A DNA stretch of 64,000 nucleotides, taken from NCBI GenBank assembly GCA_022841445.1, contig JALHRM010000001.1:13002-77001 (forward strand). Direction: 5' to 3'. Below the pieces are notes generated by a model. It searched no databases and was not told the origin of the DNA. It was given only the letters and a program-made list of their open reading frames with translations. Of this stretch, positions 1 to 64,000 are shown one piece after another. The DNA is from Candidatus Saccharimonadota bacterium. Lineage in GTDB: Bacteria; Patescibacteriota; Saccharimonadia; Saccharimonadales; UBA10212. Numbering within the stretch: position 1 is the stretch's first letter; every line of letters begins with the position of its first letter. The position numbers and the translations under genes were made by a program.

Positions 1-1
1 A

Positions 2-1225
2 AATAAAAACATAGTTAAAGACAATACTGGCTACACTTATAAACTTGGTGATTCATACCTGCAGGGCTTAGACCAGTACGACTTGATTGTGCGTTCACCC
101 GGTATCCACCCCAGTAAAATTAAGTCAGCGAATCCTGATTTTCCAGACATCCTAAATAATGTAACCAGCAACGTTAACGAGTTTTTTGCTACCTGCCCGA
201 CTAAAAACATTATCGGCGTAACCGGAACAAAAGGAAAAGGCACGACGTCAACACTTATAACCCGGATGCTAGAAGCCACGGGTAAAACCGTGCACCTAGC
301 CGGAAATATAGGTACAGCGCCTCTTGAGCTACTGCCTGCCATAAACGCAGATGATTGGGTGGTGCTAGAACTAAGCAGTTTTCAACTGATTGACTTAAAA
401 ACCTCTCCGCGTATTGCAATTTGCCTGATGGTCGTCGATGAACACCTGGATTGGCATGCCGACCGCCCCGAATACATATATGCAAAACAGCAGCTATTCG
501 CTCATCAGAAAGAAGCAGATACGGCTATATATATGGCACAAAATCACCCTTTAACTATCGAAATAGTAAACGCCACTAACGGCAAAAAAATAGGCTTTAT
601 GGAAAGTCCAGGCGCCCATATAGATAAAAATAAAATTATTATCGATGACACCGCCATTTGTGAACTAGATGATGTTAAGCTGCCCGGCAAGCACAATTGG
701 CAAAATATTTGTGCCGCCGTAACAACGGTCTGGCAAGTAAGCAAAGATGCTGACACTATACGAGGTGTGCTCACTAACTTTCATGGATTGCCACACCGTA
801 TCGAACTAGTACGAGAATTCGAGAACGTTCGATTCTATAATGACTCCTTCGCTTCGAATCCCGGCGCGACCATAGCAGCTGCACATTCGGTGAGTGGACC
901 GAAAGTACTCATCATTGGCGGTTTCGATAGGATGCTTGATCTAACACAACTAGCAAGCGAACTGCTCAAAATAAAAGACGAATTTCGTAAGATAATGCTC
1001 ATCGGTGCATCGGCCGGGCGGCTAAAGAAAGTGATGGACGAAGCGGGCTTGAGTAATACGATTATCTGCACAGCTCAAACAATGCCCAAAATCATTGAAC
1101 ACGCCCGCTTTTTTGCCAAAAAGGGAGATTCGGTAGTCTTTTCGCCCGGTTTTCCTAGTTTTGACATGTTTAAAAACTTTGAAGACCGCGGCAATCAATT
1201 TAAAAAAACTGTGCAAGACCTATGA
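2..1225 (+). CDS. murD: UDP-N-acetylmuramoylalanine--glutamate ligase MurD (5' end cut by window edge)
   Basis: The frame is open from nt 2 (..DLIVRSPGIHP..). It has the Mur-ligase P-loop GVTGTKGKGTTS and central and C-terminal Mur ligase regions. The TGA stop overlaps the next ATG (ATGA at 1222-1225). Confidence 0.85.
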   Translation, partial: NKNIVKDNTGYTYKLGDSYLQGLDQYDLIVRSPGIHPSKIKSANPDFPDILNNVTSNVNEFFATCPTKNIIGVTGTKGKGTTSTLITRMLEATGKTVHLAGNIGTAPLELLPAINADDWVVLELSSFQLIDLKTSPRIAICLMVVDEHLDWHADRPEYIYAKQQLFAHQKEADTAIYMAQNHPLTIEIVNATNGKKIGFMESPGAHIDKNKIIIDDTAICELDDVKLPGKHNWQNICAAVTTVWQVSKDADTIRGVLTNFHGLPHRIELVREFENVRFYNDSFASNPGATIAAAHSVSGPKVLIIGGFDRMLDLTQLASELLKIKDEFRKIMLIGASAGRLKKVMDEAGLSNTIICTAQTMPKIIEHARFFAKKGDSVVFSPGFPSFDMFKNFEDRGNQFKKTVQDL

Positions 1226-2508
1226 AATACCAGAAGTTTATTTTTAAGAACTACGAGTTTGATGCGTCTTCAGGGATACTAAATCTTTACTACAGTTACG
1301 ACGATACTATTAATTTTGTAGAAACATATGTCTTTGACTTCCCGCTCAAACAATATGATGAACAAGCAGCCAAGCGGGCAATTGAGATACTATTTTTTGT
1401 AGCCGGTGTTTCCTATTACAAGACCTACTTGGCGAAGGAAATAGTTGTTGAGTCGGGTTTGATAGATGCGCCAACTGCTAGTTTTCTGGAACGAACATAT
1501 CAGCGTGGGCTTGGCGAATTTTTCTATATAAACAGACTTAGTCCAAATACGCCGGTTACTTTTCCCGTGAACAGTGAATCACTGCCTACTGTTAATCACT
1601 CATCGCGCACGGGGCTACTCATTGGCCTGGGCGGAGGCAAAGATTCTTTGGTAAGTGTTGAAATTTTAAGGAATCAGCCAAATGCAGCCACCTGGAGTCT
1701 GGGGCACAAAGAACAACTTGAACCTTTGACTAAAAAAATTGGACTTCCCCATTTTTGGGTACAAAGAACATGGGACAAAACACTACTTGAACATAATAAA
1801 TTAGGCTACAACGGGCACGTACCGATATCGGCAATCTTCGCCTGCGTTGGAACAATTGTGTCCGTTTTGTCAGGCTACCTGGATGTAGTGGTGTCTAACG
1901 AACAGTCTGCCGGCGAACCAAATTTGGTTTACCAGGGAATCGAGATTAATCATCAATATTCCAAGTCTCCTCAGTTCGAGAAAGATTACCAAGGACTGCT
2001 GCATATAAAATTCGGTGAATCAACACGTTACTACTCACTGCTCAGACCACTAAGCGAAGTGTACATCGCTAAAATTTTTTCAAAAATAGCTTTTCAAAAG
2101 TATAAGTCGCTGTTCAGTTCGTGCAACAAAGCCTTTACCCATAGCAGTAATTCAATGAGTTGGTGCGGGGATTGTCCTAAATGCGCATTTACTTTCCTAA
2201 TTTTCACGCCGTTTATCGATAAAGCCGAGCTTGAATCGATATTTGGTGGTAAAAACCTGCTGCTTTCCGAAGCACTAGAACCTACTTACCGACAACTGCT
2301 TGGTATCGAAGGAACAAAGCCTCTTGACTGCGTCGGCGAAATCAAAGAGTCTCGTTTTGCCATGAGACTTGCCCAGGAAATATACCCCGAGCTTAGTAAG
2401 TATGTGTTCGATATTCCGGATTCGTACAATTACACAAAAATGTCAGCCCACTTTATGCCTGAAGAAATATACCCCGAACTTATTGAAACAATAGATAAAA
2501 TTACTTAG
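1222..2508 (+). CDS. PP-loop ATP-pyrophosphatase-like protein, candidate MurL-type epimerase (hypothesis)
   Basis: The 428-aa ORF is translationally coupled to murD. It has a GLGGGKDS motif (SGGxDS-type PP-loop) about 145 aa in and a WCGDCPKC cysteine cluster. I could not recognise the N-terminal 140 aa. Confidence 0.4.
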   Translation: MKYQKFIFKNYEFDASSGILNLYYSYDDTINFVETYVFDFPLKQYDEQAAKRAIEILFFVAGVSYYKTYLAKEIVVESGLIDAPTASFLERTYQRGLGEFFYINRLSPNTPVTFPVNSESLPTVNHSSRTGLLIGLGGGKDSLVSVEILRNQPNAATWSLGHKEQLEPLTKKIGLPHFWVQRTWDKTLLEHNKLGYNGHVPISAIFACVGTIVSVLSGYLDVVVSNEQSAGEPNLVYQGIEINHQYSKSPQFEKDYQGLLHIKFGESTRYYSLLRPLSEVYIAKIFSKIAFQKYKSLFSSCNKAFTHSSNSMSWCGDCPKCAFTFLIFTPFIDKAELESIFGGKNLLLSEALEPTYRQLLGIEGTKPLDCVGEIKESRFAMRLAQEIYPELSKYVFDIPDSYNYTKMSAHFMPEEIYPELIETIDKIT

Positions 2509-3308
2509 CTGGTTGTGCGTTGAGCCGCACGGATGACATTTTCGAACAATGCACAGACAGTCAGCGGCCCTACCCCGCCTTTTTCAGGGGTAATGGTGAT
2601 ATCGGGTAGCTCACGAACAGCAGGGTCAACATCACCAACCAGGCCATTTTTGTCTGTCGCCACACCGGCATCGACAATAACAGCATTCTGCTTTAGCATA
2701 TCGGCTTTAATAAGGTTTGGCACACCAGTTGCCGTAACAATAACATCGGCATCTTTCAGTTCTTCATATAAATCTGTCTGACGATTGGCGACGATTGGCT
2801 TCAAACTAGATTGTCCCCACATACGAGCCAGTGGAGCACCAACAAGCCGGCCACGACCGACAATAACCAGTTTTTTGCCCTCTAAAGCAACGTTGTAGCC
2901 AGCCAGTAGCCAGATAATTGCCATTGGAGTGGCAGGGTCAAATGTAGTCTTTGCCGCTAAACCATCGACGTCTTTTTCGGCTGCCACGGCGTTAAGAACT
3001 TCGTCCGTACCCTCAGGATCAGGGAGCGGGATTTGAACAATCATGCCGTGTACTGATGCATCGTCATTCAGTTCGCGAATCTTTGCTGCGGCGTCCTTTT
3101 GATCAACAACAACTATGTCGACCTCAATACCGATGTCATTGCCATACCCTTGTTTGAGTCGCATATAGCTATCAACGACCGGATCCGGATTTGTCCGAAT
3201 GATTGCCAGTTTGGGCTGCACATTATGCGCTTGGCGGAGTGCCCGGACTGTTTTGGCCTGGCGCTCTTTAATAAAGCCGGCTAATTCCCGACCGTTCAAA
3301 ATTTTCAT
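2505..3308 (-). CDS. folD: Bifunctional methylenetetrahydrofolate dehydrogenase/cyclohydrolase FolD
   Basis: MKILNGRELAGFIKERQ.. N-terminus, a Rossmann segment VIVGRGRLVGAPLA, and GGVGPLTVCALFENV near the C-terminus. Length is 267 aa. Confidence 0.9.
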   Translation of the reverse strand: MKILNGRELAGFIKERQAKTVRALRQAHNVQPKLAIIRTNPDPVVDSYMRLKQGYGNDIGIEVDIVVVDQKDAAAKIRELNDDASVHGMIVQIPLPDPEGTDEVLNAVAAEKDVDGLAAKTTFDPATPMAIIWLLAGYNVALEGKKLVIVGRGRLVGAPLARMWGQSSLKPIVANRQTDLYEELKDADVIVTATGVPNLIKADMLKQNAVIVDAGVATDKNGLVGDVDPAVRELPDITITPEKGGVGPLTVCALFENVIRAAQRTTS

Positions 3309-3339
3309 CAGTTATATAGTAACACCGAGCTACTAAATG

Positions 3340-3663
3340 CTAAACTACGGGGTTTGGCGGAGTAGTCGTACCATCAGTTGAAGTTGAATCACCTTCAGGC
3401 TGAGCTGGTTCACCCATAGGAGTTGCTGGTTGTTCAGAAGTTGGGGCGGGAAACGGTGCGGCTGCAGCAGGTGGCTCAGTCGATACTGGGGGTTGCTCCG
3501 GTGCTAGATTCGGTGAAGGTGGTTCCTGCGGCGGAGCAGTTTGTGTTGGAGGAGTTACATCCTGTACTACCTCTGTTGGTAGTTCCTGCGCAGGACTGGC
3601 CGATGGTATTGTCTGTTGGTCTGCGGGCTTAGATTTTCCGAACAATTTGCTTAAAAAACTCAT
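3340..3663 (-). CDS. Proline-rich low-complexity protein (hypothetical)
   Basis: 107-aa ORF immediately upstream of folD on the same strand. Composition is P/A/E/T-rich and disordered, with no recognisable domain. Confidence 0.45.
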   Translation of the reverse strand: MSFLSKLFGKSKPADQQTIPSASPAQELPTEVVQDVTPPTQTAPPQEPPSPNLAPEQPPVSTEPPAAAAPFPAPTSEQPATPMGEPAQPEGDSTSTDGTTTPPNPVV

Positions 3664-3769
3664 TCATTACCCTCTCAAGTTACTGCTTATGTCCTTAATT
3701 ATACTCTCAACACTTTTCATGACAATACCAAGCGCATACCGCAAGTGCTTAATATTTTCTATCATAATA

Positions 3770-3798
3770 TTGACATTTAATAACGTACCTGCTTTAAT
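3770..3798 (+). promoter_or_regulatory. Sigma70-like promoter candidate (TTGACA-N17-TTTAAT)
   Basis: TTGACA at 3770-3775, a 17-nt spacer, and TTTAAT at 3793-3798. It lies about 30 nt upstream of the 3829 ATG. Confidence 0.5.
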
Positions 3799-3828
3799 AT
3801 ATGATAAGTGAGAGGTTCTAGTTGTTCT

Positions 3829-6384
3829 ATGTCAAAAAATAGCCCGTCCAGTTGGACTAAACTACAATCAAACCTGCAGATAGTAACTGCATCCTTGATT
3901 TTTGTGTCATCACTACTATTACCGATATTTTCTTATACCAAATCATACGCTGCACCAGCGACACTACTAAATGGCGGTCTTGAGCAAGTAACCGGCACTA
4001 CACCTGATTGTTTTAGTCAATCTGGCTGGGGTGATCACGATTTAGCATGGGAACTAACCGATGATACGCACTCTGGCAATGTCGCGCAGTCAGTTACCAT
4101 CGGCAACTATGTCAGTGGTGACCGCAAACTTATGATGACCGAAAACGCTGCCTGTGCGCCCGCGGTTATTCCCGGAGAAGCATACAACATATCCCTGTGG
4201 TACAAGTCATCGTCAATCAGAAACTCACTTACCGTGTTCCGACACTCAGTTGCTGGCTGGACATATTGGACAGACTTAAAAGCCCTGCCTGTAACAGATG
4301 CCTGGACTGAGGTTACAGCAACAACTCCGGCAATACCCGCGGGCACAGACCAAATTTCGTTTGGTGTTTCTATATCGGCAGACGGCACACTCGTCACTGA
4401 TGATTACGGTTTAACGCGAGTTGGCGGTGACCCTGAACCAGAACCTGAGCCAGAACCGCCCACCGAGCTAAGCGTTAATCCAGGCTTGGAAGAAGGTGGT
4501 AACCCGCCGGCTAATTGGTTCTTGGCGGGTTGGGGTGACGCCGCAGTTAACGCTACCGTTACAAATGATGCACATAGCGGCGACCGAGCATACACAATTG
4601 AGCTAAACGGCCGCACGCAAGGTGATTTCAAACTCATACCGACCGAAGCCTCTGCGCCTCAGGTACAGCCAGGAAACATATACAATCTCTCGGCATGGTA
4701 CAAATCTACTACCGATCAAAATAGCGTTACGATTTTTGCCCACACCGCAGCCGGATGGGGATATTGGACTGATCTTCAGACACTACCAATGGCAAATGAT
4801 TGGACAAAGTTCACTATTGCAACACCTCAAATACCTCCGGGCATCGACGCCATCGCCTGGGGCGTGTCAATTTTTGGCGATGGAACGCTTGTTACCGACG
4901 ATTATTCAACAATGCTTCAAGGTCAGGCAGCACCACCACCCGAAGGCCCGGCCACTCAAGGCGAATGGACAGTGCTGGATTACGAGCTACCAATTCGTGC
5001 TATACATTCCACTCTGCTTTATAACGGCAAAGTGCTGCTTATAGCTGGTTCCGGCAATAGTGTTGAAGACTTTGAGGCAGGCACATTTAAGGCAAGCATC
5101 TGGGATCCAATCAGTGGGGTATTTAACACGCTTGATGTGCCTAAGGATATGTTCTGCGCCGGTCATGTAACACTGGCTGACGGGAGAGTTCTTATACAAG
5201 GCGGCACTAAATCTTACCCAACTACTGCCACTGCAGCTGATTACGGTGGCTTGAAAGATTCCTGGATTTTTGACCCAGAAACTGAAACGTTCACCGCCAC
5301 AAACGATGCTAATGAAGGACACTGGTACCCAACGCTTACGCAGCTAGGCAACGGCGATGTATGGATGGCAGGAGGCTTGAAAGAAGATACTACTGGTGCA
5401 GTCAATACTGAGTACTTCGACTTTGAAACAGAACAGTGGCTGCCTACAGGGCAAGTTCCGCAAACATGGTCGTTCTGGGGGCTTTACCCGCATATGTTCC
5501 TGATGCAAGATGGTCGTTTGTTCTACAGTGGCGGGCACACTTTCGGCAATAATATACCCGGTACCGGCGCAGCAATCTACGATTACCAAAATGCCACCAT
5601 TGCTGAGGTTCCTGGTCTCCGCGAAAAAGACATGCGGGATCAGTCAGCATCAGTCCTACTTCCACCAGCTCAAGATCAAAAAGTGCTCATCACGGGTGGC
5701 GGGAACATCAATACTGCAAACCCTGGCATCAAACTAACTGACATTATTGACCTAAAACAACCAAACCCTATTTACCAACCTGGGCCAGACCTACCAGGAC
5801 TTGGCAAAATGTATGTCAATGCAACTATCCTGCCTGATCGAACAGTATTCCTAAGTAATGGCGGCCAGCTTAACCGTGATGATTCCACCAACGTGATGAC
5901 CGCCGCCGTATACGACCCCGAAACCAACACCATGAAGCCTGTAGCGGCCGACCCAATCGGCCGTAACTACCACAGTTCTTCGGTACTATTACCTGACGGA
6001 CGTGTAGTAGTGCTTGGATCTAATCCAGGTGATGGCACATTCGAAATGCGAATTTCTGTCTACCAGCCGCCATATTCCTTCCGTACTGTTCGCCCAGATA
6101 TCACCAATGCCCCCACTCAAGCAACGTATGGCCAAAGCTTTAATTTCAACGTTAATGCTCCAAACAAACTTGTTAAGTGGGCGCAGCTTTTGCGACCAAT
6201 GTCAGTTACACACCAGACCGATTCAAACCTTCGACTTGTAGACCTGCCAATTGCGGTCAATAACGGTATTGCTACAGTGACCGTTCCTGAAAACTCCAAC
6301 TTACTGCCTCCTGGCCCGTACATGCTTACTATCACAGATTCTGACGGGATCCCTTCGATTGCAACGTGGATAATGATCCGTTAA
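3829..6384 (+). CDS. Secreted CBM-CBM copper-radical oxidase (galactose/glyoxal oxidase, AA5/GlxA-like)
   Basis: N-terminal signal/TM segment, two paralogous ~150-aa CBM_4_9-like modules joined by a PEPEPEPEPP linker, then a kelch propeller plus DUF1929-like C-terminus. Motifs include FCAGH (Cys codon 5155-5157), GHWYPT (Tyr 5326-5328), RNYHSS (Tyr-His 5968-5973) and SVTHQTD (His 6211-6213). The start could instead be GTG 3808. Confidence 0.75.
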   Translation: MSKNSPSSWTKLQSNLQIVTASLIFVSSLLLPIFSYTKSYAAPATLLNGGLEQVTGTTPDCFSQSGWGDHDLAWELTDDTHSGNVAQSVTIGNYVSGDRKLMMTENAACAPAVIPGEAYNISLWYKSSSIRNSLTVFRHSVAGWTYWTDLKALPVTDAWTEVTATTPAIPAGTDQISFGVSISADGTLVTDDYGLTRVGGDPEPEPEPEPPTELSVNPGLEEGGNPPANWFLAGWGDAAVNATVTNDAHSGDRAYTIELNGRTQGDFKLIPTEASAPQVQPGNIYNLSAWYKSTTDQNSVTIFAHTAAGWGYWTDLQTLPMANDWTKFTIATPQIPPGIDAIAWGVSIFGDGTLVTDDYSTMLQGQAAPPPEGPATQGEWTVLDYELPIRAIHSTLLYNGKVLLIAGSGNSVEDFEAGTFKASIWDPISGVFNTLDVPKDMFCAGHVTLADGRVLIQGGTKSYPTTATAADYGGLKDSWIFDPETETFTATNDANEGHWYPTLTQLGNGDVWMAGGLKEDTTGAVNTEYFDFETEQWLPTGQVPQTWSFWGLYPHMFLMQDGRLFYSGGHTFGNNIPGTGAAIYDYQNATIAEVPGLREKDMRDQSASVLLPPAQDQKVLITGGGNINTANPGIKLTDIIDLKQPNPIYQPGPDLPGLGKMYVNATILPDRTVFLSNGGQLNRDDSTNVMTAAVYDPETNTMKPVAADPIGRNYHSSSVLLPDGRVVVLGSNPGDGTFEMRISVYQPPYSFRTVRPDITNAPTQATYGQSFNFNVNAPNKLVKWAQLLRPMSVTHQTDSNLRLVDLPIAVNNGIATVTVPENSNLLPPGPYMLTITDSDGIPSIATWIMIR

Positions 6385-6397
6385 GGGGGAAATCGTC

Positions 6398-6979
6398 ATG
6401 GGAAAATCAACTAAGAAGCCGACAAAACAACCTTTGATAAAGCTTTTGCTTTCGCAGCCCCGCAGCAAAGTTATCGCCGTTGCTTCGGCAGTAGTCATAA
6501 CCATCGCTTTTGGCGTGATCGGCATACTGAAACTTATTGATGAACCGAAGGCCACCGCAGTAACAACAACTGAGGAAACGCTACAGAATCAGGTGGATGC
6601 ATCGGACGGTGCACCACGTTCCGGACGCGACCCAGCCAACCAGAAACAAAATAGTTTAGCCTCGGCTGCTTCGCAACCTACAGGCACTGGTAAGCGTGTT
6701 GCAAAGCCTGCAGCTGGAGTTAGCGGCTCAACCGTCCATAACAATCAGGCCGCCAACAACAATGCGGCCGGTTCCGGCATCGGCGCAAATGGCTGCTACG
6801 TTGACTACGGCAAGCAAGGCGAGCAGTGTGTTCCGGTGCATGCAGCCACCAACGGCGTTTTGACGTGCGATGGTGTCCGCACCCACGGCGGGTTCCCGAA
6901 CGGTGTTATTGTGAGTGGTACTGACCGCTTTAACCTTGACACCAACAAAGACGGCACTGCTTGCGGTGCTGGCGACTAA
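6398..6979 (+). CDS. Membrane-anchored protein with Excalibur-like Ca-binding C-terminus
   Basis: N-terminal TM segment (VIAVASAVVITIAFGVIGIL), a low-complexity linker, and a C-terminal CDGVRTHGG..DRFNLDTNKDGTACG pattern resembling the Excalibur domain. Confidence 0.45.
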   Translation: MGKSTKKPTKQPLIKLLLSQPRSKVIAVASAVVITIAFGVIGILKLIDEPKATAVTTTEETLQNQVDASDGAPRSGRDPANQKQNSLASAASQPTGTGKRVAKPAAGVSGSTVHNNQAANNNAAGSGIGANGCYVDYGKQGEQCVPVHAATNGVLTCDGVRTHGGFPNGVIVSGTDRFNLDTNKDGTACGAGD

Positions 6980-6982
6980 ACT

Positions 6983-7627
6983 CTAGGCCAAGTGGCCGAT
7001 GTTTGGAACGCTTTCGGCACCATGTAAGCTAAATTGCGCCCTTGTAACAAGACCTGTTTCTACGCCCATAAAGCTAAAACCTGCACCTAATGCTGCATGC
7101 ATATCATGAAGTCCGTCGCCAACGTACAAAACTTCGGCTGGACTAAACTGTAAACCTTTGATCCAATCTAGCGCAGGATCAAAAACCCTATGATCAGGCT
7201 TATGAAATAACGTGTCTTCGGCTGTTTGAGTGTAATCCAGAAGGTTTCGAGGAATTTTATGCAACTCTAAGTCGTGCTCAAAGCTAAACCGGCTTGTAGC
7301 AGTTATGATGCCAATTAATCTACCGGAATCTTTAATGTGTCCCAAAACAGGTATTGAAAACGTGAAGAGTTCTTTTGGAAAGTCTTCGTGACAGGCGGTA
7401 TTATTCGCCATTGCTTGCTCAACATCATCAGTACCGTAAAGTACACAGACGAGTTCTGAAAGAGGTTTACCCCAGTAAGTTTCAAGTTCTTTATCAGTTA
7501 GATCTTTTCCATAGTATTTTTTAGCAACATGCTTATGGTGTTTCCATTTGTTGTTTATAGTACCAACAAGCGTGTCATCATGATCAAGTAATACTACTTT
7601 TATGTGATCGCCTATGTGCTTAGCCAT
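6983..7627 (-). CDS. HAD-superfamily hydrolase
   Basis: Motif I VLLDHDDTLV and motif IV YVGDGLHDMHAA. Length is 214 aa. Confidence 0.7.
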   Translation of the reverse strand: MAKHIGDHIKVVLLDHDDTLVGTINNKWKHHKHVAKKYYGKDLTDKELETYWGKPLSELVCVLYGTDDVEQAMANNTACHEDFPKELFTFSIPVLGHIKDSGRLIGIITATSRFSFEHDLELHKIPRNLLDYTQTAEDTLFHKPDHRVFDPALDWIKGLQFSPAEVLYVGDGLHDMHAALGAGFSFMGVETGLVTRAQFSLHGAESVPNIGHLA

Positions 7628-7743
7628 GCAAAAATAATAGCAAACTGCTGGGATAGGACTGAAACTATGATTGAGATAGCAGCAATGACACTTTAATAAA
7701 GTAAAATTGCTTTATTTTGTGCCTACGAAGATGGGCACTGCAC

Positions 7744-8238
7744 CTACTCGGCAGTATCATGGGGCGTTTCTTCGTCAGTCTTGCCTTTTGCATGAGCTTC
7801 CCACCCTCCTGGCGTACCTTGGGCTGCCATTATATCGCTAATTTCCCTGATCGGAATGTACGCCAACGCATCCTCCGCAACAAGCAATTCAATTTCTGGC
7901 TCGTCAGAATCCGGATCTTTACACTCACTAAAAAGATAGGTCTTTAGGTTACTAACAACTACTAACTGAACACCATAAATGGTTTCAATTCTTTCTAGAA
8001 AGCCCTCAAAAATATATGGGGACAAAGATTGACGACCATCATGATCAACCAGCCTATCAAAATAGATTTTAGTAACAACACTACTCTCTATCCCACTACT
8101 ATCAAGTTCCAATGGGTCAACAATTAGTAGATCTTCGAGCATTCCAATATGTCTCTGAACTCGTTCAGTTTCTTCAACTGGATCGAATGGAGCCCAAAGA
8201 CTATCATTATTTGGATTGCCGGAGCTAGTTTCACTCAC
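7744..8238 (-). CDS. Highly acidic hypothetical protein
   Basis: 164-aa ORF rich in D/E, with no signal peptide and no recognisable motif. Confidence 0.4.
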   Translation of the reverse strand: MSETSSGNPNNDSLWAPFDPVEETERVQRHIGMLEDLLIVDPLELDSSGIESSVVTKIYFDRLVDHDGRQSLSPYIFEGFLERIETIYGVQLVVVSNLKTYLFSECKDPDSDEPEIELLVAEDALAYIPIREISDIMAAQGTPGGWEAHAKGKTDEETPHDTAE

Positions 8239-8262
8239 CTAAATTATCTTTCAAATACTGCG

Positions 8263-9828
8263 TTATTTTTGGACTTTGTAGATGAGGACTTTTTGGTTGT
8301 CTTGGCCAAATTCTTTCACTAGTTCAGCGTTATCCAAAGCCTTATTGACAGTAGGAAATGTCTTTTCAAAGTCTTTACCGCTGATACTTGGACCGTTTAG
8401 CATTACATAGTCAATACCGCGCCACCCGCCAAGTTTTTCCATAACTTCGGGGTCTGTCTCGGTTTTATACAGCCACACAGGATCAGGCTTATCAAACCCC
8501 TGCTTAACGAGGTCAGTCCAAAATGTAGACTCTACAACCAACTGATTGCTTGGATTAATGTTTTTTGTAACCCAATCTACTGCCTGACGACTTGATGCAT
8601 CGTGATCTTTGGTCGTGATAGCGTGAATGCCCTTGCCCCAATCAGGTGCAACAACCGCCGCTGTAGTTGCAAGCAGCAGCGTGGCAGCAAATCCTGCTGC
8701 AATGCGTGAGACGCTAATTCCTTTTTTACAAAGCGGCTTGATAATGAACTGGTCTAGTACACCAGCAAATACTAATGCAGCAAATGGAAGCAGTATAACT
8801 ACATATGGATATGGCAAGTAGCCCGTTCGTAGTAGGAGCAGCAAGCCAAGCAGCAAGCCAAAAGCTGCAACCCGCAAGTGGCGAACAAAGAAAGCAAACG
8901 GCAGCGACAGTGCTCCGATAAGTAGCAGCCAATAGTCGATTGATAGCCAATACTCTGCCAAGCCGCGGCTGCCGCTGGATGCATCGATGATACTGCCACT
9001 GCCTTCGCGTCCAAATAGTTGCCAAGCCAACGTACCAAACAGCGATACGTGACCTTCCCCTGGGAAAAGCTCGCTTTTTAGGCCAGCATAAAGCGCGTAG
9101 ATAGCGCCGATCATCACAAACACAACCCCAAAACTGGCCAGTTGGTAGCGGCGGTTGCGAGCATCACTCGAGCGCCAAAGAGCGTAGATCAGTACAGGTA
9201 ATAAGAGTACAAACGTTTCTTTACTGAGTACTGCAATAGCCATGCAAGCTGCACTCGCCAGGGCTGTGACAACGTGTTTTCTAGGGCTTAGCGCTAACAG
9301 AAATGCACCTAGTAGCCATGGTAGTGCGACATTATCCAGTAGCACGTAGCGGCTAAATTCAATCGTTAGTGGACTAAGTGCGTAGGCTAGCGTACCTATA
9401 GCTGCTGCAACCACACCAACGCGCAAACGCCGGGCAAGCGCATAAATCAATGCAACCACTAAAACATGCATGAATACCATAAATTCACGGCCAGCAACGA
9501 TGGAAGAATCATAGCGATCCAAAGCGTTTGTCGCACCAAGATGCAAGGCCATTTGCATCCAGCCAGCTGGCGGATGATCATACCAATAGGTGTAGTGAGT
9601 TAATGTACCTCGCTCTTGGAGAGCATAGGCTTGGGATACATATGTGCCTTCGTCCTCAAAGCGCTGTGGGTAGCCAGTCATGTTCATACCGCTGACAACA
9701 GCAGAAACAGCCACCAGTGCCGTTACTACAGCAGTGTCCAACTTGTGACGCTTAAACCAAGCAATCAACTTGGAATTCGTTGGTTTAGCAGTCGCCTTTT
9801 TAGCGGTCTTCGGGGCTTGCTTAGGCAT
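8263..9828 (-). CDS. GT-C fold polyprenyl-phosphate-dependent glycosyltransferase (PMT/GT39-like)
   Basis: Multi-TM protein with an RFEDEGTYVSQAYAL loop motif typical of PMT_2/ArnT-like enzymes and a ~130-aa soluble C-terminus. The start is set at ATG 9828 because AAGGAG sits 6 nt upstream. It overlaps the upstream stop by 8 nt. Confidence 0.6.
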   Translation of the reverse strand: MPKQAPKTAKKATAKPTNSKLIAWFKRHKLDTAVVTALVAVSAVVSGMNMTGYPQRFEDEGTYVSQAYALQERGTLTHYTYWYDHPPAGWMQMALHLGATNALDRYDSSIVAGREFMVFMHVLVVALIYALARRLRVGVVAAAIGTLAYALSPLTIEFSRYVLLDNVALPWLLGAFLLALSPRKHVVTALASAACMAIAVLSKETFVLLLPVLIYALWRSSDARNRRYQLASFGVVFVMIGAIYALYAGLKSELFPGEGHVSLFGTLAWQLFGREGSGSIIDASSGSRGLAEYWLSIDYWLLLIGALSLPFAFFVRHLRVAAFGLLLGLLLLLRTGYLPYPYVVILLPFAALVFAGVLDQFIIKPLCKKGISVSRIAAGFAATLLLATTAAVVAPDWGKGIHAITTKDHDASSRQAVDWVTKNINPSNQLVVESTFWTDLVKQGFDKPDPVWLYKTETDPEVMEKLGGWRGIDYVMLNGPSISGKDFEKTFPTVNKALDNAELVKEFGQDNQKVLIYKVQK

Positions 9829-12043
9829 CTGCAGCTCCTTTAGCAAAACTTGCTTTCGCTGCATCAAGTGCGCCGTAAGAGTTACCGAGCCGATGTTTGC
9901 CGCTGTGTGGAGTCTTGTACCAAGTGTTGTCACCTCGAAGTTCACGTATAACTGCCCACAATGCGGCAGCGTTCAAAACAAGTTGATACGGTATTTGGGT
10001 TAGAAGTAGTAGGGCGTAATGACGCAAACGAATTTTTTGCTTAAAATCGGCACCAAAATCATGAAGGAACACCGCATTAAATATCATCAACAGCGACACC
10101 GGGATGAGTGGAAGATACATCAAAATAACAAGCGCTACCGGCGCATCCAAAAACGCAATGGCCAGAAGCGATACCGGTACAAACAAACTGATGATAGCGA
10201 GCAGAACAGGCCCAAGCAAAACATAGTCAGCCAGCAGTCTTTGGCGGAAGCTTGGCAAACGTCGCCAGACACCTTTGCGCCATTCGTGGAAGAACCCCTG
10301 GTTCCAGCGCACTCGCTGTTTGAATAGTCCGCGCAGGGTATCCGGTGTTTCTTCGCGTGTAGCAAGTAACGGTTCATAGTACACGGCTGTTTTGGTTTGG
10401 AACTTAGCACTCAGCAGTACTCCGAGCGAGCAGTCTTCGGTGAGTGTATCCGGCCAACCACCAGCTCGCTTGAGTAGCGACAACCGCACAAAAACAGTGT
10501 TACCGCCAAGTGGCATAAACTGATTATCAGACTGAAACGCCATGCTGCTGTTAAACCATCGATAGTACTCAAGTACATTGTGCATCGAATACCAGGATGA
10601 ATCATAGTTAATCAACTGTACGCCACCCTGCACCACACCTGTTTTGCGATCGCGAAAGGCTGCATCAACGTGCATAAGCAGTTCAGGGTGAACAGTATCT
10701 TCGGCATCGATCACGCCAACTATACTAAAATCTTCGCGCTTGATAATTTTGAATACGTAGTTCAGCTGCTTGGGCTTACTCGGCTTAACTCCGGCAAGTA
10801 GCGGATACTCGATTACTCGAACGCGGGATTCTTTCTTTTCAACTTTGCGGGCAACTTTAAGTGTGGCTGTGTCATCGCTACAGATAACTGTCACAATGCT
10901 CATACTAGGGTGAGTCTGCTTTGCAAGCTGGCGGAGTGTATCTGCCAATACATCTGCCTCGTGTCGAGCTGGGACGATGATGCAAAATCGTTCCTTAACA
11001 CCGTTTTGTGCTGGGAATCTTAACCGGTCAACACTACCTGGCTCGCGGTACGAATAAATAGTTCGCCACACTTCCATACTTGACTGTGACAGCAAAACGA
11101 GGCTTGCGATGGCGAGTAGAACAGACACCGTCAGCACAGGGTTAAAACCAAGACCGAAACTTATGATGGCAACCATTAGCACTGACGCATAAATACTGAA
11201 TGGGACTCTTGCTTTTTGGTTAAGAGAACTTTTGCTGCTTGTGGCTTCGGCAAATGCCCACCGATCACTTACAACATAATTAAGCAGCATAATAACCGCC
11301 AAAGAAACTACATTGGCGACAAGATAATTAACCGTAAAATTGAATGCTGCGCCAAAAACAGCGAAGCTAAACTGCAAGCTGATAAGAGCAGCGAACAGAC
11401 CATAGTTTAGTAGAGTTGTAGCTCCTCGTGACAGCAAAAATTTGATTGATGCTAGTCGGCTAATCGTACGATCACGCCACGTGATGTTGCGGTTCAAAAC
11501 ATAGTTAAGATAAAACGTCATTGCCAGTTGAACAGCATTTGCTGCGAGTGGTGACCACTGCAGAAATTCTACAAGAACATACAATAGTCCCATGCCAGTG
11601 CCAAAGACACCGCCACCGATCAGGCCGAACTGCACGAATTTTTTGGATAATACCGATTGGACTCCACCAAGAACACGATTTTTTGATACGTTGCCTACAA
11701 AGTCTTTTAAGTAGTCAGGATCAGGTTCTTCTGAGGGCATGATGATCACTTCCGAAGTGTTTTTAGCATACGATCGTCCAGTTTTAATCAAAGATCCTCG
11801 GTTAAATACAGTTTTTTTGTGGAGTACAACGCGGGCGTTAGTAATATTGCTTTCAATAATTGTTTCGGCAGCCTTTGATATTGCGTCGTAGTCATGTTCG
11901 TTGCAGATAACAATAATCTCATAATCACTAAGAGGATACTTAGCAGAGGCGGCAGATCTAATCGTACGATCCAACGAGTCTTTGTCTGCCAAAACCGGTA
12001 TAAGCACGCTGATGGACTGCTTTTTTGAACTAGCCAGTGACAT
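9821..12043 (-). CDS. Multidomain glycosyltransferase: degenerate GT2 half + GtrA-like 4-TM domain + processive GT2 (D,D,D,QxxRW) + C-terminal TMs
   Basis: The N-terminus SVLIPVLADKD..IIVICNEHD is GT2-like but has SEEPD where DxD is expected. A GtrA-like segment follows (FVQFGLIGGGVF..YVLNRNITWRDR). The second GT2 has IIVPARHEADV, DAED and QRVRWNQG. Confidence 0.65.
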   Translation of the reverse strand: MSLASSKKQSISVLIPVLADKDSLDRTIRSAASAKYPLSDYEIIVICNEHDYDAISKAAETIIESNITNARVVLHKKTVFNRGSLIKTGRSYAKNTSEVIIMPSEEPDPDYLKDFVGNVSKNRVLGGVQSVLSKKFVQFGLIGGGVFGTGMGLLYVLVEFLQWSPLAANAVQLAMTFYLNYVLNRNITWRDRTISRLASIKFLLSRGATTLLNYGLFAALISLQFSFAVFGAAFNFTVNYLVANVVSLAVIMLLNYVVSDRWAFAEATSSKSSLNQKARVPFSIYASVLMVAIISFGLGFNPVLTVSVLLAIASLVLLSQSSMEVWRTIYSYREPGSVDRLRFPAQNGVKERFCIIVPARHEADVLADTLRQLAKQTHPSMSIVTVICSDDTATLKVARKVEKKESRVRVIEYPLLAGVKPSKPKQLNYVFKIIKREDFSIVGVIDAEDTVHPELLMHVDAAFRDRKTGVVQGGVQLINYDSSWYSMHNVLEYYRWFNSSMAFQSDNQFMPLGGNTVFVRLSLLKRAGGWPDTLTEDCSLGVLLSAKFQTKTAVYYEPLLATREETPDTLRGLFKQRVRWNQGFFHEWRKGVWRRLPSFRQRLLADYVLLGPVLLAIISLFVPVSLLAIAFLDAPVALVILMYLPLIPVSLLMIFNAVFLHDFGADFKQKIRLRHYALLLLTQIPYQLVLNAAALWAVIRELRGDNTWYKTPHSGKHRLGNSYGALDAAKASFAKGAADA

Positions 12044-13161
12044 TACTTGGTGTCCTCACTATCAGATGATTCAAACTTTATCCCAAACCAGGCGACAATC
12101 ATTAAACCAACTGCACCGATCCACCACTGCCACTCAACCTGTTGTATGGCGAGTAAGGACGCAATGAGCGGTTGGACTAAAAATGCCAGCACGTTGTACC
12201 TGGTGGTCACGAGTCGTCGGACTCGCGCCATAGCCGATTCGCTCTTTTTTGGCTTGTCGAGTATTAGTAGCGATGCAGCTACAGTTAGCAAGCCAAGTTC
12301 AGTCGCAAGCAAAGCAGCAGTTACTGAATCAAAATCGTTGAGCCGAACTGCACCCACATAGGTGGCGATCGTAATAACAGCTCCACTGAACGCTGCGGCA
12401 TACTGGCGCATCAGTCGTTTGAAAGGAGAAACTTTGTTAAGCTCATGTGCAACGCGGATAAACTCGACAATGTCTTTATGTGAGAGTTTAGATGTACCCG
12501 ACATGCGGTCTCGGAATGTTATTGGTACTTCGGCAACCCTGAATTGCTGTGAGATAAACTCGTTACTAAGAAATAATTGGAACCCAAACCCGCTAACCCG
12601 GGCACGGCGATATGGAATTTGGCAAAGCGCAGCCTTGGTCATCGCCTTGAATCCGCCAGTCAGTTCTGCCATATCGGTTTCTATACCGCCCACAAATCGC
12701 GCCACAAAATGTGCGATACGAGTATTAAGAATACGAATAAGTGGCCAACTGCCCGGTATCATACCGCCACTTACGTAGCGTGATCCAACGGCGATATCGT
12801 AGCCTTGGTCAATCTTCTTAAGAAGATGGGGCACTTCTGCCGGGGAATGTGACAAATCAGCATCCATCATGATTACAACATCAAATTTTAGATTCTTTCG
12901 GGCGTAGTCGAAACCGCGTCTGTATGCCGCGCCCAGTCCGTTCTTGCGACCTTGAATCAAATATAGGTTGTTATAACGCTTCTGAATCGAGCGCACAACA
13001 TCTGCCGTACCGTCAGGCGAACGGTCATCAATAACCAATACAGAAATGTGGTAATTTGTCTTTTTCGTAGCGCGAAGATTGAGTAGTTCGTCAAGAATAA
13101 GCTCAACGTTATATCGCTCGTTGTAAGTTGGGAGGGTGATTAATGCTCTTTTTGTCGCCAT
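12043..13161 (-). CDS. Polyprenol-phosphate sugar synthase (Dpm1/Ppm1-like GT2) with C-terminal TM region
   Basis: LITLPTYNERYN, VLVIDDRSPDGT and MMDADLSHSP motifs. The C-terminus has 3-4 TM helices. The stop overlaps the next start (TAATG). The start was chosen at ATG 13161 (MATKRAL..). Confidence 0.7.
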   Translation of the reverse strand: MATKRALITLPTYNERYNVELILDELLNLRATKKTNYHISVLVIDDRSPDGTADVVRSIQKRYNNLYLIQGRKNGLGAAYRRGFDYARKNLKFDVVIMMDADLSHSPAEVPHLLKKIDQGYDIAVGSRYVSGGMIPGSWPLIRILNTRIAHFVARFVGGIETDMAELTGGFKAMTKAALCQIPYRRARVSGFGFQLFLSNEFISQQFRVAEVPITFRDRMSGTSKLSHKDIVEFIRVAHELNKVSPFKRLMRQYAAAFSGAVITIATYVGAVRLNDFDSVTAALLATELGLLTVAASLLILDKPKKSESAMARVRRLVTTRYNVLAFLVQPLIASLLAIQQVEWQWWIGAVGLMIVAWFGIKFESSDSEDTK

Positions 13162-13339
13162 AATAACTTCTTTAATGAAAATTAAAAAAGGGTGCCCACC
13201 GTTTGAAGGCATACCCAAATCTAACCCAATCAATATTAACTACTATACAGTATTATTGATTATTTATCAATAGTATTTTAGACATTTATATTAATTCACC
13301 CGAAAGTCCCGTACTATGTGGCAAGGAGATACTGCATTT

Positions 13340-13912
13340 ATGAGTCGGATTGTACCGAAAGATACCGTAACAATACCCACTGATGCCGAAAAAGTGTTCG
13401 AAGGAATGATATACGAAGTCTACCAGTGGCAGCAGAAAATGTTTGACGGTAGCTATCACACGTTTGAGATGTTGAAGCGACCTGACACAATAAAAGTCAT
13501 CGCCATAAAAGACAATAAGGTTGTCATCACTGAACAGGAACAGCCCGGCCTACCGCCGTTCATTGATGTTCCCGGTGGCCGGCACGATGTTGATGGAGAA
13601 TCTGAACTTGCAGCTGCACAGCGTGAAATGCTTGAAGAAACCGGTATGACATTCGGTAATTGGCGGCTCATTGGTATTCATCAACCATTCACAAAAATTG
13701 ACTGGCTTGTGTACACATTTTTGGCTACTGACTTTATCAATCAAGTTCCTCAGCAGTTAGACGCTGGCGAAAAAATAACCACCGTCTTGATGGATTTTGA
13801 AGAAGTGAAGCGGCAAACAGCGCAACCGAAAGCACGTTATCTACCGAAAGAATTTGAATTGGTAGAAAGTCTAGACGAACTCATCCAACTACCCGAATTC
13901 AACGCTAGTTAA
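13340..13912 (+). CDS. NUDIX hydrolase
   Basis: Nudix box GGRHDVDGESELAAAQREMLEETG. AAGGAG lies 11 nt upstream of ATG 13340; the ORF track start at 13316 is also possible. Confidence 0.7.
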   Translation: MSRIVPKDTVTIPTDAEKVFEGMIYEVYQWQQKMFDGSYHTFEMLKRPDTIKVIAIKDNKVVITEQEQPGLPPFIDVPGGRHDVDGESELAAAQREMLEETGMTFGNWRLIGIHQPFTKIDWLVYTFLATDFINQVPQQLDAGEKITTVLMDFEEVKRQTAQPKARYLPKEFELVESLDELIQLPEFNAS

Positions 13913-14768
13913 GTACAATTATTAGCGCCCCGACAACGGCGAGTACTGAACCAATAGCTCGCCGCGTCATATCTTTGCGTTCTTTCAGCAGGATACTTCC
14001 TAAGATAACACTTACGATTATCTGAAGAAGAAACAGTGCACTTACAAGCGGTGCGTTGTCGGCAATTTTCAAACTCGTAAAGATTAGCGTTAGCCCTACC
14101 GAGCAAAGAATTCCAAAACCCAGGTAATGGTGCCGATGACCAGGCCACATTAAGTGCTTGAGACTTCCTATAACAGTAGGCCGCAGCAAAATAAAAATAA
14201 AGCTGTTTATGATAAATGTAATAAGTAGGTAGCTGGCCGGTTCAGCTTCTCGGTATATTACCTGGTCTGTGAGTATGCCAATTCCATATATAAATGCCGT
14301 AGCTGTTGCAAACAAGATGCCCGTTTTTGATTGATCATTAAACAAGTTTTTTCGAAAAAACACCACAAATATGGCAGCCATAATGACAAAAGCGCCAAGA
14401 CTTTCCAGCAGTGTTAAGCCAACACCAAACAGCACAACACTTGCGACCCAAGTAACAATAAGTCGTGATGTCAGCAAAATAGTATATTCGCCGACACCAA
14501 TATGCGCTAAAGCTTTTTGGCTGGTCAGCCATCCGACAAACGCCAGTGCGATATTAAGGATAAAAACTGGCAAAAAATTCTGAACTGGCGGCATATCGAA
14601 ACCAAAAATGACGTTATAAATCAGGAGTCCCAGCCCTGTGGATACCGAAAGCAGGAAGGCTGAACTATAAAAATCAAGCTTATTCTTATGGGATAATGCG
14701 ACTCTCCGTACAACATCAGATAAAGCTAGCACAGCAACACCGCTTAACGCATAAATGTACCAAGGCAT
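13905..14768 (-). CDS. EamA/DMT-family transporter
   Basis: 287 aa with about 10 TM helices in two repeated halves, as is typical of EamA-type transporters. Confidence 0.55.
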   Translation of the reverse strand: MPWYIYALSGVAVLALSDVVRRVALSHKNKLDFYSSAFLLSVSTGLGLLIYNVIFGFDMPPVQNFLPVFILNIALAFVGWLTSQKALAHIGVGEYTILLTSRLIVTWVASVVLFGVGLTLLESLGAFVIMAAIFVVFFRKNLFNDQSKTGILFATATAFIYGIGILTDQVIYREAEPASYLLITFIINSFIFILLRPTVIGSLKHLMWPGHRHHYLGFGILCSVGLTLIFTSLKIADNAPLVSALFLLQIIVSVILGSILLKERKDMTRRAIGSVLAVVGALIIVLN

Positions 14769-14813
14769 AAACAGATTATAATTCAGCAGGATAGATCTTT
14801 ATAATGATTCACT

Positions 14814-15287
14814 ATGAGCATTAAATTCATTGCGGCTATCGACGCGAACCGAGGTATCGGCAAGAACGGGAAGTTACCGTGGGATCTGCCAAACGACCGG
14901 GCTCAGTTTTATGAAAAAGTAAAAAACGGGCATGTACTGATGGGAAGCAGTACATATTCCGAATTACGTGGCAAGATAGAGCACATTGCTCACTGCACTA
15001 TTTTTTCTAGTCATAAGTACGGAGCCGATGATATTCAAACGGTCGACGATCCACTTAAATACATGAAGACCCTAAACTCGGATGTCTGGGTCATAGGAGG
15101 GGCATCCATTTACGAGCTACTTATGCCATTCGCGGATGAACTACACATTACCCAAATTGAAGCAATTTTTGACTGTGACAGATATTTTCCAGAATTTAAG
15201 AAAAATTTTTCTCTAGCAGAAGAAAGTCCACCAATGTTAGAAAATGATATAACGTACAAATTCCAAGTTTGGAAGCGAAGTAATTAA
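14814..15287 (+). CDS. folA: Dihydrofolate reductase
   Basis: The IAAIDANRGIGKNGKLPWDLPNDRAQF N-terminus matches the DHFR signature, followed by VWVIGGASIYE. Length is 157 aa. Confidence 0.85.
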   Translation: MSIKFIAAIDANRGIGKNGKLPWDLPNDRAQFYEKVKNGHVLMGSSTYSELRGKIEHIAHCTIFSSHKYGADDIQTVDDPLKYMKTLNSDVWVIGGASIYELLMPFADELHITQIEAIFDCDRYFPEFKKNFSLAEESPPMLENDITYKFQVWKRSN

Positions 15288-15402
15288 CAACTTTGCTCCA
15301 CTTTAATCGTTTGATTTAATCAATAATTGCGGGTTACTGTTGCAATAATTGACTGAATGGTATTAGCTTAAAAGTAATTGAATTAATGGGGGCATAAGCC
15401 AG

Positions 15403-15876
15403 ATGAAACACCGAAGTCCAATCGCAGTATTCTTTTTACCATTTGTAACGTTCGGAATTTACGGACTAGTTTGGGAAGTTAAAACTAAGGTTGAGATGAA
15501 GCGACTTGGAGCAGATATTCCAACAGCCTGGTTGATAATTGTGCCGATTATCAACATATACTGGCTCTGGAAATACAGTATGGGGGTAGAGAAGGTAACG
15601 AACGAGAAAATATCAGGAATTATGGCTTTTGTGTTGCTGATTTTACTTGGACCAATCGGCATGGCAATTATCCAGAATGATTTTAATAATGTTGCCGCCA
15701 GCGGTTCTGGCGGGCAGCCCGCACCGGCTACCGGTACTCAAATGGCCGCAGCACAACCCGACAATAGCTTTGGCGGGCCAGCTGCACCTGCGCCCCAATC
15801 TGGAACTACTCCTCCACGGCAAACGACTCCACCCCAGAATAACTCCAATACTCCGCCTCCTCCACTCGTACAGTAA
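15403..15876 (+). CDS. Small membrane protein, DUF4234-like, with Pro-rich tail
   Basis: FVTFGIYGLVWEVK motif, 3-4 TM helices, and a P/A/Q-rich C-terminus. Confidence 0.4.
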   Translation: MKHRSPIAVFFLPFVTFGIYGLVWEVKTKVEMKRLGADIPTAWLIIVPIINIYWLWKYSMGVEKVTNEKISGIMAFVLLILLGPIGMAIIQNDFNNVAASGSGGQPAPATGTQMAAAQPDNSFGGPAAPAPQSGTTPPRQTTPPQNNSNTPPPPLVQ

Positions 15877-15888
15877 TAAGCTCGAGTC

Positions 15889-16323
15889 ATGCTCAATAAA
15901 ATATCTCCAGCCAAAATATACTTTTACCATATTATTACTTTGGGGCTGTACTTTTTTTACTGGGCTGCAAAAAGTCGTGCGGCAGTCAATTCTTCGGCCA
16001 AACAACCTTTGATTCCTAGCACTTGGCTGCTTGCGATTCCGTTCGCCAACTATTGGTGGATGTGGCAATACGCTCGAGCACTAGAATATGTTTCGTACAA
16101 ACGAATCCGATCAACTGACACGTTTTTGTTTTTTATTCTGGCAACTAATTTTATTTGGCTAGTATGGCAAGTGTTTTCCATATTTGACCCAAAATGGCTC
16201 GCAGGACATTTTGGTGTGATGAATTTAGTATTGTCGGCTATTGCCATAACGATTATCACAGTAATTCTAGGCCTTGGATTTTTCTGTGCTGTTATGCAGG
16301 GAAAAATAAATAAAATTCGCTAG
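15889..16323 (+). CDS. Small membrane protein, DUF4234-like paralog
   Basis: IITLGLYFFYWAAK motif. It sits in tandem with the preceding gene. Confidence 0.4.
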   Translation: MLNKISPAKIYFYHIITLGLYFFYWAAKSRAAVNSSAKQPLIPSTWLLAIPFANYWWMWQYARALEYVSYKRIRSTDTFLFFILATNFIWLVWQVFSIFDPKWLAGHFGVMNLVLSAIAITIITVILGLGFFCAVMQGKINKIR

Positions 16324-16394
16324 GTGTGAAAAATATGTGGTCGAAATTGCCAAAACAGAGGTGGTTTGCTAAAATTGCTTAGCTGTTACAGATC

Positions 16395-16471
16395 GGGCCA
16401 GTAGCTCAGCTGGTTAGAGCAGCGGCCTCTTAAGCCGCGTGTCGAGGGTTCGAGTCCCTCCTGGCCCTCCA
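16395..16471 (+). tRNA. tRNA-Lys (anticodon CTT), CCA encoded
   Basis: A 77-nt cloverleaf folded by hand. Acceptor GGGCCAG/CTGGCCC, anticodon arm GCGGC-CTCTTAA-GCCGC, and T arm GAGGG-TTCGAGT-CCCTC. Confidence 0.9.
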
Positions 16472-16481
16472 ATTTAGCCGT

Positions 16482-18056
16482 TTACTTTTTTAGTTTTCTT
16501 TTTATTGTTGATTTTTTACTTGATTTTGGCTTGCTTGTCTTCTCGGCAACAGTTGGTGGTGCCATGATACTTACGGGTACCAGATCATCAGATTGAACTG
16601 GAATTATAATTTTGGATAGAGGGTCGCCGAGTGGTCGCACTGTTTCGATTGGAACTGCCGAAGTTGGAGGAGATTGAGTTAGTACCGTTCTTTCAGGAAC
16701 AGTAATTTTAGGATCGACTTCTACGGGCGTGTGAGCTGCTTCTGTAGTTGCCGGCGTATCTGTTATTTTTTGTACCGCGACAGGAGGGATTGCAGCCTCA
16801 GATTTATGATTTTGCAACCTTAAGAAATTAACAGCGTTTGTAATGATTTTTGGGCGACTTCGGCGCTTGAGTACTTCATCGGCCAAGACTACTACCTTTT
16901 TACGAAAAATGTAAGCGTCCAAAGCCGCAAGCACTACGAAGCCTAACCCCAGCGAAATGGCAAGGATTTGCCAAAAACGACCACCCGAAGAAGATTTGTC
17001 CGCGGCAAGAGTAACTGCGATTTTAGTACCGATACCTTCCTTACCCGAAGTTACTTCGAGTTGCTGCTTAGAGGTAGCGCCCGAAAACTCGGCTAAGACC
17101 TGTTGCTTACCCGAAGCTGAGGATAATACTGCAATTCCTTTAGGATCTGTAACACTGCTTGAATCACCAATGCTAACTTTGACTCCGGCGAGTGGCTGCC
17201 CTTGCTCGTCATTTACTTTCACAGTTACAGGTATGCCCTTTGATGTAAATTTGCGTACCTCGCTGAGTTTGACGTTCCCGGCGGCATCAGCGCTTTTTAC
17301 CCTATAGAAATACGTTGTCTTGGGCTGTATGGCCGCTGCAGGTAATGTCACTTCATGCACTTTGGACAGAGCAGCTACACTGGCACTCAGCGCGTAGCTT
17401 TGATCAAGACTATATTCTACAACCGCATTAGCATCTTCATCTGTTTTCCAAACAATTGTTGCGCTATTTAGACCAATAGATTTTTCGTATATACCGCTTA
17501 TTGCAGGAGGGGTCGTATCTTTCGGCGGCGGGGGTGCGCCCGGAGTAGAATTTGAACTCGAACCGCCACCTGACTGAGGAGGAGTAAATGTCATATTGGC
17601 ACTGCCCTTACCTGAACCAATTTCAGTACCATTCGCGGCAACCGTTGAACCACCTGCAAAACTTAACGTTGCAGATCCACTACTCGCCAGCACTCGAAAT
17701 GAAATAGTCCCCACTAAGGCATCGCCGTTGATTGGACTAAGTGTGCCCCTTGCCATGCGCACAACTCCCCCTCCCCAGCTTGATTCGGCCTGAACTTCGA
17801 AGCTTGTACCAGAATAGTACGAGTTTAGGTACTCGAGTTTATCAGTTGGGTAGGCCACATTAGCTTGAACGGCGTTTACCCCTGCACCGCCGCCATTGAC
17901 CCGAACATTAATGAGAATAATGGCTGATTTACTCACCGACCGGCTGGCTGGTGACATGTACATGCTTGCACCAGCAGCAGATACAAACGGCGCAAACGGT
18001 GCCACCAAAAGCGCCGTTACAAATGTTGAAAATAGTGCCCACCGGATATTTTTCAT
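16482..18056 (-). CDS. Membrane-anchored surface protein: cohesin-like domain + Fn3 + CarboxypepD_reg-like + TM + Lys-rich cytoplasmic tail
   Basis: Signal peptide, a cohesin-like beta-sandwich (aa ~35-160, ..ILINVRVNGGGAGVNAVQANVAYPTDKLEYL..GTISFRVLASSGSATLSF..), an Fn3 segment (ATIVWKTDEDANAVVEYS), a TM segment FWQILAISLGLGFVVLAAL, and a KKSTIKRKLKK end. A GGGAGA SD lies 7 nt upstream of ATG 18056. Confidence 0.55.
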   Translation of the reverse strand: MKNIRWALFSTFVTALLVAPFAPFVSAAGASMYMSPASRSVSKSAIILINVRVNGGGAGVNAVQANVAYPTDKLEYLNSYYSGTSFEVQAESSWGGGVVRMARGTLSPINGDALVGTISFRVLASSGSATLSFAGGSTVAANGTEIGSGKGSANMTFTPPQSGGGSSSNSTPGAPPPPKDTTPPAISGIYEKSIGLNSATIVWKTDEDANAVVEYSLDQSYALSASVAALSKVHEVTLPAAAIQPKTTYFYRVKSADAAGNVKLSEVRKFTSKGIPVTVKVNDEQGQPLAGVKVSIGDSSSVTDPKGIAVLSSASGKQQVLAEFSGATSKQQLEVTSGKEGIGTKIAVTLAADKSSSGGRFWQILAISLGLGFVVLAALDAYIFRKKVVVLADEVLKRRSRPKIITNAVNFLRLQNHKSEAAIPPVAVQKITDTPATTEAAHTPVEVDPKITVPERTVLTQSPPTSAVPIETVRPLGDPLSKIIIPVQSDDLVPVSIMAPPTVAEKTSKPKSSKKSTIKRKLKK

Positions 18057-18057
18057 A

Positions 18058-19731
18058 TTAAAGTCTCCCATAATCATGCAGGAAGAAGCTTAAATCGTAA
18101 ATATCAACTTTGCCATTACCATTAAAATCTCCGGTTCCTGGCTTGCCCCAACGGCTAAGAATAGTGCTCAAATCAAATATATTCACCTTATTATCATTAT
18201 TGAAGTCGCTGAGCCGTTTGTTGTACACCGTTACATTTATGGTCTGGTTGGTAGTATTGCCATTTATATCCGTTGATTGCGCCATAATTGTATGACCAGT
18301 GTTCGACGCTGCATTGGTGTCCCATGCATATGTGACTGAATCACTATTAGCGCTCGCTACCAAAAGATTATCGATAAATAGTCGTGTAACACTAATGCCG
18401 AACTGGTCAGTTGCACTAGCCGAAATCGTTAATGAGCCGGTAAGGGTGACGCCGTTTGCAGGGTTATTAAATACGACATTCGGAGGCGTTGTGTCCGGCA
18501 AAGTCGAAGTCGCGAGCGTACCAACAGCCGAAACATTGGGGATAGCATCAAGTGCTTCTACGGTGTAAGTGTAGCTGGTGTTGTACGCCAGTCCACTATC
18601 GCTATACATAGTTCCACTGGGTGAAGCGATCAGGACGCCGTCACGGTAAACACGATAACCGGTGGTGGCAACGTCGTCAGTGGAGGCATCCCAGGATAGA
18701 TCAATACTGAATAGTTGGCGGTCGGTGGCCTGGATGTTAGCAGGAACGCTTGGGGCGGTAGTGTCGGGGAGGGTTGAAACGGTAAAAGTGCCCATAATAG
18801 AAACATTGCCAGTTGGATCAACGGCGGCTACGGAGTAGTCATACTCCGTATCGTAGTTAAGTCCTGTGTCGCCGAATGTAGTCCCCGAAGGTGAAGCAAC
18901 GAGAACCCCGTCACGGTAAACGTTGTAGCCACTCACCATGTGATTATCAGTGGAGGCATCCCAGGATAGATCAATACTGAATAGTTGGCGGTCGGTGGCC
19001 TGGATGTTAGCAGGAACGCTTGGGGCGGTAGTGTCGGGGAGGGTTGAAAAAGGAAGGGTAGAAGATGCGGCGGAGGTGTTATTGGCAGCATCTAGCGCTG
19101 TCAAATAGTAGTTGTACGTGGTGTTGGGATTGAGTCCTGTGTCTGTATAACTCGTAGTGATGGGCGATCCCACTAACGCGCCATTACGATACACCCGGTA
19201 TCCAGTCGTACCAACTTGGTCGTACGATGGATCCCAGGTAAGACGAACTGATGTCACTGTCTGCCAGGGCGACTGGATATTCGCTGGGATGCTAGGCGGT
19301 ATCGTATCAGCGATGGTTACAAAACGAAGTGGTGTTGCAGATATTCCACCGACATTATCGTAGGCTATTGCCTGAACATTGTGGCTACCAGCAGAAGCGA
19401 AAGTGGCGTCCCAATTTATAGTGTATGGACTAGCTACATCCGTACCCCTTAAGCCTCCATCAATATAAAACTCAACCCTAGTGATTGGCTCAGCATTAGT
19501 TACATCAGCGCTAAGCGTGACAATACCACTTACCGTGGCACCATCCAATGGACTTGTTAAATCTATCTGAGGAGGAGTTGCCAATACTGTCGGCGCAAAT
19601 ATGAATATGCCCGCTCCGATAGCAAGTTCTGATAAATGAGCTAGAAACGGAATATGCCTCCGAATGCTCGAAGAGATAACCGATAAATGAACCATGCGAT
19701 GTGATAGCGCAAGCCATCTAAACATGAGCAC
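18058..19731 (-). CDS. Secreted Ig-like/4x Fn3 protein with C-terminal type-I dockerin
   Basis: Signal peptide, an Ig-like domain, four Fn3 repeats (..RLTWDPSYD.., ..DLSWDASTD.. x2), and a second Ig-like domain. The C-terminus DFNNDNKVNIFDLSTIL..GDFNGNGKVDIYDLSFFL matches the duplicated Ca-binding dockerin repeat. Confidence 0.7.
   Translation of the reverse strand: MLMFRWLALSHRMVHLSVISSSIRRHIPFLAHLSELAIGAGIFIFAPTVLATPPQIDLTSPLDGATVSGIVTLSADVTNAEPITRVEFYIDGGLRGTDVASPYTINWDATFASAGSHNVQAIAYDNVGGISATPLRFVTIADTIPPSIPANIQSPWQTVTSVRLTWDPSYDQVGTTGYRVYRNGALVGSPITTSYTDTGLNPNTTYNYYLTALDAANNTSAASSTLPFSTLPDTTAPSVPANIQATDRQLFSIDLSWDASTDNHMVSGYNVYRDGVLVASPSGTTFGDTGLNYDTEYDYSVAAVDPTGNVSIMGTFTVSTLPDTTAPSVPANIQATDRQLFSIDLSWDASTDDVATTGYRVYRDGVLIASPSGTMYSDSGLAYNTSYTYTVEALDAIPNVSAVGTLATSTLPDTTPPNVVFNNPANGVTLTGSLTISASATDQFGISVTRLFIDNLLVASANSDSVTYAWDTNAASNTGHTIMAQSTDINGNTTNQTINVTVYNKRLSDFNNDNKVNIFDLSTILSRWGKPGTGDFNGNGKVDIYDLSFFLHDYGRL
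18678..18779. repeat. Intragenic perfect direct repeat, copy 1 (102 bp)
   Basis: Identical to 18948-19049 by direct comparison. The flanking sequence of the two Fn3 units is clearly diverged. Confidence 0.9.
18948..19049. repeat. Intragenic perfect direct repeat, copy 2 (102 bp)
   Basis: Identical to 18678-18779. The offset is 270 bp, which equals 90 codons or one Fn3 unit. Confidence 0.9.
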
Positions 19732-19825
19732 CCGCCTTTGCGACTAAGAATAACATAAGCTTATCCGTTATAACAGGGGTATTTGTACTATTTTTCTGAA
19801 CAAGATTATGCGCTATCATATATGT

Positions 19826-19942
19826 ATGGAAGCAATGTTTAGCGTGGAGGCTTGGACATCACCGATAGGTGTAGGATTTTTCCTTGTCAGTCTTGGACTG
19901 TTCATTTACCTCTTATCAAGAGCCGATAACAAAAAGAAGTAG
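19826..19942 (+). CDS. Possible 38-aa single-TM peptide (MEAMFSVEAWTSPIGVGFFLVSLGLFIYLLSRADNKKK)
   Basis: ATG-initiated small ORF in an otherwise empty intergenic region. It has a hydrophobic core and a basic tail. I found no SD. Confidence 0.25.
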   Translation: MEAMFSVEAWTSPIGVGFFLVSLGLFIYLLSRADNKKK

Positions 19943-19943
19943 T

Positions 19944-19972
19944 TTGACTACTCGTAGTTATTAGTATATATT
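19944..19972 (+). promoter_or_regulatory. Sigma70-like promoter candidate (TTGACT-N17-TATATT)
   Basis: TTGACT at 19944-19949 and TATATT at 19967-19972. Confidence 0.45.
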
Positions 19973-19981
19973 CATAATCAA

Positions 19982-20041
19982 ATGTTTTACTTGGTTATAA
20001 ACACTGAATTTAAGAAGAAGGCGCTTAAAGTTCGGCCGTAG
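19982..20041 (+). promoter_or_regulatory. Candidate leader uORF (19 codons, MFYLVINTEFKKKALKVRP-stop)
   Basis: The ATG lies about 10 nt after the -10 element. The TAG stop (20039-20041) lies inside the 9-nt segment that is complementary to the terminator loop and left arm. Confidence 0.3.
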
Positions 20042-20058
20042 CGCACTTTGTTGATTAC

Positions 20059-20091
20059 AAAAAGTCCCGCGCTACGGTGCGGGACTTTTTT
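20059..20091 (+). terminator. Intrinsic terminator-like hairpin (AAAAA-GTCCCGC-loop-GCGGGAC-TTTTTT)
   Basis: A 7-bp GC-rich stem (20064-20070 pairs with 20079-20085), an 8-nt loop and a 6-T run. It ends 8 nt before ATG 20099. Confidence 0.6.
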
Positions 20092-20098
20092 ATTTAAC

Positions 20099-20875
20099 AT
20101 GGCGAGAAGCAGCATTATGGCATCACACTTACATACACCTCACTCTTTGGAGGCATTACGGGATCATTATCGGCTTTTTTCTTCACCGGGAAATGTTGAG
20201 ACTGTGATACCCGAAATTAGCGCTGCCATAACTGCAGCGATAGAAGCAGGAGCTGCAATATTACCAAAAAGTCCTGATCAACTACGAACACAAATAAGTG
20301 GGGGGCTTGGGGCGGTTATTTTCGCGCGCACTCGAAGTCAAGGTTTAAGTTTTCGTTATTATGTGGGATTAACGCCGTTAATGGAAGGAGGGGATAATAT
20401 TGCGCCTATTTATGAACGAGGTACATTAATTGCTAACCCTGATACGGCTAGGCTTTATGATCCAAGTAGACACAGTGCCTCAGATGCTATTCGACTTGTT
20501 AATAGTTTTGTTACGCCTGAATCACTAATACTGTCGACCGTGCGGTCAAGAGCCAGTTTGAGAGCAGCGCTAGGAGCAGGGATGGTGATAGCTGACCGTC
20601 TTAAAACACCTGCGCTCGATGCATTAACTTGTACAGAGGAGTGCGCGCCAGGTAACAACGACGGCACACCAGTACCTATCAACTTAGCTCCTTTAGACCA
20701 TCCTGAAATTGGACAGTGCTACGCCTGCCCTGTGAGTCAGGCGCATTGCACTGTTAACCTTTCAGATCCTTGCCGCTTGACTGTCAATAGTCTAGAGTCC
20801 GCTCTGGATGTAAACAATAAACTTATGCGGATCTATGGCTCGCCTGTTGAAGTCCGCAAACGATTTGTAGATTAA
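20099..20875 (+). CDS. Hypothetical protein with Cys-rich C-terminal region
   Basis: 258-aa ORF from ATG 20099. The track's TTG 20048 start would read through the terminator hairpin. Six Cys occur within ~50 aa (CTEEC..CYAC..C..C), and no family was recognised. Confidence 0.45.
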   Translation: MARSSIMASHLHTPHSLEALRDHYRLFSSPGNVETVIPEISAAITAAIEAGAAILPKSPDQLRTQISGGLGAVIFARTRSQGLSFRYYVGLTPLMEGGDNIAPIYERGTLIANPDTARLYDPSRHSASDAIRLVNSFVTPESLILSTVRSRASLRAALGAGMVIADRLKTPALDALTCTEECAPGNNDGTPVPINLAPLDHPEIGQCYACPVSQAHCTVNLSDPCRLTVNSLESALDVNNKLMRIYGSPVEVRKRFVD

Positions 20876-21067
20876 TATTAGCTCTACGCCTATTAATTTT
20901 ACTATCGAAGTAAATTCAAACATAAGTTAATTCTCAGCTAGAATTTGCTATAATTAAAGCATCTATAAAATAATATAAAGGAAGTTGCAATAGAATCCAA
21001 CGGACGCTATGATCGTCATGCTTACTATTCCTATAAGCCTGAGGTAACAACGGCACCAGCACAGCCG

Positions 21068-22156
21068 ATGGCTCACCCCGTACCTCGCCCGAGTAGGCGC
21101 CGGAAGGTTATTAAGCGTAGTCTGATAACGCTTTTGATTGTAGCTCTCGTAATCGGCGGATATACCGCTGTCAATGTATTTAACGCTTTTGGAAACATTT
21201 TTAAAGAAAATCCGTTGGGAGCGTTGTTTGCCGAGCCTTTAAAGACTGATCAATACGGACGAAGTAATATTTTGGTATTCGGGACTTCAGAAGATGACCC
21301 CGGTCACCCGGCGAGTGATCTAACGGATTCTGTTATTGCACTTAGCGTAGATCAGAAAAAAAAGAATGCATTTATGTTTAGCGTTCCTCGTGATTTATGG
21401 GTGGACTATGAACGTCGCTGCCCATCCGGCAGTGCCGGGAAAATTAATGTCGTATATTCGTGCGTAAAATCCGAGGGTGAAGATACCGCTCAAGCCGCTC
21501 TTCGCAAATCTGTCGGGGAAGTTTTCGGAATGGATTTTCAGTATAGTGTGCACCTTAATTATACGGCCGTTCGCAGTTCGGTTGATGCCCTCGGCGGTAT
21601 AACCGTTACCATTGAAAGTGTTGACCCACGCGGAGTGCTTGACCGTAATTTTGACTGGCGATGTCGTTATCGCTGTAACCTCGTAAAATACCCGAACGGC
21701 CCTGTCCAGCTTGATGGGCAGCAGGCTCTTTACCTTGCCCAAGCAAGAGGTGAAGGTATCGGCTACGGATTTCCACTCGGCAACTTTGACCGTGAAGCCA
21801 ATCAACGCAAAATAATACTAGCTATGAAGCAAAAGGCCACTAGTATCGGCTTCTTGGCGAACCCATTATCGGTCAATAAACTTCTAAGTTCTCTAGGGAA
21901 CAATGTCCGCACCAACATTACAGGCTCAGAGTTCAAAACATTTACTGGACTCATTAAGGACATTCCGGCTACCAGTATCGAATCAATCAGTATTGTAGAC
22001 CAAAAACCAATGCTACTTAGCACAGGGCGAGGACCAGACGGCTCTAGTATCGTTCGGCCAGTTGCCGGATTGTATGATTATAGTGATTTACAGGCATTTA
22101 TGTTATCGAAACTTAATCCACCACCTCCGCCAAAACCTGCAAGCTCTACGCAGTAA
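21068..22156 (+). CDS. LytR-CpsA-Psr (LCP) family cell-wall glycopolymer transferase
   Basis: N-terminal TM anchor, then NILVFGTSEDD..SDLTDSVIALSVD..FSVPRDLWV, which is characteristic of the LCP domain. Confidence 0.75.
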   Translation: MAHPVPRPSRRRKVIKRSLITLLIVALVIGGYTAVNVFNAFGNIFKENPLGALFAEPLKTDQYGRSNILVFGTSEDDPGHPASDLTDSVIALSVDQKKKNAFMFSVPRDLWVDYERRCPSGSAGKINVVYSCVKSEGEDTAQAALRKSVGEVFGMDFQYSVHLNYTAVRSSVDALGGITVTIESVDPRGVLDRNFDWRCRYRCNLVKYPNGPVQLDGQQALYLAQARGEGIGYGFPLGNFDREANQRKIILAMKQKATSIGFLANPLSVNKLLSSLGNNVRTNITGSEFKTFTGLIKDIPATSIESISIVDQKPMLLSTGRGPDGSSIVRPVAGLYDYSDLQAFMLSKLNPPPPPKPASSTQ

Positions 22157-22173
22157 GTTCGTCTGCTACTATT

Positions 22174-22944
22174 ATGCCAATGAACAAGCAAATCCTAGGT
22201 AACGGGAAAAATGAAATATATCGTGTAAATGACACTGTTTTACGTAAAGGTGGTGTTTGGAGCGAATCGGTTCAGAAAGTCTTAGCCTATTTACATGAAA
22301 ACGGTTTTGCCTACTCCCCTAAACCGCTCGGCGTAGATTCAAATGGATATGAAAAACAAGCTTACTTGCCTGGCGAGTCGATGTTTCATCCCTGGAAAGA
22401 AGTATTGCTCGGCGAAGACGGACTCACCCAAGTGGCGAGAATGCTACGAAATTTACATGATATTACTACTAATCTCGAAATGCCCGAGAATACGATTTGG
22501 CGGACCATGGCTGCACCAAAATCTCGTGGGCAAATCATACGTCACGGTGATCTTGGACCATGGAATACACTTTGGCAAGGCGATAAACTCACCGGGATTA
22601 TTGATTGGGAATTTACCGCACCAGGCAACGCGATCACCGATCTGGCTCAATTAGCTTGGTACTATATACCCCTTCGTGATGAGGCTGGCTGGCGTAAATC
22701 GGGATTCAGGCAAACACCTGATTTCAAACATCGATTGGAAGTTATTTGCGATGTTTACGGCACATTTAACCCCAGCGAGGTCGTTGCTGAACTTGACCGC
22801 CTACAACAGTTTGAGATACTCGAGACAATGACACGTGGAGGCAGTGGCGAAGCACCTTGGAGCAATTGGCTTAGTAGTGGGCAAATTAACGAATTCCGGG
22901 CAGAGAATAAACTGTTAGTAGAAAAAATAGTCCCTTTGTTCTAG
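22174..22944 (+). CDS. Aminoglycoside/choline-kinase-like phosphotransferase (APH family)
   Basis: Catalytic loop IRHGDLGPWNTLW followed by IIDWEF (the Brenner/DxD-type motifs of the APH fold). Confidence 0.65.
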   Translation: MPMNKQILGNGKNEIYRVNDTVLRKGGVWSESVQKVLAYLHENGFAYSPKPLGVDSNGYEKQAYLPGESMFHPWKEVLLGEDGLTQVARMLRNLHDITTNLEMPENTIWRTMAAPKSRGQIIRHGDLGPWNTLWQGDKLTGIIDWEFTAPGNAITDLAQLAWYYIPLRDEAGWRKSGFRQTPDFKHRLEVICDVYGTFNPSEVVAELDRLQQFEILETMTRGGSGEAPWSNWLSSGQINEFRAENKLLVEKIVPLF

Positions 22945-22972
22945 TTATCGATGCTAGATCTTTATGAGCACT

Positions 22973-25297
22973 TCAGCTTTTCGGAATGGTTACTGAAAAG
23001 GTGGCACCATCGCCTGATTTTGATTTTACGGTAATCACTCCTCCGTGCAAATCAACGATACGTTTTGCCCAGTACAAGCCTAGACCGGTACCCCCAACGC
23101 TTACCGATAAGGGGTTATTGAGTCTGGAGAATTTTTGAAACAAATCTTTTTGTTGGCGTGGGCTGATTCCAACGCCCTGGTCTATTACCGACACACGGAT
23201 GCGCTCTCCAGCATCCTCTAAGTTCACTGTTACAAAACTGTTCTCGTATGAATATTTCCCGCTGTTGTCTATGATATTTTCAAGTACCATACGTAAAAGA
23301 TACGCGTCAACACTAGCTTTAATCGGTGCACTAGGCATGGTAAGTACAATTTTCTGCTTTCGTGCTTTAAAAGTTTCTTGCTGCTCGTCGACAACGCTTT
23401 TTAGCAGGCTGCTTAGGTTGGTGCTTGATTTACTTAGGTTCACTTTTCCGGCGTCAACTTGTGCCACTTTAAGCAAATCATCAATAATGGTCAGTTGCCT
23501 ATCATTACTCTCGTACGCAACCTGGAGTAGTTTTTTTTGACGTTTTGTTGATCGACCAGCATAACCTTCGAGTAACATGCCGATGTACTGTTTAACCCCC
23601 GTCGCAGGCGTTCTGAGTTGATGAGATGATAGTGAAACAAATTCATCTTTGGCTTTGTTTAACGCAACCAGTTCCCGGCGTTCTTTTTGAAGAAGTGCCG
23701 CACGCTTTTCGATTTCGCGTTTTCGCTTAAGCTCGTGTATATCAACACTTGAACCGACATATCCGAGAAATTTTTTGCCTGGAGAAAATCGCGGCACTCC
23801 ATTTACTAGTACCCACCGATATTCACCATCAAATCGTCGCATGCGGTATTCCATACTAAATGACACGCGCTCCTCAAACGCTTCGCTAAAAAGATTCAGT
23901 GAATTATATTTATCATCATCATGAATGCCTTCTAACCACCCAAATCCCTGGTCTTGTCGCAATGTCCGACCCCGAAATTCGCGCCAGGTTTTGTTCACAT
24001 ATGTGCAGTGTTTCTTATCATCAGTCTGCCAAATAAGCACCGGCGTATTGTCAGCAAGATAATGGAAGCGTTGTTCGCTCTCCTTGAGTTCATCTTCACG
24101 ACGTTTACGAAATGTGATGTCCCTAAAGTGCCATGCCCAACCATAATAAGTACCATCAGAGCCATTGACCGGCATCCCAAAACGCTCAAACACACGACCA
24201 TCCTTGAAGGCGACTTCTTCATGACTAACTTCGTTGGGGTGTGCATACAAATAATTTACCCGATCAATAAATTCCTTGGGGTGTTTCAACTGCTCCATGG
24301 CATGTTCCAGCGCAGCAGTGTCATCGCTGGCTTTCATTATGGAACGGGGTATTTTCCACATCTTAGCAAACCGTCTATTATACGAAAGCATTTTGCCCCT
24401 AGCATCGACAATCAAAATACCATCTGGGGTTGCTTCGTTCTGCGCCTCTAGTAATGCGGTGCGGTACATCAAATTTTCTTCGGCCTGTTTGCGCACGGTT
24501 ATATCTGCATTAATACCCACCATTCGTATCGGCCTATTGGTTGTTTGGTCGTAGTATAAATCTCCCATCCCTGCCATCCAGCGCATTCTTCCATCAGGTA
24601 AAATTATTCGAAATTCTTCGTTGTAAGATGATCCACCACCAAGGGCTTCCTTGATTCCGCGCTTTACGCGCGATAAATCATCGGGGTGCAGAAACTTCAA
24701 CCAGTCTTCGTGAGTACCACTAAAACCTCCTTGCTCCAATCCATACAACTCCTCGAGTTCTTTTGTCCAAACTGTTCTATCTTCGTCTATGAACCACTCA
24801 AAGGTACCTATCTTGCCGGCCTGCAGTGCCAAGTTTAGCTTTTGCCCGAAATTTTCAGCTTGTTTTCGAACATTTTCGCGGTCGATTTCAACCTGTTTTT
24901 GTTTGGTTAGGTCACGGATTATTTTGCTGTAACCAATATGCTTCTTTGCATTATATAAAGGGTAGATGATGCCACCCGCCCAAAATGTAGTGCCGTCTTT
25001 TCGCATTTGTGTACGTTCACACATTGATCGTCCGGTGTTTTTTGCCTCGGTAAGTTCACGTTTAATCTGAGCGGTGGCGCCCACCTTATCAGCCATCAGT
25101 AGAGCCAAGTTTTTTCCCAACACATCCTTTTCGTAGTACCCAAGCATGCGCTTGATCCCACGGTTCCAGCTCGTAATATTGCCGTTCAGGTCTACTGTAA
25201 ATACTGCATAGTCAACTAAATTTTCAAGCACTGTTTTATAAAAGTCATTGTCTACGGCAATAGAATTTTTTGTAGTCGGCATACTCGTACTCAGCAA
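22973..25297 (-). CDS. Multi-PAS sensor histidine kinase
   Basis: About four PAS/PAC units, H-box SLSSHQLRTPATGV, and HATPase G-boxes DQGVGI and GGTGLGLYWAKRIVDLHGG. ATG 25282 is an alternative start. Confidence 0.85.
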   Translation of the reverse strand: MLSTSMPTTKNSIAVDNDFYKTVLENLVDYAVFTVDLNGNITSWNRGIKRMLGYYEKDVLGKNLALLMADKVGATAQIKRELTEAKNTGRSMCERTQMRKDGTTFWAGGIIYPLYNAKKHIGYSKIIRDLTKQKQVEIDRENVRKQAENFGQKLNLALQAGKIGTFEWFIDEDRTVWTKELEELYGLEQGGFSGTHEDWLKFLHPDDLSRVKRGIKEALGGGSSYNEEFRIILPDGRMRWMAGMGDLYYDQTTNRPIRMVGINADITVRKQAEENLMYRTALLEAQNEATPDGILIVDARGKMLSYNRRFAKMWKIPRSIMKASDDTAALEHAMEQLKHPKEFIDRVNYLYAHPNEVSHEEVAFKDGRVFERFGMPVNGSDGTYYGWAWHFRDITFRKRREDELKESEQRFHYLADNTPVLIWQTDDKKHCTYVNKTWREFRGRTLRQDQGFGWLEGIHDDDKYNSLNLFSEAFEERVSFSMEYRMRRFDGEYRWVLVNGVPRFSPGKKFLGYVGSSVDIHELKRKREIEKRAALLQKERRELVALNKAKDEFVSLSSHQLRTPATGVKQYIGMLLEGYAGRSTKRQKKLLQVAYESNDRQLTIIDDLLKVAQVDAGKVNLSKSSTNLSSLLKSVVDEQQETFKARKQKIVLTMPSAPIKASVDAYLLRMVLENIIDNSGKYSYENSFVTVNLEDAGERIRVSVIDQGVGISPRQQKDLFQKFSRLNNPLSVSVGGTGLGLYWAKRIVDLHGGVITVKSKSGDGATFSVTIPKS

Positions 25298-25373
25298 CTC
25301 CTTACCTTTATTATAAACTCCTCTGTTGCTATAACTGCAGTACTGCTAAAAATCCATTGCATAGTAAGATAGT

Positions 25374-25895
25374 TTGGTGTTGAGTAAATCAAACCTAAGA
25401 CAGATTCTAAAGACCGAGCGACTCAGGCTCAGCAATGACCAATTAGCTTCAATAAGTAGAATAATTTGCGATAAAGCCTACCAATCTATTGACTGGCAGA
25501 ATGTCACTACTGTGCATCACTACATGGCGATTTCAAGGAGCAATGAAGTTGATTGTGAAAGCCTACTAGACAAAATTCGCCGTAATCACCCGCATATTTT
25601 GACGATGACATGGTTGGATAATAAAAATTTTTCCATACGCGCATCGGGTCTAGATAACAGCTCCGAATTGCGGGATAGTATGCTTTTTGATGTCATCATT
25701 GTTCCGATGCTCGGATTTAACAATGACCGACACCGACTTGGTTACGGTGGTGGATTTTACGATCAATTTCTAGCAACACAGCCACAAGCAAAAAAAATTG
25801 GACTATGCTTTAGTGCTGGAAATACTGAGAAACTGCCGGTAGAAGAGCACGATATAGCACTTGATATGATCATTACGGAAGATCAAATCTTGTAA
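25374..25895 (+). CDS. 5-formyltetrahydrofolate cyclo-ligase
   Basis: The IVPMLGFNNDRHRLGYGGGFYDQFL motif is typical of MTHFS. TTG start; 173 aa. Confidence 0.75.
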   Translation: MVLSKSNLRQILKTERLRLSNDQLASISRIICDKAYQSIDWQNVTTVHHYMAISRSNEVDCESLLDKIRRNHPHILTMTWLDNKNFSIRASGLDNSSELRDSMLFDVIIVPMLGFNNDRHRLGYGGGFYDQFLATQPQAKKIGLCFSAGNTEKLPVEEHDIALDMIITEDQIL

Positions 25896-25932
25896 ACCTA
25901 CGCGGAAATAAAGTCTTGGGTGAGTTCTGGTC

Positions 25933-27453
25933 TTAAAGCACAAGGCGTTCAATTGGCGCGTAATCATCAGTTAATTTGTTGCTCGTTGCCGTGATTTGGA
26001 TGTGCTCATCAAGAACGCCAGCAAATTGTGGCTGATTAGATGCGATGTTCTTAAGCTCTGATGATAGATCTGTATTACTCGCCACTAACAATAAATTCTG
26101 CGTAGCGTTTGATGGCAGCCACGGAGAAACCTTGTAGACATTTACATACCTAAACTCGGTCTTAAAGGTTGAATATGCTGCTTCAATAAGGCTGGAGCTT
26201 CCGGACATCGGCGGTCTAGCAATAAAATTAGCGACAACAACTCCGTTATTTAAGAGGTTTCCACGCATACGCTGAACCGCCTGCTCGGTTAGCAGCTGAA
26301 ACGGCGGGACAATCGAGTTGAATGCGTCGAGGAATATCATGTCGTACGGCTTATTTGTTTGGTTCAAATATTGTCGTCCGTCTTTGTTAATAACTGACAG
26401 ATTAGCCGGCTGGTCAAAATCAAAACTTTGGCGGCTAATTGCTGTTAACTTGCTGTCGATTTCGACCGTATCAATCTGGGCTGTAGGTTGTTTCTTGGCA
26501 ATATATTCAGGAAACGTAAACGCTCCGCCACCTATTATTAGGACGTTTTTAGCGTTTGGTTTTAGTTCCGAAGTACTAGCAAATGCCTGCGTATAGTCGA
26601 AAACGAGTTCCTTGCTTCCGCTGCTGTAGACGCCTGATTGCAGACTTTGACCATCGGTCTGCAGTACTTTTACTTGGTGCCCCAAGTAGTCAATGTCTCT
26701 TACTATTACCCTGCTGTAGCGAGTGTCGGATTCGCTAATGTAGCCACTGAGTAGTGGCCGCGACGACACAAAAAATGACATCATAACCACCAGCGCCACG
26801 ACCACGCCGCCAACATAATATTTTTTGGCACCAAGCAAAAAACTAACGGCAACTAATGCCAAAGCCAAAATAGTCAGTAATTGCCGGCTGCCTACCAGCC
26901 CGAATAAGAAGTAGCCAGTCATAAATGTTCCAGCCAGTGAACCAACTGTCCCGGCAGCGTCTATCCTTGATAACTTGCGGCCGCTAGTGTTTAGATCAGT
27001 GATATTAAGCCGCGCTAAATAGGGCATCACCATACCCAAAAGCACCGTTGGCAAAGCAAACAATAGTAGACTTGCAAAAAACGCCTGAAGTTGCAAGGGG
27101 AAAGGCAATTCAGAAATAACCCGTACCGCCCAATCTTTAATAAGTGCAAGAGAAGCGATTACTAGCGCTGCTGCCAAAAGAAAAACTACCAGGTCACTAA
27201 GCTTTTTGCGTTTGTCGGCAAGCACTCCGCCAATAATGTACCCTACCGCCAAAGCCGCCAGTATGACGCCAATAATGCTTGTCCAAACATATATTGTTGA
27301 ACCCAAGTAAGGTGCGACTACACGAGCAGCGGTTAGCTCAAACGCCAGGATTACGAATCCTGTTACAAACGCGACTATCTCAAGCCGCCACTCTACCAAT
27401 ACGTTGTGTATCTTGTCACTCAAAGCAACCTTATCATAGCAAATATTGACCAC
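25933..27453 (-). CDS. Membrane-fused spermidine-synthase-like aminopropyl/methyltransferase
   Basis: About 7 N-terminal TM helices, then a class-I MTase/SpeE-like domain (VLIIGGGAFTFPEY, DMIFLDAFNS). Confidence 0.6.
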   Translation of the reverse strand: MVNICYDKVALSDKIHNVLVEWRLEIVAFVTGFVILAFELTAARVVAPYLGSTIYVWTSIIGVILAALAVGYIIGGVLADKRKKLSDLVVFLLAAALVIASLALIKDWAVRVISELPFPLQLQAFFASLLLFALPTVLLGMVMPYLARLNITDLNTSGRKLSRIDAAGTVGSLAGTFMTGYFLFGLVGSRQLLTILALALVAVSFLLGAKKYYVGGVVVALVVMMSFFVSSRPLLSGYISESDTRYSRVIVRDIDYLGHQVKVLQTDGQSLQSGVYSSGSKELVFDYTQAFASTSELKPNAKNVLIIGGGAFTFPEYIAKKQPTAQIDTVEIDSKLTAISRQSFDFDQPANLSVINKDGRQYLNQTNKPYDMIFLDAFNSIVPPFQLLTEQAVQRMRGNLLNNGVVVANFIARPPMSGSSSLIEAAYSTFKTEFRYVNVYKVSPWLPSNATQNLLLVASNTDLSSELKNIASNQPQFAGVLDEHIQITATSNKLTDDYAPIERLVL

Positions 27454-27481
27454 AGGCTTTTGTTTAGATTAGTAACGCCTT

Positions 27482-28012
27482 ATGATAAATACCATGAACG
27501 AAAACAAATTTTTGGTAGATATTCTTGATGAAAAAGGAACTATTGTCTCCAATAAACCGAGAAATAGGATTGTAAAAGGCACCGACATTTACCACGCCAC
27601 TTTTGGCGTGGTAGTCACGCCAGATTCTGACATTGCGGTAAGCGTTATTGCTGATCGTCAGGATTTACCAAATATTCATCATGGCAAACTGGGCTGCACT
27701 GCGGCTACAATCCGCCGAACCAATGAAACAGCACTGCAAGCCATGCAGCGAGCAGCGAAAGATGAGTTGGGAATTGAAGTCACCCCTAAGCTACTGCATG
27801 AAGATTTTATAGCTGTTGATGGTACATATCGGAAAATCAGTATTTACATTATCAGATCAGGCACCCCAACATCATTTAGTACGGCCGACATAGATGAGAT
27901 CAAAACGTACAGCCTTTCTGATTTTCGAGACCTAATCGCAAATCAACCCGAAAGAATCACACCTTTGCTGAAGCTTTTCTGGGAAAAGTACAGCAATCAC
28001 AGATACGCATAA
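27482..28012 (+). CDS. Nudix-fold-like protein (degenerate Nudix box)
   Basis: HATFGVVV..GKLGCTAATIRRTNETALQAMQRAAKDELGI resembles a Nudix/IDI-like core, but the signature is imperfect. Confidence 0.3.
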   Translation: MINTMNENKFLVDILDEKGTIVSNKPRNRIVKGTDIYHATFGVVVTPDSDIAVSVIADRQDLPNIHHGKLGCTAATIRRTNETALQAMQRAAKDELGIEVTPKLLHEDFIAVDGTYRKISIYIIRSGTPTSFSTADIDEIKTYSLSDFRDLIANQPERITPLLKLFWEKYSNHRYA

Positions 28013-28045
28013 TGAAACACGTCATGACACTCTGCTGGAGCTAAA

Positions 28046-28795
28046 TTATGTTGCGTATTTTCTAATTAACTTTACTAATCCATCTTCTTCCACGCTGCCG
28101 CATATTTCATCGGCTTGTGATTTTAGCAATTCAGTCCCGTTCCCCATTGCAACTTTGTGTCCAACTGCTTTGAAAAGATGTACATCATTATTTGCATCCC
28201 CCACACCAATTGTGTTTTTCTTCTCGATGCCTAGAATCTCTAAGAGTTTCGCAATAGCATGTTCCTTTGTCGCATTTACATCAGTAACATGTATATCTAT
28301 GCCCTCGTGGCTCCAGGAAGTAACACCTGCAGCAGTAATATTCTCTACCTCTCCAAGTTTTTCAAGAATTAATTCAGCATCGGCTTCTGCGCAGCCCATT
28401 ATATATAGGACATTAGTGTGTTCATCTGCAACACGCTCATTAGCTCGTGTACCTTCACCCATCAGTTCATTGCGCATTAAAATTTCATAATGATACGGCT
28501 TGCAAATAGCTAAAATCTCTTCGACGCTTTGTTGGTCTAGTGCGGCTTCCCAGAGTATCTCTTCAGTTTTCGGGTCAACAATTTGTGTACCCGCCGATAC
28601 AACACAAGGCGATTCTAAATCTAACACATCAAGAATCGGCTTCGCATTTGTTATGGGTCTGCCAGTTGCTACACAGAGCTTAATTCTAGACTTGGAAGCC
28701 TGAATCGTGCTAACAAGCTCGTCAGAAGGTAAACCGTTTCGTGCATTAGGTATCGCCGTGCCATCTAGGTCAAAGATTATTGCTTTGTGATGCAT
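28046..28795 (-). CDS. HAD-IIB (Cof-type) phosphatase
   Basis: IIFDLDGTAI motif I, a cap insertion, and GVGDANNDVHLF motif IV. Confidence 0.75.
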   Translation of the reverse strand: MHHKAIIFDLDGTAIPNARNGLPSDELVSTIQASKSRIKLCVATGRPITNAKPILDVLDLESPCVVSAGTQIVDPKTEEILWEAALDQQSVEEILAICKPYHYEILMRNELMGEGTRANERVADEHTNVLYIMGCAEADAELILEKLGEVENITAAGVTSWSHEGIDIHVTDVNATKEHAIAKLLEILGIEKKNTIGVGDANNDVHLFKAVGHKVAMGNGTELLKSQADEICGSVEEDGLVKLIRKYAT

Positions 28796-28853
28796 GAAAG
28801 CATCATATCAAACAAAAAACTCCACTGTTAAAAAAGTCAAGGCATAAACGATT

Positions 28854-28930
28854 TGGTACGCCCGGACGGATTCGAACCGCCGACCCTCTGTTCCGAAGAC
28901 AGATGCTCTAATCCGCTGAGCTACGGGCGC
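28854..28930 (-). tRNA. tRNA-Arg (anticodon TCG), CCA encoded
   Basis: The reverse complement folds as a 77-nt cloverleaf. Anticodon arm TCTGT-CTTCGGA-ACAGA, T arm GGCGG-TTCGAAT-CCGTC, and a G1:U72 pair. Confidence 0.85.
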
Positions 28931-28968
28931 ATAAATTTACCACTGTTGATTATACCAGGTTTTATCTG

Positions 28969-29523
28969 TTAATCAGATTTTGGTACATCTGGTGATGACA
29001 ATTGTTTCGGAGGTTGATGATTGTGCTCAGACTGCTCAAGCGTCTTTTTGAGTACTTCCAACACACTTTTGGCATGTTCACGGCTCATGCCAATACGCGC
29101 AATAGCCAGTGGCTGCATCTGAGGACCGGCACCCTGCAAAAAATTCATTACCACACCAAAGTTATTAACCATAACATGCACCATATCGGTATACACAATC
29201 CGGGCATCGCCGGGCATCACCATTACACCATGCTGAGCTTGTCCATCATCGTTGTTAATCATTTGCGTACCTGGAATTTTATCCATCTGGTAGCCAGCTA
29301 GTTCCCATAGTTTACTGGCCTCATCGTCTTTAGCGCCAAAATGACTAATAAGAAGTAGTAGTATATCTTCTGTAGGCCGTTCATGACCCAATTCGTATTT
29401 GGCAAGAATTTGCGCATCAATCTCAACAGCACCCGATACTTCGGCTAGGCTTTCCTGAAGTCTTTCGCGTAAACCCCTTAATTGCTTGCCAAGAGGGTGG
29501 AAAGGTTTTGATTCATTACTCAT
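28969..29523 (-). CDS. XRE-family HTH protein with uncharacterised C-terminal domain
   Basis: GKQLRGLRERLQESLAEVSGAVEIDAQILAKYELGHERP matches the HTH_3 pattern. Confidence 0.6.
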   Translation of the reverse strand: MSNESKPFHPLGKQLRGLRERLQESLAEVSGAVEIDAQILAKYELGHERPTEDILLLLISHFGAKDDEASKLWELAGYQMDKIPGTQMINNDDGQAQHGVMVMPGDARIVYTDMVHVMVNNFGVVMNFLQGAGPQMQPLAIARIGMSREHAKSVLEVLKKTLEQSEHNHQPPKQLSSPDVPKSD

Positions 29524-29601
29524 CTACCTAATATTGTACTACATATACTAGATGACCTTGCAACAACGACAACAACCAAACTGTGTGATAATAGCAAGGT
29601 A

Positions 29602-30633
29602 ATGCATTTACAAGAAAATCAGACCCTAAAGAACCTGAGCACTATGCGGCTTGGTGGTATCACGCGTTACTATACTGAACTACATTCACATGAAGACGTG
29701 GTGGCTGCCAATGCTTGGGCAAAAGAAAACAATGTTGAGCTCCGGGTTATAGGTGGCGGTTCGAATATTTTTTTTGACGACAGTGGTTTTTCGGGACTCA
29801 TAGCAGTGTGTAAACTTAAGGGTATTGAAATTGTTGACGACACCGATAGATCCACTACCATAACAGCAGCAGCTGGCGAAAATTGGGATGACTTGGTTGG
29901 TTTTTGTGTTGCCAGAAATCTTTCCGGTATAGAAACACTGAGCTTGATACCGGGGAGTGTTGGCGCAGCTCCTGTCCAAAATATTGGTGCTTACGGACAA
30001 CAACTTGCGGATAGTTTTGTTGAGCTAGAGGCTTACGATGTTACGAACAGCCAAATGGTAAAACTTGCAAAAGATGACTGTAACTTTGGTTACCGGAGTA
30101 GCCAGTTCAAAGGCATCAATGTGCAACGGTATATCATAACCTCTGTGACGCTTATACTTTCTAAAACACCAACTCTAAAACCACCGTTTTACAAAGATAT
30201 CGAACAGTTTTTTACTGGAAAGCACATGCCAGTTGATACGTCTCCAAAGCATATACGCGAAGCAGTCCTCTATATCCGACGCAACAAATTGCCCGACCCG
30301 GCCGTTGTCGCCAATAACGGCTCTTTTTTCAAATTACCTATTGTCACCGCCGAGCACTTGGCTGAAATTCGTAAAAAATGGCCGGATCTTCCAGCCGACA
30401 CGGTTGACGACGGCAAACTCAAAGTCCGCACTGGCTGGATACTGGAAAAATTAGGTTACAAGGGCTACCGACACCCCAATGGCATGGGAACGTTTGATAA
30501 TCAGGCTATGGTAGTAGTGAATTACTCCGCCGAATCATCGAAAGACTTGCTAGACTTTGTCGATCAAATCAAAAGCGATGTCCATAAAGAAACCGGGATC
30601 ACACTCGAAAACGAACCAGAACTCATCAAATAA
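29602..30633 (+). CDS. murB: UDP-N-acetylenolpyruvoylglucosamine reductase MurB
   Basis: LSTMRLGGITRYY..VIGGGSNIFFDD FAD-binding N-terminus and a MurB C-terminal domain. Length is 343 aa. Confidence 0.85.
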   Translation: MHLQENQTLKNLSTMRLGGITRYYTELHSHEDVVAANAWAKENNVELRVIGGGSNIFFDDSGFSGLIAVCKLKGIEIVDDTDRSTTITAAAGENWDDLVGFCVARNLSGIETLSLIPGSVGAAPVQNIGAYGQQLADSFVELEAYDVTNSQMVKLAKDDCNFGYRSSQFKGINVQRYIITSVTLILSKTPTLKPPFYKDIEQFFTGKHMPVDTSPKHIREAVLYIRRNKLPDPAVVANNGSFFKLPIVTAEHLAEIRKKWPDLPADTVDDGKLKVRTGWILEKLGYKGYRHPNGMGTFDNQAMVVVNYSAESSKDLLDFVDQIKSDVHKETGITLENEPELIK

Positions 30634-30651
30634 CTACTGAACTGTCACCAT

Positions 30652-31926
30652 TCACTTGTCGCTTGGGAGTGGGTACTTAGAAGCAAACTCACTTACTATT
30701 GCTTTTAATTTCTTGAGCTGATCAGGCTTGTTTCGACCGACGATAGCTGCATTCATCCACTCCGCGACTAGCGCCATATCGTCCTCATTAAGTCCACGAC
30801 TGGTAATTGCCGGCGTGCCAAGCCGTAAGCCGCTTGGGCGGAACGGTGGTAATGGATCATTTGGTATCGAATTGCAATTTGCTGTTAAGCCTATTTCATC
30901 CAAGATGTCCTGAGCTTCACGACCAGTAACCTCAAAACTTTTCATCATATCGATCTGTATGAGGTGGTTGTCAGTGCCGTTGGTTACAAGTTTGAATCCA
31001 CGGTTCATAAGCTCATCAGCCAGACGTTTGGCATTTTTTAGTACCTGTTTGGCATATGTTTGAAATTCCGGTTGCTGGGCTTCGCCAAATGCCACTGCTT
31101 TTGCTAGTACATTATTCATGTGTGGGCCACCCTGGAAGCCAGGAAATACTTCGCGGTCAATCAGTGTTGGCAGGTTTTCCACTGTTTTGTCTGGTGCTTT
31201 CAGCGGATTACCTACAGTACCGCGAGTCAAAATCATGCCACCGCGCGGACCACGGAGCGTCTTGTGTGTGGTCGTTGTAATGATGTGGAATCCAAAATCG
31301 AAAGGATTTGGCAAGGCTTTACCGGCAATAAGACCAGCTATATGCGCCATATCTGCCATCAAGACAGCGCCGACTTCGTTGCCAATGGAAGCAAACTTTT
31401 CATAGTCTAGTGCCCGTGGATACCCTGAGAATCCTGCAAGCAAAATCTTCGGCTTTTCCTTCTTGGCAACTTCACGCATGGCGTCATAGTCAATTTCGCC
31501 TGTTTCAATGTCTTTTATACCGTAGCGAACAAATTTATACAGTTTGGCGCTGCTGGTAACCGGGTGGCCGTGAGTAAGGTGCCCACCCTGATCTAGCTGC
31601 ATAGCCATGACGCAGTCACCAGGCTCGAGCCAGGCTTGATAAACGGCAATGTTGGCCGGTGCGCCGCTGTGTGGCTGTACATTAGCGTGGTCAGCGCCAA
31701 AAAGCTGCTTCGCCCGATCGATAGCCAATTGTTCTACCTTGTCGGTATTTTCCTGGCCACCATAGTAACGCTTTCCAGGGTAGCCTTCAGAGTATTTGTT
31801 GGTATAAATACTGCCAAGTGCGTCAAGTACGTCGCGGCTGACGTAGTTTTCAGAAGGAATGAGTTCCAGTCCCTGCCGTTGTCGTTTTTCCTCAGCTTCA
31901 AGAAGTTCTTTCAGGGTTTTATTCAT
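30652..31926 (-). CDS. glyA: Serine hydroxymethyltransferase
   Basis: ELIPSENYVS, the PLP-lysine region TTTTHKTLRGPRGG, and a length of 424 aa. Confidence 0.95.
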   Translation of the reverse strand: MNKTLKELLEAEEKRQRQGLELIPSENYVSRDVLDALGSIYTNKYSEGYPGKRYYGGQENTDKVEQLAIDRAKQLFGADHANVQPHSGAPANIAVYQAWLEPGDCVMAMQLDQGGHLTHGHPVTSSAKLYKFVRYGIKDIETGEIDYDAMREVAKKEKPKILLAGFSGYPRALDYEKFASIGNEVGAVLMADMAHIAGLIAGKALPNPFDFGFHIITTTTHKTLRGPRGGMILTRGTVGNPLKAPDKTVENLPTLIDREVFPGFQGGPHMNNVLAKAVAFGEAQQPEFQTYAKQVLKNAKRLADELMNRGFKLVTNGTDNHLIQIDMMKSFEVTGREAQDILDEIGLTANCNSIPNDPLPPFRPSGLRLGTPAITSRGLNEDDMALVAEWMNAAIVGRNKPDQLKKLKAIVSEFASKYPLPSDK

Positions 31927-32060
31927 TCGGCGCTACTCCGTTAATTTGGCTCGTTACCTAACACATTGTAAAGGAGCACTGGATTTGAGTCTAAGGTTTT
32001 TGCTACAATACTTCTCGAGCTTATTAAAAACAAAAACATTTTCAACTTTTACATCATTTT

Positions 32061-32069
32061 TGGTATAGT
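32061..32069 (+). promoter_or_regulatory. Extended -10 promoter candidate (TGgTATAGT) giving a near-leaderless mRNA
   Basis: TGGTATAGT ends 9 nt before ATG 32079. No SD is visible. Confidence 0.35.
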
Positions 32070-32078
32070 TAGTGGCGA

Positions 32079-33602
32079 ATGAATGCAACAAATGCAAAGA
32101 TTGGCCGCCTTATACACCAAATAAGGCAAGAACGTGGTCTTACACAAGCAGAATTTGCTCGAAAACTTGGCACTAGTCAGTCTGCCGTCAATCGTATTGA
32201 GCACGGTAATCAGAACCTAAGTCTTGAGACGCTTGGCCGCATTAGCGATACTCTCAACAAACAACTTATCAGCCTTAATTCTGGTGCAGTAAATCTGCGT
32301 GTCGAAGGCGGCCGCGAACTAAAAGGTACTATTGAAGTTAAAACTTCCAAAAATGCTGCCGTTGCCTTGCTCTGTGCCAGCCTACTCAACAAAGGCACAA
32401 CCAGGCTTAAGAAAGTCGCCCGCATTGAAGAGGTCAACCGAATCATCGAAGTTCTGCAAAGTATCGGTGTACATATTCGCTGGGTGAACGAAACAGACCT
32501 GGAAATAAAACCTCCAGCTCAACTAAATCCTGAGAGCATTAATAAAGAATCTGCTAAGAAAACTCGAATAGTCATCTTGCTTGCCGGTGCACTGATGCAT
32601 GAACACGATACGTTCAAAATTCCTTATGCTGGTGGTTGCGAACTTGGCAAGCGGACAGTTCTACCCCATTTGTATGCACTTGAAGAATTTGGCACATCTG
32701 TTACGGCGAAGAGCGGACATTACCACATCGCCGTCAATCGTCACTTGCCTAAACGCCCGATTGTTTTATACGAATCAGGTGATACAACCACAGAAAACGC
32801 CATCATTGCCGCTGCACGTACGCCTGGCGAGACAATCATTAAGATGGCTAGCGCCAACTACCAAGTACAAGATCTTTGCTTTTTCCTCAAACGACTTGGG
32901 ATCAAAATCGAAGGTATAGGCACAACTACGCTTCGCATTCAAGGTGTACGGACTATCAAAAAGAACATTAGTTACTCACCAAGCGAAGACCCGGTCGAAG
33001 CCATGACGTTTATATCAGCTGCCATTACCACTAATTCAGAAATTACCATCAAACGAATACCAATTGAATTTTTGGAACTTGAACTACTGAAGCTCGAAAA
33101 AATGGGCGTCAATTACACAATGTCAAAGCCATACAAAGCCGACAATGGCAACACTGATCTGGTCAATATTACAGTGCATAAACACAATGGTTCACTAAAA
33201 GCACCCGAGGAAAAGATTTATGGTCGTCCGTACCCTGGCTTTAACATCGACCACGTTCCGTATTTTGTGCCGATTGTCGCCGTCGCTCATGGTCGCAGCC
33301 TGATACATGACTGGGTATTCGAAGACCGCGCCCTTATGTTCACTGAGATGAAAAAAATCGGCGTCAAGCTAGAATTAGCCGATCCACACCGCGTATTCAT
33401 CGAAGGTCCGACTACTTGGCGATCCGCCGATGTCGTTTGCCCGAACGGCCTCCGACCGGCAGTCATGCTGCTTATCGGCATGTTGGCAGCACCCGGCACA
33501 TCAGTGTTGCGCAATGTTTACACCATAAATAGGGGTTATGAAGACCTCGCTGCCCGTTTTAATAGTCTAGGTGCCAGTATTACTGTCCTAAACGACGTTT
33601 AG
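32079..33602 (+). CDS. murA: XRE HTH domain fused to UDP-N-acetylglucosamine 1-carboxyvinyltransferase MurA
   Basis: Aa 1-65 are IGRLIHQIRQERGLTQAEFARKLGTSQSAVNRIEHGNQN (HTH_3). MurA follows from LRVEGGRELKGTIEVKTSKNAAVALL, with the active-site loop PYAGGCELGKR (Cys retained). It is one uninterrupted ORF with no internal Met at the junction. Confidence 0.8.
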   Translation: MNATNAKIGRLIHQIRQERGLTQAEFARKLGTSQSAVNRIEHGNQNLSLETLGRISDTLNKQLISLNSGAVNLRVEGGRELKGTIEVKTSKNAAVALLCASLLNKGTTRLKKVARIEEVNRIIEVLQSIGVHIRWVNETDLEIKPPAQLNPESINKESAKKTRIVILLAGALMHEHDTFKIPYAGGCELGKRTVLPHLYALEEFGTSVTAKSGHYHIAVNRHLPKRPIVLYESGDTTTENAIIAAARTPGETIIKMASANYQVQDLCFFLKRLGIKIEGIGTTTLRIQGVRTIKKNISYSPSEDPVEAMTFISAAITTNSEITIKRIPIEFLELELLKLEKMGVNYTMSKPYKADNGNTDLVNITVHKHNGSLKAPEEKIYGRPYPGFNIDHVPYFVPIVAVAHGRSLIHDWVFEDRALMFTEMKKIGVKLELADPHRVFIEGPTTWRSADVVCPNGLRPAVMLLIGMLAAPGTSVLRNVYTINRGYEDLAARFNSLGASITVLNDV

Positions 33603-33651
33603 TCACATAGTAGCCAAATAATCCAAGTGTGGTTTTAATTACATACTGCTC

Positions 33652-33680
33652 TTGCTTATGATGTAAAAATAGTGTATAAT
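33652..33680 (+). promoter_or_regulatory. Promoter candidate (TTGCTT-N17-TATAAT)
   Basis: A perfect TATAAT at 33675-33680 and TTGCTT at 33652-33657, about 30 nt upstream of the GT2 start. Confidence 0.45.
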
Positions 33681-33711
33681 TACACCGAATTAACTGTTCG
33701 GAGTGGTGATT

Positions 33712-34905
33712 ATGATGTCAGTAACCAGGTACGGTCAGCTGAGTGCAGTGACGTATCGCAAAGATTGGACTAAAAAACAGCGTATTGATGTAGCACGCCG
33801 TCTTCGCTCACCCCGAAAAAAGAAGTTAGCACTTCTACTCCCTGCACACAATGAAGAACTTATTATCGAGACGACGCTCCGTTCGGCCATCAACGCTGGT
33901 CAGGCGAAGGAAGACATCTTTGTTGTTGATGATGGCAGTAGCGACCTTACCCGTTCTGAAGCCATAAAGATGCTTGGTAAACGTCAAGTACTAAGTGTCG
34001 AGCACAGCGGCAAAGCTGGTGCAGTTCATAAGGCCATTAAGCACTTTAATATAGAGGATCGCTATAGCTGGATACACATCGCTGATTCTGATAGTGTATT
34101 CGGCCCTGACTATTTCAAAATCTATCGCAAGGGACTTGTTGGCAACCAATACGTCGCAGCAGTCGGCTTTGTGCAAAGCCTGCGAGGCAATTGGATTTGC
34201 CGATACCGGGCGTTTAGCTATACCTTTGGTCAGCATGTTATACGCCGAGTGCAATCATGGTTGGGGATGATCTCAGTTATGCCCGGTCCAATTACCAGCT
34301 ACCGCACTGACATCATCAAACACCTGGACTTCTTTACTGGCAGTCTAACCGAAGACTTTGACATAACACTACAAATACACCGCCAGAAGCTTGGCAAAAT
34401 CAAGTACATCCCGGATGCCGTAAACTTCACCCAAGACCCTCAAACGATCGGTGACTTCTGGAAACAGACGCTTCGTTGGTACCGAGGCTTCTTCCAAGGT
34501 GTTGCTAAGTATAAAATTGGCAGCAAAACCCAAAGAATTGATGTCAGTATCATGTACCAGCTGATGGAGACCCTGCTTTACATCCTCCAAGTCTGGATTT
34601 TGTTGCCTATTCTTCTTGTTGCCACCAACAACTGGAAGTTTGTCTGGGCTGTCTTTGTTGGTGACATGATCGTGCTTGGTATAATCGGTGTCTACTCAGC
34701 AGCGATGGCACTGCGACCATCGATACTTATTTCTTTACCGCTGTTTTATATCCTTCGCAATATTGAACTCATCGCCTATGTAAAAACGTTCTTTGAAGTT
34801 ATTGTCTTTAAGCGGTTTCCGGACAAAGGCCAAGTTGGTTGGGCGACTACCGGTCGTCGCTACGCATTGAGCGAAAAGGCGCTTCAAGATACCACTGCCG
34901 CTTAA
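33712..34905 (+). CDS. Processive family-2 glycosyltransferase (PgaC/IcaA/NodC-like beta-glycan synthase)
   Basis: LLLPAHNEE, VVDDGSSD, IADSDS, LTEDFDIT and QTLRWYRG motifs, plus C-terminal TM helices. GGAG lies 10 nt upstream of ATG 33712. Confidence 0.75.
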   Translation: MMSVTRYGQLSAVTYRKDWTKKQRIDVARRLRSPRKKKLALLLPAHNEELIIETTLRSAINAGQAKEDIFVVDDGSSDLTRSEAIKMLGKRQVLSVEHSGKAGAVHKAIKHFNIEDRYSWIHIADSDSVFGPDYFKIYRKGLVGNQYVAAVGFVQSLRGNWICRYRAFSYTFGQHVIRRVQSWLGMISVMPGPITSYRTDIIKHLDFFTGSLTEDFDITLQIHRQKLGKIKYIPDAVNFTQDPQTIGDFWKQTLRWYRGFFQGVAKYKIGSKTQRIDVSIMYQLMETLLYILQVWILLPILLVATNNWKFVWAVFVGDMIVLGIIGVYSAAMALRPSILISLPLFYILRNIELIAYVKTFFEVIVFKRFPDKGQVGWATTGRRYALSEKALQDTTAA

Positions 34906-34928
34906 ACAAGCAAAAGGGTAAGTTAGTC

Positions 34929-36344
34929 ATGGCAACAAAACTGAACAAGAAGCAGCAGGTAGCTCTGCAAAAACGCCAGCTTTATCGCAAAATTATTGGG
35001 ATAATGGCCATCATCGGAGTAGTGTCATTTTTACTGTATCGCTTTACACTTCTAGATACATTCATCACTCATAATCCGCTCAAAACCATCGGTCAAATCC
35101 AGAAAGAAAGCAAGGATTTTCGCGACTACGTATGTTCCGCCCAAGCCGACGACATGCTCGGTAAGGGTGCCGAACTTAGTTACGTGCCACCTGCCCCACA
35201 TGTGCTTGAACGTTATAAAACCAATCTTGAAGCAACAAACCTAGTTACTAATGCATCACTGTCATCTACCCGTGAGGGTGGTGATCCGGTTGGCTTTAGC
35301 CGCTCAACAGTAGTTGACGAAGTACATTCGTACAGTCTTAATAAAGATGAGGCAAACGAGCCATTCCTGCGCAGCGAACGTAAAGTAGCCAATGCATCTA
35401 CTGCTACATGGGTTATGGATCCGGTAGCCCTCAAACAAACGGATTATTACTTCAGCGTCGAACTTCGATCCCAGAAACCTATTAGTATCAGCCTGTTGCT
35501 TACCAGACATGATGGCTCACAACAATACCGCAGCTACACCCAGATCAACGGCAAATCATCATGGCAGAAGGTTGATGGATACTTTCAGAACATCGAACAC
35601 CAATACAAATCCGTCCAAATACTCGCCCACAGCACCAAAACCGGTACGACCGATTTGCGAAAACCGATTGTTCAGGCCCTCAAGCAAAATCCTTTGAATA
35701 ACGGTATAGTCAGCATCACTTTTGATGACGGCTGGGAAAGCATATACAAGTTCGCCCGGCCATTATTTGAAAAATATGACGTTGTGACCACACAGTTCGT
35801 CATCGGCAGTTATACCGCCAAGGAAACCGGCGGCTATATGACTGTTGCCCAACTTAAGAATTTGCAGGCAGCAGGACACGAAATAGCCAGTCATAGCCTG
35901 AAGCACTGTGATCAGACCAAATTAGCGGCGACAGATCTTGCGTATGACGCATCCGAAACTAAAGACGTTCTCACCAGTAACGGGCTCGGCTCGGCAGGAT
36001 ACGCCTACCCTTACGGCGCATATGACGTAGAAACATTTAATGAACTCCAGAAACTACATCGCTACACTCGTACCAGTGACGAAGGGTTCAACGACTACTA
36101 CGTAAACCCATATCAAATACGCACTCAAAACGTCACTAATCAAACTACTCAAGCCGAAATTGATGGCTGGCTTGCAACAGCCAAGCAGTACAATTACTGG
36201 CTTGTCCTTGTTTATCACCGGGTGGATGAATCAGGCGAATATAGCATTACCGTGGATCAACTCAACAAACACCTCGCAAGCATCCAAGGCTCAGGTCTTA
36301 CAGTAATGACCGTCGATCAAGCACTTAAAGCTGTAAATCGATAA
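34929..36344 (+). CDS. Membrane-anchored polysaccharide deacetylase (CE4, NodB homology)
   Basis: N-terminal TM segment, a middle beta-rich module, and CE4 motifs ITFDDGWES and HEIASHSLKH. The C-terminal ~70 aa are paralogous to the end of the 37468 ORF. Confidence 0.75.
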   Translation: MATKLNKKQQVALQKRQLYRKIIGIMAIIGVVSFLLYRFTLLDTFITHNPLKTIGQIQKESKDFRDYVCSAQADDMLGKGAELSYVPPAPHVLERYKTNLEATNLVTNASLSSTREGGDPVGFSRSTVVDEVHSYSLNKDEANEPFLRSERKVANASTATWVMDPVALKQTDYYFSVELRSQKPISISLLLTRHDGSQQYRSYTQINGKSSWQKVDGYFQNIEHQYKSVQILAHSTKTGTTDLRKPIVQALKQNPLNNGIVSITFDDGWESIYKFARPLFEKYDVVTTQFVIGSYTAKETGGYMTVAQLKNLQAAGHEIASHSLKHCDQTKLAATDLAYDASETKDVLTSNGLGSAGYAYPYGAYDVETFNELQKLHRYTRTSDEGFNDYYVNPYQIRTQNVTNQTTQAEIDGWLATAKQYNYWLVLVYHRVDESGEYSITVDQLNKHLASIQGSGLTVMTVDQALKAVNR

Positions 36345-36941
36345 CTACTGTTTTATTACGTCTTTGAGTTTGAAGGTAAACAACTGGCGATTCTGATAAA
36401 ACGATCCTGAACAGGTCTGGATAGTCAGTATAGGCTCACCTTGATAATTAAATATCGATGTGTCATTTGGTGATACTTCGACGGCACCAACAAACATATA
36501 GATGAAGATAAGTCCGTTATCAGTGTATGCTCTGGCTTCCTGGTTCATCTGGATAGACGACAGACTGTTCAGCACACCCTTGCGGTTGTGGCCATAAATA
36601 AAGCTGTTGCCGCTTTTATTATTGGGTTTAGCCGTAACATCAGCAAAATGCGCCTTATCAAGACTTAATGACCAATTCTTAGTCTTTTGATCATAAACGC
36701 CAGGCACCACCTGCAGATCTATGCCTAATCCTTCAATAAATAGACGCGTAGGGTTGCCCGTGATGTAAGGGACGTTGTGATCTGTTTTGGCAGCCACCAG
36801 CGGCTGCGTCAACTGTGGTGCATCTTTGCCAAAGACGCCTTTAAACGCCTGGATGGACGCATCCTGGTTGGTTAGTAAAATTGCACTGCCACTAAGCAGT
36901 GCAATTAACCAAGCAATAGTAAAGAGAGGTAGCCTCCACAT
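36345..36941 (-). CDS. Sortase (cysteine transpeptidase)
   Basis: N-terminal TM anchor, the His motif FIYGHN, the catalytic LTIQTCSG (TLxTC) and a downstream Arg (YQNRQ). Confidence 0.8.
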   Translation of the reverse strand: MWRLPLFTIAWLIALLSGSAILLTNQDASIQAFKGVFGKDAPQLTQPLVAAKTDHNVPYITGNPTRLFIEGLGIDLQVVPGVYDQKTKNWSLSLDKAHFADVTAKPNNKSGNSFIYGHNRKGVLNSLSSIQMNQEARAYTDNGLIFIYMFVGAVEVSPNDTSIFNYQGEPILTIQTCSGSFYQNRQLFTFKLKDVIKQ

Positions 36942-37008
36942 AATCGGGTTCCTAAAGCTTCCTAATACTTTTTAGAGTAGATCTGTAATACGTTTATAAG
37001 AATTAAAA

Positions 37009-37191
37009 CTACTTAGTTCGGCGAGCAAGTACCTTGCCGAGTTGGATAGCAATCATTGCGACACCAAAAGCGACCAGCACCATACCGGCTATCACGACGA
37101 ATCGTGCAGCACCAGTATTTGGCAAAACTGCAACAACAGCTGCGCCAGTAGTAGCAGTACCTGTACCTAGTACAACGGGTTGACCAGACAT
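37009..37191 (-). CDS. 60-aa LPNTG cell-wall-sorting-signal mini-protein (no N-terminal signal peptide)
   Basis: MSGQPVVLGTGTATTGAAVVAV-LPNTG-AARFVVIAGMVLVAFGVAMIAIQLG-KVLARRTK. A GAGGAG SD lies 8 nt upstream of ATG 37191. The gene is directly upstream of the sortase on the same strand. Confidence 0.6.
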   Translation of the reverse strand: MSGQPVVLGTGTATTGAAVVAVLPNTGAARFVVIAGMVLVAFGVAMIAIQLGKVLARRTK

Positions 37192-37376
37192 ATTAATTCT
37201 CCTCACCCAAACCTTGGGTATTACAGAATCCGGGGTAGTTGACCTTTTCCACACATATATGCAGGCACCACCGCTGGTCTCCCAAATCCATTAACGACAT
37301 ATTACACTATTTGTGACTTTTTGTAAAGTCTATATATTGATGTTTTTATTAAAACACTAGCACTTTACCAATTATA

Positions 37377-37405
37377 TTGACCTGATTAATACTGTAGTAT
37401 ATAGT
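37377..37405 (+). promoter_or_regulatory. Sigma70-like promoter candidate (TTGACC-N17-TATAGT)
   Basis: TTGACC at 37377-37382 and TATAGT at 37400-37405. AAGGAG lies 9 nt before GTG 37468. Confidence 0.55.
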
Positions 37406-37467
37406 ATGCATTGATAATGCTTAAGGATCGGTGGGCGGTCTTCATTAGATGAAGGAGATGGCTCACC

Positions 37468-39990
37468 GTGAATTTTAGTAGGACTCTTAAGAAGGGTTTG
37501 CTTACAACGGCAGCAGTATTGCTCATCGCTGCCCAGGCATCTTGGATTGCCGATAATCACGCCTCAGCAGCTCTGGGTCCAAATCTTATTTCTAATCCGT
37601 CTTTTGAGGTAGCTGCTCCTGCTAGTAGTACACTGCCACTGGATTGGACATCCAACAAATGGGGCACTAACAGCACGACATTTACTTATAAATCGAATTC
37701 CGCCCGAACTGGCACAAAAAGTGCGCTTGTTAAGATGACTAGTCGATCTAGTGGTGATGCCAAATGGATGCACAAAGCGGTTGCTGTGCAGCCAAACACT
37801 TCGTATACGTTCAGCGATTACTACAAGGCAAACGTTGCCAGCTCTTTGATTGCGGAAATCGGTACTGGCACCAGTGCATACAGCTATGTGACAATAGCCA
37901 ACCCAACCGCTAGTGCTTCAGTATGGAAGCAGGCTACCGCCACCCTGACGACACCCGCTAACGCTAAAACAGTTACCATCTTCCATATCATTAATAAAGT
38001 CGGAACATTAGAGATTGATGACGCCTCTTTCGGTCTTACCAATTACGCACCACCAGCTCCGACCCCTACTCCACCAACAGCCACCATTACCGCACCAAGC
38101 AATAATACTACCGTGAACGGCATCGTAAATGTCACAGCTACAGCTGGCGGTGACTCGAGCATCTCAGGGGTGCAGTTCAAGGTTAATAATGTGAACATTG
38201 GCGCAGAGGACACTATTGCCCCTTACGCAGTTGACTGGAATACGACCACTTATCCAAACACTACACACACTATTACGGTAGTAGCTCGTAACACTCAAGC
38301 ACTTGCCACGACATCCGTTCCTGTCACTGTAACAGTTAACAACATCGTAACTCCCGCACCACCAACACCGCCAGTTGATTCTGCGAATCTTATTCCTAAC
38401 CCTTCCGCTGAAACAGCCGAGACAGGGAACACTCAAAAACCTGTTGACTGGAGCAATGGTAGCTGGGGTACCAATACGCCGACATATTCGTATGTGAACG
38501 AAGGCCACAGTGGCACTAAGAGTGTGCGTACAACTGTTAGTAACTATTCCAGTGGTGACGCTAAATGGTACTTTAACCCCGTAACTGTCAATCCCGACAA
38601 GTCATATGACTACAACCACTACTACAAATCAAATACGACTACAGATATTCTGGCTCAGTTTACCGATGCTGGGGGCACAAATTCGTACAAATGGCTAGGT
38701 ACTGTAGCGCCTAGCACTATTTGGCAATTATTTTCCAGCAGCTTTATAACTCCTGCCGCTGCAACTAAAGTGACTGTTCTGCATATCGTATACAGTAATG
38801 GGTGGTTGCAACTCGATGATATAAGTCTAAAAGCTACTGCACCGCCTATTGTTGATAACGGTACCCCGTCAAACGGTTCTCTGGAACGAGCCATCAGCAA
38901 TAACCCTTCATTGCCCGATCTATGGACAAAGAGCAGTTGGGGCACAAATACACCAACATTTGAATATGTGAACGAAGGCCACACCGGCAACAGAAGTGTA
39001 AAAACAACTATTAGTAACTACGTAGACGGTGACGCTAAATGGTACTTTAACCCGATAACCACACTAGAACGCGGCAAACAGTATCGCTTTAACACTTGGT
39101 ACAAGACCAATACTTTGCCGAAAGTAGTTGCTATGTTTGAAAAAGACAACGGTACTACTACCTATTTTGGCCTGCCGAACCCGCAACCGAATGGCAGTGC
39201 AAACTGGCAAAATTATAGCGACACTTTTAGCGTGCCAGGGGATGCTAAGTCAGTGTCCGTGTTCATGTTCATAGATAAAAATGGCTGGGTACAAGTTGAT
39301 GATCAGACCATAACCCCCTACCTGCCAACAGGATTTAATCGCCCTCTTTTGACCCTCACGTTTGATGATGGTCACGAAGATAATGTTGCTAATGCTCTTC
39401 CGCTGCTTAACTCATACGGCATTAAGACGACACAATGTTACGCTACAGACCATGTCGAAGGGATCCAACAAGGTATTGATGGCGTGATGGCCTTTCACAA
39501 CAGCGGGCACGAAATCTGCTCCCATACAGTCAGTCATCCCTTCCTAACTACGCTGACACCAACCCAACTTGTATTCGAATTACAGCATTCCAAGCAAGTA
39601 CTTGAAACAGTTACCGGCCAACCCGTCCACAATTTTGCCTCGCCATATGGTGATTATAACCAAAGCGTGAATAACGAGATTAAAAATTACTATCGATCTC
39701 ACCGCACTGTTGACGAAGGCTACAACAGCAAAGATAACTTTGATGCCTACCGGCTACGCGTCCAAAATGTCTTCAACACTACCACTACCGGAGAGCTACA
39801 AGCCTGGATTAACCAAGCCAAAGCCACCAATACCTGGCTAATATTGGTATATCACCGTGTTGCCAATGACGCTGGACGGTACGACAGCTACCCGGCAGAC
39901 TTCGCCGCCCAGCTTGGTGTCATCAACCAAAGTGGTATAACAGTAAAGACGTACAACGATGCTCTGGGTGAAGTCGTTCCCCAACTTTAG
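37468..39990 (+). CDS. Secreted CBM-Ig-CBM-CBM polysaccharide deacetylase (CE4)
   Basis: Signal peptide, three ~150-aa CBM_4_9-like modules (..SGDAKWYFNP.. repeated), one Ig-like domain, and a C-terminal CE4 with LTFDDGHED and HEICSHTVSHP. Confidence 0.75.
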   Translation: MNFSRTLKKGLLTTAAVLLIAAQASWIADNHASAALGPNLISNPSFEVAAPASSTLPLDWTSNKWGTNSTTFTYKSNSARTGTKSALVKMTSRSSGDAKWMHKAVAVQPNTSYTFSDYYKANVASSLIAEIGTGTSAYSYVTIANPTASASVWKQATATLTTPANAKTVTIFHIINKVGTLEIDDASFGLTNYAPPAPTPTPPTATITAPSNNTTVNGIVNVTATAGGDSSISGVQFKVNNVNIGAEDTIAPYAVDWNTTTYPNTTHTITVVARNTQALATTSVPVTVTVNNIVTPAPPTPPVDSANLIPNPSAETAETGNTQKPVDWSNGSWGTNTPTYSYVNEGHSGTKSVRTTVSNYSSGDAKWYFNPVTVNPDKSYDYNHYYKSNTTTDILAQFTDAGGTNSYKWLGTVAPSTIWQLFSSSFITPAAATKVTVLHIVYSNGWLQLDDISLKATAPPIVDNGTPSNGSLERAISNNPSLPDLWTKSSWGTNTPTFEYVNEGHTGNRSVKTTISNYVDGDAKWYFNPITTLERGKQYRFNTWYKTNTLPKVVAMFEKDNGTTTYFGLPNPQPNGSANWQNYSDTFSVPGDAKSVSVFMFIDKNGWVQVDDQTITPYLPTGFNRPLLTLTFDDGHEDNVANALPLLNSYGIKTTQCYATDHVEGIQQGIDGVMAFHNSGHEICSHTVSHPFLTTLTPTQLVFELQHSKQVLETVTGQPVHNFASPYGDYNQSVNNEIKNYYRSHRTVDEGYNSKDNFDAYRLRVQNVFNTTTTGELQAWINQAKATNTWLILVYHRVANDAGRYDSYPADFAAQLGVINQSGITVKTYNDALGEVVPQL

Positions 39991-40003
39991 AAGAAACTAA
40001 TAA

Positions 40004-41290
40004 CTACTTGGTTGAATCGTATATGCCAACACTGATTGAACTATTGTTCATATCGGCAATAAAGCGTTTGAAAATTTCTACATGAGAGCTTGCTGATGGA
40101 TTGCCAGCTGGCCAGTATGACCAGTCACGTGCCTCAGATACAGCTGATTTATCTTCGGCAAATATATTGACAGAAACGTTGAAGCCTTTGTTTTTCAATG
40201 CTGTAATCTGCGAAGTCACGCCGCGCATTGTTGCTTGGCGTCTTTCAGTAGTTACTACTACCCGCTGATCGGGCGAATTTGCATAATAAACATTGTAGGA
40301 ACCGGTGTTAAACCAAACGTTGCTAGTTCCGAGTACGCGCGCTGCTTCTTCAGCCATCGAATGATTCAAAAACACAGCGGCATCATCTAACGAATCCCAA
40401 TTTGTGTTAGCTGGTGCAGCCCAGGGAAAACCCTGTAATCCAAAACTATCCACCAACCCTTTTGGTATGTTTTGCACATAAGGAACGAGACTTGCGTACT
40501 TGCCTTGAAGATAAGCCGCGTCATCACTAGGATACGTTTTGCTATCAAGCATTAACAACACCTTTGCAGCTGGGAAATTGCCCTTCAACATCTGAGCTGT
40601 TCTAGTCACATTGGCCGCATAATCGTTTGGATTTGTGTTCCCCCACTCTGGGATGTTCGCCTCCGGGAAAAGCACCCACTGACCAATTGTGGTATCTGTA
40701 ATTCCAGCATTCTTCAGTACTGCGAAATAGGCTTGCATCGGCTCATCAAACGCACCACCGGCATAGGCGTGCAGATCCATCCCCTTTTGCGGTTCCAGTA
40801 CAACCATCGGTTTGATTCCATAGTTTGCATACTGTCTAAGGACACCAGCGACGTACGAAGCCTGATCGGCAACCTGAGACATATCAGCTGGCATACCGGC
40901 AAAAAACATGGAATGATCTGCAAACGCACCACCACAGACTGATTCGTATTCTGCTAACTTAGTGAGGACTGGATTACCGCTATTACTGAGGCCAGGCCGA
41001 GACGGCGCAACTTGAGCACAGTTAGTTGGAGCAATGTCTTGGGCTGCTTCCACTACCGGCTTTGCTGCTGGAACTGATACTACACTGTTATTATCAGCCC
41101 TGGATGATGTGCGGGGTGTGCGCTTGGTTGATTTTTCAGAGGCTTCTCGGGCCGGCTCGTTAGGTCGACCCATAGTAGTACTCACTATAGTAGATGTTAA
41201 AAAAACAAGTACTCCAAAGCATGCAACAATACTCAACGGACGAGACAGTCCGTCTACCCTCTTGCGCTGTATTTTTCGCAGTTTGTACAC
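40004..41290 (-). CDS. Membrane-anchored secreted protein, possible TIM-barrel glycoside hydrolase
   Basis: N-terminal TM anchor and a low-complexity linker. The ..IKPMVVLEPQ.. and ..VLFPEANIPEWGN.. strands are loosely reminiscent of clan GH-A/GH26 motifs. No confident family assignment. Confidence 0.3.
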   Translation of the reverse strand: MYKLRKIQRKRVDGLSRPLSIVACFGVLVFLTSTIVSTTMGRPNEPAREASEKSTKRTPRTSSRADNNSVVSVPAAKPVVEAAQDIAPTNCAQVAPSRPGLSNSGNPVLTKLAEYESVCGGAFADHSMFFAGMPADMSQVADQASYVAGVLRQYANYGIKPMVVLEPQKGMDLHAYAGGAFDEPMQAYFAVLKNAGITDTTIGQWVLFPEANIPEWGNTNPNDYAANVTRTAQMLKGNFPAAKVLLMLDSKTYPSDDAAYLQGKYASLVPYVQNIPKGLVDSFGLQGFPWAAPANTNWDSLDDAAVFLNHSMAEEAARVLGTSNVWFNTGSYNVYYANSPDQRVVVTTERRQATMRGVTSQITALKNKGFNVSVNIFAEDKSAVSEARDWSYWPAGNPSASSHVEIFKRFIADMNNSSISVGIYDSTK

Positions 41291-41340
41291 GTTATTCTAT
41301 AATATCATTACCGGCATGACGAATACCCTTGAAAAGACCT

Positions 41341-41370
41341 TTAGTCGTCCGCCGTCATCTGTTATATAAT
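41341..41370 (+). promoter_or_regulatory. Promoter candidate for the tRNA-Gly/tRNA-Arg pair (perfect TATAAT)
   Basis: TATAAT at 41365-41370, 12 nt before the tRNA-Gly 5' end. A weak -35 TTAGTC lies 18 nt upstream. Confidence 0.35.
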
Positions 41371-41382
41371 GTTGTAGTATTT

Positions 41383-41457
41383 GCGGGATTCGTATATCGG
41401 CTAATATGGAAGTTTTCCAAACTTCAGAGACCAGTTCGACTCTGGTATCCCGCACCA
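41383..41457 (+). tRNA. tRNA-Gly (anticodon TCC), CCA encoded
   Basis: 75-nt cloverleaf. Acceptor GCGGGAT/ATCCCGC, anticodon arm GAAGT-TTTCCAA-ACTTC, and T arm ACCAG-TTCGACT-CTGGT. Confidence 0.85.
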
Positions 41458-41462
41458 CGAAA

Positions 41463-41488
41463 ATGAGAAAAACCTAGGTTTTTCTCAT
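41463..41488 (+). other. 26-nt perfect palindrome/hairpin in the tRNA spacer
   Basis: ATGAGAAAAACC-TA-GGTTTTTCTCAT. Two shorter hairpins follow: TCGGC-taa-GCCGA at 41495-41507 and CCCTGC-aa-GCAGGG at 41508-41521. Confidence 0.6.
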
Positions 41489-41552
41489 CGCTCATCGGCT
41501 AAGCCGACCCTGCAAGCAGGGCAAGTTCGCTGCTCTTTTCCTAAAACAATAC

Positions 41553-41629
41553 GCCCCGATAGCTCAGCTGGATAGAGCAGAGGACTTCTAAGCCTAAGGT
41601 CGCAGGTTCGAATCCTGCTCGGGGTACCA
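41553..41629 (+). tRNA. tRNA-Arg (anticodon TCT), CCA encoded, imperfect anticodon stem
   Basis: 77-nt cloverleaf with good acceptor (G1:U72), D and T arms (GCAGG-TTCGAAT-CCTGC). The anticodon loop is CTTCTAA. The anticodon stem GAGGA/GCCTA has only 3 central Watson-Crick pairs. Confidence 0.7.
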
Positions 41630-41665
41630 AAAGTTAATATTTTTGACCATTAAGGTTTAAATACC

Positions 41666-42637
41666 ATGCCGAATATTAAAGATGTTATATGTTATCCAGG
41701 ACAAGGTTCTGGTTTCACTCCAGGCTTTACAGACGGAGCCGCCCGTCATGTATTCGAAGAGGCTTCTGAGAGACTTGGCTATGATGTATATGCGACCTGC
41801 GTAGACCAGGAGAGAACACTCATGGATCCTGCATTAAGCCAACCCGCTATGGTCGTCAATGCCATGGCCACTACTGCCGCAGTAGAAGAGGCGGGTCTGA
41901 CTACTAATGCTGCTGTCGGTCATTCTCTTGGCGAGTATGGAAGTTTATTCTATGGCAGAGTACTTGGTGTGGCAGACTTAGCCGAACTCTCTGCTGATAG
42001 AGGTTCGTTTACAGCTGCTGCAATGGAAGATAACCCAACAGGTAAAATGGTCGCTCTTATGGGCAAAAATATAGATGTCAGCAGAGTAGCGAAACTATGC
42101 GAGGGTCTCAGAGATGTATGGCCAGGAAATTATAATGCGCCGGGTCAGATAGTTGTCACCGGATTAGCAAAGTCTATCGAAAGTCTAATGCTTCTTATAG
42201 CAAAAGAATTAGGTGATTTTAAAGAAAGAGATATAGTTGATGGACCGTTCCATAGCCCCCTTCTTGCACAAGCCGCAGAAAGGTTGCGACTAGCTATTGG
42301 CGATAGGGTAGACTTCCACTTTCCCGAGAGACGGATATTTTCCTCAACAACGGCAGGAGAAATACTCACAGACAAGGATGCAGAAGATGTAGTTATCAGA
42401 CAGCTATACAGTCCGGTCAGGTTCATAGATACAATTTTAGAACTTAGAAGATTAGGCGCTCGTAGGTTTTATGAATTGGCTCCACCCAGTGATCCGCTAG
42501 CACCGCCTAACCCAGCACAAGGTGTAGCCATTGGCCTCATACGTAGAATTTTAAGAAACGAAGAGGGAATACAACTCTATCGCATAGGTACTCCTGAAGA
42601 GCTTGATATCGTTTTATGTGAAAACGCTAAAGTCTAA
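41666..42637 (+). CDS. fabD: Malonyl-CoA:ACP transacylase-like acyltransferase (FabD family), orphan
   Basis: YPGQGSG, the GHSLGEYGSL active-site Ser, ADRGSF (Arg), NYNAPGQIVVTG, GPFHSPLL and SPVRF. Arg codons are atypical, with 17 of 23 being AGA or AGG. Confidence 0.7.
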   Translation: MPNIKDVICYPGQGSGFTPGFTDGAARHVFEEASERLGYDVYATCVDQERTLMDPALSQPAMVVNAMATTAAVEEAGLTTNAAVGHSLGEYGSLFYGRVLGVADLAELSADRGSFTAAAMEDNPTGKMVALMGKNIDVSRVAKLCEGLRDVWPGNYNAPGQIVVTGLAKSIESLMLLIAKELGDFKERDIVDGPFHSPLLAQAAERLRLAIGDRVDFHFPERRIFSSTTAGEILTDKDAEDVVIRQLYSPVRFIDTILELRRLGARRFYELAPPSDPLAPPNPAQGVAIGLIRRILRNEEGIQLYRIGTPEELDIVLCENAKV

Positions 42638-42645
42638 GTATAAAT

Positions 42646-42753
42646 ATGGCAGAGATAGCACCAAAACCAGAGAAAAAGAAGCGCGATGTAGTGTTCTGGC
42701 TATTTGTAGGTGCACTTGCTTTGTTTGGACTCGCTGAAATCGACAGGATGTAA
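42646..42753 (+). CDS. Possible 35-aa single-TM peptide
   Basis: MAEIAPKPEKKKRDVVFWLFVGALALFGLAEIDRM. The ATG lies 9 nt after the fabD-like stop. I found no clear SD. Confidence 0.25.
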   Translation: MAEIAPKPEKKKRDVVFWLFVGALALFGLAEIDRM

Positions 42754-42756
42754 ACT

Positions 42757-43137
42757 TTAGGCTGCTAGTAGCTTCCCTGTTACAACCTGATTTTGCTCTA
42801 TTCGTGCGAGGTAACTTTCACGAAAATCTGCCAAGCTCTCTTTTGCGGTAACAATCCCTACCACGACCGAAATTGGATACTTCTTCCTAGAAACTAATCC
42901 GCTTTCGCTAATTGGGGCAATCCGATGATCTGGCAAGAAGCCGGCATGATACTGATCGCTATAAGCAAGCCCTTGGTTAAGCCGTCTCGTTACTTCTACC
43001 ACCACGGCTACTTGAGCCAAGGTAAGTACACCGACAGCTTGTGTAGTTTGTTCTAGGTGTAGCGCGTCATCAAAGCTAGGCGCTCGAAAAAGTACTCCCT
43101 CTGCAGGATCAATAATAGCGAACTGCTTCATGCCCAA
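42757..43137 (-). CDS. Hypothetical protein (126 aa)
   Basis: Intact ORF with ordinary codon usage and no recognisable motif. Confidence 0.4.
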   Translation of the reverse strand: MGMKQFAIIDPAEGVLFRAPSFDDALHLEQTTQAVGVLTLAQVAVVVEVTRRLNQGLAYSDQYHAGFLPDHRIAPISESGLVSRKKYPISVVVGIVTAKESLADFRESYLARIEQNQVVTGKLLAA

Positions 43138-43260
43138 AACATCTTTCTGTACGTTGAATTCAACTTAGTATAACGTAAATTGATTTTCGACCATTGATCA
43201 CAGTTTTTGTTAAGTATTTACCTTTTAGGGTATAGAGACTATAATTTTCATCTGTTACAT

Positions 43261-43338
43261 GGCGAATGTAGCTCAGTTGGTTAGAGCGTCGGGTTGTGGT
43301 TCCGAAGGTCGTGGGTTCGATCCCCATCATTCGCCCCA
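43261..43338 (+). tRNA. tRNA-His (anticodon GTG), G-1 and CCA encoded
   Basis: 78 nt, with an extra 5' G pairing with C73. Anticodon arm TCGGG-TTGTGGT-TCCGA and T arm GTGGG-TTCGATC-CCCAT. Confidence 0.9.
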
Positions 43339-43393
43339 AATTATTTTGCTACAAAAATAAGAGGCTTAGCAGCCTTTTTGCTATATTAAAGCC

Positions 43394-43837
43394 ATGAAGA
43401 CTCATACGGAAAACTTTACCGAGCGCCAGCTTTTGTTTAAAGAACTCTTTGTCGGAACGCTCATTTACGCAGTTGTACTTGGATTTTTCAATGACTACAC
43501 ATCAATGGTTGATGCAGTAAGTTTTTCAACGATTCTGTTTGCGGCATTCGTACTGGAGCTACTGACATATATGGCATTTCGTATTAAAAACAGTATCGTC
43601 GCACGCTTGAAGCAACCTAAAGGAATTGGCTATAAACTATCAATGATCTTCTGCATATGGCTGGTGATGTTTTTGTCAAAATTTGTTTTCGTGTGGGTAA
43701 TAGACTTCGTATTTAGAGGGAATATTACTATATCCGGATTTTTTGCAACATTACTTCTCGTAGTGTCTGTAACGGTCACTCATAAACTCGCCGACATACT
43801 GTTTGTTAAGCTTGGGCAAAGCAACCCTGCAGCTTAA
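43394..43837 (+). CDS. Hypothetical 4-TM membrane protein
   Basis: 147-aa ORF with four hydrophobic segments and no known motif. Confidence 0.45.
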   Translation: MKTHTENFTERQLLFKELFVGTLIYAVVLGFFNDYTSMVDAVSFSTILFAAFVLELLTYMAFRIKNSIVARLKQPKGIGYKLSMIFCIWLVMFLSKFVFVWVIDFVFRGNITISGFFATLLLVVSVTVTHKLADILFVKLGQSNPAA

Positions 43838-43863
43838 CTCACATATTTTGTTACTATTTGACT

Positions 43864-44286
43864 ATGGATCAAAAAACGATACGCGTTGGGGTGGGTTTAT
43901 TGATTATAAAAAATGGGATGATACTACTCGGCAAACGTAAAGGTAGCCACGGCGCTGGAGAATACGGTGGTCCTGGTGGACATGCCGAATATGGTGAGAC
44001 ACTTGAAGAAACAGCACTGCGGGAAATAGCCGAAGAGTGCGGCATTCAAATTAAAAATTTACGATTTTTGTGCATTACCGACCTACTGCGATATATGCCA
44101 AGACACTACTTGGATATAGGCTTTACAGCAGAATGGACATCCGGGGAACCAAAAACACTAGAACCAAGCAAGCTTGAGGGATGGGGCTGGTATGATATTG
44201 ATGCTCCGCCCGATCCGCTGTTTGGCTGCACCCAGGAATACATAAAATCATATAAGACTGGTCAAAAGCACTTTATTCTTCGTTAG
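43864..44286 (+). CDS. NUDIX hydrolase (MutT-like)
   Basis: Nudix box GGPGGHAEYGETLEETALREIAEECGI. Confidence 0.75.
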   Translation: MDQKTIRVGVGLLIIKNGMILLGKRKGSHGAGEYGGPGGHAEYGETLEETALREIAEECGIQIKNLRFLCITDLLRYMPRHYLDIGFTAEWTSGEPKTLEPSKLEGWGWYDIDAPPDPLFGCTQEYIKSYKTGQKHFILR

Positions 44287-44380
44287 TAATTGCCTATAAT
44301 TCACTTTTCTGCGGTTTTAACAACAGTTTCGTTCTAATAATTTTGCTATAGTAATCCTAACGTTATTGGAGCACTGCTTG

Positions 44381-45844
44381 ATGTTTACGTTTGTCCGAAG
44401 CAACAGATTACTATTCATGACAATTGTCGCAGCATTAGTGGCAGGAGTCGGCTATGGACTTTCAGGTAAATACTCCTGGTTAAAAACTGCTGCGAACGTA
44501 CTCATCATATTGCAGGTGGTGGTCGTTGCATCACTAATTGTATGGCGAATAATCGATGTTGTAAGATTCGGTGCACGAGGAGTGGATATTACTAGCGTTG
44601 GTGCAATTTTGGTTGCTTTATGGGCACAGAGTTATTGGGTGGCTATAGCTGTATGCCTGGTGCATCTTTTCATATTCGCTGTCCGTTCTTTTGTGGATGC
44701 ACGAGTAAATAGAATAGCCAATCTACCAGGTTCCAAACTCAGTGGCAGCGCGATTGTGCTTCGCGGACGAAAACAAGTAGTCACGACTATAGAAAAACTT
44801 AGTAAGGGTGACAAAATTCTAGTAGAAATAAATTCGATACTACCAGTTGATGGAATCCTGCTGGAAGACAACGCAAAAGTGGATGAATCATGGCTCAATG
44901 GAAAAACTTCTGTTGCTAAATCAAAACATGACACGGTCTATGCTGGGTCAATCAATCGGGCTAGTGCTCTTACGATAAAAGCCCTGTCGTCCAGTTCTGG
45001 TAGTCTGGCCAGTAGCCTCGTTCAAACTCTCAAATCTAGCAGATTCACTGCATCATCATTCTTCAATACAGCAGAATTATTTTCACTTGCCTACACGCTT
45101 ATTGTGATAGTTTTTGCCACAGGTGCGTTTGTTCGCGGCGACAAAGCAGAGCTGCTAGCAACGCTCATCGCGGCAACCCCACTCGTTTTTATCGTTACTC
45201 CAAAATGGTTTTTTGCTATAGCAATGAATAAGGCAAGTAGGCAAGGAATATTTTTTAAGTCGAATCGAAGCGTCGAGCTTGCTAGCGTAATGAAAAATAT
45301 ACTAGTAAGCGACACATTTATCACTTATCTTGGCAAAAAAGTTGATGAAACAATACGTAGCTTAAAAATGTATGTCGACAGTATATCCATACTTGGTGGC
45401 AGTTCCAAAGTGAAAAAAAGTGAACATTTAGAAATCATAAACACTAAAAATCTTTCAGAAAAAATTATTGCAATAGAAAATGCACCAACCAATAGCAGTG
45501 TGCTGTCGCTAAGCCCTGAGAGCGAGCATTCACTTCTCCAAGCCTCGGATCTGGGAATCCAACTAGGTAGTTCACAATATGGTTTAGCCGAGGCTGCGGA
45601 TGTCTACATACTTAGCAATGATTCTACAAAAGTCATTATGATGAAAGCTATTGCCAAAAACTCATTACGTAGTTGCCAGACGGCTCTATTTGCCGTCAGT
45701 ATTATGTCTATTGGCGTCATGATTGGCGCCGCATTTGGTTACATCAATCCGTGGTACGCGCTCATCGCTAGTTCCGTGATATACCTACTAATGTTCAGCT
45801 TTGTGCTGTTTACTAGCAGTCGGAGTCTAAATAAGAATTTCTAG
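44381..45844 (+). CDS. Truncated, catalytically degenerate P-type (P1B-like) ATPase homolog
   Basis: An A-domain-like segment (..GDKILVEINSILPVDGILLEDNAKVDESWLNGKTSVAKSKHDTVYAGSIN..) has NGKT in place of TGES. ATP replaces the CPC motif, and DTFIT replaces DKTGT. There is no N-domain, and SPESEH replaces GDGxND. GGAG lies 9 nt upstream of ATG 44381. Confidence 0.55.
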   Translation: MFTFVRSNRLLFMTIVAALVAGVGYGLSGKYSWLKTAANVLIILQVVVVASLIVWRIIDVVRFGARGVDITSVGAILVALWAQSYWVAIAVCLVHLFIFAVRSFVDARVNRIANLPGSKLSGSAIVLRGRKQVVTTIEKLSKGDKILVEINSILPVDGILLEDNAKVDESWLNGKTSVAKSKHDTVYAGSINRASALTIKALSSSSGSLASSLVQTLKSSRFTASSFFNTAELFSLAYTLIVIVFATGAFVRGDKAELLATLIAATPLVFIVTPKWFFAIAMNKASRQGIFFKSNRSVELASVMKNILVSDTFITYLGKKVDETIRSLKMYVDSISILGGSSKVKKSEHLEIINTKNLSEKIIAIENAPTNSSVLSLSPESEHSLLQASDLGIQLGSSQYGLAEAADVYILSNDSTKVIMMKAIAKNSLRSCQTALFAVSIMSIGVMIGAAFGYINPWYALIASSVIYLLMFSFVLFTSSRSLNKNF

Positions 45845-46471
45845 TGATCCAAGCACAAAAAGCGGTATGACTATATTATCTAGTCCGTATGGAGATAATA
45901 ATTCAAGTGCTGTAGCGGCGGGTGGAATAACTACTAGTGCGTAGATATATGGGCTAAGATTTAATGGTGCTACTGAAAAAATCAGACCCAGCCCAATCAC
46001 CCACACTGAAACAAAACAAAACACAAATGAACCAATTAGGGTTTTTTGTTGACCGAACACTTCAAAACGCCACTTCTTGTGTACTCGTTGCCCGACCACG
46101 GCAGCAAGTCCATCAGCTAGCGCCATGTGCAGTATGGCGATAGTAAAAATTGCTTTGTTTGTTGTAAGAAGCGCACACAGCCCAACCGCGATAGCAAAAA
46201 GCTCTTCGCCATATGTTCGCCGCTTTACAAAATATATTGATCTAAGAATTTGGTATCTTCTAGTGAAGATAACGGCAATCAGAAAAGCCAAGCTGATCAA
46301 CTGAATTGTGCGCCAGCTCATCATCCACGGCCAAAATGCCACAAAAGTACCAACAGATATATGTATGGCCTTCCTGGCGCGTTCGGCACGTAGAATTTTA
46401 CGACGCCAAGCATATTCAGCCACGACAAGTATGAGCAGTATCACAAAAAGGTTAGCTGCAACCTGAATCAT
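45827..46471 (-). CDS. CTP-dependent polyprenol/dolichol kinase or CDS-family membrane protein
   Basis: RKAIHISVG.., LADGLAAVVGQR and QKTLIGSFVF motifs, as in the dolichol/phytol kinase (CTP_transf_1) family. Confidence 0.5.
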   Translation of the reverse strand: MIQVAANLFVILLILVVAEYAWRRKILRAERARKAIHISVGTFVAFWPWMMSWRTIQLISLAFLIAVIFTRRYQILRSIYFVKRRTYGEELFAIAVGLCALLTTNKAIFTIAILHMALADGLAAVVGQRVHKKWRFEVFGQQKTLIGSFVFCFVSVWVIGLGLIFSVAPLNLSPYIYALVVIPPAATALELLSPYGLDNIVIPLFVLGSLEILI

Positions 46472-46516
46472 TTAACTTTATTGTACGTTAAACATTAGTA
46501 ATTTATTAGCCTTCGC

Positions 46517-47119
46517 CTATGACACTTTGGAGCGCAGCAAGAAAGTTCCCGTAATCATAACCACTAGATGCGCCGCCGCAATGCTAAGTCCAGCAGCGTC
46601 CCATATAGCGATAAGCGGCACAGTTGCAAGCATTAGACCAAAAAACAACGTCTGGTCTTGACGGATTTTCTTTCTTCCTTTTGCATCACTCCACGATGGA
46701 AGTATCTTATTTTTATCAATATGAAACCGCTTGCCAAGATATTTCTTCCATCCAATATGCAGCAAAACCAAATCAATTATTAATGCTACCATCAGCATTG
46801 TCATAAGGGAGTAGTCTGATAATTGCGTAAAATGGTTCAGGCCGTAAACAAGAAAAACTCCAATCATGCCAAATACCACATCACTCAACGAATTTTCCAC
46901 ATCTTCAACAACTTCAACATATGCTTCCCATAGCTCATAGACAAAAAATATGATTATTGACAGTGTCGCCCCTACGACAAATCCAAATCCAAGCAATAAG
47001 CATAGTATCCCTCCGGTAATTCCAGAAAAGACATGAAGTATTGACCACGCATCGGCATACCGACCGTGGCCATACCCCCATAGAACGGCTTTTTCAGCCG
47101 GCCACTCAAAACGGAACAT
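46517..47119 (-). CDS. Hypothetical multi-TM membrane protein
   Basis: 200-aa ORF with about 5 hydrophobic helices. Confidence 0.45.
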   Translation of the reverse strand: MFRFEWPAEKAVLWGYGHGRYADAWSILHVFSGITGGILCLLLGFGFVVGATLSIIIFFVYELWEAYVEVVEDVENSLSDVVFGMIGVFLVYGLNHFTQLSDYSLMTMLMVALIIDLVLLHIGWKKYLGKRFHIDKNKILPSWSDAKGRKKIRQDQTLFFGLMLATVPLIAIWDAAGLSIAAAHLVVMITGTFLLRSKVS

Positions 47120-47171
47120 ATTACCCTAATTATACTGCAACTACAGCAAATCTAACAGACGTTACGAAGCT

Positions 47172-47651
47172 CTAGCGTTTTGGTGCTTCGCCGGCAGCGT
47201 TAGTATTAAAGTTGGCAAATTGGGCGTAATATTGCCAGGCTTGTTCTTGTGCTGCGCTCAATGTTTTTGCTTTATCCACCCACTGCTTTACTGATGTCTG
47301 ACTTATCTGCACAATTTGCCCAATTTCTAGTAATGGGCTTCCGGCCTGCTGGGTTAGCCCTGTTTCGGCGAATATGATTCTAGCATTACTAATGCTAGTC
47401 TTAGTTTCTTTACCGTATGACTGAATAGCTTTTCGGGCGAGTACACTGTAAGAATCTCCCGGCTGAGCCACATATCGATAGGTGACTTCTGCACGCGGAG
47501 CGGTACGCTGTGTAGGTTGCTGGACTTGAGGTTGAGCGGTCTGGGCGCTTGCACTGCCACTTACCAATACCATTGTCATTACTGCGAGGAGTAAAGACGT
47601 TACCATTAATAAAATGTGTGATGTGCGAATGAAACGTTTATGCTCGATCAT
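47172..47651 (-). CDS. Secreted protein with LysM-like segment
   Basis: Signal peptide (..VSGSASAQ), then YRYVAQPGDSYSVLARKAI..IGQIVQIS, which is LysM-like. An AGGAG SD is present. Confidence 0.4.
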   Translation of the reverse strand: MIEHKRFIRTSHILLMVTSLLLAVMTMVLVSGSASAQTAQPQVQQPTQRTAPRAEVTYRYVAQPGDSYSVLARKAIQSYGKETKTSISNARIIFAETGLTQQAGSPLLEIGQIVQISQTSVKQWVDKAKTLSAAQEQAWQYYAQFANFNTNAAGEAPKR

Positions 47652-47695
47652 AAAAACTCCTATTGCCCACCATTTTTTATTTAATTAACAAAAGC

Positions 47696-47724
47696 ATTAT
47701 ACCAATTGCTTGCTGCATACTCAA
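47696..47724 (-). promoter_or_regulatory. Promoter candidate on the minus strand (TTGAGT-N17-TGgTATAAT)
   Basis: The reverse complement gives TTGAGT (47724-47719), a 17-nt spacer and TATAAT (47701-47696), with an extended TG at 47704-47703. Confidence 0.55.
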
Positions 47725-47751
47725 AATTGTGATTAGCTTTCGCGCGGCAAA

Positions 47752-47853
47752 CATGGAATTTATTCCATGGATTAGCCGGCATCAGAGATTGTCAATAGCA
47801 ATCTTTGATGAATTCCAGCCAAAGGCTGGAGGAGGCAAGAAACTGCGAGTTTC
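47752..47853. promoter_or_regulatory. Cluster of four inverted repeats/hairpins in a 306-bp divergent intergenic region
   Basis: CATGGAAT-tt-ATTCCATG at 47752-47769, an 11-bp stem ATCAGAGATTG/CAATCTTTGAT at 47781-47809, CCAGCC-aaa-GGCTGG at 47815-47829, and GAAACT-gcg-AGTTTC at 47839-47853. Confidence 0.5.
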
Positions 47854-47957
47854 CAATCTACCGGTTTCATTATGACGTCAAAATAATAATCGCCTGACTT
47901 GCTATAATCGCTATTGATTGCAGTTTTATAAATTATTAACCTTACGCAAGCTACACT

Positions 47958-48764
47958 TTGATCAAAAATATTATCGACAGCACAAAAGAAACCCTCACTT
48001 CAACAAGAGATTTACTCGGCGAGAGCACGTCGTTTATTTTTAGACATAAGATCATATTGATTTACCCGATACTGGCAACAATCATTACAATCATCACACT
48101 ACCAATAATTAGCGGTTTCATTGCCGCTACGATAGCTGCTTTTATTACTTTATTTAATTTAGAAGCGAGCCGAACGGTTATTACACTTATTGCGGCGGCG
48201 TTTCTCATACTTTATGTATCCGTTGTAAGCGGAATTTTCACCTGCTTGATAGTATCTGCCGTTTCCGTACGCTTAGAACATAGGAAAACAATGTTGTTTG
48301 CCGGATTGTTTAGAGCAATCCCGAAATGGCGCAGAATAGTCCAATTTTCTGTTGCCAGCCCACTGTTCGGGATACTATACCTGCTTTCATCAAGGCCTAA
48401 AACATTCAGCGGAGCATGGACTGCGATTACTACATCATTATCAATTAATACGGCAGTTGTAGCCCCCGGAATTATAAATACTGACAGGTCGCTGATTAAC
48501 ACGCTACATGGTTCAACGACAGTACTAAGAAGAGGCTGGAAGCAGCAGCTATTATTCAAAGCGTTGATGTACATTGTTGTCATCACATTGGCGTTCGCCA
48601 GTTTTTTACCTTCTTATGTCGCTGAAAAAGCCAGCAGCATTGACCCTGCCGTCGAATCAGCCGCTAGATGGATCGTTTCGGTCACAATATGGATACTGTT
48701 ATTTGTTGCTACAAAAGTTATAAGTTCAGTTTTTACAACTGTTTTGTATCACCGGATGAAGTAA
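47958..48764 (+). CDS. Hypothetical multi-TM membrane protein
   Basis: 268-aa ORF with a TTG start and about 6 hydrophobic helices. A perfect TATAAT at 47903-47908 lies upstream. Confidence 0.45.
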   Translation: MIKNIIDSTKETLTSTRDLLGESTSFIFRHKIILIYPILATIITIITLPIISGFIAATIAAFITLFNLEASRTVITLIAAAFLILYVSVVSGIFTCLIVSAVSVRLEHRKTMLFAGLFRAIPKWRRIVQFSVASPLFGILYLLSSRPKTFSGAWTAITTSLSINTAVVAPGIINTDRSLINTLHGSTTVLRRGWKQQLLFKALMYIVVITLAFASFLPSYVAEKASSIDPAVESAARWIVSVTIWILLFVATKVISSVFTTVLYHRMK

Positions 48765-48768
48765 CAGT

Positions 48769-49548
48769 TTATAGAGTTTTTGCATAATTCACGGCGTTTT
48801 CAAAAATCGGCAAACCATGCGGCTTATCTATCATTTGTCGACGCCAATTGGGGTGTTGGTACGGAGTAACGAATCGCTCGGGGTGAGGCATCATCCCGAA
48901 AATCAATCCGCTCGGGTCACATAATCCTGCGATAGCATATAGCGAGCCATTTGGGTTTTGCGGGTATGCTTGAGTGAGTTTGCTGTTTGCAGTATATTGC
49001 AGCGTTGTCAGGTTCTGTTCTTTAATTTTCTTGAATGTATCATTATCGGCATGGAACTTACCTTCACCATGTGCAATTGGCAGACTCAGTTTTGTTCCTT
49101 CCATGCCTTTGGTGAATATACAGTGATTGCTAGTGGGAGTTAGTTCGATCCATCTACATTCAAAGTGACCGGAATCATTATTGGTAAGCGTGGCGTGCAT
49201 ATCGCCGAGACGAGAAAGAGGCAACAGTCCGGTTCGTACAAGCACCTGAAACCCATTACATATGCCGATTACCGGCTTTTTCGCTGCCACGAAACTGCTT
49301 ATCTGCTGCTTTAAAAAACTCAGTAATTCAACTGCCAATATTTTACCCGAGGCAACATCATCACCATACGAAAACCCGCCCGGTATGCCTAATATTTGAT
49401 AGTCAGATAGCTTTTTTTCGCCGCTTCTTAGCTGGTTCACATGTACATAGTCCGGCTTTGCACCTGCAAGCGAAAAAGCGAAGGCTAATTCTTCATCACA
49501 ATTAGTTCCATCGGTACGAAGTATGCAGACGCTTGCAAGATTCGGCAT
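48769..49548 (-). CDS. purQ: Phosphoribosylformylglycinamidine synthase, glutaminase subunit PurQ
   Basis: Starts MPNLASVCILRTDGTNCDEE. GGFSYGDD, the GICNGFQVL nucleophile Cys and MPHPER are present. The ATG overlaps the purL stop (TAATG), so the longer track ORF was rejected. Confidence 0.85.
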   Translation of the reverse strand: MPNLASVCILRTDGTNCDEELAFAFSLAGAKPDYVHVNQLRSGEKKLSDYQILGIPGGFSYGDDVASGKILAVELLSFLKQQISSFVAAKKPVIGICNGFQVLVRTGLLPLSRLGDMHATLTNNDSGHFECRWIELTPTSNHCIFTKGMEGTKLSLPIAHGEGKFHADNDTFKKIKEQNLTTLQYTANSKLTQAYPQNPNGSLYAIAGLCDPSGLIFGMMPHPERFVTPYQHPNWRRQMIDKPHGLPIFENAVNYAKTL

Positions 49549-52409
49549 TAGTGAAAAATCTCCTTCATTGGTTGCTGCCAGGCACTCTTCAAATGCTGCG
49601 AGGCTACTGAAAAAATATTTTTGCCACCCTGTGAAACAGAAATTGACTGATCTTTTGTGGTTGTGCCAATAATCGCACAAGGCACGCCAGCAAAATGCTT
49701 CGCAGCGACAGACTCACTCGCCAGTTCGACGATAAAACAGCCGGCAGTCTCACTAAACAACACTTCTTCAGGATGCACATCACCAAAACTATCGAGACTT
49801 ATATCGACCCCGACTCCGCCGCCAAAACTCATCTCGGCTAACGTAGCTGCCATTCCACCTTCGCTGATATCGTGGCAGGCAAGTATATCACCGCTAGTTA
49901 TTCCAGCATGAAGCGCCTGAAAAAGCGCCGGCAAGCCTTCAAGGTCAACCTTGGGCAATCTGCCACCATAAGCCTTTGTTTCAACAAATATTGATCCTCC
50001 GAGTGCGCCGACATCCAGCTTGCCAATGAGCGCAAGTACCGAGTCATGGGACTTAAAGTCAGATGATACCGTCTTTCGGGCATCTTCAATAGGGCCAAAC
50101 GCCGATACGCATAGCACCGGTGGAATTTTTAGTACAGTCTCGTCTGGGTAGCGATACGTGCTGGATAGACTGTCCTTGCCTGACACAAAAGGAATCTTAA
50201 AGGTGTCCGATACTGCAATACACGCGTCAAGAGACATATCTAAAGCCCCTAGTGAATCTTCATCAGGAAATGGCCAAATAAAATTATCGATAAGCCCCAG
50301 TTTGCGGTAATCGGCACCCACTGCAACCACGTTCGACAATGCTTCAGTGGCAGCCCAGACGCTCCCCCAGTAAGGGTCAATCTTATTCAAAACCGGGTTA
50401 AGCCCGTGCCCTACTACTGCTCCAATATGTTTATCTAGAAACGGCGTAACTACAGAAGAATTATTCGGAGCATCGCTATCAACACCAGTAAATGGAGGAA
50501 GATTACTCGTACCCTGCACACCGTGATCATAGAGACGGACGATGGGTTCTTTTGAGCAGACATTGTAGTCGCCCATGACGCGCTGATATGTTTCTTCCCA
50601 GTCTGATATAACCGGCATTTTTGCCTTAGCAAATGACGGCTGCTTCCATGAAGCTTGCATAACCCTCTGTGGCAAACCGTCGTGTAAGAAGCTCATCGGT
50701 AGATCACAAACTACATCATTTTCGTACATCACTGTAAGATTCTTTTTGCCTGTAAAGCTCCCTATAACTGACGCCTCGACATTCAGCTTGCCGCATATTG
50801 CAAAGAATTCTCGCTCGTCTTTTGGATCAATTGCAACGACCATGCGTTCCTGTGATTCGGAAATCCATATTTCCCATGGTGCTAGTCCCGGGTATTTAAG
50901 CGGTGCTTTTTCAAGATTGATTAATACTCCGGCTTCCTCACCCATTTCACCAACAGCCGATGAAAACCCACCTGCACCACAATCTGTAATAGCCCGAATG
51001 AGTCCGGCATCCCTCGCAGCCAATATGGCATCAGTTGTTCTTTTTTCTTCAATAGCATTGCCTATTTGCACAGCGGATGAATTGACCGAAATCGTATCGG
51101 CAGTCATTTCACCGCTGCTGAATGTCGCTCCATGAATGCCGTCTCTTCCCGTTCGACCACCCATAGCAATAATCAGATCGCCTTTTTTTGGAACACCTTT
51201 TTGAGCTCGCTCTTCGGGTATCAAACCATATGCGCCGACAATCACAGAGGGCTTGGCTTTAAAATCTTCATGAAAATGTATCGAACCGTTATTGGTCGGG
51301 ATACCCATGCGGTTACCGTAATCACGAACACCTGCAACAACACGCCTGAGCAAGTAACGCGGGTGCAAGCAACCTGGAGGCAACTCGCCATCAGATAAGT
51401 CTGGGGGCGCAAAACAAAACATGTCAGTTGACACAATAACCTTCGCACCCTGACCTGTGCCAATAATGTCGCGAAATACGCCCCCGCTGCCCGTAGCAGC
51501 ACCACCGTATGGTTCAATAGCCGAAGGGCTGTTATGTGTTTCAACTTTGCCGCTGAAGCCCCAGCCATCGCTTAAGCGCATTACTCCTGCGTTATCTACG
51601 AATGCCGAAATGACGTTTTCATCGTATTTTTTTGTAGCCTGCATGAGACGTTTAATGAGTGGTGTTTTTTCTTTGCCATCAACTATCAACTTGGCCTTAA
51701 ATGTTTTATGACCGCAGTGTTCACTCCAGGTCTGAGCCAATGTTTCGAGTTCCACGTCAGTTGGTTCTCGCTTGATAGACCGGTAATATTCCTGAATTAC
51801 TTTCATCTCTTCAAGATTCAGAAAGAATTGGCCGTCTTTAGATAGCTGCTCTAGCTCACTGTCCGACAATTCTAAAATTGGTACAGATTTTGATGCTGGA
51901 CTCTTGCCTTTGATGGTCAACGTTTTAGGCGACTCTTTCAGTACAATTTCGACCGTTTTATTACGAAGCAGTCGGTCAAGTATGGCGTCTATGTCTTTAT
52001 CACTCGGCGTACCATAAAAATGATACTCCCACGAACTATCGACCGCTTCGAGGCTACCAATGCCCAGGTCTTTTGCAGCCTTTAGTATTGAGGCTGCTTC
52101 GGGATTCATGACACCGGGGCGGTAGGAAACCTCAGTTTTTTTGTCTGCATCATTCAAAATTTGTCGGTTGATGACATAATGATTGCTCAGCGCTTCTGAT
52201 AACAAGTTGTCGGCCAAATTTTTGACTTCAGTTTCGGTAATGCCTTGAAGTCGATAGACGCGCACCATTTTTAATGAAATTACACCACCAATGCCTAGTG
52301 TGCTTTTTATTTCGGACAATACATCTTCGGCGCGCGGGTCTAAGCCATTCGAGAGTACCCTCAATTCCTGAATAACACGCTCGCTGGTTGTGCGCGGTTT
52401 TACGGTCAC
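49548..52409 (-). CDS. purL: Phosphoribosylformylglycinamidine synthase PurL with two N-terminal PurS-like repeats
   Basis: At 953 aa it is about 210 aa longer than a small PurL. The N-terminus has two PurS-like units (..LDPRAEDVLSEIK..VRVYRL.. and ..MNPEAASILKAAK..). Two AIR-synthase-like repeats follow, with ETHNSPSAIEPYGGAATG. GTG start with a GGGAG SD. Confidence 0.85.
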   Translation of the reverse strand: MTVKPRTTSERVIQELRVLSNGLDPRAEDVLSEIKSTLGIGGVISLKMVRVYRLQGITETEVKNLADNLLSEALSNHYVINRQILNDADKKTEVSYRPGVMNPEAASILKAAKDLGIGSLEAVDSSWEYHFYGTPSDKDIDAILDRLLRNKTVEIVLKESPKTLTIKGKSPASKSVPILELSDSELEQLSKDGQFFLNLEEMKVIQEYYRSIKREPTDVELETLAQTWSEHCGHKTFKAKLIVDGKEKTPLIKRLMQATKKYDENVISAFVDNAGVMRLSDGWGFSGKVETHNSPSAIEPYGGAATGSGGVFRDIIGTGQGAKVIVSTDMFCFAPPDLSDGELPPGCLHPRYLLRRVVAGVRDYGNRMGIPTNNGSIHFHEDFKAKPSVIVGAYGLIPEERAQKGVPKKGDLIIAMGGRTGRDGIHGATFSSGEMTADTISVNSSAVQIGNAIEEKRTTDAILAARDAGLIRAITDCGAGGFSSAVGEMGEEAGVLINLEKAPLKYPGLAPWEIWISESQERMVVAIDPKDEREFFAICGKLNVEASVIGSFTGKKNLTVMYENDVVCDLPMSFLHDGLPQRVMQASWKQPSFAKAKMPVISDWEETYQRVMGDYNVCSKEPIVRLYDHGVQGTSNLPPFTGVDSDAPNNSSVVTPFLDKHIGAVVGHGLNPVLNKIDPYWGSVWAATEALSNVVAVGADYRKLGLIDNFIWPFPDEDSLGALDMSLDACIAVSDTFKIPFVSGKDSLSSTYRYPDETVLKIPPVLCVSAFGPIEDARKTVSSDFKSHDSVLALIGKLDVGALGGSIFVETKAYGGRLPKVDLEGLPALFQALHAGITSGDILACHDISEGGMAATLAEMSFGGGVGVDISLDSFGDVHPEEVLFSETAGCFIVELASESVAAKHFAGVPCAIIGTTTKDQSISVSQGGKNIFSVASQHLKSAWQQPMKEIFH

Positions 52410-52476
52410 AATTACTCCCTTGATTTACTGCAATTGTACCATGAAGTATGCCCCCTACTCACCCAGTTATGACGTG

Positions 52477-53163
52477 CTACTTAGCACTACTTTTCATGAG
52501 ATCATGCGCGATACTTGGCGCATGTATTGGGTGTCGTAGAATTTCCGGGTGCAAGGTTAGGAGTTGTCCTACTTCTCGTTTCTGATTTTTATAGTATGGG
52601 TGTGTGTACATTCGATAGTTTGGGTTATTAAGTTTACGCGTCACGATATCATCTATCGCTACTTTTTGCTCTTCAAATATTTTCCCCTCGCTCTGGACAA
52701 CATCAGAATCGAAATCGGGTGATTGTACGGGAATATACCGAATATTGTACTCAGGAACAATCTTGTCACATAGATAACGCAGCCGTTCTTCATGATTAGC
52801 TGCACAAATTATGCTATAACGCACGTTCTGGTCATGAGCGAACTTCCGCCGTAATCCGAATAAATTTCCGATAGTATCCTTTGAAAACGGTTCAACAACA
52901 ATGCTGTCCGCTGGCACATTTCTGTTAATTAAGTAAGATTTCATCGCCCTGGATTCAGTAATTGGAGGATGAATGCCGAGCCAATCAAACCATATCGACC
53001 ATCGACCACTTACGACTATTTTCCGTACACCGCTCTGTCCGAACATCTCTGCTGCATAATCAAGCCGCGTTTTTAAGTCTTTGGTAAGTTGCCAGCCTTC
53101 GCCGAGTTTAAATCCTAAAACAATAACGTAGTTTGCCACAAGCGTAATTATACATACCTGCAC
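52477..53163 (-). CDS. DUF218/YdcF-like (SanA/ElyC family) protein
   Basis: YVIVLG..RLDYAAEMF..KIVVSGRW..ESRAMKSYL..EPFSKDTIGN pattern. Confidence 0.5.
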   Translation of the reverse strand: MQVCIITLVANYVIVLGFKLGEGWQLTKDLKTRLDYAAEMFGQSGVRKIVVSGRWSIWFDWLGIHPPITESRAMKSYLINRNVPADSIVVEPFSKDTIGNLFGLRRKFAHDQNVRYSIICAANHEERLRYLCDKIVPEYNIRYIPVQSPDFDSDVVQSEGKIFEEQKVAIDDIVTRKLNNPNYRMYTHPYYKNQKREVGQLLTLHPEILRHPIHAPSIAHDLMKSSAK

Positions 53164-53795
53164 TACCCTTTTTTGAACAGAAAATGATGACCATGATGGT
53201 GTAGACGCTTACCAAGTTTTGTTTCTTTGTATTGTCCAAAATACAGTTTTTTGTAGAGCTTTCTAATCTCACTGACCGTTCGGTAGTACATAGTATTTCC
53301 GTACTTTCCCTGTGCGCTGGTGGATCCACCTGCAAACTCGTCCTTATCCGAATAGCATACCAGCAAAAGATTACCTTCGGGTTTCAGTAGCCAGGAAAAT
53401 TGATTGGCGTAACCTTGCACTAATAATGGTTCTATGTGATGCAGGACGCTGTAGTCAAAAATGAAGTCAAATTTTTTGTGATTTAGTACGGATTGGAGTT
53501 TTGTGACATCACCGAGCACAAATTCAATATTTTTCTGATTGGCATTTGTATTCTTTGCAATAGTAATTGCGTTGCTGGAAAAATCTATTCCAATAACTTG
53601 ATCAAATCCGTGCTTGGCGATAAACGCCGTGTAATTACCCGTTCCGCAGCCAATATCCAACGCCGTCTTGCCATTAAAATTTTTACCAGCAAGATACCGC
53701 ACAACTTCGACAGGTGGTTCAGTTATTTCCCATGGTATGACACTCAGCGGCCTAGCGTACATGTCATCCCAGTGCCGCTGCATCGGATTGCTCAT
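53163..53795 (-). CDS. Class I SAM-dependent methyltransferase
   Basis: Motif I ALDIGCGTGNYT followed by the post-I acidic residue. Length is 210 aa. Confidence 0.75.
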   Translation of the reverse strand: MSNPMQRHWDDMYARPLSVIPWEITEPPVEVVRYLAGKNFNGKTALDIGCGTGNYTAFIAKHGFDQVIGIDFSSNAITIAKNTNANQKNIEFVLGDVTKLQSVLNHKKFDFIFDYSVLHHIEPLLVQGYANQFSWLLKPEGNLLLVCYSDKDEFAGGSTSAQGKYGNTMYYRTVSEIRKLYKKLYFGQYKETKLGKRLHHHGHHFLFKKG

Positions 53796-53833
53796 GACTA
53801 TAAGTATATGGAAATCGAAGATTTAGGCATAAA

Positions 53834-53863
53834 AAAATAATCGCCAAAAGTGACGATTATTTT
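53834..53863. terminator. A/T-flanked hairpin (bidirectional-terminator-like) in a divergent intergenic region
   Basis: AAAATAATCG-ccaaaagtga-CGATTATTTT is a 10-bp AT-rich stem. It has an A7 run on the left and a T run on the right. Confidence 0.35.
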
Positions 53864-53929
53864 ATGGTTGCGACCCACATATTACTTAAAATTTACTTCA
53901 TCAGATTCTTAGGTTATTATTCACTAACA

Positions 53930-54604
53930 ATGACCCTACCAAAACATACTAAAGTTGTCTTGTTGATACTATTGATCGGTACTTTTATAGTGGTGGCATT
54001 TATGTTTGGATCCAGATCCACTCAAAAATCTTTATCATCCATGATAGATCAAGGCAAATATTCGAAAGTGACCAATAACATCAATGGCGTTAGCTTTATG
54101 CTCAATAACAACTGGAGAAGTTTAGGTGATTATAGAGTCGCAAACTATGATCGCAGTAAAATAGATGAGGAATTAACTCAAGACGGAAGGATTAGGCAGA
54201 CTAATGGCACTTACGCCGACTTATCTGATAATAAACTGCGATCCTACCCTTATTCAACTTCTACTCTGAACGAGATATTAATACTAGGTGGTGAATTTAA
54301 TGAAAAAAAACTCAGCACCAAGGATTATATTAATAAGCAATTTGCAAGAAATAAAGATAAGGATAAAAAACGATCGATTCAGGAACTTGAAATATACGTT
54401 ATCAATGGCAAAGAAGTAGGTGATTTTATTTACGGCGAAAGTAATGATGGCCTGAAAGCAACCCGATTCATAGTTCTTTCAAGTGGTAATCAGGTCGTTC
54501 ACTACGAAATTTCGCCAGTAGAAACTCGTGAACGTGTTACAAAAAATAACTTTGATGGTCTACTTGAGCTGATTGGCTCAACAGAATTCATATCTGATAA
54601 GTAG
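53930..54604 (+). CDS. Hypothetical membrane-anchored protein, visibly AT-richer than its neighbours
   Basis: ORF from MTLPKHTK with one N-terminal TM segment and a K/N/D-rich soluble part. ATG 53864 is an alternative start. Confidence 0.45.
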   Translation: MTLPKHTKVVLLILLIGTFIVVAFMFGSRSTQKSLSSMIDQGKYSKVTNNINGVSFMLNNNWRSLGDYRVANYDRSKIDEELTQDGRIRQTNGTYADLSDNKLRSYPYSTSTLNEILILGGEFNEKKLSTKDYINKQFARNKDKDKKRSIQELEIYVINGKEVGDFIYGESNDGLKATRFIVLSSGNQVVHYEISPVETRERVTKNNFDGLLELIGSTEFISDK

Positions 54605-54679
54605 GGCATTTATAAGCAAGTTAAGCTTTTTCTTAGGTAAAACAATCAAAAAATCGCCCATGCAGGACGATTCTTAGAT

Positions 54680-54756
54680 TGGTCGGGGATAAAGGACTCG
54701 AACCTTCGACCTCGCGGTCCCAAACCGCGCGCGCTAGCCAACTGCGCCAATCCCCG
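54680..54756 (-). tRNA. tRNA-Pro (anticodon TGG), CCA encoded
   Basis: The reverse complement is a 77-nt cloverleaf. Acceptor CGGGGAT/ATCCCCG, anticodon arm CGCGG-TTTGGGA-CCGCG, and T arm GAAGG-TTCGAGT-CCTTT. Confidence 0.88.
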
Positions 54757-54799
54757 CTGTTTGTAACAGATTGATTATACCGAATTTTTCTCTATTACA

Positions 54800-56356
54800 C
54801 TAGGTGGCCATGACTGATACACCGCCGCGGCGTGGATCGCCTGCGCCACTCATATTACCTGTTACCAGGTTGTGCTCAACGGCTTGAACGCCGCCAAAAA
54901 ATAAATTCCGCTCTTTCCAGACGTTAACGTTATAGCCGAATCGAGCAAGTTTAGTCGTTTCCGCATCTACAAAACCACCCTCTATTTCTACCAGTTCGCC
55001 CTCACAGTGAATGCGTGGAGCACTGACCGCCGACTCAATAGGCAACTGTTGATCGAGAACATTGAGGATGGTCTGAAGTACTGCACTGCGAATACGGTTG
55101 CTGCCAGCACTACCGACGGCCAGACGAGGCTTACCGTTTTCGAGAATAATAGTCGGTGACATCATGCTAGTTGGTCGATGCCCTATGGAGTGCTTATAAA
55201 AACCAGCCGGGTTCAAATCTTCCTCACCCAAAATGTTATTAAGAAAAATCCCCGTACCTGGCACTGCAATACCTGAACCCGAGCCATTACTGCTCGTCAT
55301 GCTGACAGCATTGCCCAGGGAGTCCATTACCGAAAAATGCGTAGTGTTGCCAAGTCGCGAACTCAAACGAATGTGGTCATCATGCATTTTGGCATCGGCT
55401 AGCAGCCAATCCAAAACATCACCGTCGTTGATGTAAGCATCGAGGCGCTTCCGACGCACAGCATTGGTGCGCATCATGGCTTCAATTAGATGCTGCAGAT
55501 ACTCAAAAGAACCGTAGGAAATCGATGCCAGATCGTATTTTTCCAAAAGCTTCAACGTGTGCGCTATCAATGCGCCACCAGAAGACGGCGGTGGATTGGT
55601 GTATATCTGGTAACTGCGATATGAACTTTCAATAGGCTGTCTGGAAATTACTTTATACGCAGCTAAATCTTCTGCAGTAATCAGACCACCGCCCGCCTCG
55701 ACTTCTTTGAGTATTGCTGAAGCAATGTCACCACCTATTAACGTTTGCCCCTTGGTTGAGGCAATGTCCTGCAAACTACCTGCGATGTCAGGATTAAATA
55801 GTTTATCGCCTTGTTTTAGTAAATTCCCATCTTTGTAGAAACACTTACGCATATCCGACGATAACTCAAAGACGCCTTTTAGAATAAGATTTAGGTACTC
55901 CTGTTGTTCGGTTTGCACTACACCGTTTCTGGCTAGATGAACCGCCGGCTGGATAAGCTCACTAAGTGGCATTGTGCCGTATCGTGAATGCGCCTCGCAA
56001 AGTCCCAAGGCGACTCCCGGCACCGCAACAGTCGAATGCCCACCATGGAACATCTGCACAGTGCTGCCAAAATCCACAGGAGTTGGTATCATTTTTGAAA
56101 TAGCACGCGACTTATCTAAGCCCTTACCGGGCATAGCAACAAAGAAGTCCAGGAGTTGGTTTTGTCCGGATTCTGTATCGTGAACGAGCATAAACCCGCC
56201 ACCGCCTAAGCTCGTCAGCAAAGGTTCCGCTACACATGCTGCAAAACCAGCTGCAATGGCTGCATCCATAGCATTGCCGCCAGCTTCCAACACCAACTTC
56301 CCGGCTTCAGCGGTCGCCGGGTGTCCGGCAGCGATGACGCCTTTCGTTTTCGGCAT
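54800..56356 (-). CDS. ggt: Gamma-glutamyltranspeptidase
   Basis: The AAGHPATAEAG..GGNAMDAAIA N-terminus, the autoprocessing/nucleophile region GNTTHFSVMD, and GGVQAV near the C-terminus. Confidence 0.85.
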   Translation of the reverse strand: MPKTKGVIAAGHPATAEAGKLVLEAGGNAMDAAIAAGFAACVAEPLLTSLGGGGFMLVHDTESGQNQLLDFFVAMPGKGLDKSRAISKMIPTPVDFGSTVQMFHGGHSTVAVPGVALGLCEAHSRYGTMPLSELIQPAVHLARNGVVQTEQQEYLNLILKGVFELSSDMRKCFYKDGNLLKQGDKLFNPDIAGSLQDIASTKGQTLIGGDIASAILKEVEAGGGLITAEDLAAYKVISRQPIESSYRSYQIYTNPPPSSGGALIAHTLKLLEKYDLASISYGSFEYLQHLIEAMMRTNAVRRKRLDAYINDGDVLDWLLADAKMHDDHIRLSSRLGNTTHFSVMDSLGNAVSMTSSNGSGSGIAVPGTGIFLNNILGEEDLNPAGFYKHSIGHRPTSMMSPTIILENGKPRLAVGSAGSNRIRSAVLQTILNVLDQQLPIESAVSAPRIHCEGELVEIEGGFVDAETTKLARFGYNVNVWKERNLFFGGVQAVEHNLVTGNMSGAGDPRRGGVSVMAT

Positions 56357-56375
56357 TATCGTCCCGACTACCTTT

Positions 56376-57890
56376 CTACTTGGCGAACTCTACGGCTCGG
56401 GTTTCCCGGATTACATTAACCTTAATAGTTCCGGGATACTGCATTGTCGACTCTATTTTGGTAGCGATGTCGCGTGACAGCTTAATAGCTTGCAAGTCAT
56501 CAACTTTTTGAGGATAGACGAACACACGGACTTCACGTCCGGCGCTGATGGCGTATGCTTTTTCAATGCCATCAAAACTTAACGCAGTGTTTTCTAGATC
56601 TTTCATGCGCTCAACAAAGTTTTCTGCACTAATGTTGCGTGCACCTGGTCTGGCAGCGCTAATTGCATCAACTACTCGCACGACTAATGCTTCAACGGTC
56701 GTTGCCTCAATATCATCATGATGAGCTTCGGCCGCATGAGCGACACCTTCTGGCGCACCATACTTACGAAGCATCTCGGCACTTATATGGTGGTGCTTGC
56801 CTTCCATTTTGTGAGTCAGTGCTTTACCAACATCATGCATCAACGCAGCGTATTTAGACGTTTTAACATCCGCGCCAATCATCTCTGCGATCACACCAGC
56901 CAGATGTGCCATTTCAGTGCTGTGCTTCAGAACATTTTGCCCATAGCTAGTACGATACTTCAGCTCACCTAGTAATTGCAGCAGTTCTTTCGGAACACCA
57001 ATGATACCAACTTCACGAGCAGCGTCTTCACCGGCGCGCATGACATCTTTCATGACTTGTTTTTGTGCTTTGTCGACAACTTCCTCAATACGCCCCGGAT
57101 GGACACGACCATCTTTGAGCAGCATCTCAAGTGCTTGACGAGCAACTTCGCGGCGTACTGGGTCAAAAGAACTTAAGATTATCATGCCTGGCGTATCGTC
57201 AACCATAATGTCTACACCGGTTGCCCGTTGCAGTGCCTGAATGTTGCGGCCTTCTTTGCCAATGATTCGGCCTTTCATTTCTTCATCTTCGAGTTTAACT
57301 GCGGTTACTGTACGCTCGGCCGTTACTTCTCCAGCCATGCGCTCCATAGCCGCAACAATGATATGACCGGCTTTTTCTTCGGCTTCCTCGCGTGCTTCGT
57401 TTTGCATCTTGGCAATTAGATTTACAAGATCGCCCCTAATGTCGCGTTCTGTCATCGCCATTAACTTTTCAGCAGCGTCAGCCTTAGTCAGCTTGGCAAT
57501 TTTTTCCAATTTATCCTGCTGCTTAACGCGTATGTCTCGTATCTCATTTTTAAGACCTTCGACTTCGTCTTCGGATCTACGCATGTTCTCGGCGCGTTTA
57601 TCGAGTTCATCTAATTTTTTATCGAGTGATTCTTCACGGTTTAAAAGACGTTGCTCAATGTCTTTGATTTCGGATCTTCGCTTTTGTTCATCTCTTCTAG
57701 CTTGCTCGGCGATGCGACTAGCTTCTTCTTGAGCCTTTTTGGCGGTCTCAGCTGCTTCTTTTTTAGCTTTAGTAAGTTCTTTCTGCGCGGCAGCCTCAGC
57801 TGAGCCGATTTTGCGACGTGTTACTACATTGCTGGCGCCATAGCCAGCAGCAATACCAATTGCTGCAAGAAGCAAGGTAATTGGTTCCAT
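56376..57890 (-). CDS. rny: Ribonuclease Y
   Basis: N-terminal TM segment, a long E/K/R coiled coil, a KH domain (GRIIGKEGRNIQALQ) and an HD domain (HSTEMAHLAG..LMHDVGK). Confidence 0.92.
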   Translation of the reverse strand: MEPITLLLAAIGIAAGYGASNVVTRRKIGSAEAAAQKELTKAKKEAAETAKKAQEEASRIAEQARRDEQKRRSEIKDIEQRLLNREESLDKKLDELDKRAENMRRSEDEVEGLKNEIRDIRVKQQDKLEKIAKLTKADAAEKLMAMTERDIRGDLVNLIAKMQNEAREEAEEKAGHIIVAAMERMAGEVTAERTVTAVKLEDEEMKGRIIGKEGRNIQALQRATGVDIMVDDTPGMIILSSFDPVRREVARQALEMLLKDGRVHPGRIEEVVDKAQKQVMKDVMRAGEDAAREVGIIGVPKELLQLLGELKYRTSYGQNVLKHSTEMAHLAGVIAEMIGADVKTSKYAALMHDVGKALTHKMEGKHHHISAEMLRKYGAPEGVAHAAEAHHDDIEATTVEALVVRVVDAISAARPGARNISAENFVERMKDLENTALSFDGIEKAYAISAGREVRVFVYPQKVDDLQAIKLSRDIATKIESTMQYPGTIKVNVIRETRAVEFAK

Positions 57891-58072
57891 GTTGTCCCCT
57901 TTCGTTTGCGAGGAGTACCAGGATCAATGAAAATGGAACGTCACTATCACTTCATTAGTTCCAAAATTAACTGATCAAAGGTGTATCAAATATTTATATA
58001 AGTAGAATGGGTATCCCAAAACAAACAAGAATATCCGTAGTTAACTATACCTGTTTTTTGGTGTGCCGGCAA

Positions 58073-58465
58073 TTACTTTCGAGGCTTGGTAATATGTGGC
58101 AAGCTACCATATTTAGGACTTACATAGCTATTTTTTTCAGTGTCAGTAATTTTTACTAAAGCTTGGGCAGCCCAGTCTTCTCCCGTTGCGGCAGCTATCG
58201 GTATTTTGAGTCCATATGCCAGAGCATTTGCTACACTAAGGCCTATTCTAAGACCCGTAAAACTTCCCGGTCCTTCGTAGCATACCACCCCAGAAATATC
58301 AGACCATTCATAATTCTTTTTCCGTAGCATATCGGAAATTTTTATATGAAGAGTTTCGGCCAGCTCTCTATCTGCCTTCCATTTTTCGTGCGTAATTTCT
58401 GAATTATCTTCGAACAGGCCAATTTCTGCTTCGGGATTATCGGTTTTTATGGATAGTACAAACAT
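58073..58465 (-). CDS. tsaB: tRNA t6A biosynthesis protein TsaB, short form (130 aa)
   Basis: LSIKTDNPEAEIGLF..GPGSFTGLRIGLSVANALAYGLKIPI, which is the YeaZ N-terminal domain only. The start overlaps the tsaE stop by 1 nt. Confidence 0.7.
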   Translation of the reverse strand: MFVLSIKTDNPEAEIGLFEDNSEITHEKWKADRELAETLHIKISDMLRKKNYEWSDISGVVCYEGPGSFTGLRIGLSVANALAYGLKIPIAAATGEDWAAQALVKITDTEKNSYVSPKYGSLPHITKPRK

Positions 58466-58938
58466 TACTCGCCCGATCTTGATTTAACTTTATCGACCAG
58501 CGTTCTATGAATAGAGCTGTACTTAATGGTAATACGTCGCTTGTCCAGCGACTCCGTAGCAATATGTATGCTTAAACGACTATCCGGGAGTACTCCGCGT
58601 ACGGAGTAAGCCCACTCAATAACTACTACAGCTTTTTCACTGTTCAGGGATTCGGCAAGTTCCATAGTTATGATTCCTGGATCATCAAGTCGGTATAAAT
58701 CAAAGTGGTGAAGTTCGAGACCGCGTTTAGCCGGATATACCTTACTGATCGTAAACGTCGGGCTTGTAACCACGCTCTTTACGCCTAAGCCACGAGCAAG
58801 ACCTCGCGTAAAGGTAGTTTTGCCGCCGCCCACATCCGAAACTAGCTCAATTACGATACCGTCCGTAATGCACCTACCGAGAAGCTCGGCGAGCAGCTCT
58901 GTTTTCTCGGTACTGGCGGATTCGATTTGCCACGTCAT
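58465..58938 (-). CDS. tsaE: tRNA t6A biosynthesis ATPase TsaE
   Basis: Walker A GGGKTTFTRGL, then SPTFT and HFDLYRL motifs. The start is set at ATG 58938 (MTWQIES..). This still overlaps the upstream gene by 65 nt. Confidence 0.8.
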   Translation of the reverse strand: MTWQIESASTEKTELLAELLGRCITDGIVIELVSDVGGGKTTFTRGLARGLGVKSVVTSPTFTISKVYPAKRGLELHHFDLYRLDDPGIITMELAESLNSEKAVVVIEWAYSVRGVLPDSRLSIHIATESLDKRRITIKYSSIHRTLVDKVKSRSGE

Positions 58939-60235
58939 GTCTGTACTCATAGCATGCATATAGTACGGCCAGTCCGGCCACCGCTGCAAGTACTGATGTC
59001 TGTAAGCTATTACTCGCGGCAGCCTTATGGGCACCATCAGCACCATCTCCCTGGTCGCTTGTAGTGGCACTCGCTCGACTATTTTTTGATACTGATGCCT
59101 TTTTAGAGGTAGATTTTTTAGCTTTCGTCTGGGCGGCCTTAGTGGACTTTTTCGTAGTTTTTGCCGCCTTTTTATCTACGGTTACTGGTTTGATAAGCAC
59201 ATTTGCAAGCCCAGGAGTGGCTTGGGTAGTCCATTGCCAAGAACCGTCTGCAAATATCCAGGCATGACCGTCTGCGGCTTTTTCGTAAGTACCTGTTTGG
59301 TCTATTAATGTATCGTCTGGTGCATAAAGCCGCACAATACCTGAGGTGTTACTAAGTGTTATGCTCCCATCACTACTATAAATTGCGTAGTATGCCCCCG
59401 CGCCGATATATGTATTTTCAAAAATGTGTTTATACGTTTCATTGAGCCCGGCAGTTAACCTGTAACCCGTTAAGTTAACCGCCTGGCTCGTCGGATTGTA
59501 AAGTTCCACGTATTCGCTCGTGGAGTCACTATTTGGTGCCGCTGGATTCGGCAGTATTTCAGAAATTTCTAAGTTTGCAAAATTGTTTGATACTTCCGGC
59601 ACTGCCGCGTCTTCGCTAGTTGCAGTACTTTCATCTTCGGAAACAGCATCGTCAACTTGAGAAGTTTCATCAGACTGCTCTTGAGCTGGAATATTTAGTT
59701 CGTAGTCAGTCGAGTTATTGGTCGATTGAACGTATTGCTGAGAGGCATCCACTTTTCGTATAAGACTAATGCCCTGCGTTGAAGATGGCGCCGCACCCTG
59801 TAGAGGCATCTTAGCTGTGCCCCAGCCAATGATATCGTGCACTTCATCGCCATTAATAATGCGCAAATGCCCTCCAGCTTGGGCGAGAGTAGCGCTAAAA
59901 GTCGCCTGTGGGGTGCCACCAGTAAATTCGGTACTTGCGACCATGTAATGGTCTAACGCAGGAACAATACCTGATAGATGAATGCTGCGCGTCGGTTTAG
60001 TCCAATCGGTACTTGCGGCTGTGGCGTACTGGATCATCCAATCGCTAAGATCAATTTCGGCATCAGTTGTGTTGTAAATTTCTATATACTCTTGACTGGC
60101 CGATTCCTTCGAGCTCATCGAAATTTCAGAAAATATCATACTCTGGCTTAATAATTGTTCAGCGCTCACCGTGCTTGGCAAAAAAAGATTGATTATAAGC
60201 ACTAGTGCTATGCAATATTTCCCCATATAATGCAA
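58874..60235 (-). CDS. Secreted double lamin-tail-domain (LTD) protein with Lys-rich segment and C-terminal TM anchor
   Basis: Signal peptide and two LTD units (ISEISMSSKESASQEYIEIYN..IDLSDW and ISEILPNPAAP..EYVELYNPT..VNLTGY). A KKAAKTTKKSTKAAQTKAKKSTSKK stretch, a TM segment and a basic tail follow. AGGAG lies 10 nt upstream of TTG 60235. Confidence 0.65.
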   Translation of the reverse strand: MHYMGKYCIALVLIINLFLPSTVSAEQLLSQSMIFSEISMSSKESASQEYIEIYNTTDAEIDLSDWMIQYATAASTDWTKPTRSIHLSGIVPALDHYMVASTEFTGGTPQATFSATLAQAGGHLRIINGDEVHDIIGWGTAKMPLQGAAPSSTQGISLIRKVDASQQYVQSTNNSTDYELNIPAQEQSDETSQVDDAVSEDESTATSEDAAVPEVSNNFANLEISEILPNPAAPNSDSTSEYVELYNPTSQAVNLTGYRLTAGLNETYKHIFENTYIGAGAYYAIYSSDGSITLSNTSGIVRLYAPDDTLIDQTGTYEKAADGHAWIFADGSWQWTTQATPGLANVLIKPVTVDKKAAKTTKKSTKAAQTKAKKSTSKKASVSKNSRASATTSDQGDGADGAHKAAASNSLQTSVLAAVAGLAVLYACYEYRHDVANRIRQYRENRAARRASR

Positions 60236-60293
60236 TTATTAGACGCTCCTATAATATTTACAAGCACTCGTTGTAGCAAATAGTACGTTATAC

Positions 60294-60839
60294 TTGTCTT
60301 ATATGCTTTTGCTTAGCAAACAGCTTGCTGACCAGCCGATTATCAGCCTGCAAACAGGTCAAACTATTGCCATAACTAGGCTTCCAATTATTGATCCTAG
60401 AAGCCTAAAAGTAGTTGGCTGGTGGTGTACTGACCGAGCAAATAGACAACATGTTTTATTAACAACTGATGTCCGCGAAACGTCACGAGACGGCATGATC
60501 GTGAACGACCACAGCGTACTTTCTGACCCCAATGATCTTGCTAGACACCGCGAAATACTTGAAATCAATTTTGAGCCTATCAATAAAATAGTAAAAACCA
60601 AGAGTCGCAAACTCGGTAGAGTTACAGATTATTGCTATGACGAGTGGTACGTAATCCAGAAAATTTACGTTGGCCAGTCTATTGCAAAAGCAATTGGAAC
60701 CGAAACGCTGATAATAAATCGTACCCAAATTATCGAGATAAGCGACGAGTACATAATTGTTCGAGACCTTAGTAATAAAGAAAGTGATAGCGTACAGTTG
60801 CCGGGTCTTGTCGGCAAACTATTTGGCAGTACTAACTGA
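60294..60839 (+). CDS. Double PRC-barrel domain protein
   Basis: Two units match the PRC-barrel pattern (..IISLQTGQTIAITRLPIIDPRSLKVVGW.. and ..KSRKLGRVTDYCYDEWYVIQKIYV..). Confidence 0.4.
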   Translation: MSYMLLLSKQLADQPIISLQTGQTIAITRLPIIDPRSLKVVGWWCTDRANRQHVLLTTDVRETSRDGMIVNDHSVLSDPNDLARHREILEINFEPINKIVKTKSRKLGRVTDYCYDEWYVIQKIYVGQSIAKAIGTETLIINRTQIIEISDEYIIVRDLSNKESDSVQLPGLVGKLFGSTN

Positions 60840-61443
60840 TTTTCTGTGCTTCAAGGGCAGATTTAATATCATCATAGCTAAAACCCTTACCAGCTAAGTA
60901 CCTCATGAATTTTTGCGGATCATCTCGGTACCTCGGTAGCTGACCTTTTTTAGCTATAAGTTCGACTAACGCGGCGGCATCGGAAACACTGCCATCTTCC
61001 AGAACTTGCTTTATAATTTCAGCGTTAATCCCTTTTTGTCGGAGTTCAAGTTGTAATTTGCGCTGACTGCTTGAGCGGGATGAACGGCGCCCCTCAACCC
61101 AATGCTTGGCAAACGAGTAATCGTCAATGTAGCTGCGTTTCAAGAAATCAGAAATTATTACCTCACCCAATTCAGAATCAACTTTTTTTCGGCGCAAGTA
61201 GTCTCTTAATTCTTTGGTTGAATGCTGTCTTAGCAGAACCCACGACAGGGCCTTCATTCGTATTTTGCCTTCGTCGGATATTTTTTTTAGATCCGTTAGG
61301 CGTGGTTTATCAATTTCGAGCCCAGACTTAAGCTTCTGTGCGACAAGCTCATCAAGACTGAGCGAAAAACTGTACTTGTTATCAACATGAACACTTACCC
61401 GCTCTGGGTTTTTAACCTGCTGTTTTATTGAAGTAATTTTCAT
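60832..61443 (-). CDS. recX: Recombination regulator RecX
   Basis: Repeated three-helix units (..LLRQHSTKELRDYLRRK.., ..SQRKLQLELRQKGI.., ..FMRYLAGKGFSYDDI..). Confidence 0.75.
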   Translation of the reverse strand: MKITSIKQQVKNPERVSVHVDNKYSFSLSLDELVAQKLKSGLEIDKPRLTDLKKISDEGKIRMKALSWVLLRQHSTKELRDYLRRKKVDSELGEVIISDFLKRSYIDDYSFAKHWVEGRRSSRSSSQRKLQLELRQKGINAEIIKQVLEDGSVSDAAALVELIAKKGQLPRYRDDPQKFMRYLAGKGFSYDDIKSALEAQKIS

Positions 61444-61606
61444 GCTGCCTTAAACCACGACAAACTCACCTTCTTCAGGCTGCGCAAAAAAGGAGAGCAA
61501 TATTTTTGGGTTATCAATGCCGCGTATAAGTTCGCTAAAAAGACGCTTGCCTTGGTCTTTAGATGTCCGTATCCCTCCGCCGTCCAAAATATATATGGCC
61601 ACAGGT

Positions 61607-62056
61607 CTAAGTCCTCAAAAACTTTCGCTCATAACCATTCGTGTAGTCAGTAAATCTAGCCCAATTTGGAGTAAATTTCAGCATGACGCTAATACCATCA
61701 ACTATGTCATCGTGACGGTTACCCCGCTTTTTATAGTAGGCATCGACGATATCCTGATGTTTGCTATGGTCAATAACCTGCACAGTCCCGCGCATTTGCA
61801 GCGTAAACGGTGTGCCTTTATATGTTCCCACCACACAAGCTGCTGTTATCGGCTTGCCCACCTTAAGCATTTGAAGTTTTTCGGAATTTTTTGAAGTTAC
61901 AAAATATAACATCAGTGGCAACTCTGTATGATAGAAAACGAGGGTCGCGATATGTAGTGTCCCTTTTTTATCAATCGGAACAGATATTGTGGATGCAAAC
62001 TCTGAATTCAAAAATTTTGCTAAGCCTGGCTGCGATGATAGGCTGACTAATTCCAT
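61607..62056 (-). CDS. Pyridoxamine-5'-phosphate-oxidase-like FMN-binding split-barrel protein
   Basis: 149 aa with an ..LHIATLVFYH..LYFVTSKNSEK.. pattern. It lies 5 nt downstream of the recA stop. Confidence 0.4.
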   Translation of the reverse strand: MELVSLSSQPGLAKFLNSEFASTISVPIDKKGTLHIATLVFYHTELPLMLYFVTSKNSEKLQMLKVGKPITAACVVGTYKGTPFTLQMRGTVQVIDHSKHQDIVDAYYKKRGNRHDDIVDGISVMLKFTPNWARFTDYTNGYERKFLRT

Positions 62057-62063
62057 TTAACCT

Positions 62064-63089
62064 TTAGTCTTTCTGTGATGTTTTCCGAACTTCGGAAGCA
62101 ATTTTGTCCATTGCTTTTGGATTATCGCGCAGGTACTGCTTGGCTGCTTCGCGCCCTTGGGCAATATTTGATCCATCATATTCAAACCAAGCACCAGACT
62201 TACGAACGATTTCCATATTGGTGGCAAGATCCAAAATATCGCCTTCACGACTAATGCCCTGGTTGTACATAATGTCAAACTCGGCTTCCCTGAACGGTGG
62301 GGCTATTTTGTTTTTAACTACTTTGACTCGTGCACGGTTACCGATGATTTCTTCGGCAGTCTTAATCTGGCTAATACGACGAATATCCATCCGCACTGAA
62401 GCGTAGAATTTCAAGGCGTTGCCTCCAGTGGTAGTTTCTGGATTGCCGAACATAACACCTATTTTCATACGTAATTGGTTTAGGAAGATTACTGTGCAAT
62501 TAGTCTTATTAATGATGCCGGTCAGCTTACGGAGAGCCTGACTCATCAGACGAGCCTGAAGCCCCATGTGTGCATCACCCATATCACCTTCGATTTCTGC
62601 TTGCGGCACCAAAGCCGCAACAGAATCCACGACAATAATGTCGACGGCGTTACTTCGGACTAACGCCTCTACAACTTCAAGTGCTTGCTCGCCATTATCG
62701 GGCTGACTAAGCAGCAGGTCATCGGTGTTGACGCCTATTCTCTTTGCATAAGAAGGGTCCAGTGCGTGTTCGGCATCAACAAATGCCGCCGTGCCGCCCG
62801 ACTTCTGAGCTTCGGCAATGATATGCAGACTTAAGGTCGTCTTACCAGAACTTTCTGGGCCATAAATTTCAATAACACGCCCTTTTGGCACACCACCACC
62901 CAGGGCGATATCCAGACTAATACTGCCGGTTGGGATTGTTTCCACATCGACTTTTTGAGATTCTCCAAGTCGCATAATTGAACCTTTGCCAAATTGTTTT
63001 TCAATCTGACCAATAGCCAGACTCAACGCTGCAGTGCGGCCATCTTTTTCTGTTTTTTTAGAACTTTCTGCTGGTGTTTTGTCAGCCAT
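62064..63089 (-). CDS. recA: Recombinase RecA
   Basis: Walker [11 protein letters not shown], plus FVDAEHALD and the L2 region. A GGGAGG SD lies 9 nt upstream of ATG 63089. Confidence 0.97.
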
Positions 63090-63227
63090 CCCCAAATACC
63101 TCCCTGATACTTATACCTGTTTAAGCAAGTATAGCAGGCAGTTCCGGCTCAAAAAGTGCTGTTGGTTATTTCAGTTAAGTGACCACATATACCGCTTGTG
63201 GTAAATATTGTATACTGAGCCTTGAAC

Positions 63228-64000
63228 ATGGAAGTATCAGACAAAAAGGTGGAACGCTTATTGCAGAAGAGCAATAAGTTGAACAAAGAACAGCTTGATT
63301 CGCTTAAGCAGCAAGCCGAGAACGAGAAAAAATCCCTCATGGCTGTGGCTGTGGCTGGAAACATCGCCAGCGAACAAGAAATCGCCATGCTATATGCAGA
63401 AGATATCGGTGTACCATACATCGAATTTAGTGCCAAAGATATTCCGAAAGAAATTCTAAAACTTATCCCAGAACACATCGCCAAGCAATTTCGAACCATT
63501 CTTTTTGAAGTAGAGGGCGACACAGAATGCAATTTGGTTGCCATGGAAGACCCGGACGATGTTGAAGCTTTGGATGTGCTACAAAAAACACTTGGTGAGA
63601 ATATTAGGATTTATACAGCCACGCGGACCAATATTAGTGCCGGACTCGACCAATATCGTGAGAACATTAGCGGTGAGCTTGCCAAAGTGGTATCAGATGA
63701 AGACGAGGACGAAGTCGACGAAGATGTTTCAGAAGAAGATATTGCCGAAGATTCGCCGATAGCCCAAACCGTAAATTTGATTATTGAATACGCTATTCGC
63801 ACAGGCGCCAGTGATGTCCACATCGAACCAAGAGATCAGTACCTTTCGGTCAGGTACCGAGTTGACGGCATATTAAAGGAAGCTAATAGACTACCGAAAA
63901 AAATTATGGCTGCATTAGTAAGTCGTATAAAAATCCTGTCCAATTTAAAGATTGACGAACGGCGCGCTCCGCAAGATGGACGCTTGAAAATTAGCGTTGG
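63228..64000 (+). CDS. pilB: Type IV pilus assembly ATPase PilB/GspE family (3' end cut by window edge)
   Basis: This ORF is not in the supplied track because it has no stop within the window. My translation from ATG 63228 gives a T2SSE N-terminal domain (..IASEQEIAMLYAEDIGVPYIEF..), then ..VNLIIEYAIRTGASDVHIEP..VRYRVDGIL..RIKILSNLKIDERRAPQDGR. Confidence 0.85.
   Translation, partial: MEVSDKKVERLLQKSNKLNKEQLDSLKQQAENEKKSLMAVAVAGNIASEQEIAMLYAEDIGVPYIEFSAKDIPKEILKLIPEHIAKQFRTILFEVEGDTECNLVAMEDPDDVEALDVLQKTLGENIRIYTATRTNISAGLDQYRENISGELAKVVSDEDEDEVDEDVSEEDIAEDSPIAQTVNLIIEYAIRTGASDVHIEPRDQYLSVRYRVDGILKEANRLPKKIMAALVSRIKILSNLKIDERRAPQDGRLKISV

Follow-up and report, generated by a model that had tools for sequence, protein, structure and literature searches.

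Genome-based reconstructions of the CPR cell wall leave the source of D-glutamate as an unexplained step, and the locus described here raises the question of whether murD and the gene overlapping it could provide that source. The window, i.e. the whole 64-kb stretch of Saccharimonadales DNA that we analysed, opens inside a 5'-truncated murD frame, which is cut by the window edge and lacks about 30 N-terminal residues by comparison with full-length orthologues of 433-441 aa. The murD stop TGA (1223-1225) overlaps the ATG (1222-1224) of a 428-aa ORF. The sequence-only reading of this DNA had noted the shared ATGA (1222-1225), which the ORF coordinates confirm, and had suggested that the pair carries out MurD2/MurL-type ligation of L-Glu followed by epimerisation. 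A route of D-glutamate supply of this type was first proven in Xanthomonas oryzae. The suggestion is supported by the family match, the specificity residues and the conserved linkage and fusion, and we consider it highly probable that the overlapping genes encode an alternative route to D-glutamate in the making of the peptidoglycan precursor, as in X. oryzae. The two genes and their junction are as follows.

2..1225, forward strand: murD, predicted MurD2-type ligase, with Mur_ligase_M and Mur_ligase_C domains, a TIGR01087 (murD) score of 299.7 bits and MurD2 residues
1222..1225, forward strand: ATGA junction, the murD TGA shared with the murL ATG, likewise in the relatives L082, L084, L086, L087 and L088
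1222..2508, forward strand: murL, the 428-aa ORF, called from NF041275, Pfam domains, identity to known MurL and an AF2 model

Judged by its sequence, the product of the 428-aa ORF is a MurL homologue. When MurL was weighed against the other PP-loop families, the best matches were to MurL itself: the NCBIfam model NF041275 was matched with an E value of 1.3e-98 and 330 bits over residues 4-383 (380 of the 428 residues), and the protein, which is the sole match of S. maltophilia and Xanthomonas MurL within the window, is 37-39% identical to these Stenotrophomonas and Xanthomonas enzymes (E about 1e-70). Precomputed Pfam matches assign the domains MurL_N (PF26299) and MurL_epimerase_C (PF26298) to the identical database protein (P0001) and to orthologues, and the AF2 model has a pLDDT of 96.6. 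All 41 invariant columns of an alignment of 18 sequences (A1), which takes in sequences close to Xanthomonadales MurL, are kept in the window protein, as are all 27 invariant columns of a further alignment (A2). The 330 bits lie far below the curated equivalog cut-off of NF041275 (700 bits), and S. maltophilia MurL, as a control, reached 826 bits. Because the model is tuned to Xanthomonadales, this low score reflects taxonomic distance and does not speak for a different function; the 10 other high-G+C representatives that we scanned scored 425-571 bits, and even 53% identity to Xanthomonadales reaches only 571.

Compared with known MurL, whose orthologues have been verified in Micromonospora and Salinispora, the window protein shares the family model and both Pfam domains, a similar length, a linked MurD-like ligase and the invariant motifs GGGKDS, NGHVP, NHQ.SK, SCN, WC..C.KC and KP.(E/D)CVGE. 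It differs in being just 33-40% identical, in its host, a member of the Saccharimonadales (Patescibacteria/CPR), and, relative to the proteobacterial proteins, in a shorter and divergent C-terminal tail (of the 428 residues, those after 383 fall outside the model match) and a deletion of about 12 residues. Both motifs that had first drawn attention to this protein, GLGGGKDS and CGDCPKC (aa 315-321, nt 2164-2184, forward strand), were located in the ORF. The former had been described as a PP-loop of the SGGxDS type; its PP-loop-like character stood, since it is on this motif that the profile match to the TtuA and MnmA PP-loop centres, but the exact motif is GGGKDS, with Gly replacing the first Ser of the classical form. 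The conserved elements of MurL are listed below.

1624..1647 (aa 135-142), forward strand: GLGGGKDS, PP-loop-like nucleotide-binding motif from alignments and the PP-loop profile match; G138, G139 and S142 invariant, G137, K140 and D141 conserved at 90% or more
1810..1830, forward strand: NGHVPIS, candidate active-site element; N197, G198, H199 and P201 invariant
1945..1968, forward strand: INHQYSKS, candidate active-site element; N243, H244, Q245 and K248 invariant
2116..2184, forward strand: four-Cys cluster SSC301NK ... WC315GDC318PKC321, each Cys kept in 90% or more of 79 sequences
2326..2340, forward strand: DCVGE; C370 invariant, with E376, invariant too, 3 residues downstream

The four-Cys cluster may form a structural metal (Zn) site. 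In the exchange of the Cα proton, C370 might serve as the acid/base residue, and proton transfer may fall to C370 or to the invariant His and Lys.

We then asked what the ligase would add, and the alignments place its glutamate-binding residues at the following positions.

440..442, forward strand: Glu codon at E. coli MurD D182 (X. oryzae MurD2 E197), context VVD-E-HLDW
848..850, forward strand: Phe codon at E. coli MurD K319
929..931, forward strand: Arg codon at E. coli MurD K348 (MurD2 R358), context GGFD-R-M
1154..1162, forward strand: Pro-Ser-Phe at E. coli A414-S415-L416 (MurD2 P433 and F435), context SPGF-P-S-F-D

The window MurD thus carries all four published states of the L-Glu-specific MurD2 (D182→E, K348→R, A414→P and L416→F), together with K319→F, and we predict from these residues that it is an L-glutamate-adding UDP-MurNAc-L-Ala ligase. 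In X. oryzae MurD2, the E197D/R358K double mutation brought about a full switch to D-Glu, and in E. coli MurD, K319T led to a gain of L-Glu acceptance (PMC8788868). Across the 105 MurL-linked MurDs surveyed, the position of L416 was always F or Y where aligned, that of K348 was Arg in 99 and that of D182 was Glu in 92; at K319, Lys was found in all three canonical MurDs used for contrast and in none of 103 MurL-linked ones, the other 2 having a gap. The use of Lys loss at K319 as a MurD2 marker was derived in the present analysis and is backed by the published K319T result. No single residue is decisive, because Arg occupies the K348 position both in S. agalactiae MurD, which was deposited as a D-glutamate ligase, and in the S. 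mutans enzyme tested in the review, which uses D-Glu, and because some MurL-linked MurDs have Asp182.

In comparison with proteobacterial MurD2, the window ligase shares the Mur ligase architecture, the four distinguishing residues (Glu, Arg, Pro and Phe), a hydrophobic residue in place of K319 and an adjacent murL, whereas it is just 26-28% identical overall and has Phe instead of Ile at the K319 position and Ser instead of Thr at that of T321. With canonical MurD (E. coli; PDB 1E0D, 2UAG and others; supplied by MurI), it has in common the fold, acyl-phosphate ligation onto UDP-MurNAc-L-Ala, as well as a passing TIGR01087 score, but it differs at every Glu-pocket position tested (D182, K319, K348, A414 and L416). 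The 'D-glutamate ligase' label of TIGR01087 is uninformative on chirality, since the murL-adjacent ligases of S. maltophilia and Xanthomonas score 298 bits, the same as the window protein. Overall identity is 26-27% to Xanthomonadales MurD2 and 30-31% to the MurDs of E. coli, P. aeruginosa and S. agalactiae, a comparison with few canonical sequences; since the protein is no closer to MurD2 overall, the MurD2 call rests on few residues and linkage, not on phylogeny.

The linkage itself is well conserved. The murD→murL pair was kept in all six relatives examined, with MurLs 79-40% identical and differing flanking genes; the ATGA overlap was found in five of them and the genes abut in the sixth, so that chance can be dismissed as the origin of the overlap. 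In 77 of 80 mainly proteobacterial loci, murL adjoins a murD homologue as well, although the order there is murL→murD2. Natural MurD/MurL fusions (21 proteins) occur in both orders, which suggests that the L-Glu intermediate may be handed directly from ligase to epimerase. The pairing is thus conserved in every relative examined and in proteobacteria with the proven pathway, and the fusions add to this. The impression that the neighbour is unlike the usual dcw partners of murD also held good: the window murD lies outside the dcw cluster, where E. coli has the order mraY-murD-ftsW, and differs from canonical MurD in being coupled to murL instead of relying on free D-Glu; in the closest relative, genes for a response regulator and a CHAP-domain protein lie upstream of murD.

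The activities of the window MurD and MurL can be proposed by analogy. MurL activity has been established for just three sources, X. oryzae, Micromonospora and Salinispora (PMC8788868), and the ATP-to-AMP stoichiometry, the reaction direction and the proposed adenylate intermediate are taken from the published Xanthomonas work. The two genes would form a single operon coupled through the 4-nt ATGA overlap, and because of this coupling their products are presumably made together. The MurD2-type ligase would attach L-glutamate instead of D-glutamate to UDP-MurNAc-L-Ala at the expense of ATP; the GGGKDS loop of MurL would then bind ATP and convert the alpha-carboxylate of the terminal L-Glu to an acyl-adenylate. 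The MurL reaction would be unidirectional, L to D, after which MurE would proceed as usual. Wall synthesis would then call for no free D-Glu, and thus for no glutamate racemase.

Whether the genome also has a racemase bears on the first alternative, namely that the MurD2/MurL pair is genuine but redundant, a second route and not a bypass, in a genome that also encodes glutamate racemase or D-amino-acid transaminase. Among the ORFs of at least 150 aa in the window, we found neither a murI or other Asp/Glu racemase nor a D-amino-acid (class-IV) transaminase, and neither kind of gene lay within 8 kb of the murD-murL pair in three relatives. Redundancy gains some room from the extent of the DNA inspected, about 64 kb out of the 464 kb or more that the contig spans, and from the title of a paper (Peñalver et al. 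2024) cited in PMC11974145, according to which Ca. Saccharimonas aalborgensis has a glutamate racemase that works; because of this report, as far as a title conveys it, the phylum as a whole is not racemase-free. Against it, a ligase whose two switch positions hold Glu and Arg should reject D-Glu, so that free D-Glu would be useless for the wall unless a second murD were present, and the organisms known to carry MurD2/MurL are without D-Glu-forming genes, according to a review (PMC8788868). We therefore regard redundancy as unlikely. In the gene tables of Southlakia epibionticum, murD is listed as essential and is followed by htpX, and text searches of these tables for 'MurL', 'murI' and 'glutamate racemase' gave no match; on the strength of this text, host-associated Saccharibacteria may differ from the environmental source organism.

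A second alternative holds that the ligase is relaxed or prefers D-Glu, and that MurL is a corrective enzyme for precursor to which L-Glu was wrongly added. Asp at E. coli position 182 in 12 of the 105 MurL-linked MurDs, including those of the relatives L088 and L089, would fit such a role, as would the MurD of S. mutans, an enzyme with Arg at the 348 position that uses D-Glu and accepts a little L-Glu (PMC8788868). The window ligase, however, is in the MurD2 state at all five positions, among them the E/R pair that must be reversed for D-Glu activity to be gained, and the tight operon and the fusions favour obligatory coupling over occasional repair, which makes a corrective role quite improbable.

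That the 428-aa ORF codes for a PP-loop enzyme of some unrelated kind (QueC, TilS, a tRNA thiolase or an amidotransferase) and lies beside a canonical murD by chance is scarcely credible: PGAP does label some homologues 'endonuclease domain-containing protein' or 'hypothetical', and there are weak structural or profile matches to TtuA, MnmA, LarE, GMP synthetase and N-acetyl-sugar amidotransferase, but these have E values of 8e-4 or worse over about 40-110 residues around the nucleotide loop, against 1e-98 over 380 residues for MurL, and the Mur ligase linkage and fusion are kept across phyla. A QueC/TilS-type identity was ruled out, the likeness to other PP-loop proteins being confined to the nucleotide loop. 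MurL does resemble the PP-loop ATP pyrophosphatases that have Cys clusters (TtuA, MnmA, LarE, QueC and N-acetyl-sugar amidotransferase) in the glycine-rich xGGxDS loop, a Rossmann-like core, AMP-forming activation chemistry and a nearby multi-Cys motif. The likeness is limited to the loop region (best E 8e-4 by profile and 1e-2 by Foldseek), whereas MurL has its own N-terminal domain and would invert a stereocentre via a peptide carboxylate, with no sulfur or nitrogen transfer. A PDB sequence search with the 428-aa protein returned no relative, and a profile search gave marginal PP-loop matches only. With no solved structural relative of the MurL epimerase found by sequence search, the natural fusions, among them the 869-aa protein P0122, could serve structural studies as single-chain material.

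With the MurD2/MurL reading preferred, its reach can be considered. The published distribution, in the literature that we searched, covers a few proteobacterial and actinobacterial genera, and our literature searches for a connection between MurL and Saccharibacteria or CPR brought up no relevant work. Among 8,000 candidates scored, more than 5,900 were homologues, 2,438 clusters were counted at 50% identity, and the MurL family is therefore far wider than the few genera of the literature. The family is already modelled in databases, and the Saccharimonadales are absent from its published distribution. Automatic annotation hides the pathway, in that the ligase is labelled 'D-glutamate ligase' and the epimerase often 'hypothetical' or 'endonuclease domain-containing'. 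Confinement of the pathway to a few proteobacterial and actinobacterial genera has been the premise for narrow-spectrum inhibitors, and this view needs widening.

If the pair works as predicted, environmental Saccharimonadales would form D-Glu on the precursor itself and would not need a racemase. Whether environmental Saccharimonadales, and many other uncultured lineages besides, usually obtain their cell-wall D-glutamate through MurD2-MurL and not from a racemase is, in our judgement, an evenly balanced matter; if true, it would close the gap that the 'missing glutamate racemase' leaves in CPR peptidoglycan pathways. As simple sequence markers by which L-Glu-adding MurDs could be recognised, the lost Lys of E. 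coli position 319 and an F or Y at position 416 look suitable.

The putative peptidoglycan gene pair lies at the 5' end of the window, and its two members are laid out as follows.

2..1225, + strand: murD, cut by the window 5' end, with the frame uninterrupted from the first base
1222..2508, + strand: murL ORF of 428 aa, whose ATG (1222-1224) overlaps the murD TGA (1223-1225)

The overlapping stop and start were thus found as the sequence-only reading had claimed. The murD product contains the Mur ligase middle and C-terminal domains and scored 299.7 bits on the TIGR01087 murD model (cut-off 212). In the 428-aa protein, GLGGGKDS (residues 135-142) and CGDCPKC (residues 315-321) were both present as described earlier, but the GGGKDS of the nucleotide loop is a variant form of the classical SGGxDS motif. 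Downstream, murL (+) and folD (-) converge with overlapping stops at 2505-2508 (TTAG: plus-strand TAG, minus-strand TAA), so that an intergenic terminator could not fit between them; relatives L082 and L086 share this murL/folD arrangement. The G+C content of the window is 44.9%.

By sequence, the 428-aa protein is identified as a MurL homologue, as had been hypothesized. It matched NCBIfam NF041275, a model of the Xanthomonadales UDP-N-acetyl-alpha-D-muramoyl-L-alanyl-L-glutamate epimerase, over residues 4-383 (E 1.3e-98, 330 bits), and all family-invariant residues were kept in alignments. Precomputed annotation places PF26299 MurL_N and PF26298 MurL_epimerase_C on the identical database protein and on all orthologues examined. 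The score is below the NF041275 equivalog cut-off of 700 bits, and this shortfall is explained by the narrowness of the cut-off. S. maltophilia MurL scored 826 bits, and the top two of ten other representatives scanned reached 571 and 549 bits, one of these two being 49-53% identical to Xanthomonadales MurL. Scanning a genome collection with the MurL alignment gave 80 loci, mostly Xanthomonadales/Lysobacterales (Stenotrophomonas, Xanthomonas, Dyella, Lysobacter, Rhodanobacter, Frateuria, Pseudoxanthomonas), the remainder being some Alphaproteobacteria and one Solirubrobacteraceae. The MurLs of these loci are 33-40% identical to the 428-aa protein (E about 1e-70), and within the window S. maltophilia and Xanthomonas MurL matched this ORF only. 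Its nearest homologues are 59-79% identical, and those with names are mostly from Candidatus Saccharimonadales, Saccharibacteria or Patescibacteria metagenome-assembled genomes.

The pairing is conserved. In all six relatives examined (MurL 79, 63, 62, 50, 43 and 40% identical), murD lies directly upstream of murL on the same strand, with an ATGA overlap in five and abutting genes in one. The flanking genes vary: close relatives carry a response regulator gene upstream of the pair and folD downstream of it, and distant ones have either SecA and an FKBP protein or an M16 peptidase. The mainly proteobacterial loci have the reversed order, murL then murD2, equally tight in 77/80. When 1.84 billion representatives were searched exhaustively with HMMER, 2,438 clusters matched at E <= 1e-3, and the best 150 of these included 21 ligase-epimerase fusions of about 800-900 aa.

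MurD-MurL order: P0122, P0129, P0139, P0165
MurL-MurD order: P0150, P0154, P0164, P0166, P0167, P0191, P0197, P0198, P0205, P0211, P0229, P0234, P0237, P0238, P0247, P0256, P0262

The occurrence of both domain orders implies at least two independent fusion events. Together with adjacency conserved across phyla, these fusions are strong evidence that the ligase and epimerase act in one pathway, perhaps with channelling of the L-Glu intermediate.

Four substitutions near the glutamate set MurD2 of X. oryzae apart from E. coli MurD: D182→E197, K348→R358, A414→P433 and L416→F435 (Ogasawara and Dairi, PMC8788868). The MurD2 E197D/R358K double mutant switches completely to D-Glu, and K319T in E. coli MurD gains L-Glu acceptance (PMC8788868). 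When the window ligase was aligned to E. coli MurD, Glu, Arg, Pro and Phe were found at D182, K348, A414 and L416, the MurD2 state at all four published positions, with Phe at K319. We compared 105 MurL-adjacent or MurL-fused MurDs (77 mainly proteobacterial, 21 fusions and 7 of the window group) with a contrast set of only three canonical sequences.

Residues at glutamate-site positions (E. coli MurD numbering)
D182, MurL-linked: Glu in 92/105
K319, MurL-linked: never Lys; Ile, Phe, Leu or Asn (103 with a residue there, 2 gapped)
K348, MurL-linked: Arg in 99/105
A414, MurL-linked: Pro in 93/105
L416, MurL-linked: Phe or Tyr in all aligned
Canonical, same five positions: E. coli D, K, K, A, L; P. 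aeruginosa D, K, K, A, L; S. agalactiae T, K, R, A, W

The window ligase carries the MurD2 signature and is predicted to add L-Glu. As a caution, its similarity over the full sequence does not favour MurD2, with 26-27% identity to Xanthomonadales MurD2 versus 30-31% to the three canonical MurDs. The MurL-adjacent ligases of S. maltophilia and Xanthomonas (loci L012 and L072) exceed the TIGR01087 cut-off as 'D-glutamate ligase' with 298 bits, equal to the window ligase, so this label is uninformative on chirality.

The AlphaFold2 model of the 428-aa protein (79-sequence alignment) is of high confidence, with pLDDT 96.6 and pTM 0.94. Foldseek found no close relative among solved structures; its best matches were weak, covered about 110 residues and were mostly PP-loop ATP pyrophosphatases (N-acetyl-sugar amidotransferase, LarE, GMP synthetase, argininosuccinate synthase). 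A profile search of PDB sequences matched TtuA (E 8e-4) and MnmA around the GGGKDS loop only. Such matches fit the published enzymology, in which MurL converts one ATP to AMP per turnover, works from L to D only and is proposed to form an acyl-adenylate of the terminal glutamate (PMC8788868). C301, C315, C318 and C321, each at least 90% conserved in the 79-sequence alignment, form a putative structural metal site, and the invariant C370, H199, H244 and K248 are candidates for alpha-carbon proton removal and return.

Pfam scans of window ORFs of at least 150 aa found no Asp/Glu racemase or class-IV aminotransferase; the same scans recovered murB, a murA fused to an HTH domain, and several enzymes of folate metabolism. 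We infer that the pair may bypass the racemase in the source genome. CPR genomes reportedly have no more than one racemase for Glu or Ala, according to the abstract of a paper on the Ca. Saccharimonas aalborgensis enzyme. The title of that work, as cited in PMC11974145, reports on experimental evidence that this organism has a glutamate racemase. In the cultured, host-associated Southlakia epibionticum ML1, murD (SEML1_0230) is an essential gene whose downstream neighbour is htpX rather than murL, and the gene tables contain no text match to 'MurL', 'murI' or 'glutamate racemase' (PMC10633639, supplementary). The D-Glu source of S. epibionticum may thus differ from that of the window's environmental lineage, and the phylum may be heterogeneous in D-Glu supply.

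The gene pair would work like, and by sequence belongs to, the MurD2/MurL pathway (Feng et al. 2017, as summarised in PMC8788868), and the original proposal proved correct on family match, MurD2 residues and conserved linkage and fusions. Compared with that pathway, the pair differs in gene order and host lineage and is only distantly related in sequence. In the searched literature, the pathway is recorded only for certain Gamma- and Alphaproteobacteria and Micromonosporaceae (PMC8788868), and we found no paper there tying MurL to Saccharibacteria or CPR. The family is already known to databases through Pfam models and the MurL name on some JGI entries. NCBI names several homologues 'endonuclease domain-containing protein' or 'hypothetical'; together with the TIGR01087 label, this naming is an annotation problem. 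The mechanism itself is not new, and the pair matters for CPR cell-wall understanding and annotation.

Several other window genes deserve mention. A MurA homologue (32079-33602, +) combines an N-terminal XRE-type helix-turn-helix (residues 8-63) with an EPSP_synthase family region (residues 75-490), so that, unusually, the enzyme that opens peptidoglycan synthesis is joined to a DNA-binding domain; murB lies nearby at 29602-30633. An 858-aa protein (3808-6384, +), conserved beside the murD/murL pair in the closest relative (L082), is built of a pair of carbohydrate-binding-like repeats and of Kelch/glyoxal-oxidase repeats, and its C-terminal domain is galactose-oxidase-like; a proline-rich ORF of 107 aa (3340-3663, -) without a family match is its neighbour. 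A gamma-glutamyltranspeptidase homologue (54800-56356, -; E 1e-114), another handler of glutamyl peptides, is probably unrelated to the pair. Scattered one-carbon folate enzymes (folD, dihydrofolate reductase, 5-formyl-THF cyclo-ligase and serine hydroxymethyltransferase) are encoded at 2505-3308, 14814-15287, 25374-25895 and 30652-31926, and purL/purQ at 48769-52409, where PurL includes a fused PurS-like segment. These folate and purine genes indicate a biosynthetic capacity greater than that usually credited to host-associated Saccharibacteria.

Follow-up and report, generated by a model that had tools for sequence, protein, structure and literature searches.

The window that we analysed, meaning the whole stretch of 64,000 nucleotides of DNA, encodes a RecA protein whose named relatives are all Candidatus Saccharibacteria/Saccharimonadales (79-82% identity), which places the window in Saccharibacteria, as expected from the CPR-like genome of the original prediction. 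Positions 3829-6384 of the plus strand hold an open reading frame for a protein of 851 amino acids, hereafter called the oxidase. Its translation may start either at a GTG at position 3808 or at the ATG at position 3829, and a Shine-Dalgarno-like GAGAGG is located about 12 nt upstream of that ATG. A scan for promoters and terminators around this gene gave counts that were no higher than in shuffled sequence.

The oxidase is built from several modules, which were delimited using sequence comparisons and an AF2 model with a mean pLDDT of 88.8. Near its N-terminus, residues 16-34 (3874-3930) form a hydrophobic helix (hydropathy peak of 2.11; AF2 helix at residues 9-30) that is followed by an SYA|AP motif and that could serve as a signal anchor or be cleaved off as a signal peptide. 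Next come two CBM_4_9-like beta-sandwich modules, at residues ~46-199 (3964-4425) and ~216-366 (4474-4926), separated by a flexible linker rich in proline and glutamate (GDPEPEPEPEPPTELS; 4426-4473) for which pLDDT drops below 50 at residues 200-211. The first module is modeled with strands between residues 62 and 197 at pLDDT values above 90, and its Cys61 and Cys109 are invariant in an alignment of 54 sequences of the family. The second one is recognized by the Pfam CBM_4_9 profile (PF02018; CBM4/9/16/22 type) with 28.5 bits for a gathering score of 25.9, while the two modules share 48% identity (E=1e-48) and match the tandem CBM22 structure 4XUP in Foldseek searches (E ~6e-12). Profile and fold thus both indicate that the two CBM modules that had been proposed to precede the catalytic part are a genuine CBM_4_9-like pair, with a predicted capacity to bind carbohydrates. 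Compared with the tandem beta-sandwich of glycoside hydrolases such as Xyn10C (4XUP), they share the arrangement but only ~16% identity, and in the window the fusion partner of such modules is an oxidase or a polysaccharide deacetylase instead of a hydrolase. The deacetylase that carries these related modules is encoded elsewhere within the same window.

The remainder of the protein displays the layout of the copper radical oxidase superfamily, in which a kelch beta-propeller precedes a C-terminal E-set domain. The propeller covers residues ~378-748 (4960-6072) and is modeled by AF2 with about 29 strands, consistent with the seven blades that had been anticipated. The E-set domain (DUF1929; 6091-6378) matches the Pfam GO-like_E_set profile PF09118 with E=6e-23, DUF1929 being one of the models that had been proposed for a check of the protein. 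All four motifs that had been put forward as the active site are in frame: FCAGH with C443 (5155-5157), HWYPT with Y500 (5326-5328), NYHSS with Y714 and H715 (5968-5973) and VTHQTD with H795 (6211-6213). C443, W499, Y500, Y714 and H715 belong to the propeller, while H795 is contributed by the E-set domain. Using a residue numbering for GlxA with an offset of 30 that was anchored on the W288A entry 5LQI, we found that C443, W499, Y500, Y714, H715 and H795 align with Cys121, Trp288, Tyr289, Tyr501, His502 and His589 of GlxA, respectively, in agreement with the suggested correspondence to a site of the galactose oxidase type. The predicted set of copper ligands, consisting of two tyrosines and two histidines (Y500, Y714, H715 and H795), is then complete, and the cysteine expected to form the thioether Tyr-Cys cofactor (C443) is present together with the stacking aromatic residue (W499). 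All six residues of this putative redox site are invariant in the 54-sequence alignment, in low-GC and high-GC genomes alike, which argues that the chemistry itself is under selection.

Searches of solved structures led to the same enzymes. Using phmmer against the PDB, the best match to the oxidase was GlxA from Streptomyces lividans (4UNM; E=1.2e-99), and galactose oxidase (1GOF) was also detected (E=1.7e-23). Foldseek searches with the AF2 model ranked GlxA 4UNM first (E=3e-44, TMt of 0.74), followed by fungal copper radical oxidases, with 5C92 reaching a TMt of 0.81. Another reading is that of a non-catalytic, kelch or lectin-like surface protein with fortuitous motif matches, given that kelch propellers are widespread. 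Kelch-only structures stayed at E ~1e-12 in Foldseek, compared with 3e-44 for GlxA, and were about 20 orders of magnitude weaker than the copper radical oxidases. In favour of a non-catalytic protein, the Pfam Glyoxal_oxid_N profile (PF07250) gives the oxidase only 32.8 bits, below its gathering score of 37.5; this same domain is found in the precomputed Pfam lists of 120 of the 120 oxidase homologs listed. Confronted with the strength of the GlxA match, the alignment of every ligand, the invariant redox residues and the E-set domain, a non-catalytic protein is strongly disfavoured and appears extremely improbable. We regard the protein as a seemingly intact copper radical oxidase of the GlxA/galactose oxidase type that is predicted to be anchored in the membrane, in keeping with the complete enzyme that had been predicted. 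Existing database labels for its close homologs are "galactose oxidase-like / DUF1929 domain-containing protein".

The relationship to GlxA (SCO2837 in Streptomyces lividans/coelicolor; PDB 4UNM; NCBIfam NF052501) goes beyond the best match in sequence and structure. Both proteins have the propeller, the E-set domain, identical residues at the active site and an N-terminal membrane helix, which in GlxA is a described transmembrane (TM) anchor (PMC11022532), and each has a processive membrane GT2 encoded in its genetic neighbourhood. Several differences nevertheless separate them. GlxA contains a Domain 2 (AA 143-260; PMC11022532), while the oxidase only has a short loop at residues ~461-477 in its place: the alignment falls into two stretches and skips residues 115-227 of the GlxA chain, while the query only moves from residue 466 to residue 469. 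In addition, the oxidase has two extra CBM_4_9-like modules at its N-terminus, scores 446 bits with the GlxA equivalog model NF052501 for a cut-off of 800 bits and is only ~36-40% identical to GlxA-type representatives that carry Domain 2. Its locus does not show the cslA-glxA-cslZ arrangement either: a processive GT2 gene is linked to it but arranged differently, and its partner genes encode a GT-C, a DPMS-like GT2 and an orphan small protein instead of CslA and the endoglucanase CslZ. Considering that Domain 2 is missing, that the equivalog cut-off is not reached, that identity is low and that the partners differ, the sequence comparisons indicate that the oxidase is not a GlxA ortholog. Of the homology to GlxA that was originally proposed, what stands is that GlxA is the closest solved relative, while orthology does not.

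In the literature, GlxA is counted among the copper radical oxidases of AA5 as a bacterial member (PMC11267884), and AA5 enzymes include alcohol, aldehyde and glyoxal oxidases. The fungal members 1GOF (galactose 6-oxidase, AA5_2), 5C92 (alcohol oxidase) and 9N3U (glyoxal oxidase, AA5_1) have the catalytic fold and the Cu/Tyr-Cys site in common with the oxidase, with E-values of ~1e-23 by sequence and ~1e-33 by Foldseek, but with only ~19-22% identity. Galactose oxidase also has a carbohydrate-binding beta-sandwich ahead of its propeller, which is however of the F5/8 type C class rather than a tandem of the CBM_4_9/22-like class. Unlike these fungal enzymes, the oxidase is bacterial, predicted to be membrane-anchored and encoded within a cluster of glycosyltransferase (GT) genes.

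The closest neighbour of the oxidase gene in this cluster is a small gene on the same strand (6398-6979; 193 amino acids) that was delimited from synteny, homolog clusters and an AF2 model. It begins 13 nt past the stop codon of the oxidase gene, is preceded by the ribosome-binding site AGGGGGA and is located 3' of the oxidase gene in all loci for which downstream DNA was available. Its product contains a TM helix at residues 22-46, a conserved GAPRxGRDPAxQxQxSLASAA motif and a C-terminal domain of ~65 amino acids with four invariant cysteines that ends with an Excalibur-like LDxNxDGxACGxGD sequence. None of its 41 homolog clusters has a Pfam domain, sub-threshold Excalibur matches being detected in 8 of the 41 members, and the model of its C-terminal domain, of high confidence (pLDDT of 93-97), matched nothing in a fold search of the PDB. 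Exact-sequence look-ups of this small protein and of the 851-residue form of the oxidase that starts at the ATG retrieved no record; a 464-kb NCBI contig carries products identical to the RecA and to the small protein of the window.

Three genes for putative GTs are then found on the opposite strand. The first one (8263-9945, minus strand) encodes a PMT-like GT-C with ~10 TM helices (Pfam PMT, 30.9 bits for a gathering score of 22.7; TM scan), although its real start is probably downstream of the GTG at position 9945. The second one (9821-12043, minus strand) encodes a large membrane GT2 made of an N-terminal GtrA-like domain and a processive synthase core, as seen from its Pfam matches (Glyco_tranf_2_3 with E=3.6e-40, plus GtrA_DPMS_TM and Chitin_synth_2) and from its TED535 and QRVRW576 motifs followed by TM helices at residues 613-654, which is the TED plus Q(Q/R)xRW arrangement of synthases of the BcsA/CslA/PgaC/NodC type. 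PgaC and NodC are its best NCBIfam matches, but both score far under their cut-offs (75 versus 422 bits for PgaC), and sequence searches of the PDB gave no match for this GT2 or for the PMT-like protein. The third one (12043-13233, minus strand) encodes a DPMS-like GT2 of the polyprenyl-phosphate-sugar synthase type that matches dolichol-P-mannose synthase (PDB 5MLZ; E=2.5e-34) and AglJ/PpgS-type NCBIfam models, and this protein is fused to the processive GT2 in actinobacterial loci (L005 and L007). Genes for a GT2 and a GT-C were found at 10 kb or less from the oxidase gene in 12 of 13 independent loci, which upholds and strengthens the suspected tie to a processive GT2, while a single locus (L003) has neither of them within 10 kb. 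Their orientation varies: in Saccharibacteria loci the oxidase gene and the GT genes converge, while the genes of the cluster are co-directional in high-GC loci, where the oxidase start overlaps the stop of the PMT-like gene (L007 and L015). A HAD hydrolase was also found among the neighbours of the oxidase, while no glycoside hydrolase was.

We take these neighbours to resemble the three-component systems for lipid-linked extracytoplasmic glycosylation, such as GtrA/GtrB/GtrC, PpgS-Rv3779 and Ppm1-Pmt. They have a DPMS/PpgS-like GT2, a GtrA-like domain and a PMT-like GT-C in common with them, but differ by being joined to a processive synthase domain with TED and QxxRW motifs and to a copper radical oxidase. 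To our knowledge, no three-component system of this kind that includes an oxidase has been described.

Taking into account the domain composition, the gene linkage and the phyletic distribution described below, the reading that we favour, and hold to be somewhat better than evenly probable, is that the protein is an extracytoplasmic Tyr-Cys copper radical oxidase working in a surface-glycan module, as part of a cassette, made up of the oxidase and small-protein genes, that Actinomycetota and Saccharimonadales have exchanged. Against it count the convergent orientation of the GT genes in Saccharibacteria, which speaks against their co-transcription with the oxidase gene, and the L003 locus. The DPMS-like GT2 would load a sugar onto polyprenyl phosphate, and the GtrA-like domain and the PMT-like GT-C would then use this lipid-linked donor outside the membrane, while the processive GT2 would polymerize and export a beta-glycan. 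The oxidase, anchored at the cell surface by its N-terminal helix, by its two CBM_4_9-like modules or by both, would dock through these modules onto the polymer made by the GT2 and use O2 to oxidize a primary alcohol of the glycan (probably the C6-OH of a hexose) or an aldehyde, with the release of H2O2. Alternatively or in addition, it may assist the synthase in the way that GlxA assists CslA. The small Cys-rich membrane protein, probably co-transcribed with the oxidase, would be an obligatory accessory, for which docking or metal/Ca handling can be guessed as roles.

The comparison with GlxA and CslA leads to another reading, in which the oxidase is chiefly a non-redox accessory that stabilizes or activates the GT2 synthase and guides the nascent chain, as in the GlxA-CslA or BcsB-BcsA pairs, oxidation being secondary. 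A complex of CslA, which is a GT2, and GlxA alone suffices to make cellulose in vitro, and full CslA activity requires the TM anchor and the extracellular regions of GlxA (PMC11022532); the N-terminal helix of the oxidase and its linkage to a processive GT2 would fit with such a function. However, the six redox-site residues remain invariant over 54 diverged sequences, the oxidase and GT2 genes are convergent and not co-transcribed in Saccharibacteria, and no GT2 gene is found nearby in L003. The oxidase also evolves independently of the GT genes (also seen in L016), which is hard to square with a tight co-evolving complex, and we consider a mainly accessory role unlikely.

GlxA also bears on the question of the substrate. 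It produces H2O2 with glycolaldehyde, its best substrate in vitro, but oxidizes sugars poorly, and what it truly acts on is still to be found (PMC4736821). Consequently, the analogy with GlxA sets no substrate for the oxidase. The enzyme could then act on small molecules such as glycolaldehyde, glyoxal or simple alcohols, for H2O2 production or carbonyl detoxification, with the CBMs merely tethering it to the wall and with an unrelated GT neighbourhood. The breadth of the AA5 reactions is compatible with this, as is the superfamily of the catalytic domain, which is very large and highly varied in architecture (28,675 clusters). On the other hand, the association with GT2 and GT-C genes is seen in those 12 of 13 loci over two phyla, the fusion to two CBMs favours a polymeric carbohydrate context, and the stacking residue is a tryptophan, as in galactose oxidase and GlxA, so that a small-molecule oxidase seems quite improbable to us.

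The same oxidase architecture is also found in high-GC Actinomycetota, showing that the family is not CPR-specific. Oxidases from loci with 67-74% GC are 61-78% identical to the protein of the window, which has a GC content of 45%. When loci were compared pairwise, the median identities for low-low, high-high and low-high GC pairs were 69.4, 68.5 and 67.2% for the oxidase, 60.8, 43.2 and 36.0% for the PMT-like protein and 64.1, 54.8 and 40.5% for the GT2. Oxidase identity is thus equal within and between phyla whereas the flanking GTs separate by phylum, which points to cross-phylum transfer, although the flat pattern of the oxidase could partly be due to strong constraint or saturation rather than to transfer. 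A neighbour-joining tree, the only type of tree built, with its root on the long GlxA branch and with taxonomy approximated by amino-acid composition, displayed a basal grade of high-GC-like sequences. In 79 of its 100 bootstraps, the low-GC clade left out 25 or more of the 31 high-GC-like sequences, the exact derived clade recurring in 39 of 100 only. The phylogenetic test for horizontal transfer that had been proposed therefore favours transfer across phyla through the rooted tree and the identity pattern, while the exact clade is not firmly recovered. Altogether, the sequence comparisons point to horizontal transfer as the main evolutionary story of this family, with a likely ancient passage from Actinomycetota to Saccharibacteria, and we propose that at least one high-GC lineage is now nested among the Saccharibacteria sequences. 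The GC3 of the oxidase gene does not stand out within the window (z=0.56), without any compositional trace of transfer, and a recent import into this genome was rejected on this basis. Two metagenome-assembled genomes labelled "Limnocylindrales" (L008) and "Polaromonas" (P0106) probably contain mis-binned Saccharibacteria contigs; L008 has 52.5% GC, a Saccharibacteria-type synteny and GT genes that are 61-63% identical to those of the window.

Saccharibacteria are epibionts of Actinobacteria and co-occur with them, including in soil (PMC8406219), which is in line with the transfer proposed above, and the oxidase could also be a host-directed factor. An epibiont would then bind through the CBMs of its oxidase to the glycan made by the homologous GT2/GT-C cluster of its actinobacterial host and oxidize it. 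The presence in Actinomycetota of this homologous cluster and of the oxidase/small-protein cassette, at the high oxidase identity given above, would be in line with such an activity, as would the glycan docking that the CBM modules imply. Since most Saccharibacteria loci have their own GT2 and GT-C genes beside the oxidase gene, suggesting a self-made substrate, we judge a host-directed function unlikely; as for its purposes, which would be attachment through aldehyde-amine crosslinks, local weakening of the wall or H2O2 production, we hold them to be just as doubtful. In a more speculative and similarly unlikely scenario, the oxidase/small-protein cassette would have been repeatedly exchanged between epibiont and actinobacterial host and used on the host's GT2/GT-C glycan for attachment or for surface mimicry/remodelling, with the orphan Cys-rich protein as a dedicated maturation or docking factor replacing the Sco/DtpA route. 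Among the window's open reading frames of at least 150 amino acids, none encodes a Sco/ECuC copper chaperone, a DyP peroxidase or a catalase, which counts against the reading that we favour. No HMA motif (GMxCxxC) was detected in any frame of the window. A P-type ATPase-like open reading frame (44366-45844) was considered as a copper pump and rejected, as it has neither a CPC nor a DKTGT motif.

In the reading that we favour, a surface-glycan module with a copper radical oxidase, the predicted enzyme would depend on O2. The original prediction regarded this as unexpected in a fermentative lineage, but its premise is weak: environmental Saccharibacteria are known to use oxygen, so that such a dependence is unsurprising for them. 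Our literature search found no paper tying Saccharibacteria or CPR bacteria to copper radical oxidases. The finding does not change any paradigm, since enzymes of this class are known, homologs already carry automatic annotations and it is established that environmental Saccharibacteria use oxygen. Bacterial copper radical oxidases have nonetheless been almost unstudied beyond Streptomyces GlxA, and the locus described here offers a second example of a glycan synthase paired with such an oxidase, distinct in its architecture and defined by two CBMs, the absence of Domain 2 and its GT-C, DPMS-like GT2 and orphan partners, whose CBMs and GT genes could show which polymer these oxidases act on. 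It also provides a concrete prediction for a CPR lineage, namely an extracellular enzyme that depends on O2 and copper, which would fit with an aerobic lifestyle in soil. Finally, the cassette is a well-defined candidate for genes that passed between Saccharibacteria and Actinomycetota, a phylum that includes their known hosts, and it would thereby give a testable handle on the surface biology of epibionts and their hosts.

The oxidase gene lies on the forward strand, where the listed open reading frame starts at 3808 (GTG) or 3829 (ATG) and ends at 6384; since a GAGAGG motif precedes the ATG at 3829 at a plausible spacing, we adopted the corresponding 851-aa product. All four motifs on which the original prediction had based a galactose-oxidase-like active site were recovered in frame on this strand: FCAGH with C443 (5155-5157), HWYPT with Y500 (5326-5328), NYHSS with Y714 and H715 (5968-5973) and VTHQTD with H795 (6211-6213). 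The stacking tryptophan, which that prediction did not mention, is also present (W499). Phmmer searches against all PDB sequences returned GlxA, a radical copper oxidase of Streptomyces lividans, as the best match (4UNM, E=1.2e-99), then fungal copper oxidases (~1e-26) and galactose oxidase 1GOF (1.7e-23), showing that the similarity to copper oxidases is far beyond chance. In this comparison, the catalytic residues aligned with Cys121, Trp288, Tyr289, Tyr501, His502 and His589 of GlxA, whose numbering was checked against the chain index (offset of 30, anchored on the W288A entry 5LQI), and C443, W499, Y500, Y714, H715 and H795 showed no variation in an alignment of 54 family sequences. The Pfam Glyoxal_oxid_N model scored slightly below its gathering score (32.8 versus 37.5 bits).

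Using the same 54-sequence alignment as input, AlphaFold2 gave a confident model (mean pLDDT 88.8). It shows an N-terminal helix at residues 9-30, with the hydropathy maximum at 16-34, and a beta-sandwich (62-197) that a disordered linker, PEPEPEPEPP (200-211), connects to another one (230-366); next come a propeller with some 29 strands (379-746) and a C-terminal beta domain (757-850) that is also recognized by Pfam GO-like_E_set (E=6e-23). The two sandwiches share 48% identity (E=1e-48), the second one exceeds the Pfam CBM_4_9 gathering score (28.5 versus 25.9 bits) and the pair resembles the tandem CBM22 of Xyn10C (Foldseek, 4XUP, E ~6e-12), in agreement with the two tandem CBM_4_9-like modules that had been predicted. 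Foldseek ranked GlxA first (E=3e-44, TMt 0.74) and fungal AA5 enzymes next (~1e-33), while kelch-only proteins came far behind (~1e-12). Considering this gap and the invariance of the catalytic residues, we rejected the possibility that the protein belongs with non-catalytic kelch proteins.

Despite this similarity, the window protein is not a GlxA ortholog, as judged from its domain content, its score against the GlxA model, its distance from GlxA-type sequences and its different partner genes. It aligned with GlxA in two stretches (query 370-466 with chain 16-114, and query 469-850 with chain 228-614), and the part of GlxA that is skipped, approximately AA 146-258, is exactly Domain 2, whose boundaries are AA 143-260 (PMC11022532). 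Thus, the window protein lacks Domain 2 and has two N-terminal CBM-like modules instead. The NCBIfam GlxA equivalog model gave only 446 bits for a cut-off of 800. Searched exhaustively against 1.84 billion cluster representatives, the catalytic domain matched 28,675 clusters at E<=1e-3, of which 2,002 reached E<=1e-30, and the matches varied widely in architecture; those of GlxA type (two matched stretches, 620-675 aa) were only ~36-40% identical to it. GlxA itself, a cuproenzyme whose cofactor is of the Tyr-Cys type, generates H2O2 with glycolaldehyde as substrate and acts poorly on sugars; its maturation relies on two chaperones, Sco and ECuC, and on the DyP peroxidase DtpA (PMC4736821). Among window ORFs of at least 150 aa (64 kb of genome), no Sco, DyP or catalase gene was found, and the 64-kb window contained no HMA motif. 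The window also carries a 492-aa P-type-ATPase-like ORF (44366-45844, forward strand) comprising the E1-E2_ATPase actuator/TM region alone; since both the DKTGT phosphorylation motif and the CPC metal motif are absent, it is a degenerate or repurposed pump remnant.

The oxidase gene is followed, 13 nt past its stop codon, by a small ORF of 193 aa (6398-6979, forward strand) with its own ribosome-binding site (AGGGGGA). In a comparison of 13 independent loci encoding oxidase family members, all those with available downstream DNA have a homolog of this small ORF after the oxidase. Its product is an orphan: no Pfam domain was found across 41 homolog clusters, nor was there any NCBIfam match or PDB fold match, and Excalibur gave only sub-threshold scores, in 8 of the 41 members. 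Its features are a TM helix, the conserved sequence 'GAPRxGRDPAxQxQxSLASAA' and, at the C-terminus, a domain of ~65 aa (predicted pLDDT 93-97) with four invariant cysteines and an Excalibur-like LDxNxDGxACGxGD motif at its end. Of the 51 genes of the window that were scored, the small ORF ranks first in both GC content (54.0%, z ~2.9) and GC3 (52.6%, z ~2.5), which may reflect a Gly/Ala/Pro-rich composition or a different history. On the other side of the oxidase gene, a divergent low-complexity ORF rich in Pro, Thr and Glu (3340-3663, reverse strand, 107 aa) is 73% conserved in two syntenic loci (L001 and L002) and matches no family.

Three glycosyltransferase genes on the reverse strand are convergent with the oxidase and small ORF pair: a PMT-like GT-C gene with ~10 TM helices (8263-9945; Pfam PMT, 30.9 bits), a gene for a 740-aa GT2 combining an N-terminal GtrA-like domain with a processive-synthase core (9821-12043; TED535, QRVRW576 and TM helices 613-654) and a DPMS-like GT2 gene (12043-13233; PDB 5MLZ, E=2.5e-34). 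GT2 and GT-C homologs lie within 10 kb of the oxidase in 12 of the 13 loci, locus L003 being the exception. In high-GC, Actinomycetota-type loci (L005, L007, L015 and others), the order is co-directional (GT2, GT-C, oxidase, small ORF), both GT2 domains belong to one fused protein, and the start of the oxidase gene and the stop codon of the GT-C gene overlap, indicating an operon; in low-GC, Saccharibacteria-type loci, the GT genes are convergent and downstream of the small ORF. A synteny that is shared by two phyla in this way disagrees with the idea that the enzyme oxidizes a small molecule while its CBMs merely tether it, even if such an activity would match the in vitro preference of GlxA.

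The prediction that several processive GT2 genes lie in the window held in substance, the relevant one being 9821-12043, while a second, PgaC/NodC-like GT2 is found farther off. This second GT2 gene (TIGR03937, 98 bits for a 422-bit cut-off) overlaps a polysaccharide deacetylase gene, the two spanning 33703-36344 on the forward strand, and is followed by a sortase gene (36345-36941, reverse strand). The GT2-deacetylase pair recurs in L003 and L013, at distances from the oxidase of ~8 kb and ~3 kb, respectively, suggesting that a second recurrent glycan module, of PNAG or chitin-like type, exists near the oxidase in Saccharibacteria. Close to it in the window, a secreted-type protein of 840 aa (37468-39990, forward strand) carries a Big_7 domain, a polysaccharide deacetylase domain and three CBM_4_9-like modules (37624-38043, 38398-38847 and 38866-39315) that are 23-28% identical to those of the oxidase; its ortholog in L013 is no more than 9 kb away from the oxidase, beside a sortase gene and a GT2-deacetylase pair.

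That the window comes from a CPR genome, as had been proposed, was borne out by its RecA (62064-63095, reverse strand), whose named relatives (79-82% identity) are all Candidatus Saccharibacteria or Saccharimonadales. The window (44.9% GC) further contains cell-wall genes (MurB, MurD and a MurL-like epimerase), folate and purine genes, the sortase and an LCP protein. Its de novo purine and one-carbon gene set, with a PurS-PurL fusion (953 aa) and adjoining PurQ (48769-52409, reverse strand) and, elsewhere, SHMT, FolD, DHFR and 5-FTHF cyclo-ligase, exceeds what is expected for a reduced CPR genome. The MurL-like UDP-MurNAc-L-Ala-L-Glu epimerase homolog (1222-2508, forward strand; NF041275, 330 bits for a 700-bit cut-off) is coupled to MurD (83-1225) and also found in L001. 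MurL provides an alternative route to D-Glu that is described for Xanthomonadales, and a gene of this kind is thus seen here in a Saccharibacterium. Another ORF (32079-33602, forward strand, 507 aa) encodes an unusual fusion of an N-terminal HTH_3 (Cro/C1-type) DNA-binding domain with an EPSP_synthase/MurA-type enolpyruvyl transferase domain.

Full-length oxidase homologs, 57-94% identical, form more than 120 clusters at the 90% identity level, and many carry Saccharimonadales or Saccharibacteria labels. The family is not restricted to CPR bacteria, since loci of 67-74% GC encode the same architecture with 61-78% identity to the protein of this 45%-GC window; their carriers include a 4.16-Mb contig, a 2.3-Mb contig and MAGs labelled Solirubrobacteraceae, Actinomycetota and Actinomycetes, and one high-GC homolog cluster contains a RefSeq protein of Nakamurella sp., WP_395727351.1. 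A family member from a Streptomyces MAG is only 48% identical. Two public labels are at odds with content: locus L008, from a 'Limnocylindrales' MAG, combines a GC content of 52.5% with synteny of Saccharibacteria type, its GT genes sharing 61-63% identity with those of the window, and family protein P0106 is labelled 'Polaromonas sp.'; both are probably mis-binned Saccharibacteria contigs.

Median pairwise identities among low-GC loci, among high-GC loci and between the two groups were 69.4, 68.5 and 67.2% for the oxidase and 43.9, 41.3 and 41.5% for the small ORF, as compared to 60.8, 43.2 and 36.0% for the PMT-like gene and 64.1, 54.8 and 40.5% for the processive GT2. Therefore, the oxidase and small ORF cassette carries no phylum signal, while its GT neighbours do. 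On the same type of comparison, L016 (829-kb contig, 58% GC, 9001-16695) is a further case of an oxidase decoupled from GT genes, with a Saccharibacteria-style convergent arrangement and 69% (oxidase), 35% (PMT-like) and 28% (GT2) identity to the window. An oxidase that evolves independently of the GT genes and keeps its redox residues invariant is hard to square with a mainly structural role as a synthase partner.

In an NJ tree of 118 family members rooted on GlxA, the basal grade was made up of high-GC-like sequences, whose amino-acid composition is of actinobacterial type (GARP/FYMINK ratio >= 1.85, calibrated with loci whose GC is known), and essentially all low-GC sequences fell into a derived group. 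In 79 of 100 bootstraps, no fewer than 25 of the 31 high-GC-like sequences stood outside the clade of low-GC sequences, and all 100 placed P0013, an oxidase encoded at 74% GC, within the low-GC group. P0013 is found at 10001-12541 of L005 (GCA_003427375.1, 4.16-Mb contig, 73.6% GC), where the neighbouring GT2 and PMT-like genes belong to the actinobacterial type and share 35-45% identity with their counterparts in the window; this fits a Saccharibacteria-type allele having replaced the cassette. These patterns point, with moderate confidence, to an old transfer from Actinomycetota to Saccharimonadales followed by later cassette exchange; the confidence is moderate because neighbour joining was the only tree method, the branch to the outgroup is long and composition serves as a proxy for taxonomy. 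The oxidase GC3 is typical of the window (z=0.56), so that any import into this lineage would not be recent. Such a donor-recipient pair is biologically sensible, since experiments associate Saccharibacteria with Actinobacteria in the oral microbiome, and in samples from soil and plants the two groups are frequently found together (PMC8406219). It is attractive to imagine that the oxidase is directed at the host, as an attachment or attack factor, in view of its occurrence in genomes of the host phylum too, but the bacterium's own GT genes adjoin the oxidase in most Saccharibacteria.

We rather propose, from the anatomy of the window protein and by analogy with the GlxA/CslA pair, that it is a predicted extracytoplasmic copper radical oxidase whose CBMs would dock it onto a glycan that the neighbouring enzymes would build, namely the lipid-linked system (DPMS-like GT2, GtrA, GT-C) and the processive GT2. 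Using O2, it would oxidize a primary alcohol or aldehyde on this glycan and release H2O2, and the small Cys-rich membrane protein may be its dedicated accessory. It may additionally support the synthase: a complex of the GT2 CslA with GlxA is sufficient for in vitro cellulose synthesis, and full CslA activity requires the extracellular part of GlxA (PMC11022532). The original prediction was drawn to the enzyme mainly by its O2 dependence in a lineage regarded as fermentative, although such dependence is no surprise in environmental Saccharibacteria. Enzymes of this kind are already known and close homologs are already auto-annotated, as 'DUF1929 / galactose oxidase-like domain-containing protein', while our search of the available literature found no paper linking Saccharibacteria or CPR bacteria to copper radical oxidases. 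What is new is an oxidase architecture with two CBMs and without Domain 2, the conserved association of this oxidase with an orphan small protein and with a cluster of GT2 and GT-C genes, and a distribution that crosses phyla, from Saccharibacteria to Actinomycetota.

Follow-up and report, generated by a model that had tools for sequence, protein, structure and literature searches.

Two neighboring genes on the minus strand of the 64-kb stretch of DNA analyzed here (the window), which we call A and B, likely form a translationally coupled anchor-and-cargo unit that displays an Ig/Fn3 rod by cohesin-dockerin docking. Cohesin and dockerin are the plug-and-socket pair that builds cellulosomes. 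The single dockerin gene and the single cohesin gene among the ~58 genes of the window are neighbors, and since related genomes repeat the pairing, docking of the rod to the surface very probably relies on the cohesin-dockerin pair. From sequence, we infer that A and B bind physically, that binding depends on calcium, that signal peptides are cleaved, and that the rod is displayed on the surface. No functional description of such a unit in CPR bacteria was found in the literature searched, which agrees with an earlier sequence-only reading of the window. The CPR origin assumed in that reading also fits, as proteins named Candidatus Saccharimonadales or Patescibacteria group share ~80% identity with the RNase Y of the window.

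Gene A (18058..19725, minus strand) is predicted to encode a secreted cargo protein of 555 amino acids, and gene B (16482..18056, minus strand) is predicted to encode a type I membrane anchor protein of 524 amino acids (P0001); both products are on record. The two ORFs lie where the sequence-only reading had placed them, except that gene A likely starts at the ATG at 19725, which gives the 555-amino-acid product on record, and not at the GTG at 19731. The junction reads ...TAT GGG AGA CTT TAA t ATG. Thus, a spacer of 1 nt (18057) separates the gene A stop (18060-18058) from the gene B ATG (18056-18054), and the GGGAGA Shine-Dalgarno-like motif of gene B (18064..18069, minus strand) sits within the end of gene A, both as previously described. 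The motif falls in the final codons and precedes that ATG by 7 nt. No terminator-like site was found on the coding (minus) strand within 16300-20200. We conclude that genes A and B are co-oriented and probably cotranscribed and translationally coupled. Adjacent and pointing the same way, they make a single-cohesin/single-dockerin pair and hold the only such modules in the 64 kb.

By homology and by a Pfam score above threshold, the C-terminal domain of gene A is a dockerin. The domain is compact (residues 503-555; 18061..18219, minus strand), with two EF-hand-like calcium loops, DFNNDNKVNIFD (18172-18207) and DFNGNGKVDIYD (18094-18129), whose starts are 26 residues apart; loop 2 begins 22 residues before the last residue. 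Dockerin repeats were defined as two tandem, C-terminal units, each a 12-residue EF-hand-like calcium loop with D or N at positions 1, 3, 5, and 9 and D at 12, followed by a helix. The loops of both repeats of gene A show this pattern, with D or N at positions 1, 3, 5, 9, and 12. The two canonical calcium-binding repeats of the earlier account are therefore present, and the pair is the only double dockerin-type loop in all six frames of the window. The PF00404 model scored the domain at 27.9 bits when it was scanned alone (cutoff, 22.9) and at 19.5 bits, below threshold, in the full-length scan. A dockerin family profile searched against the PDB matched solved dockerins, 2y3n_B at 4.1e-11 and then many others, and a leave-out profile built without the window's sequences found the dockerin as its sole match among 418 six-frame ORFs (64.3 bits; E, 1.2e-19). 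The inter-repeat linker is ~6 to 8 residues shorter than in solved dockerins.

The remainder of gene A appears to be an export signal and a rod. The presumed Sec signal peptide (residues 1-49; 19579..19725, minus strand) was assigned by hydropathy and by an N terminus shared with the relative at 81% identity, and it consists of a long N-region and the hydrophobic core LAIGAGIFIFAPTVLA, followed by TPPQ. We note that the N-region is unusually long and that an uncleaved signal peptide would leave A membrane tethered at its N terminus as well. Then follow, all on the minus strand, Big_7 module 1 as the distal rod tip (~residues 52-140; 19306..19572; PF17957, 72.7 bits when scanned alone), three tandem Fn3 modules (~residues 143-231, 234-322, and 324-412; 18490..19299; PF00041, 33.5, 26.4, and 22.3 bits), and Big_7 module 2 adjoining the dockerin (~residues 414-500; 18226..18486; PF17957, 45.3 bits). 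Of the signal peptide, Ig-like domain, four Fn3 domains, and dockerin read earlier, all but the count survived: Pfam, with modules scanned alone, gave three Fn3 modules between two Big_7 modules instead of one Ig-like and four Fn3 domains. A stretch of 103 nt is repeated exactly in Fn3 modules 2 and 3 (18677-18779 and 18947-19049). An NCBIfam match to exoglucanase CbhB was rejected, as it spanned only the noncatalytic Fn3 repeats at 214 bits against a cutoff of 1950. In most of 18 cargo proteins scanned from related loci, a Big_7 module likewise lies near the C-terminal dockerin. No catalytic domain was detectable in gene A, in which Pfam showed only Big_7, fn3, and dockerin, and thus what the unit displays would most likely serve as an adhesin or a spacer fiber, not as an enzyme.

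On homology and on the modeled β-sandwich fold, which is that of solved cohesins, the N-terminal domain of gene B is a cohesin. It would form the membrane-distal N terminus of the mature protein (residues 28-160; 17577..17975, minus strand) behind a putative signal peptide (residues 1-27; 17976..18056, minus strand) assigned by hydropathy and an N-terminal helix at residues 2-21 of the model, with cleavage expected between ...PFVSA and AGAS. The PF00963 cohesin model had no match in the full-length Pfam scan of gene B and scored the domain alone at 22.7 bits (E, 1.2e-4), just under the cutoff of 24.1. Recognition by PF00963 thus held for the family, 62 of 67 members of which matched at E values of ≤0.01 (best, 4.1e-13), and fell short for the window's own domain. 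The cohesin domain family counts 1670 representatives at E values of ≤1e-3, and the 14 best PDB matches of its profile were cohesins or cohesin-like modules, with 1g1k, 6kgc, and 2vn5 at ~1e-5. The leave-out profile, again lacking the window's sequences, had the cohesin as its only match among the 418 six-frame ORFs (143.9 bits; E, 4.8e-44). Moreover, the AlphaFold2 model (pLDDT, 95.8; pTM, 0.89) was compared with the PDB by Foldseek, and the first 40 matches were solved cohesins with TM scores of 0.55 to 0.84 (0.74 to 0.84 for the first eleven). Profiles, model, and fold search together confirmed the cohesin-like β-sandwich that had been read from the sequence. Among the weaker Foldseek matches, a noncohesin, CLIPPER (9ifr), appeared at rank 41. 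Within the cohesin, conservation is highest in the motif NAVQAN, which aligns to the strand-3 region of 1g1k; in type I cohesin-dockerin complexes, this strand is part of the dockerin-binding sheet.

The rest of gene B has the makings of a membrane anchor. A G/S/P linker joins the cohesin β-sandwich to an Fn3-like module (Pur_ac_phosph_N; ~residues 182-272; 17241..17513, minus strand; PF16656, 32.1 bits alone; cutoff, 30; pLDDT, ~90), which is followed by a CarboxypepD_reg-like β-sandwich (~residues 275-350; 17007..17234, minus strand; pLDDT, ~90) that PF13620 scored at 28.4 bits, below its cutoff of 32.3. PF13620 is present in the precomputed annotation of gene B orthologues P0004 and P0009-P0011. 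Next comes a single predicted transmembrane (TM) helix (~residues 362-384, then RKK; 16905..16973, minus strand; hydropathy maximum, 2.11; helix 357-399 in the model), which is kept in the alignment in 7/7 orthologues. Both modules and the single TM segment had been named in the sequence-only reading and were recovered by Pfam, hydropathy, and the model. The predicted cytoplasmic tail (16485..16904, minus strand) is basic, as claimed (net charge, +12), but 140 rather than ~130 amino acids long; it is Pro/Thr/Val-rich and predicted to be disordered (pLDDT, ~33). A tail of this length is lineage specific, found in the closest relatives only, and distant orthologues have 20 to 45 amino acids. The full-length model of gene B had the cohesin-Fn3 double module 2w1n as its best Foldseek match. 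With cohesin 28-160, TM helix ~362-384, and a positive-inside tail, gene B has the composition of a non-SLH anchoring scaffoldin (PMC11557425).

Linkage of the two modules extends to relatives, as a survey of co-occurrence showed. In 5/5 gene B orthologues examined (P0002, P0003, P0004, P0010, and P0011), with identities from 81% down to 33%, the gene directly upstream ends in a double-loop dockerin, and in the relatives at 81% and 50% identity, a gene A-like cargo with a Big_7/Fn3 rod stays beside the gene B orthologue. Of the outcomes that the sequence-only reading had named as refuting, neither a noncohesin N-terminal domain in gene B nor a lack of linkage in relatives was borne out. More broadly, a same-strand dockerin gene lies directly upstream of the cohesin gene in 21 of 44 genome loci. 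Of the 64 genes immediately 5' of a cohesin gene in the relatives' loci, 31 carried a dockerin, versus 23 of 378 others (odds ratio, 14.5; P, 6.8e-16), and dockerins occurred in none of the 126 genes at least four genes away. Most of these 44 loci, all with this cohesin family, are titled Saccharibacteria, Saccharimonadales, or other Patescibacteria; four titles fall outside Patescibacteria (Gammaproteobacteria, Nanoarchaeia, and Babeliales) or carry no phylum, the remaining handful read "bacterium" only, and none names Actinobacteria, the host group of cultivated Saccharibacteria.

Relatives also hold larger assemblies. Three-tier operons, consisting of a dockerin-tagged cargo, a cohesin-dockerin adaptor, and a TM-anchored cohesin, were found in many loci, among them L005, L007, L009, and L012, the last with three cargo genes. 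Among 158 cohesin-family representatives, a C-terminal TM helix is present in 99 and a dockerin accompanies the cohesin(s) in 18, and some proteins of relatives carry two to four copies of the cohesin. Cargo and adaptor dockerins are almost identical within one locus in L005, L007, L012, and L034, and thus specificity may be loose, such that "cognate" may mean "one of several." Taken as a whole, we think it probable that a modular cohesin-dockerin system of tagged cargo, optional adaptors, and TM anchors is common in Patescibacteria and that A and B are its minimal form.

How the unit would be assembled can be proposed as follows. Gene B would be exported by Sec and its signal peptide cleaved, leaving the basic tail in the cytoplasm, while the Fn3-like and CarboxypepD_reg-like stalk and the flexible G/S/P linker would hold the single cohesin off the membrane. 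Gene A would be secreted, its compact C-terminal dockerin would bind two Ca2+ ions and plug noncovalently into the gene B cohesin, and the five-module rod (Big_7, three Fn3, and Big_7) would project from the cell, tipped by the N-terminal Big_7. In Patescibacteria at large, the system would probably join proteins of three kinds: cargo that carries a dockerin, adaptors that may be absent and that combine a dockerin with one to three or more cohesins, and cohesin proteins anchored by a TM helix.

Perhaps A and B are coregulated without being exclusive, with gene B a general socket for several dockerin proteins encoded elsewhere or with the gene A dockerin mainly docking another cohesin, in which case adjacency would mean that a promiscuous network, rather than a dedicated 1:1 unit, shares its regulation or ancestry. 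The near-identical dockerins of cargo and adaptor suggest one such shared specificity, several cargo genes per anchor exist (as in L012), and the essential dockerin protein of Southlakia is encoded without a neighboring cohesin gene. Moreover, the contig is at least 464 kb long, of which the window covers 64 kb, and the true partners could be other cohesins or dockerins encoded elsewhere in the genome. Nonetheless, we regard nonexclusive pairing as rather unlikely: the window has exactly one dockerin and one cohesin, 1 nt apart, and Big_7/Fn3 cargo remains with the gene B orthologue even at 50% identity. We note that A-B binding would still be accepted and that exclusivity would be the sole difference.

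A more drastic alternative, that the folds were kept and the interaction was lost, seems improbable. A and B would then be independent surface proteins, the cohesin-like sandwich a structural or glycan-binding Ig-like module, and the dockerin a calcium-stabilized terminal module with another ligand, for example, a polymer of the cell's own wall or a glycan on the host surface. The marginal Pfam scores of the window's own domains, the short inter-repeat linker, and the CLIPPER match would be in keeping with such a loss, as would a saccharibacterial dockerin-domain protein read as possibly glycan targeting (Wang et al. 2023, PMC10633639). Without interaction, however, one would expect neither a dockerin-then-cohesin order that is kept in orthologues as distant as 33% identity nor a 14-fold excess of dockerin genes in the position just upstream of cohesin genes, and an adaptor that carries a cohesin at its N terminus and a dockerin at its C terminus has a rationale only if the modules bind each other. 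The placement of NAVQAN on the presumed dockerin-binding sheet also argues against loss. Finally, a released rod might act in trans by binding cohesins on neighboring cells of the same species or on the host, for aggregation or attachment rather than self-display. Cellulosomal systems offer documented cases of cross-species cohesin-dockerin recognition (discussed in PMC13487519), a use of such modules in consortia has been proposed for ANME archaea (PMC9012536), and cultivated Saccharibacteria are epibionts on host Actinobacteria (PMC10633639). Tight translational coupling and conserved operon order instead argue for assembly in cis by the producer, and with no Actinobacteria and four titles outside Patescibacteria or without a phylum among the 44 loci, action in trans is very improbable.

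OlpA and OlpC of Acetivibrio (Clostridium) thermocellus each have one type I cohesin and SLH domains. As proposed for gene B, one cell-bound cohesin tethers a single dockerin protein to the surface, and the OlpA/OlpC cohesins (3ul4 and 4dh2) were among the Foldseek matches. Gene B differs in being anchored by a C-terminal TM helix and cytoplasmic tail instead of SLH domains, its cargo differs in having no glycoside hydrolase and a shorter dockerin inter-repeat linker, and the organism is a CPR bacterium. A C-terminal TM helix is a recognized scaffoldin anchoring mode, and gene B fits the non-SLH anchoring scaffoldin with at least one cohesin and such a helix, while the cohesin-dockerin proteins of related loci fit the monovalent or polyvalent adaptor scaffoldin (PMC11557425). 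Those classes, however, were drawn up for cellulolytic Firmicutes, whose glycoside hydrolases are fused to dockerins, and the terms Patescibacteria, phyla, and candidate are absent from the main text of that source. A and B do not make a strict cellulosome, as gene A has no glycoside hydrolase or other plant-cell-wall CAZyme domain; nor is gene B, with one cohesin and no CBM, a primary scaffoldin, which would have several cohesins as well as a cellulose-binding CBM. A CBM3 model matched 0 of 67 cohesin-domain segments, the segments alone being scanned.

The closest precedent for the gene arrangement is ClcC/ClcD of Cellulosilyticum lentocellum, an adjacent single-cohesin/single-dockerin gene pair whose products form a heterodimer in vitro (PMC13487519). 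Like A and B, the two genes are co-oriented and probably in one operon, and the minimal two-gene logic is the same. Thus, the "minimal two-gene system" of the sequence-only reading describes the single adjoining pair found here, but the concept is not new, having already been shown experimentally in a Firmicute. ClcD is a GH5 cellulase and ClcC a secreted CBM3-X2-cohesin protein without a cell anchor, whereas gene A is a noncatalytic Ig/Fn3 rod, gene B is predicted to be membrane anchored, and nothing in either suggests a role in cellulose degradation.

Among Saccharibacteria, Southlakia epibionticum encodes SEML1_0315, an essential Ig/Fn3 envelope protein that is described as having a dockerin domain and for which a role where the cell meets its host has been proposed (Wang et al. 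2023, PMC10633639). SEML1_0315 and gene A, likened here by description only, are both Ig/Fn3 rich and come from the same phylum-level group. The SEML1_0315 gene lies alone, flanked by an alpha/beta hydrolase gene and tRNA-Glu, whereas gene A is paired with gene B, and thus A/B adjacency is not universal; the text and supplements of PMC10633639 examined make no mention of a cohesin partner.

Like A and B, the modules of the Clostridium perfringens GH84 family (2w1n cohesin-Fn3 and 2ozn), Archaeoglobus fulgidus (2xdh, a top Foldseek match of the gene B cohesin model), and ANME archaea (PMC9012536) lie outside cellulose degradation, although in C. perfringens they are carried by secreted glycosidases. 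Archaea lacked multicohesin scaffoldins according to Peer et al. 2009, as summarized in PMC9012536, and ANME proteins with up to five cohesins and a dockerin are described there. Compared to C. perfringens and the archaea, the CPR operon order is strictly conserved and relatives have multicohesin and cohesin-dockerin proteins. Genes A and B would extend noncellulosomal cohesin-dockerin pairs to CPR bacteria.

Gene A and gene B are adjacent on the minus strand, as the sequence-only reading had described, and the window's ORF listing places them at 18058-19731 and 16482-18077, respectively. The gene A stop codon (18060-18058) and the gene B ATG at 18056 are separated by 1 nt (TAT GGG AGA CTT TAA t ATG), and the GGGAGA that had been read as a Shine-Dalgarno sequence lies inside gene A (18069-18064), 7 nt before that ATG; both details were found as claimed. 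The extent proposed for gene A held at its stop, 18058, but not at its start, which is probably the ATG at 19725 of the 555-aa product on record rather than a GTG upstream. The gene B product on record is 524 aa long and begins MKN, and neither product had a name in the protein collection searched. The 1-nt spacing would favor translational coupling and production of both proteins in matched amounts. Promoter and terminator scans of the region were uninformative, with matches at or below shuffle expectation. We note that a tRNA-Lys(CTT) at 16395-16471 on the plus strand is convergent with gene B and lies 10 nt past its stop. In the 81%-identical relative (locus L001), the region downstream of the gene B orthologue (L001:9742-14434) is occupied by unknown genes together with one MgsA_C and one Phage_integrase gene in place of tRNA-Lys, and the site past gene B may be a hot spot for integration. 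On the other side, a 275-aa ORF with no Pfam match (20048-20875, plus strand) is divergent from gene A, and a 252-aa gene, likewise without a Pfam match, has the same position in L001 (4637-5395).

The layout of gene B is that of a membrane-anchored protein. A signal peptide (residues 1-27) is followed by a beta-sandwich (residues 28-160), a G/S/P linker, an Fn3-like module (Pur_ac_phosph_N, 32.1 bits when scanned alone), a CarboxypepD_reg-like module (28.4 bits, sub-threshold), a TM helix at about residues 362-384 and a tail of 140 aa with a net charge of +12. The Fn3-like and CarboxypepD_reg-like domains and the single TM helix had been proposed earlier and were seen in Pfam, in the hydropathy and layout, and in the model; the tail is basic, as proposed, but 140 rather than about 130 aa long. 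An AlphaFold2 model of the full-length protein shows a helix at the N terminus, then three beta domains, another, long helix (residues 357-399) and a disordered tail, and among PDB entries the model matches 2w1n, a cohesin-Fn3 double module, best. By orthologue alignment, the long basic tail occurs in the closest relatives only and is predicted to be disordered, and we assign it no conserved role.

Whether the beta-sandwich of gene B is recognized as a cohesin depends on how it is searched, and routine annotation would overlook it. No cohesin was reported by a full-length Pfam scan even at E <= 1, by an NCBIfam search or by a single-sequence PDB search, which gave weak Fn3 matches, and the cohesin domain by itself gave no matches in a word-index homology search. 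Exhaustive HMMER with residues 28-160 recovered a large family, with 1670 cluster representatives (50% identity) at E <= 1e-3, many of them with two to four tandem copies. Scanned alone, the domain matched the cohesin family PF00963 with an E value of 1.2e-4 and 22.7 bits (cut-off, 24.1), and 62 of the 67 family members matched it, the best at 4.1e-13. Searched against PDB, the family profile had cohesins or cohesin-like modules as its best 14 matches, with 1g1k, 6kgc, 2vn5 and 6kg8 in front at about 1e-5. When the window sequence and P0003, its closest relative in the alignment, were left out of the profile, the domain scored 143.9 bits and was the only match in the window. An AlphaFold2 model of the domain on the family alignment reached a pLDDT of 95.8 and a pTM of 0.89, and the first 40 Foldseek matches in PDB were all cohesins, many in dockerin complexes, with TM-scores of 0.74-0.84 for the first eleven. 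Over the profile and Foldseek searches, the best cohesin matches were the modules of C. cellulolyticum and C. acetobutylicum. Profile, PDB and Foldseek matches agree with the cohesin-like N-terminal domain of the sequence-only reading, and we consider its identity as a cohesin settled at the level of homology and predicted fold. In the alignment with 1g1k, the most conserved motif, NAVQAN, falls in the region of strand 3, and in type I complexes strand 3 belongs to the dockerin-binding 8-3-6-5 sheet.

Gene A encodes a rod that ends in a dockerin. A segment-wise Pfam scan found Big_7 (72.7 bits), three fn3 modules (33.5, 26.4 and 22.3 bits), a second Big_7 (45.3 bits) and Dockerin_1 (27.9 bits). 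Thus, the rod has five beta-sandwich modules, three Fn3 between two Big_7, in place of the one Ig-like and four Fn3 domains read earlier. The two calcium loops claimed for the C terminus, DFNNDNKVNIFD and DFNGNGKVDIYD, are present; in both, positions 1, 3, 5 and 9 are D or N and position 12 is D, after each loop a helix begins with D-L-S-x-hydrophobic, and a regular-expression scan of six frames found no further dockerin-type loops in the 64-kb window. The proposed check against Dockerin_1 (PF00404) depended on context, as the full-length protein scored 19.5 bits, below the cut-off of 22.9, and the module scanned alone scored 27.9. The low full-length score is due to compactness: 41 residues of the module align to 49 model positions. 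Likewise, the solved dockerin 2y3n_B takes a 6-residue insertion to align to a Patescibacterial profile built from 28 dockerins of related loci. That profile placed solved dockerins on top in PDB (2y3n_B, E value of 4.1e-11), and a leave-out version scored the gene A module at 64.3 bits. Mesophilic type I dockerins such as those of C. cellulolyticum have hydrophobic pairs at loop positions 10-11, where A. thermocellus has Ser-Thr, and the gene A repeats have the pairs I-F and I-Y. The near-symmetric repeats would allow a dual binding mode, which we regard as a lead rather than a test. Separately, an NCBIfam match of gene A to "exoglucanase CbhB" covered repeats only, fell far under its cut-off and was rejected.

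The rod itself may not be constant in length. Tandem Repeats Finder reported no repeats in gene A or gene B. A 103-nt direct repeat, 100% identical, lies at 18677-18779 and 18947-19049 in gene A, with a spacing of 270 nt, or one Fn3 module. The gene A orthologue of the 81%-identical relative (L001:5786-7999) is 737 aa long with about six Fn3-type repeats by sequence reading, compared to three in gene A. Fn3 copy number, and hence rod length, appears to vary through recombination between repeats.

How regularly a dockerin gene accompanies this cohesin had been set beforehand as a refutation test. Orthologues of gene B on contigs (P0002, 81% identity; P0003, 50-51%; P0004, 37-38%; P0010 and P0011, 33-34% each) keep the full layout of signal peptide, cohesin, Fn3-like domain, CarboxypepD_reg-like domain and TM helix. 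In five of five, a gene that ends in a double-loop dockerin lies directly upstream on the same strand; the two genes overlap by 1 nt at the closest and are 84 nt apart at the farthest. The wider scan covered one genome per species and was seeded with a 17-sequence cohesin subset because the 67-sequence alignment was too diverse, and members of this cohesin family turned up at 44 loci. Most of the 44 are titled Candidatus Saccharibacteria, Saccharimonadales or Saccharimonadia, and others Woykebacteria or "Patescibacteria group." A dockerin gene was directly upstream of the cohesin gene in 21 loci, and a dockerin ORF was at most 6 kb away in 33. With a greedy gene set from the 44 loci and the orthologue contigs, the window excluded, 31 of the 64 genes with a cohesin gene immediately downstream carried a dockerin, compared to 23 of 378 others (odds ratio, 14.5; Fisher P = 6.8e-16). 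Frequency fell with distance from the nearest cohesin gene, from 33/99 at one gene to 3/75 at two, 1/60 at three and 0/126 at four or more. Three loci with the same operon type (L008, L009 and L034) bear titles that name Gammaproteobacteria, Nanoarchaeia and Babeliales, and either they are mis-binned Patescibacterial contigs or the operon was transferred horizontally. For the window, the assumption of a CPR organism was supported by an RNase Y about 80% identical to proteins of Candidatus Saccharimonadales and Patescibacteria group bacteria. We note a PurL-type FGAM synthase at 49548-52409 (minus strand) with a weak PurS-like match at its N terminus; the most reduced Saccharibacteria usually lack genes for de novo purine synthesis, and this lineage may be less reduced.

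Some relatives have more elaborate versions. In many loci, L005, L007, L009 and L012 among them, one to three dockerin cargo genes, a cohesin-dockerin gene and a cohesin-TM gene follow in that order, and the middle-tier proteins have an N-terminal cohesin and a C-terminal dockerin. In 99 of 158 family representatives, the cohesin or cohesins are followed by a TM helix, and 18 combine one to at least three cohesins with a dockerin. Two or more cohesins with a dockerin occur in 15 of the 158, for example P0018 (552 aa, three cohesins and a dockerin), and three or four tandem cohesins occur in proteins of relatives (among P0018, P0026, P0021 and others). The multi-cohesin proteins with a dockerin are scaffoldin-like polyvalent adaptors outside a cellulolytic context. 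In the classes used for cellulosome producers, the cohesin-TM proteins of the family and those that join one or several cohesins to a dockerin correspond to anchoring, monovalent-adaptor and polyvalent-adaptor scaffoldins (PMC11557425).

The cargo of relatives carries Big_7, fn3, PA14, CARDB, discoidin, CBM6/35, right-handed beta-helix and M10/M11/M12 metallopeptidase modules, and Big_7 is close to the dockerin in most of the cargo scanned. Sixteen of 18 scanned cargo proteins passed the Dockerin_1 cut-off (24-37 bits), and none of the 18 had a glycoside hydrolase catalytic domain, except for a single weak match, under the threshold, to the C-terminal domain of GH115. Metallopeptidase cargo is encoded at L048:1459-4416, L012:3464-5779 and L005:1381-4050 (M12 reprolysin-like, M10 matrixin and M11 gametolysin). 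Thus, the platform displays enzymes too, and displayed metallopeptidases could act on host surface proteins. The window pair is the minimal version, with one anchor and one noncatalytic cargo. Two other large proteins of the window lack a dockerin, one with CBM_4_9, Kelch and galactose-oxidase-like E-set domains (3808-6384, plus strand) and one with CBM_4_9, Big_7 and polysaccharide deacetylase domains (37468-39990, plus strand), and they may be further surface glycan-directed proteins.

Dockerins of cargo and adaptor proteins differ very little within one locus, and therefore the system may be promiscuous rather than strictly 1:1. The window covers 64 kb of a 464,451-bp contig, and other partners may be encoded outside it. 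A sub-type with reversed order (L030:62-2131, L032:5896-7920 and L047:5905-7863) has a short cohesin protein, next a cohesin-TM protein and last a small dockerin protein of about 230 aa, in which the dockerin diverges (DIDQNG..NFLDFSRLAAKYNQ) and has a longer linker, and it may be a separate specificity group.

The topology signals of the window pair are signal peptides, one TM helix and a positive-inside tail. Gene B would insert as a type I membrane protein whose two-domain stalk carries the cohesin outward. Gene A would be secreted, its dockerin would fold around two Ca2+ ions and dock onto the cohesin, and the Big_7-Fn3x3-Big_7 rod would then project from the cell. Fold predictions, profiles and comparative evidence support the anchor-plus-cargo interpretation, and we think it probable that gene A and gene B dock as a cognate pair. 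For the window, this gives a well-supported functional annotation of two previously nameless proteins.

Cultivated Saccharibacteria live attached to host cells, as probably do many other CPR bacteria, and few of the proteins that build this interface are known. Perhaps the pair is the simplest case of an undescribed, Patescibacteria-wide modular surface-assembly system, cellulosome-like without cellulases, that grips and processes the host surface, a reading that we regard as rather unlikely. It would consist of cohesin proteins anchored by a TM helix, cohesin-dockerin adaptors of the mono- and polyvalent kinds, and interchangeable cargo tagged with dockerins, of which Ig/Fn3 rods, proteins with CBM6/35, PA14, discoidin or beta-helix domains, and M10/M11/M12 metallopeptidases have been seen. 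If true, it would be the builder of the host interface of tiny epibiotic cells and could explain why a dockerin-domain protein is essential in the Saccharibacterium Southlakia epibionticum. A transposon screen found that protein, the Ig/Fn3 surface protein SEML1_0315, essential, mentioning it in one sentence and no cohesin at all (PMC10633639), and no cohesin gene lies beside its gene; a cohesin-dockerin system points to a missing partner. A conserved plug-and-socket system with exchangeable cargo offers a concrete, testable model for the assembly of part of the surface. Routine full-length Pfam scans miss or under-score both modules, and therefore genome surveys probably undercount the system. 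Finally, the compact dockerin of about 50 aa and the small cohesin might be developed into a new orthogonal pair with which to engineer protein assemblies.

The mechanism that we propose is the ordinary cohesin-dockerin one. Strictly speaking, the pair does not qualify as a cellulosome, because CAZyme cargo and a CBM are absent and there is only one cohesin. The monovalent anchoring scaffoldins of Acetivibrio thermocellus are among its closest functional analogues, and the fold matches 3ul4 and 4dh2 are the cohesins of two A. thermocellus scaffoldins, OlpA and OlpC. Another is the ClcC/ClcD pair of Cellulosilyticum lentocellum, in which single cohesin and dockerin genes are adjacent and heterodimer formation was shown (PMC13487519). 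Anchoring by a TM helix is an already listed mode (PMC11557425), and noncellulosomal cohesin and dockerin modules are known from C. perfringens, Archaeoglobus and ANME archaea. The statement that such a unit had not been functionally described in CPR bacteria is consistent with a search of full texts, with most subscription journals outside its scope, which found no paper describing a cohesin-dockerin system in CPR, Patescibacteria or DPANN; the mention of the Southlakia protein was the sole relevant item. Compared to these known systems, what is new here is the host lineage, the nonenzymatic rod cargo, the compact dockerin and a conserved operon system across Patescibacteria.
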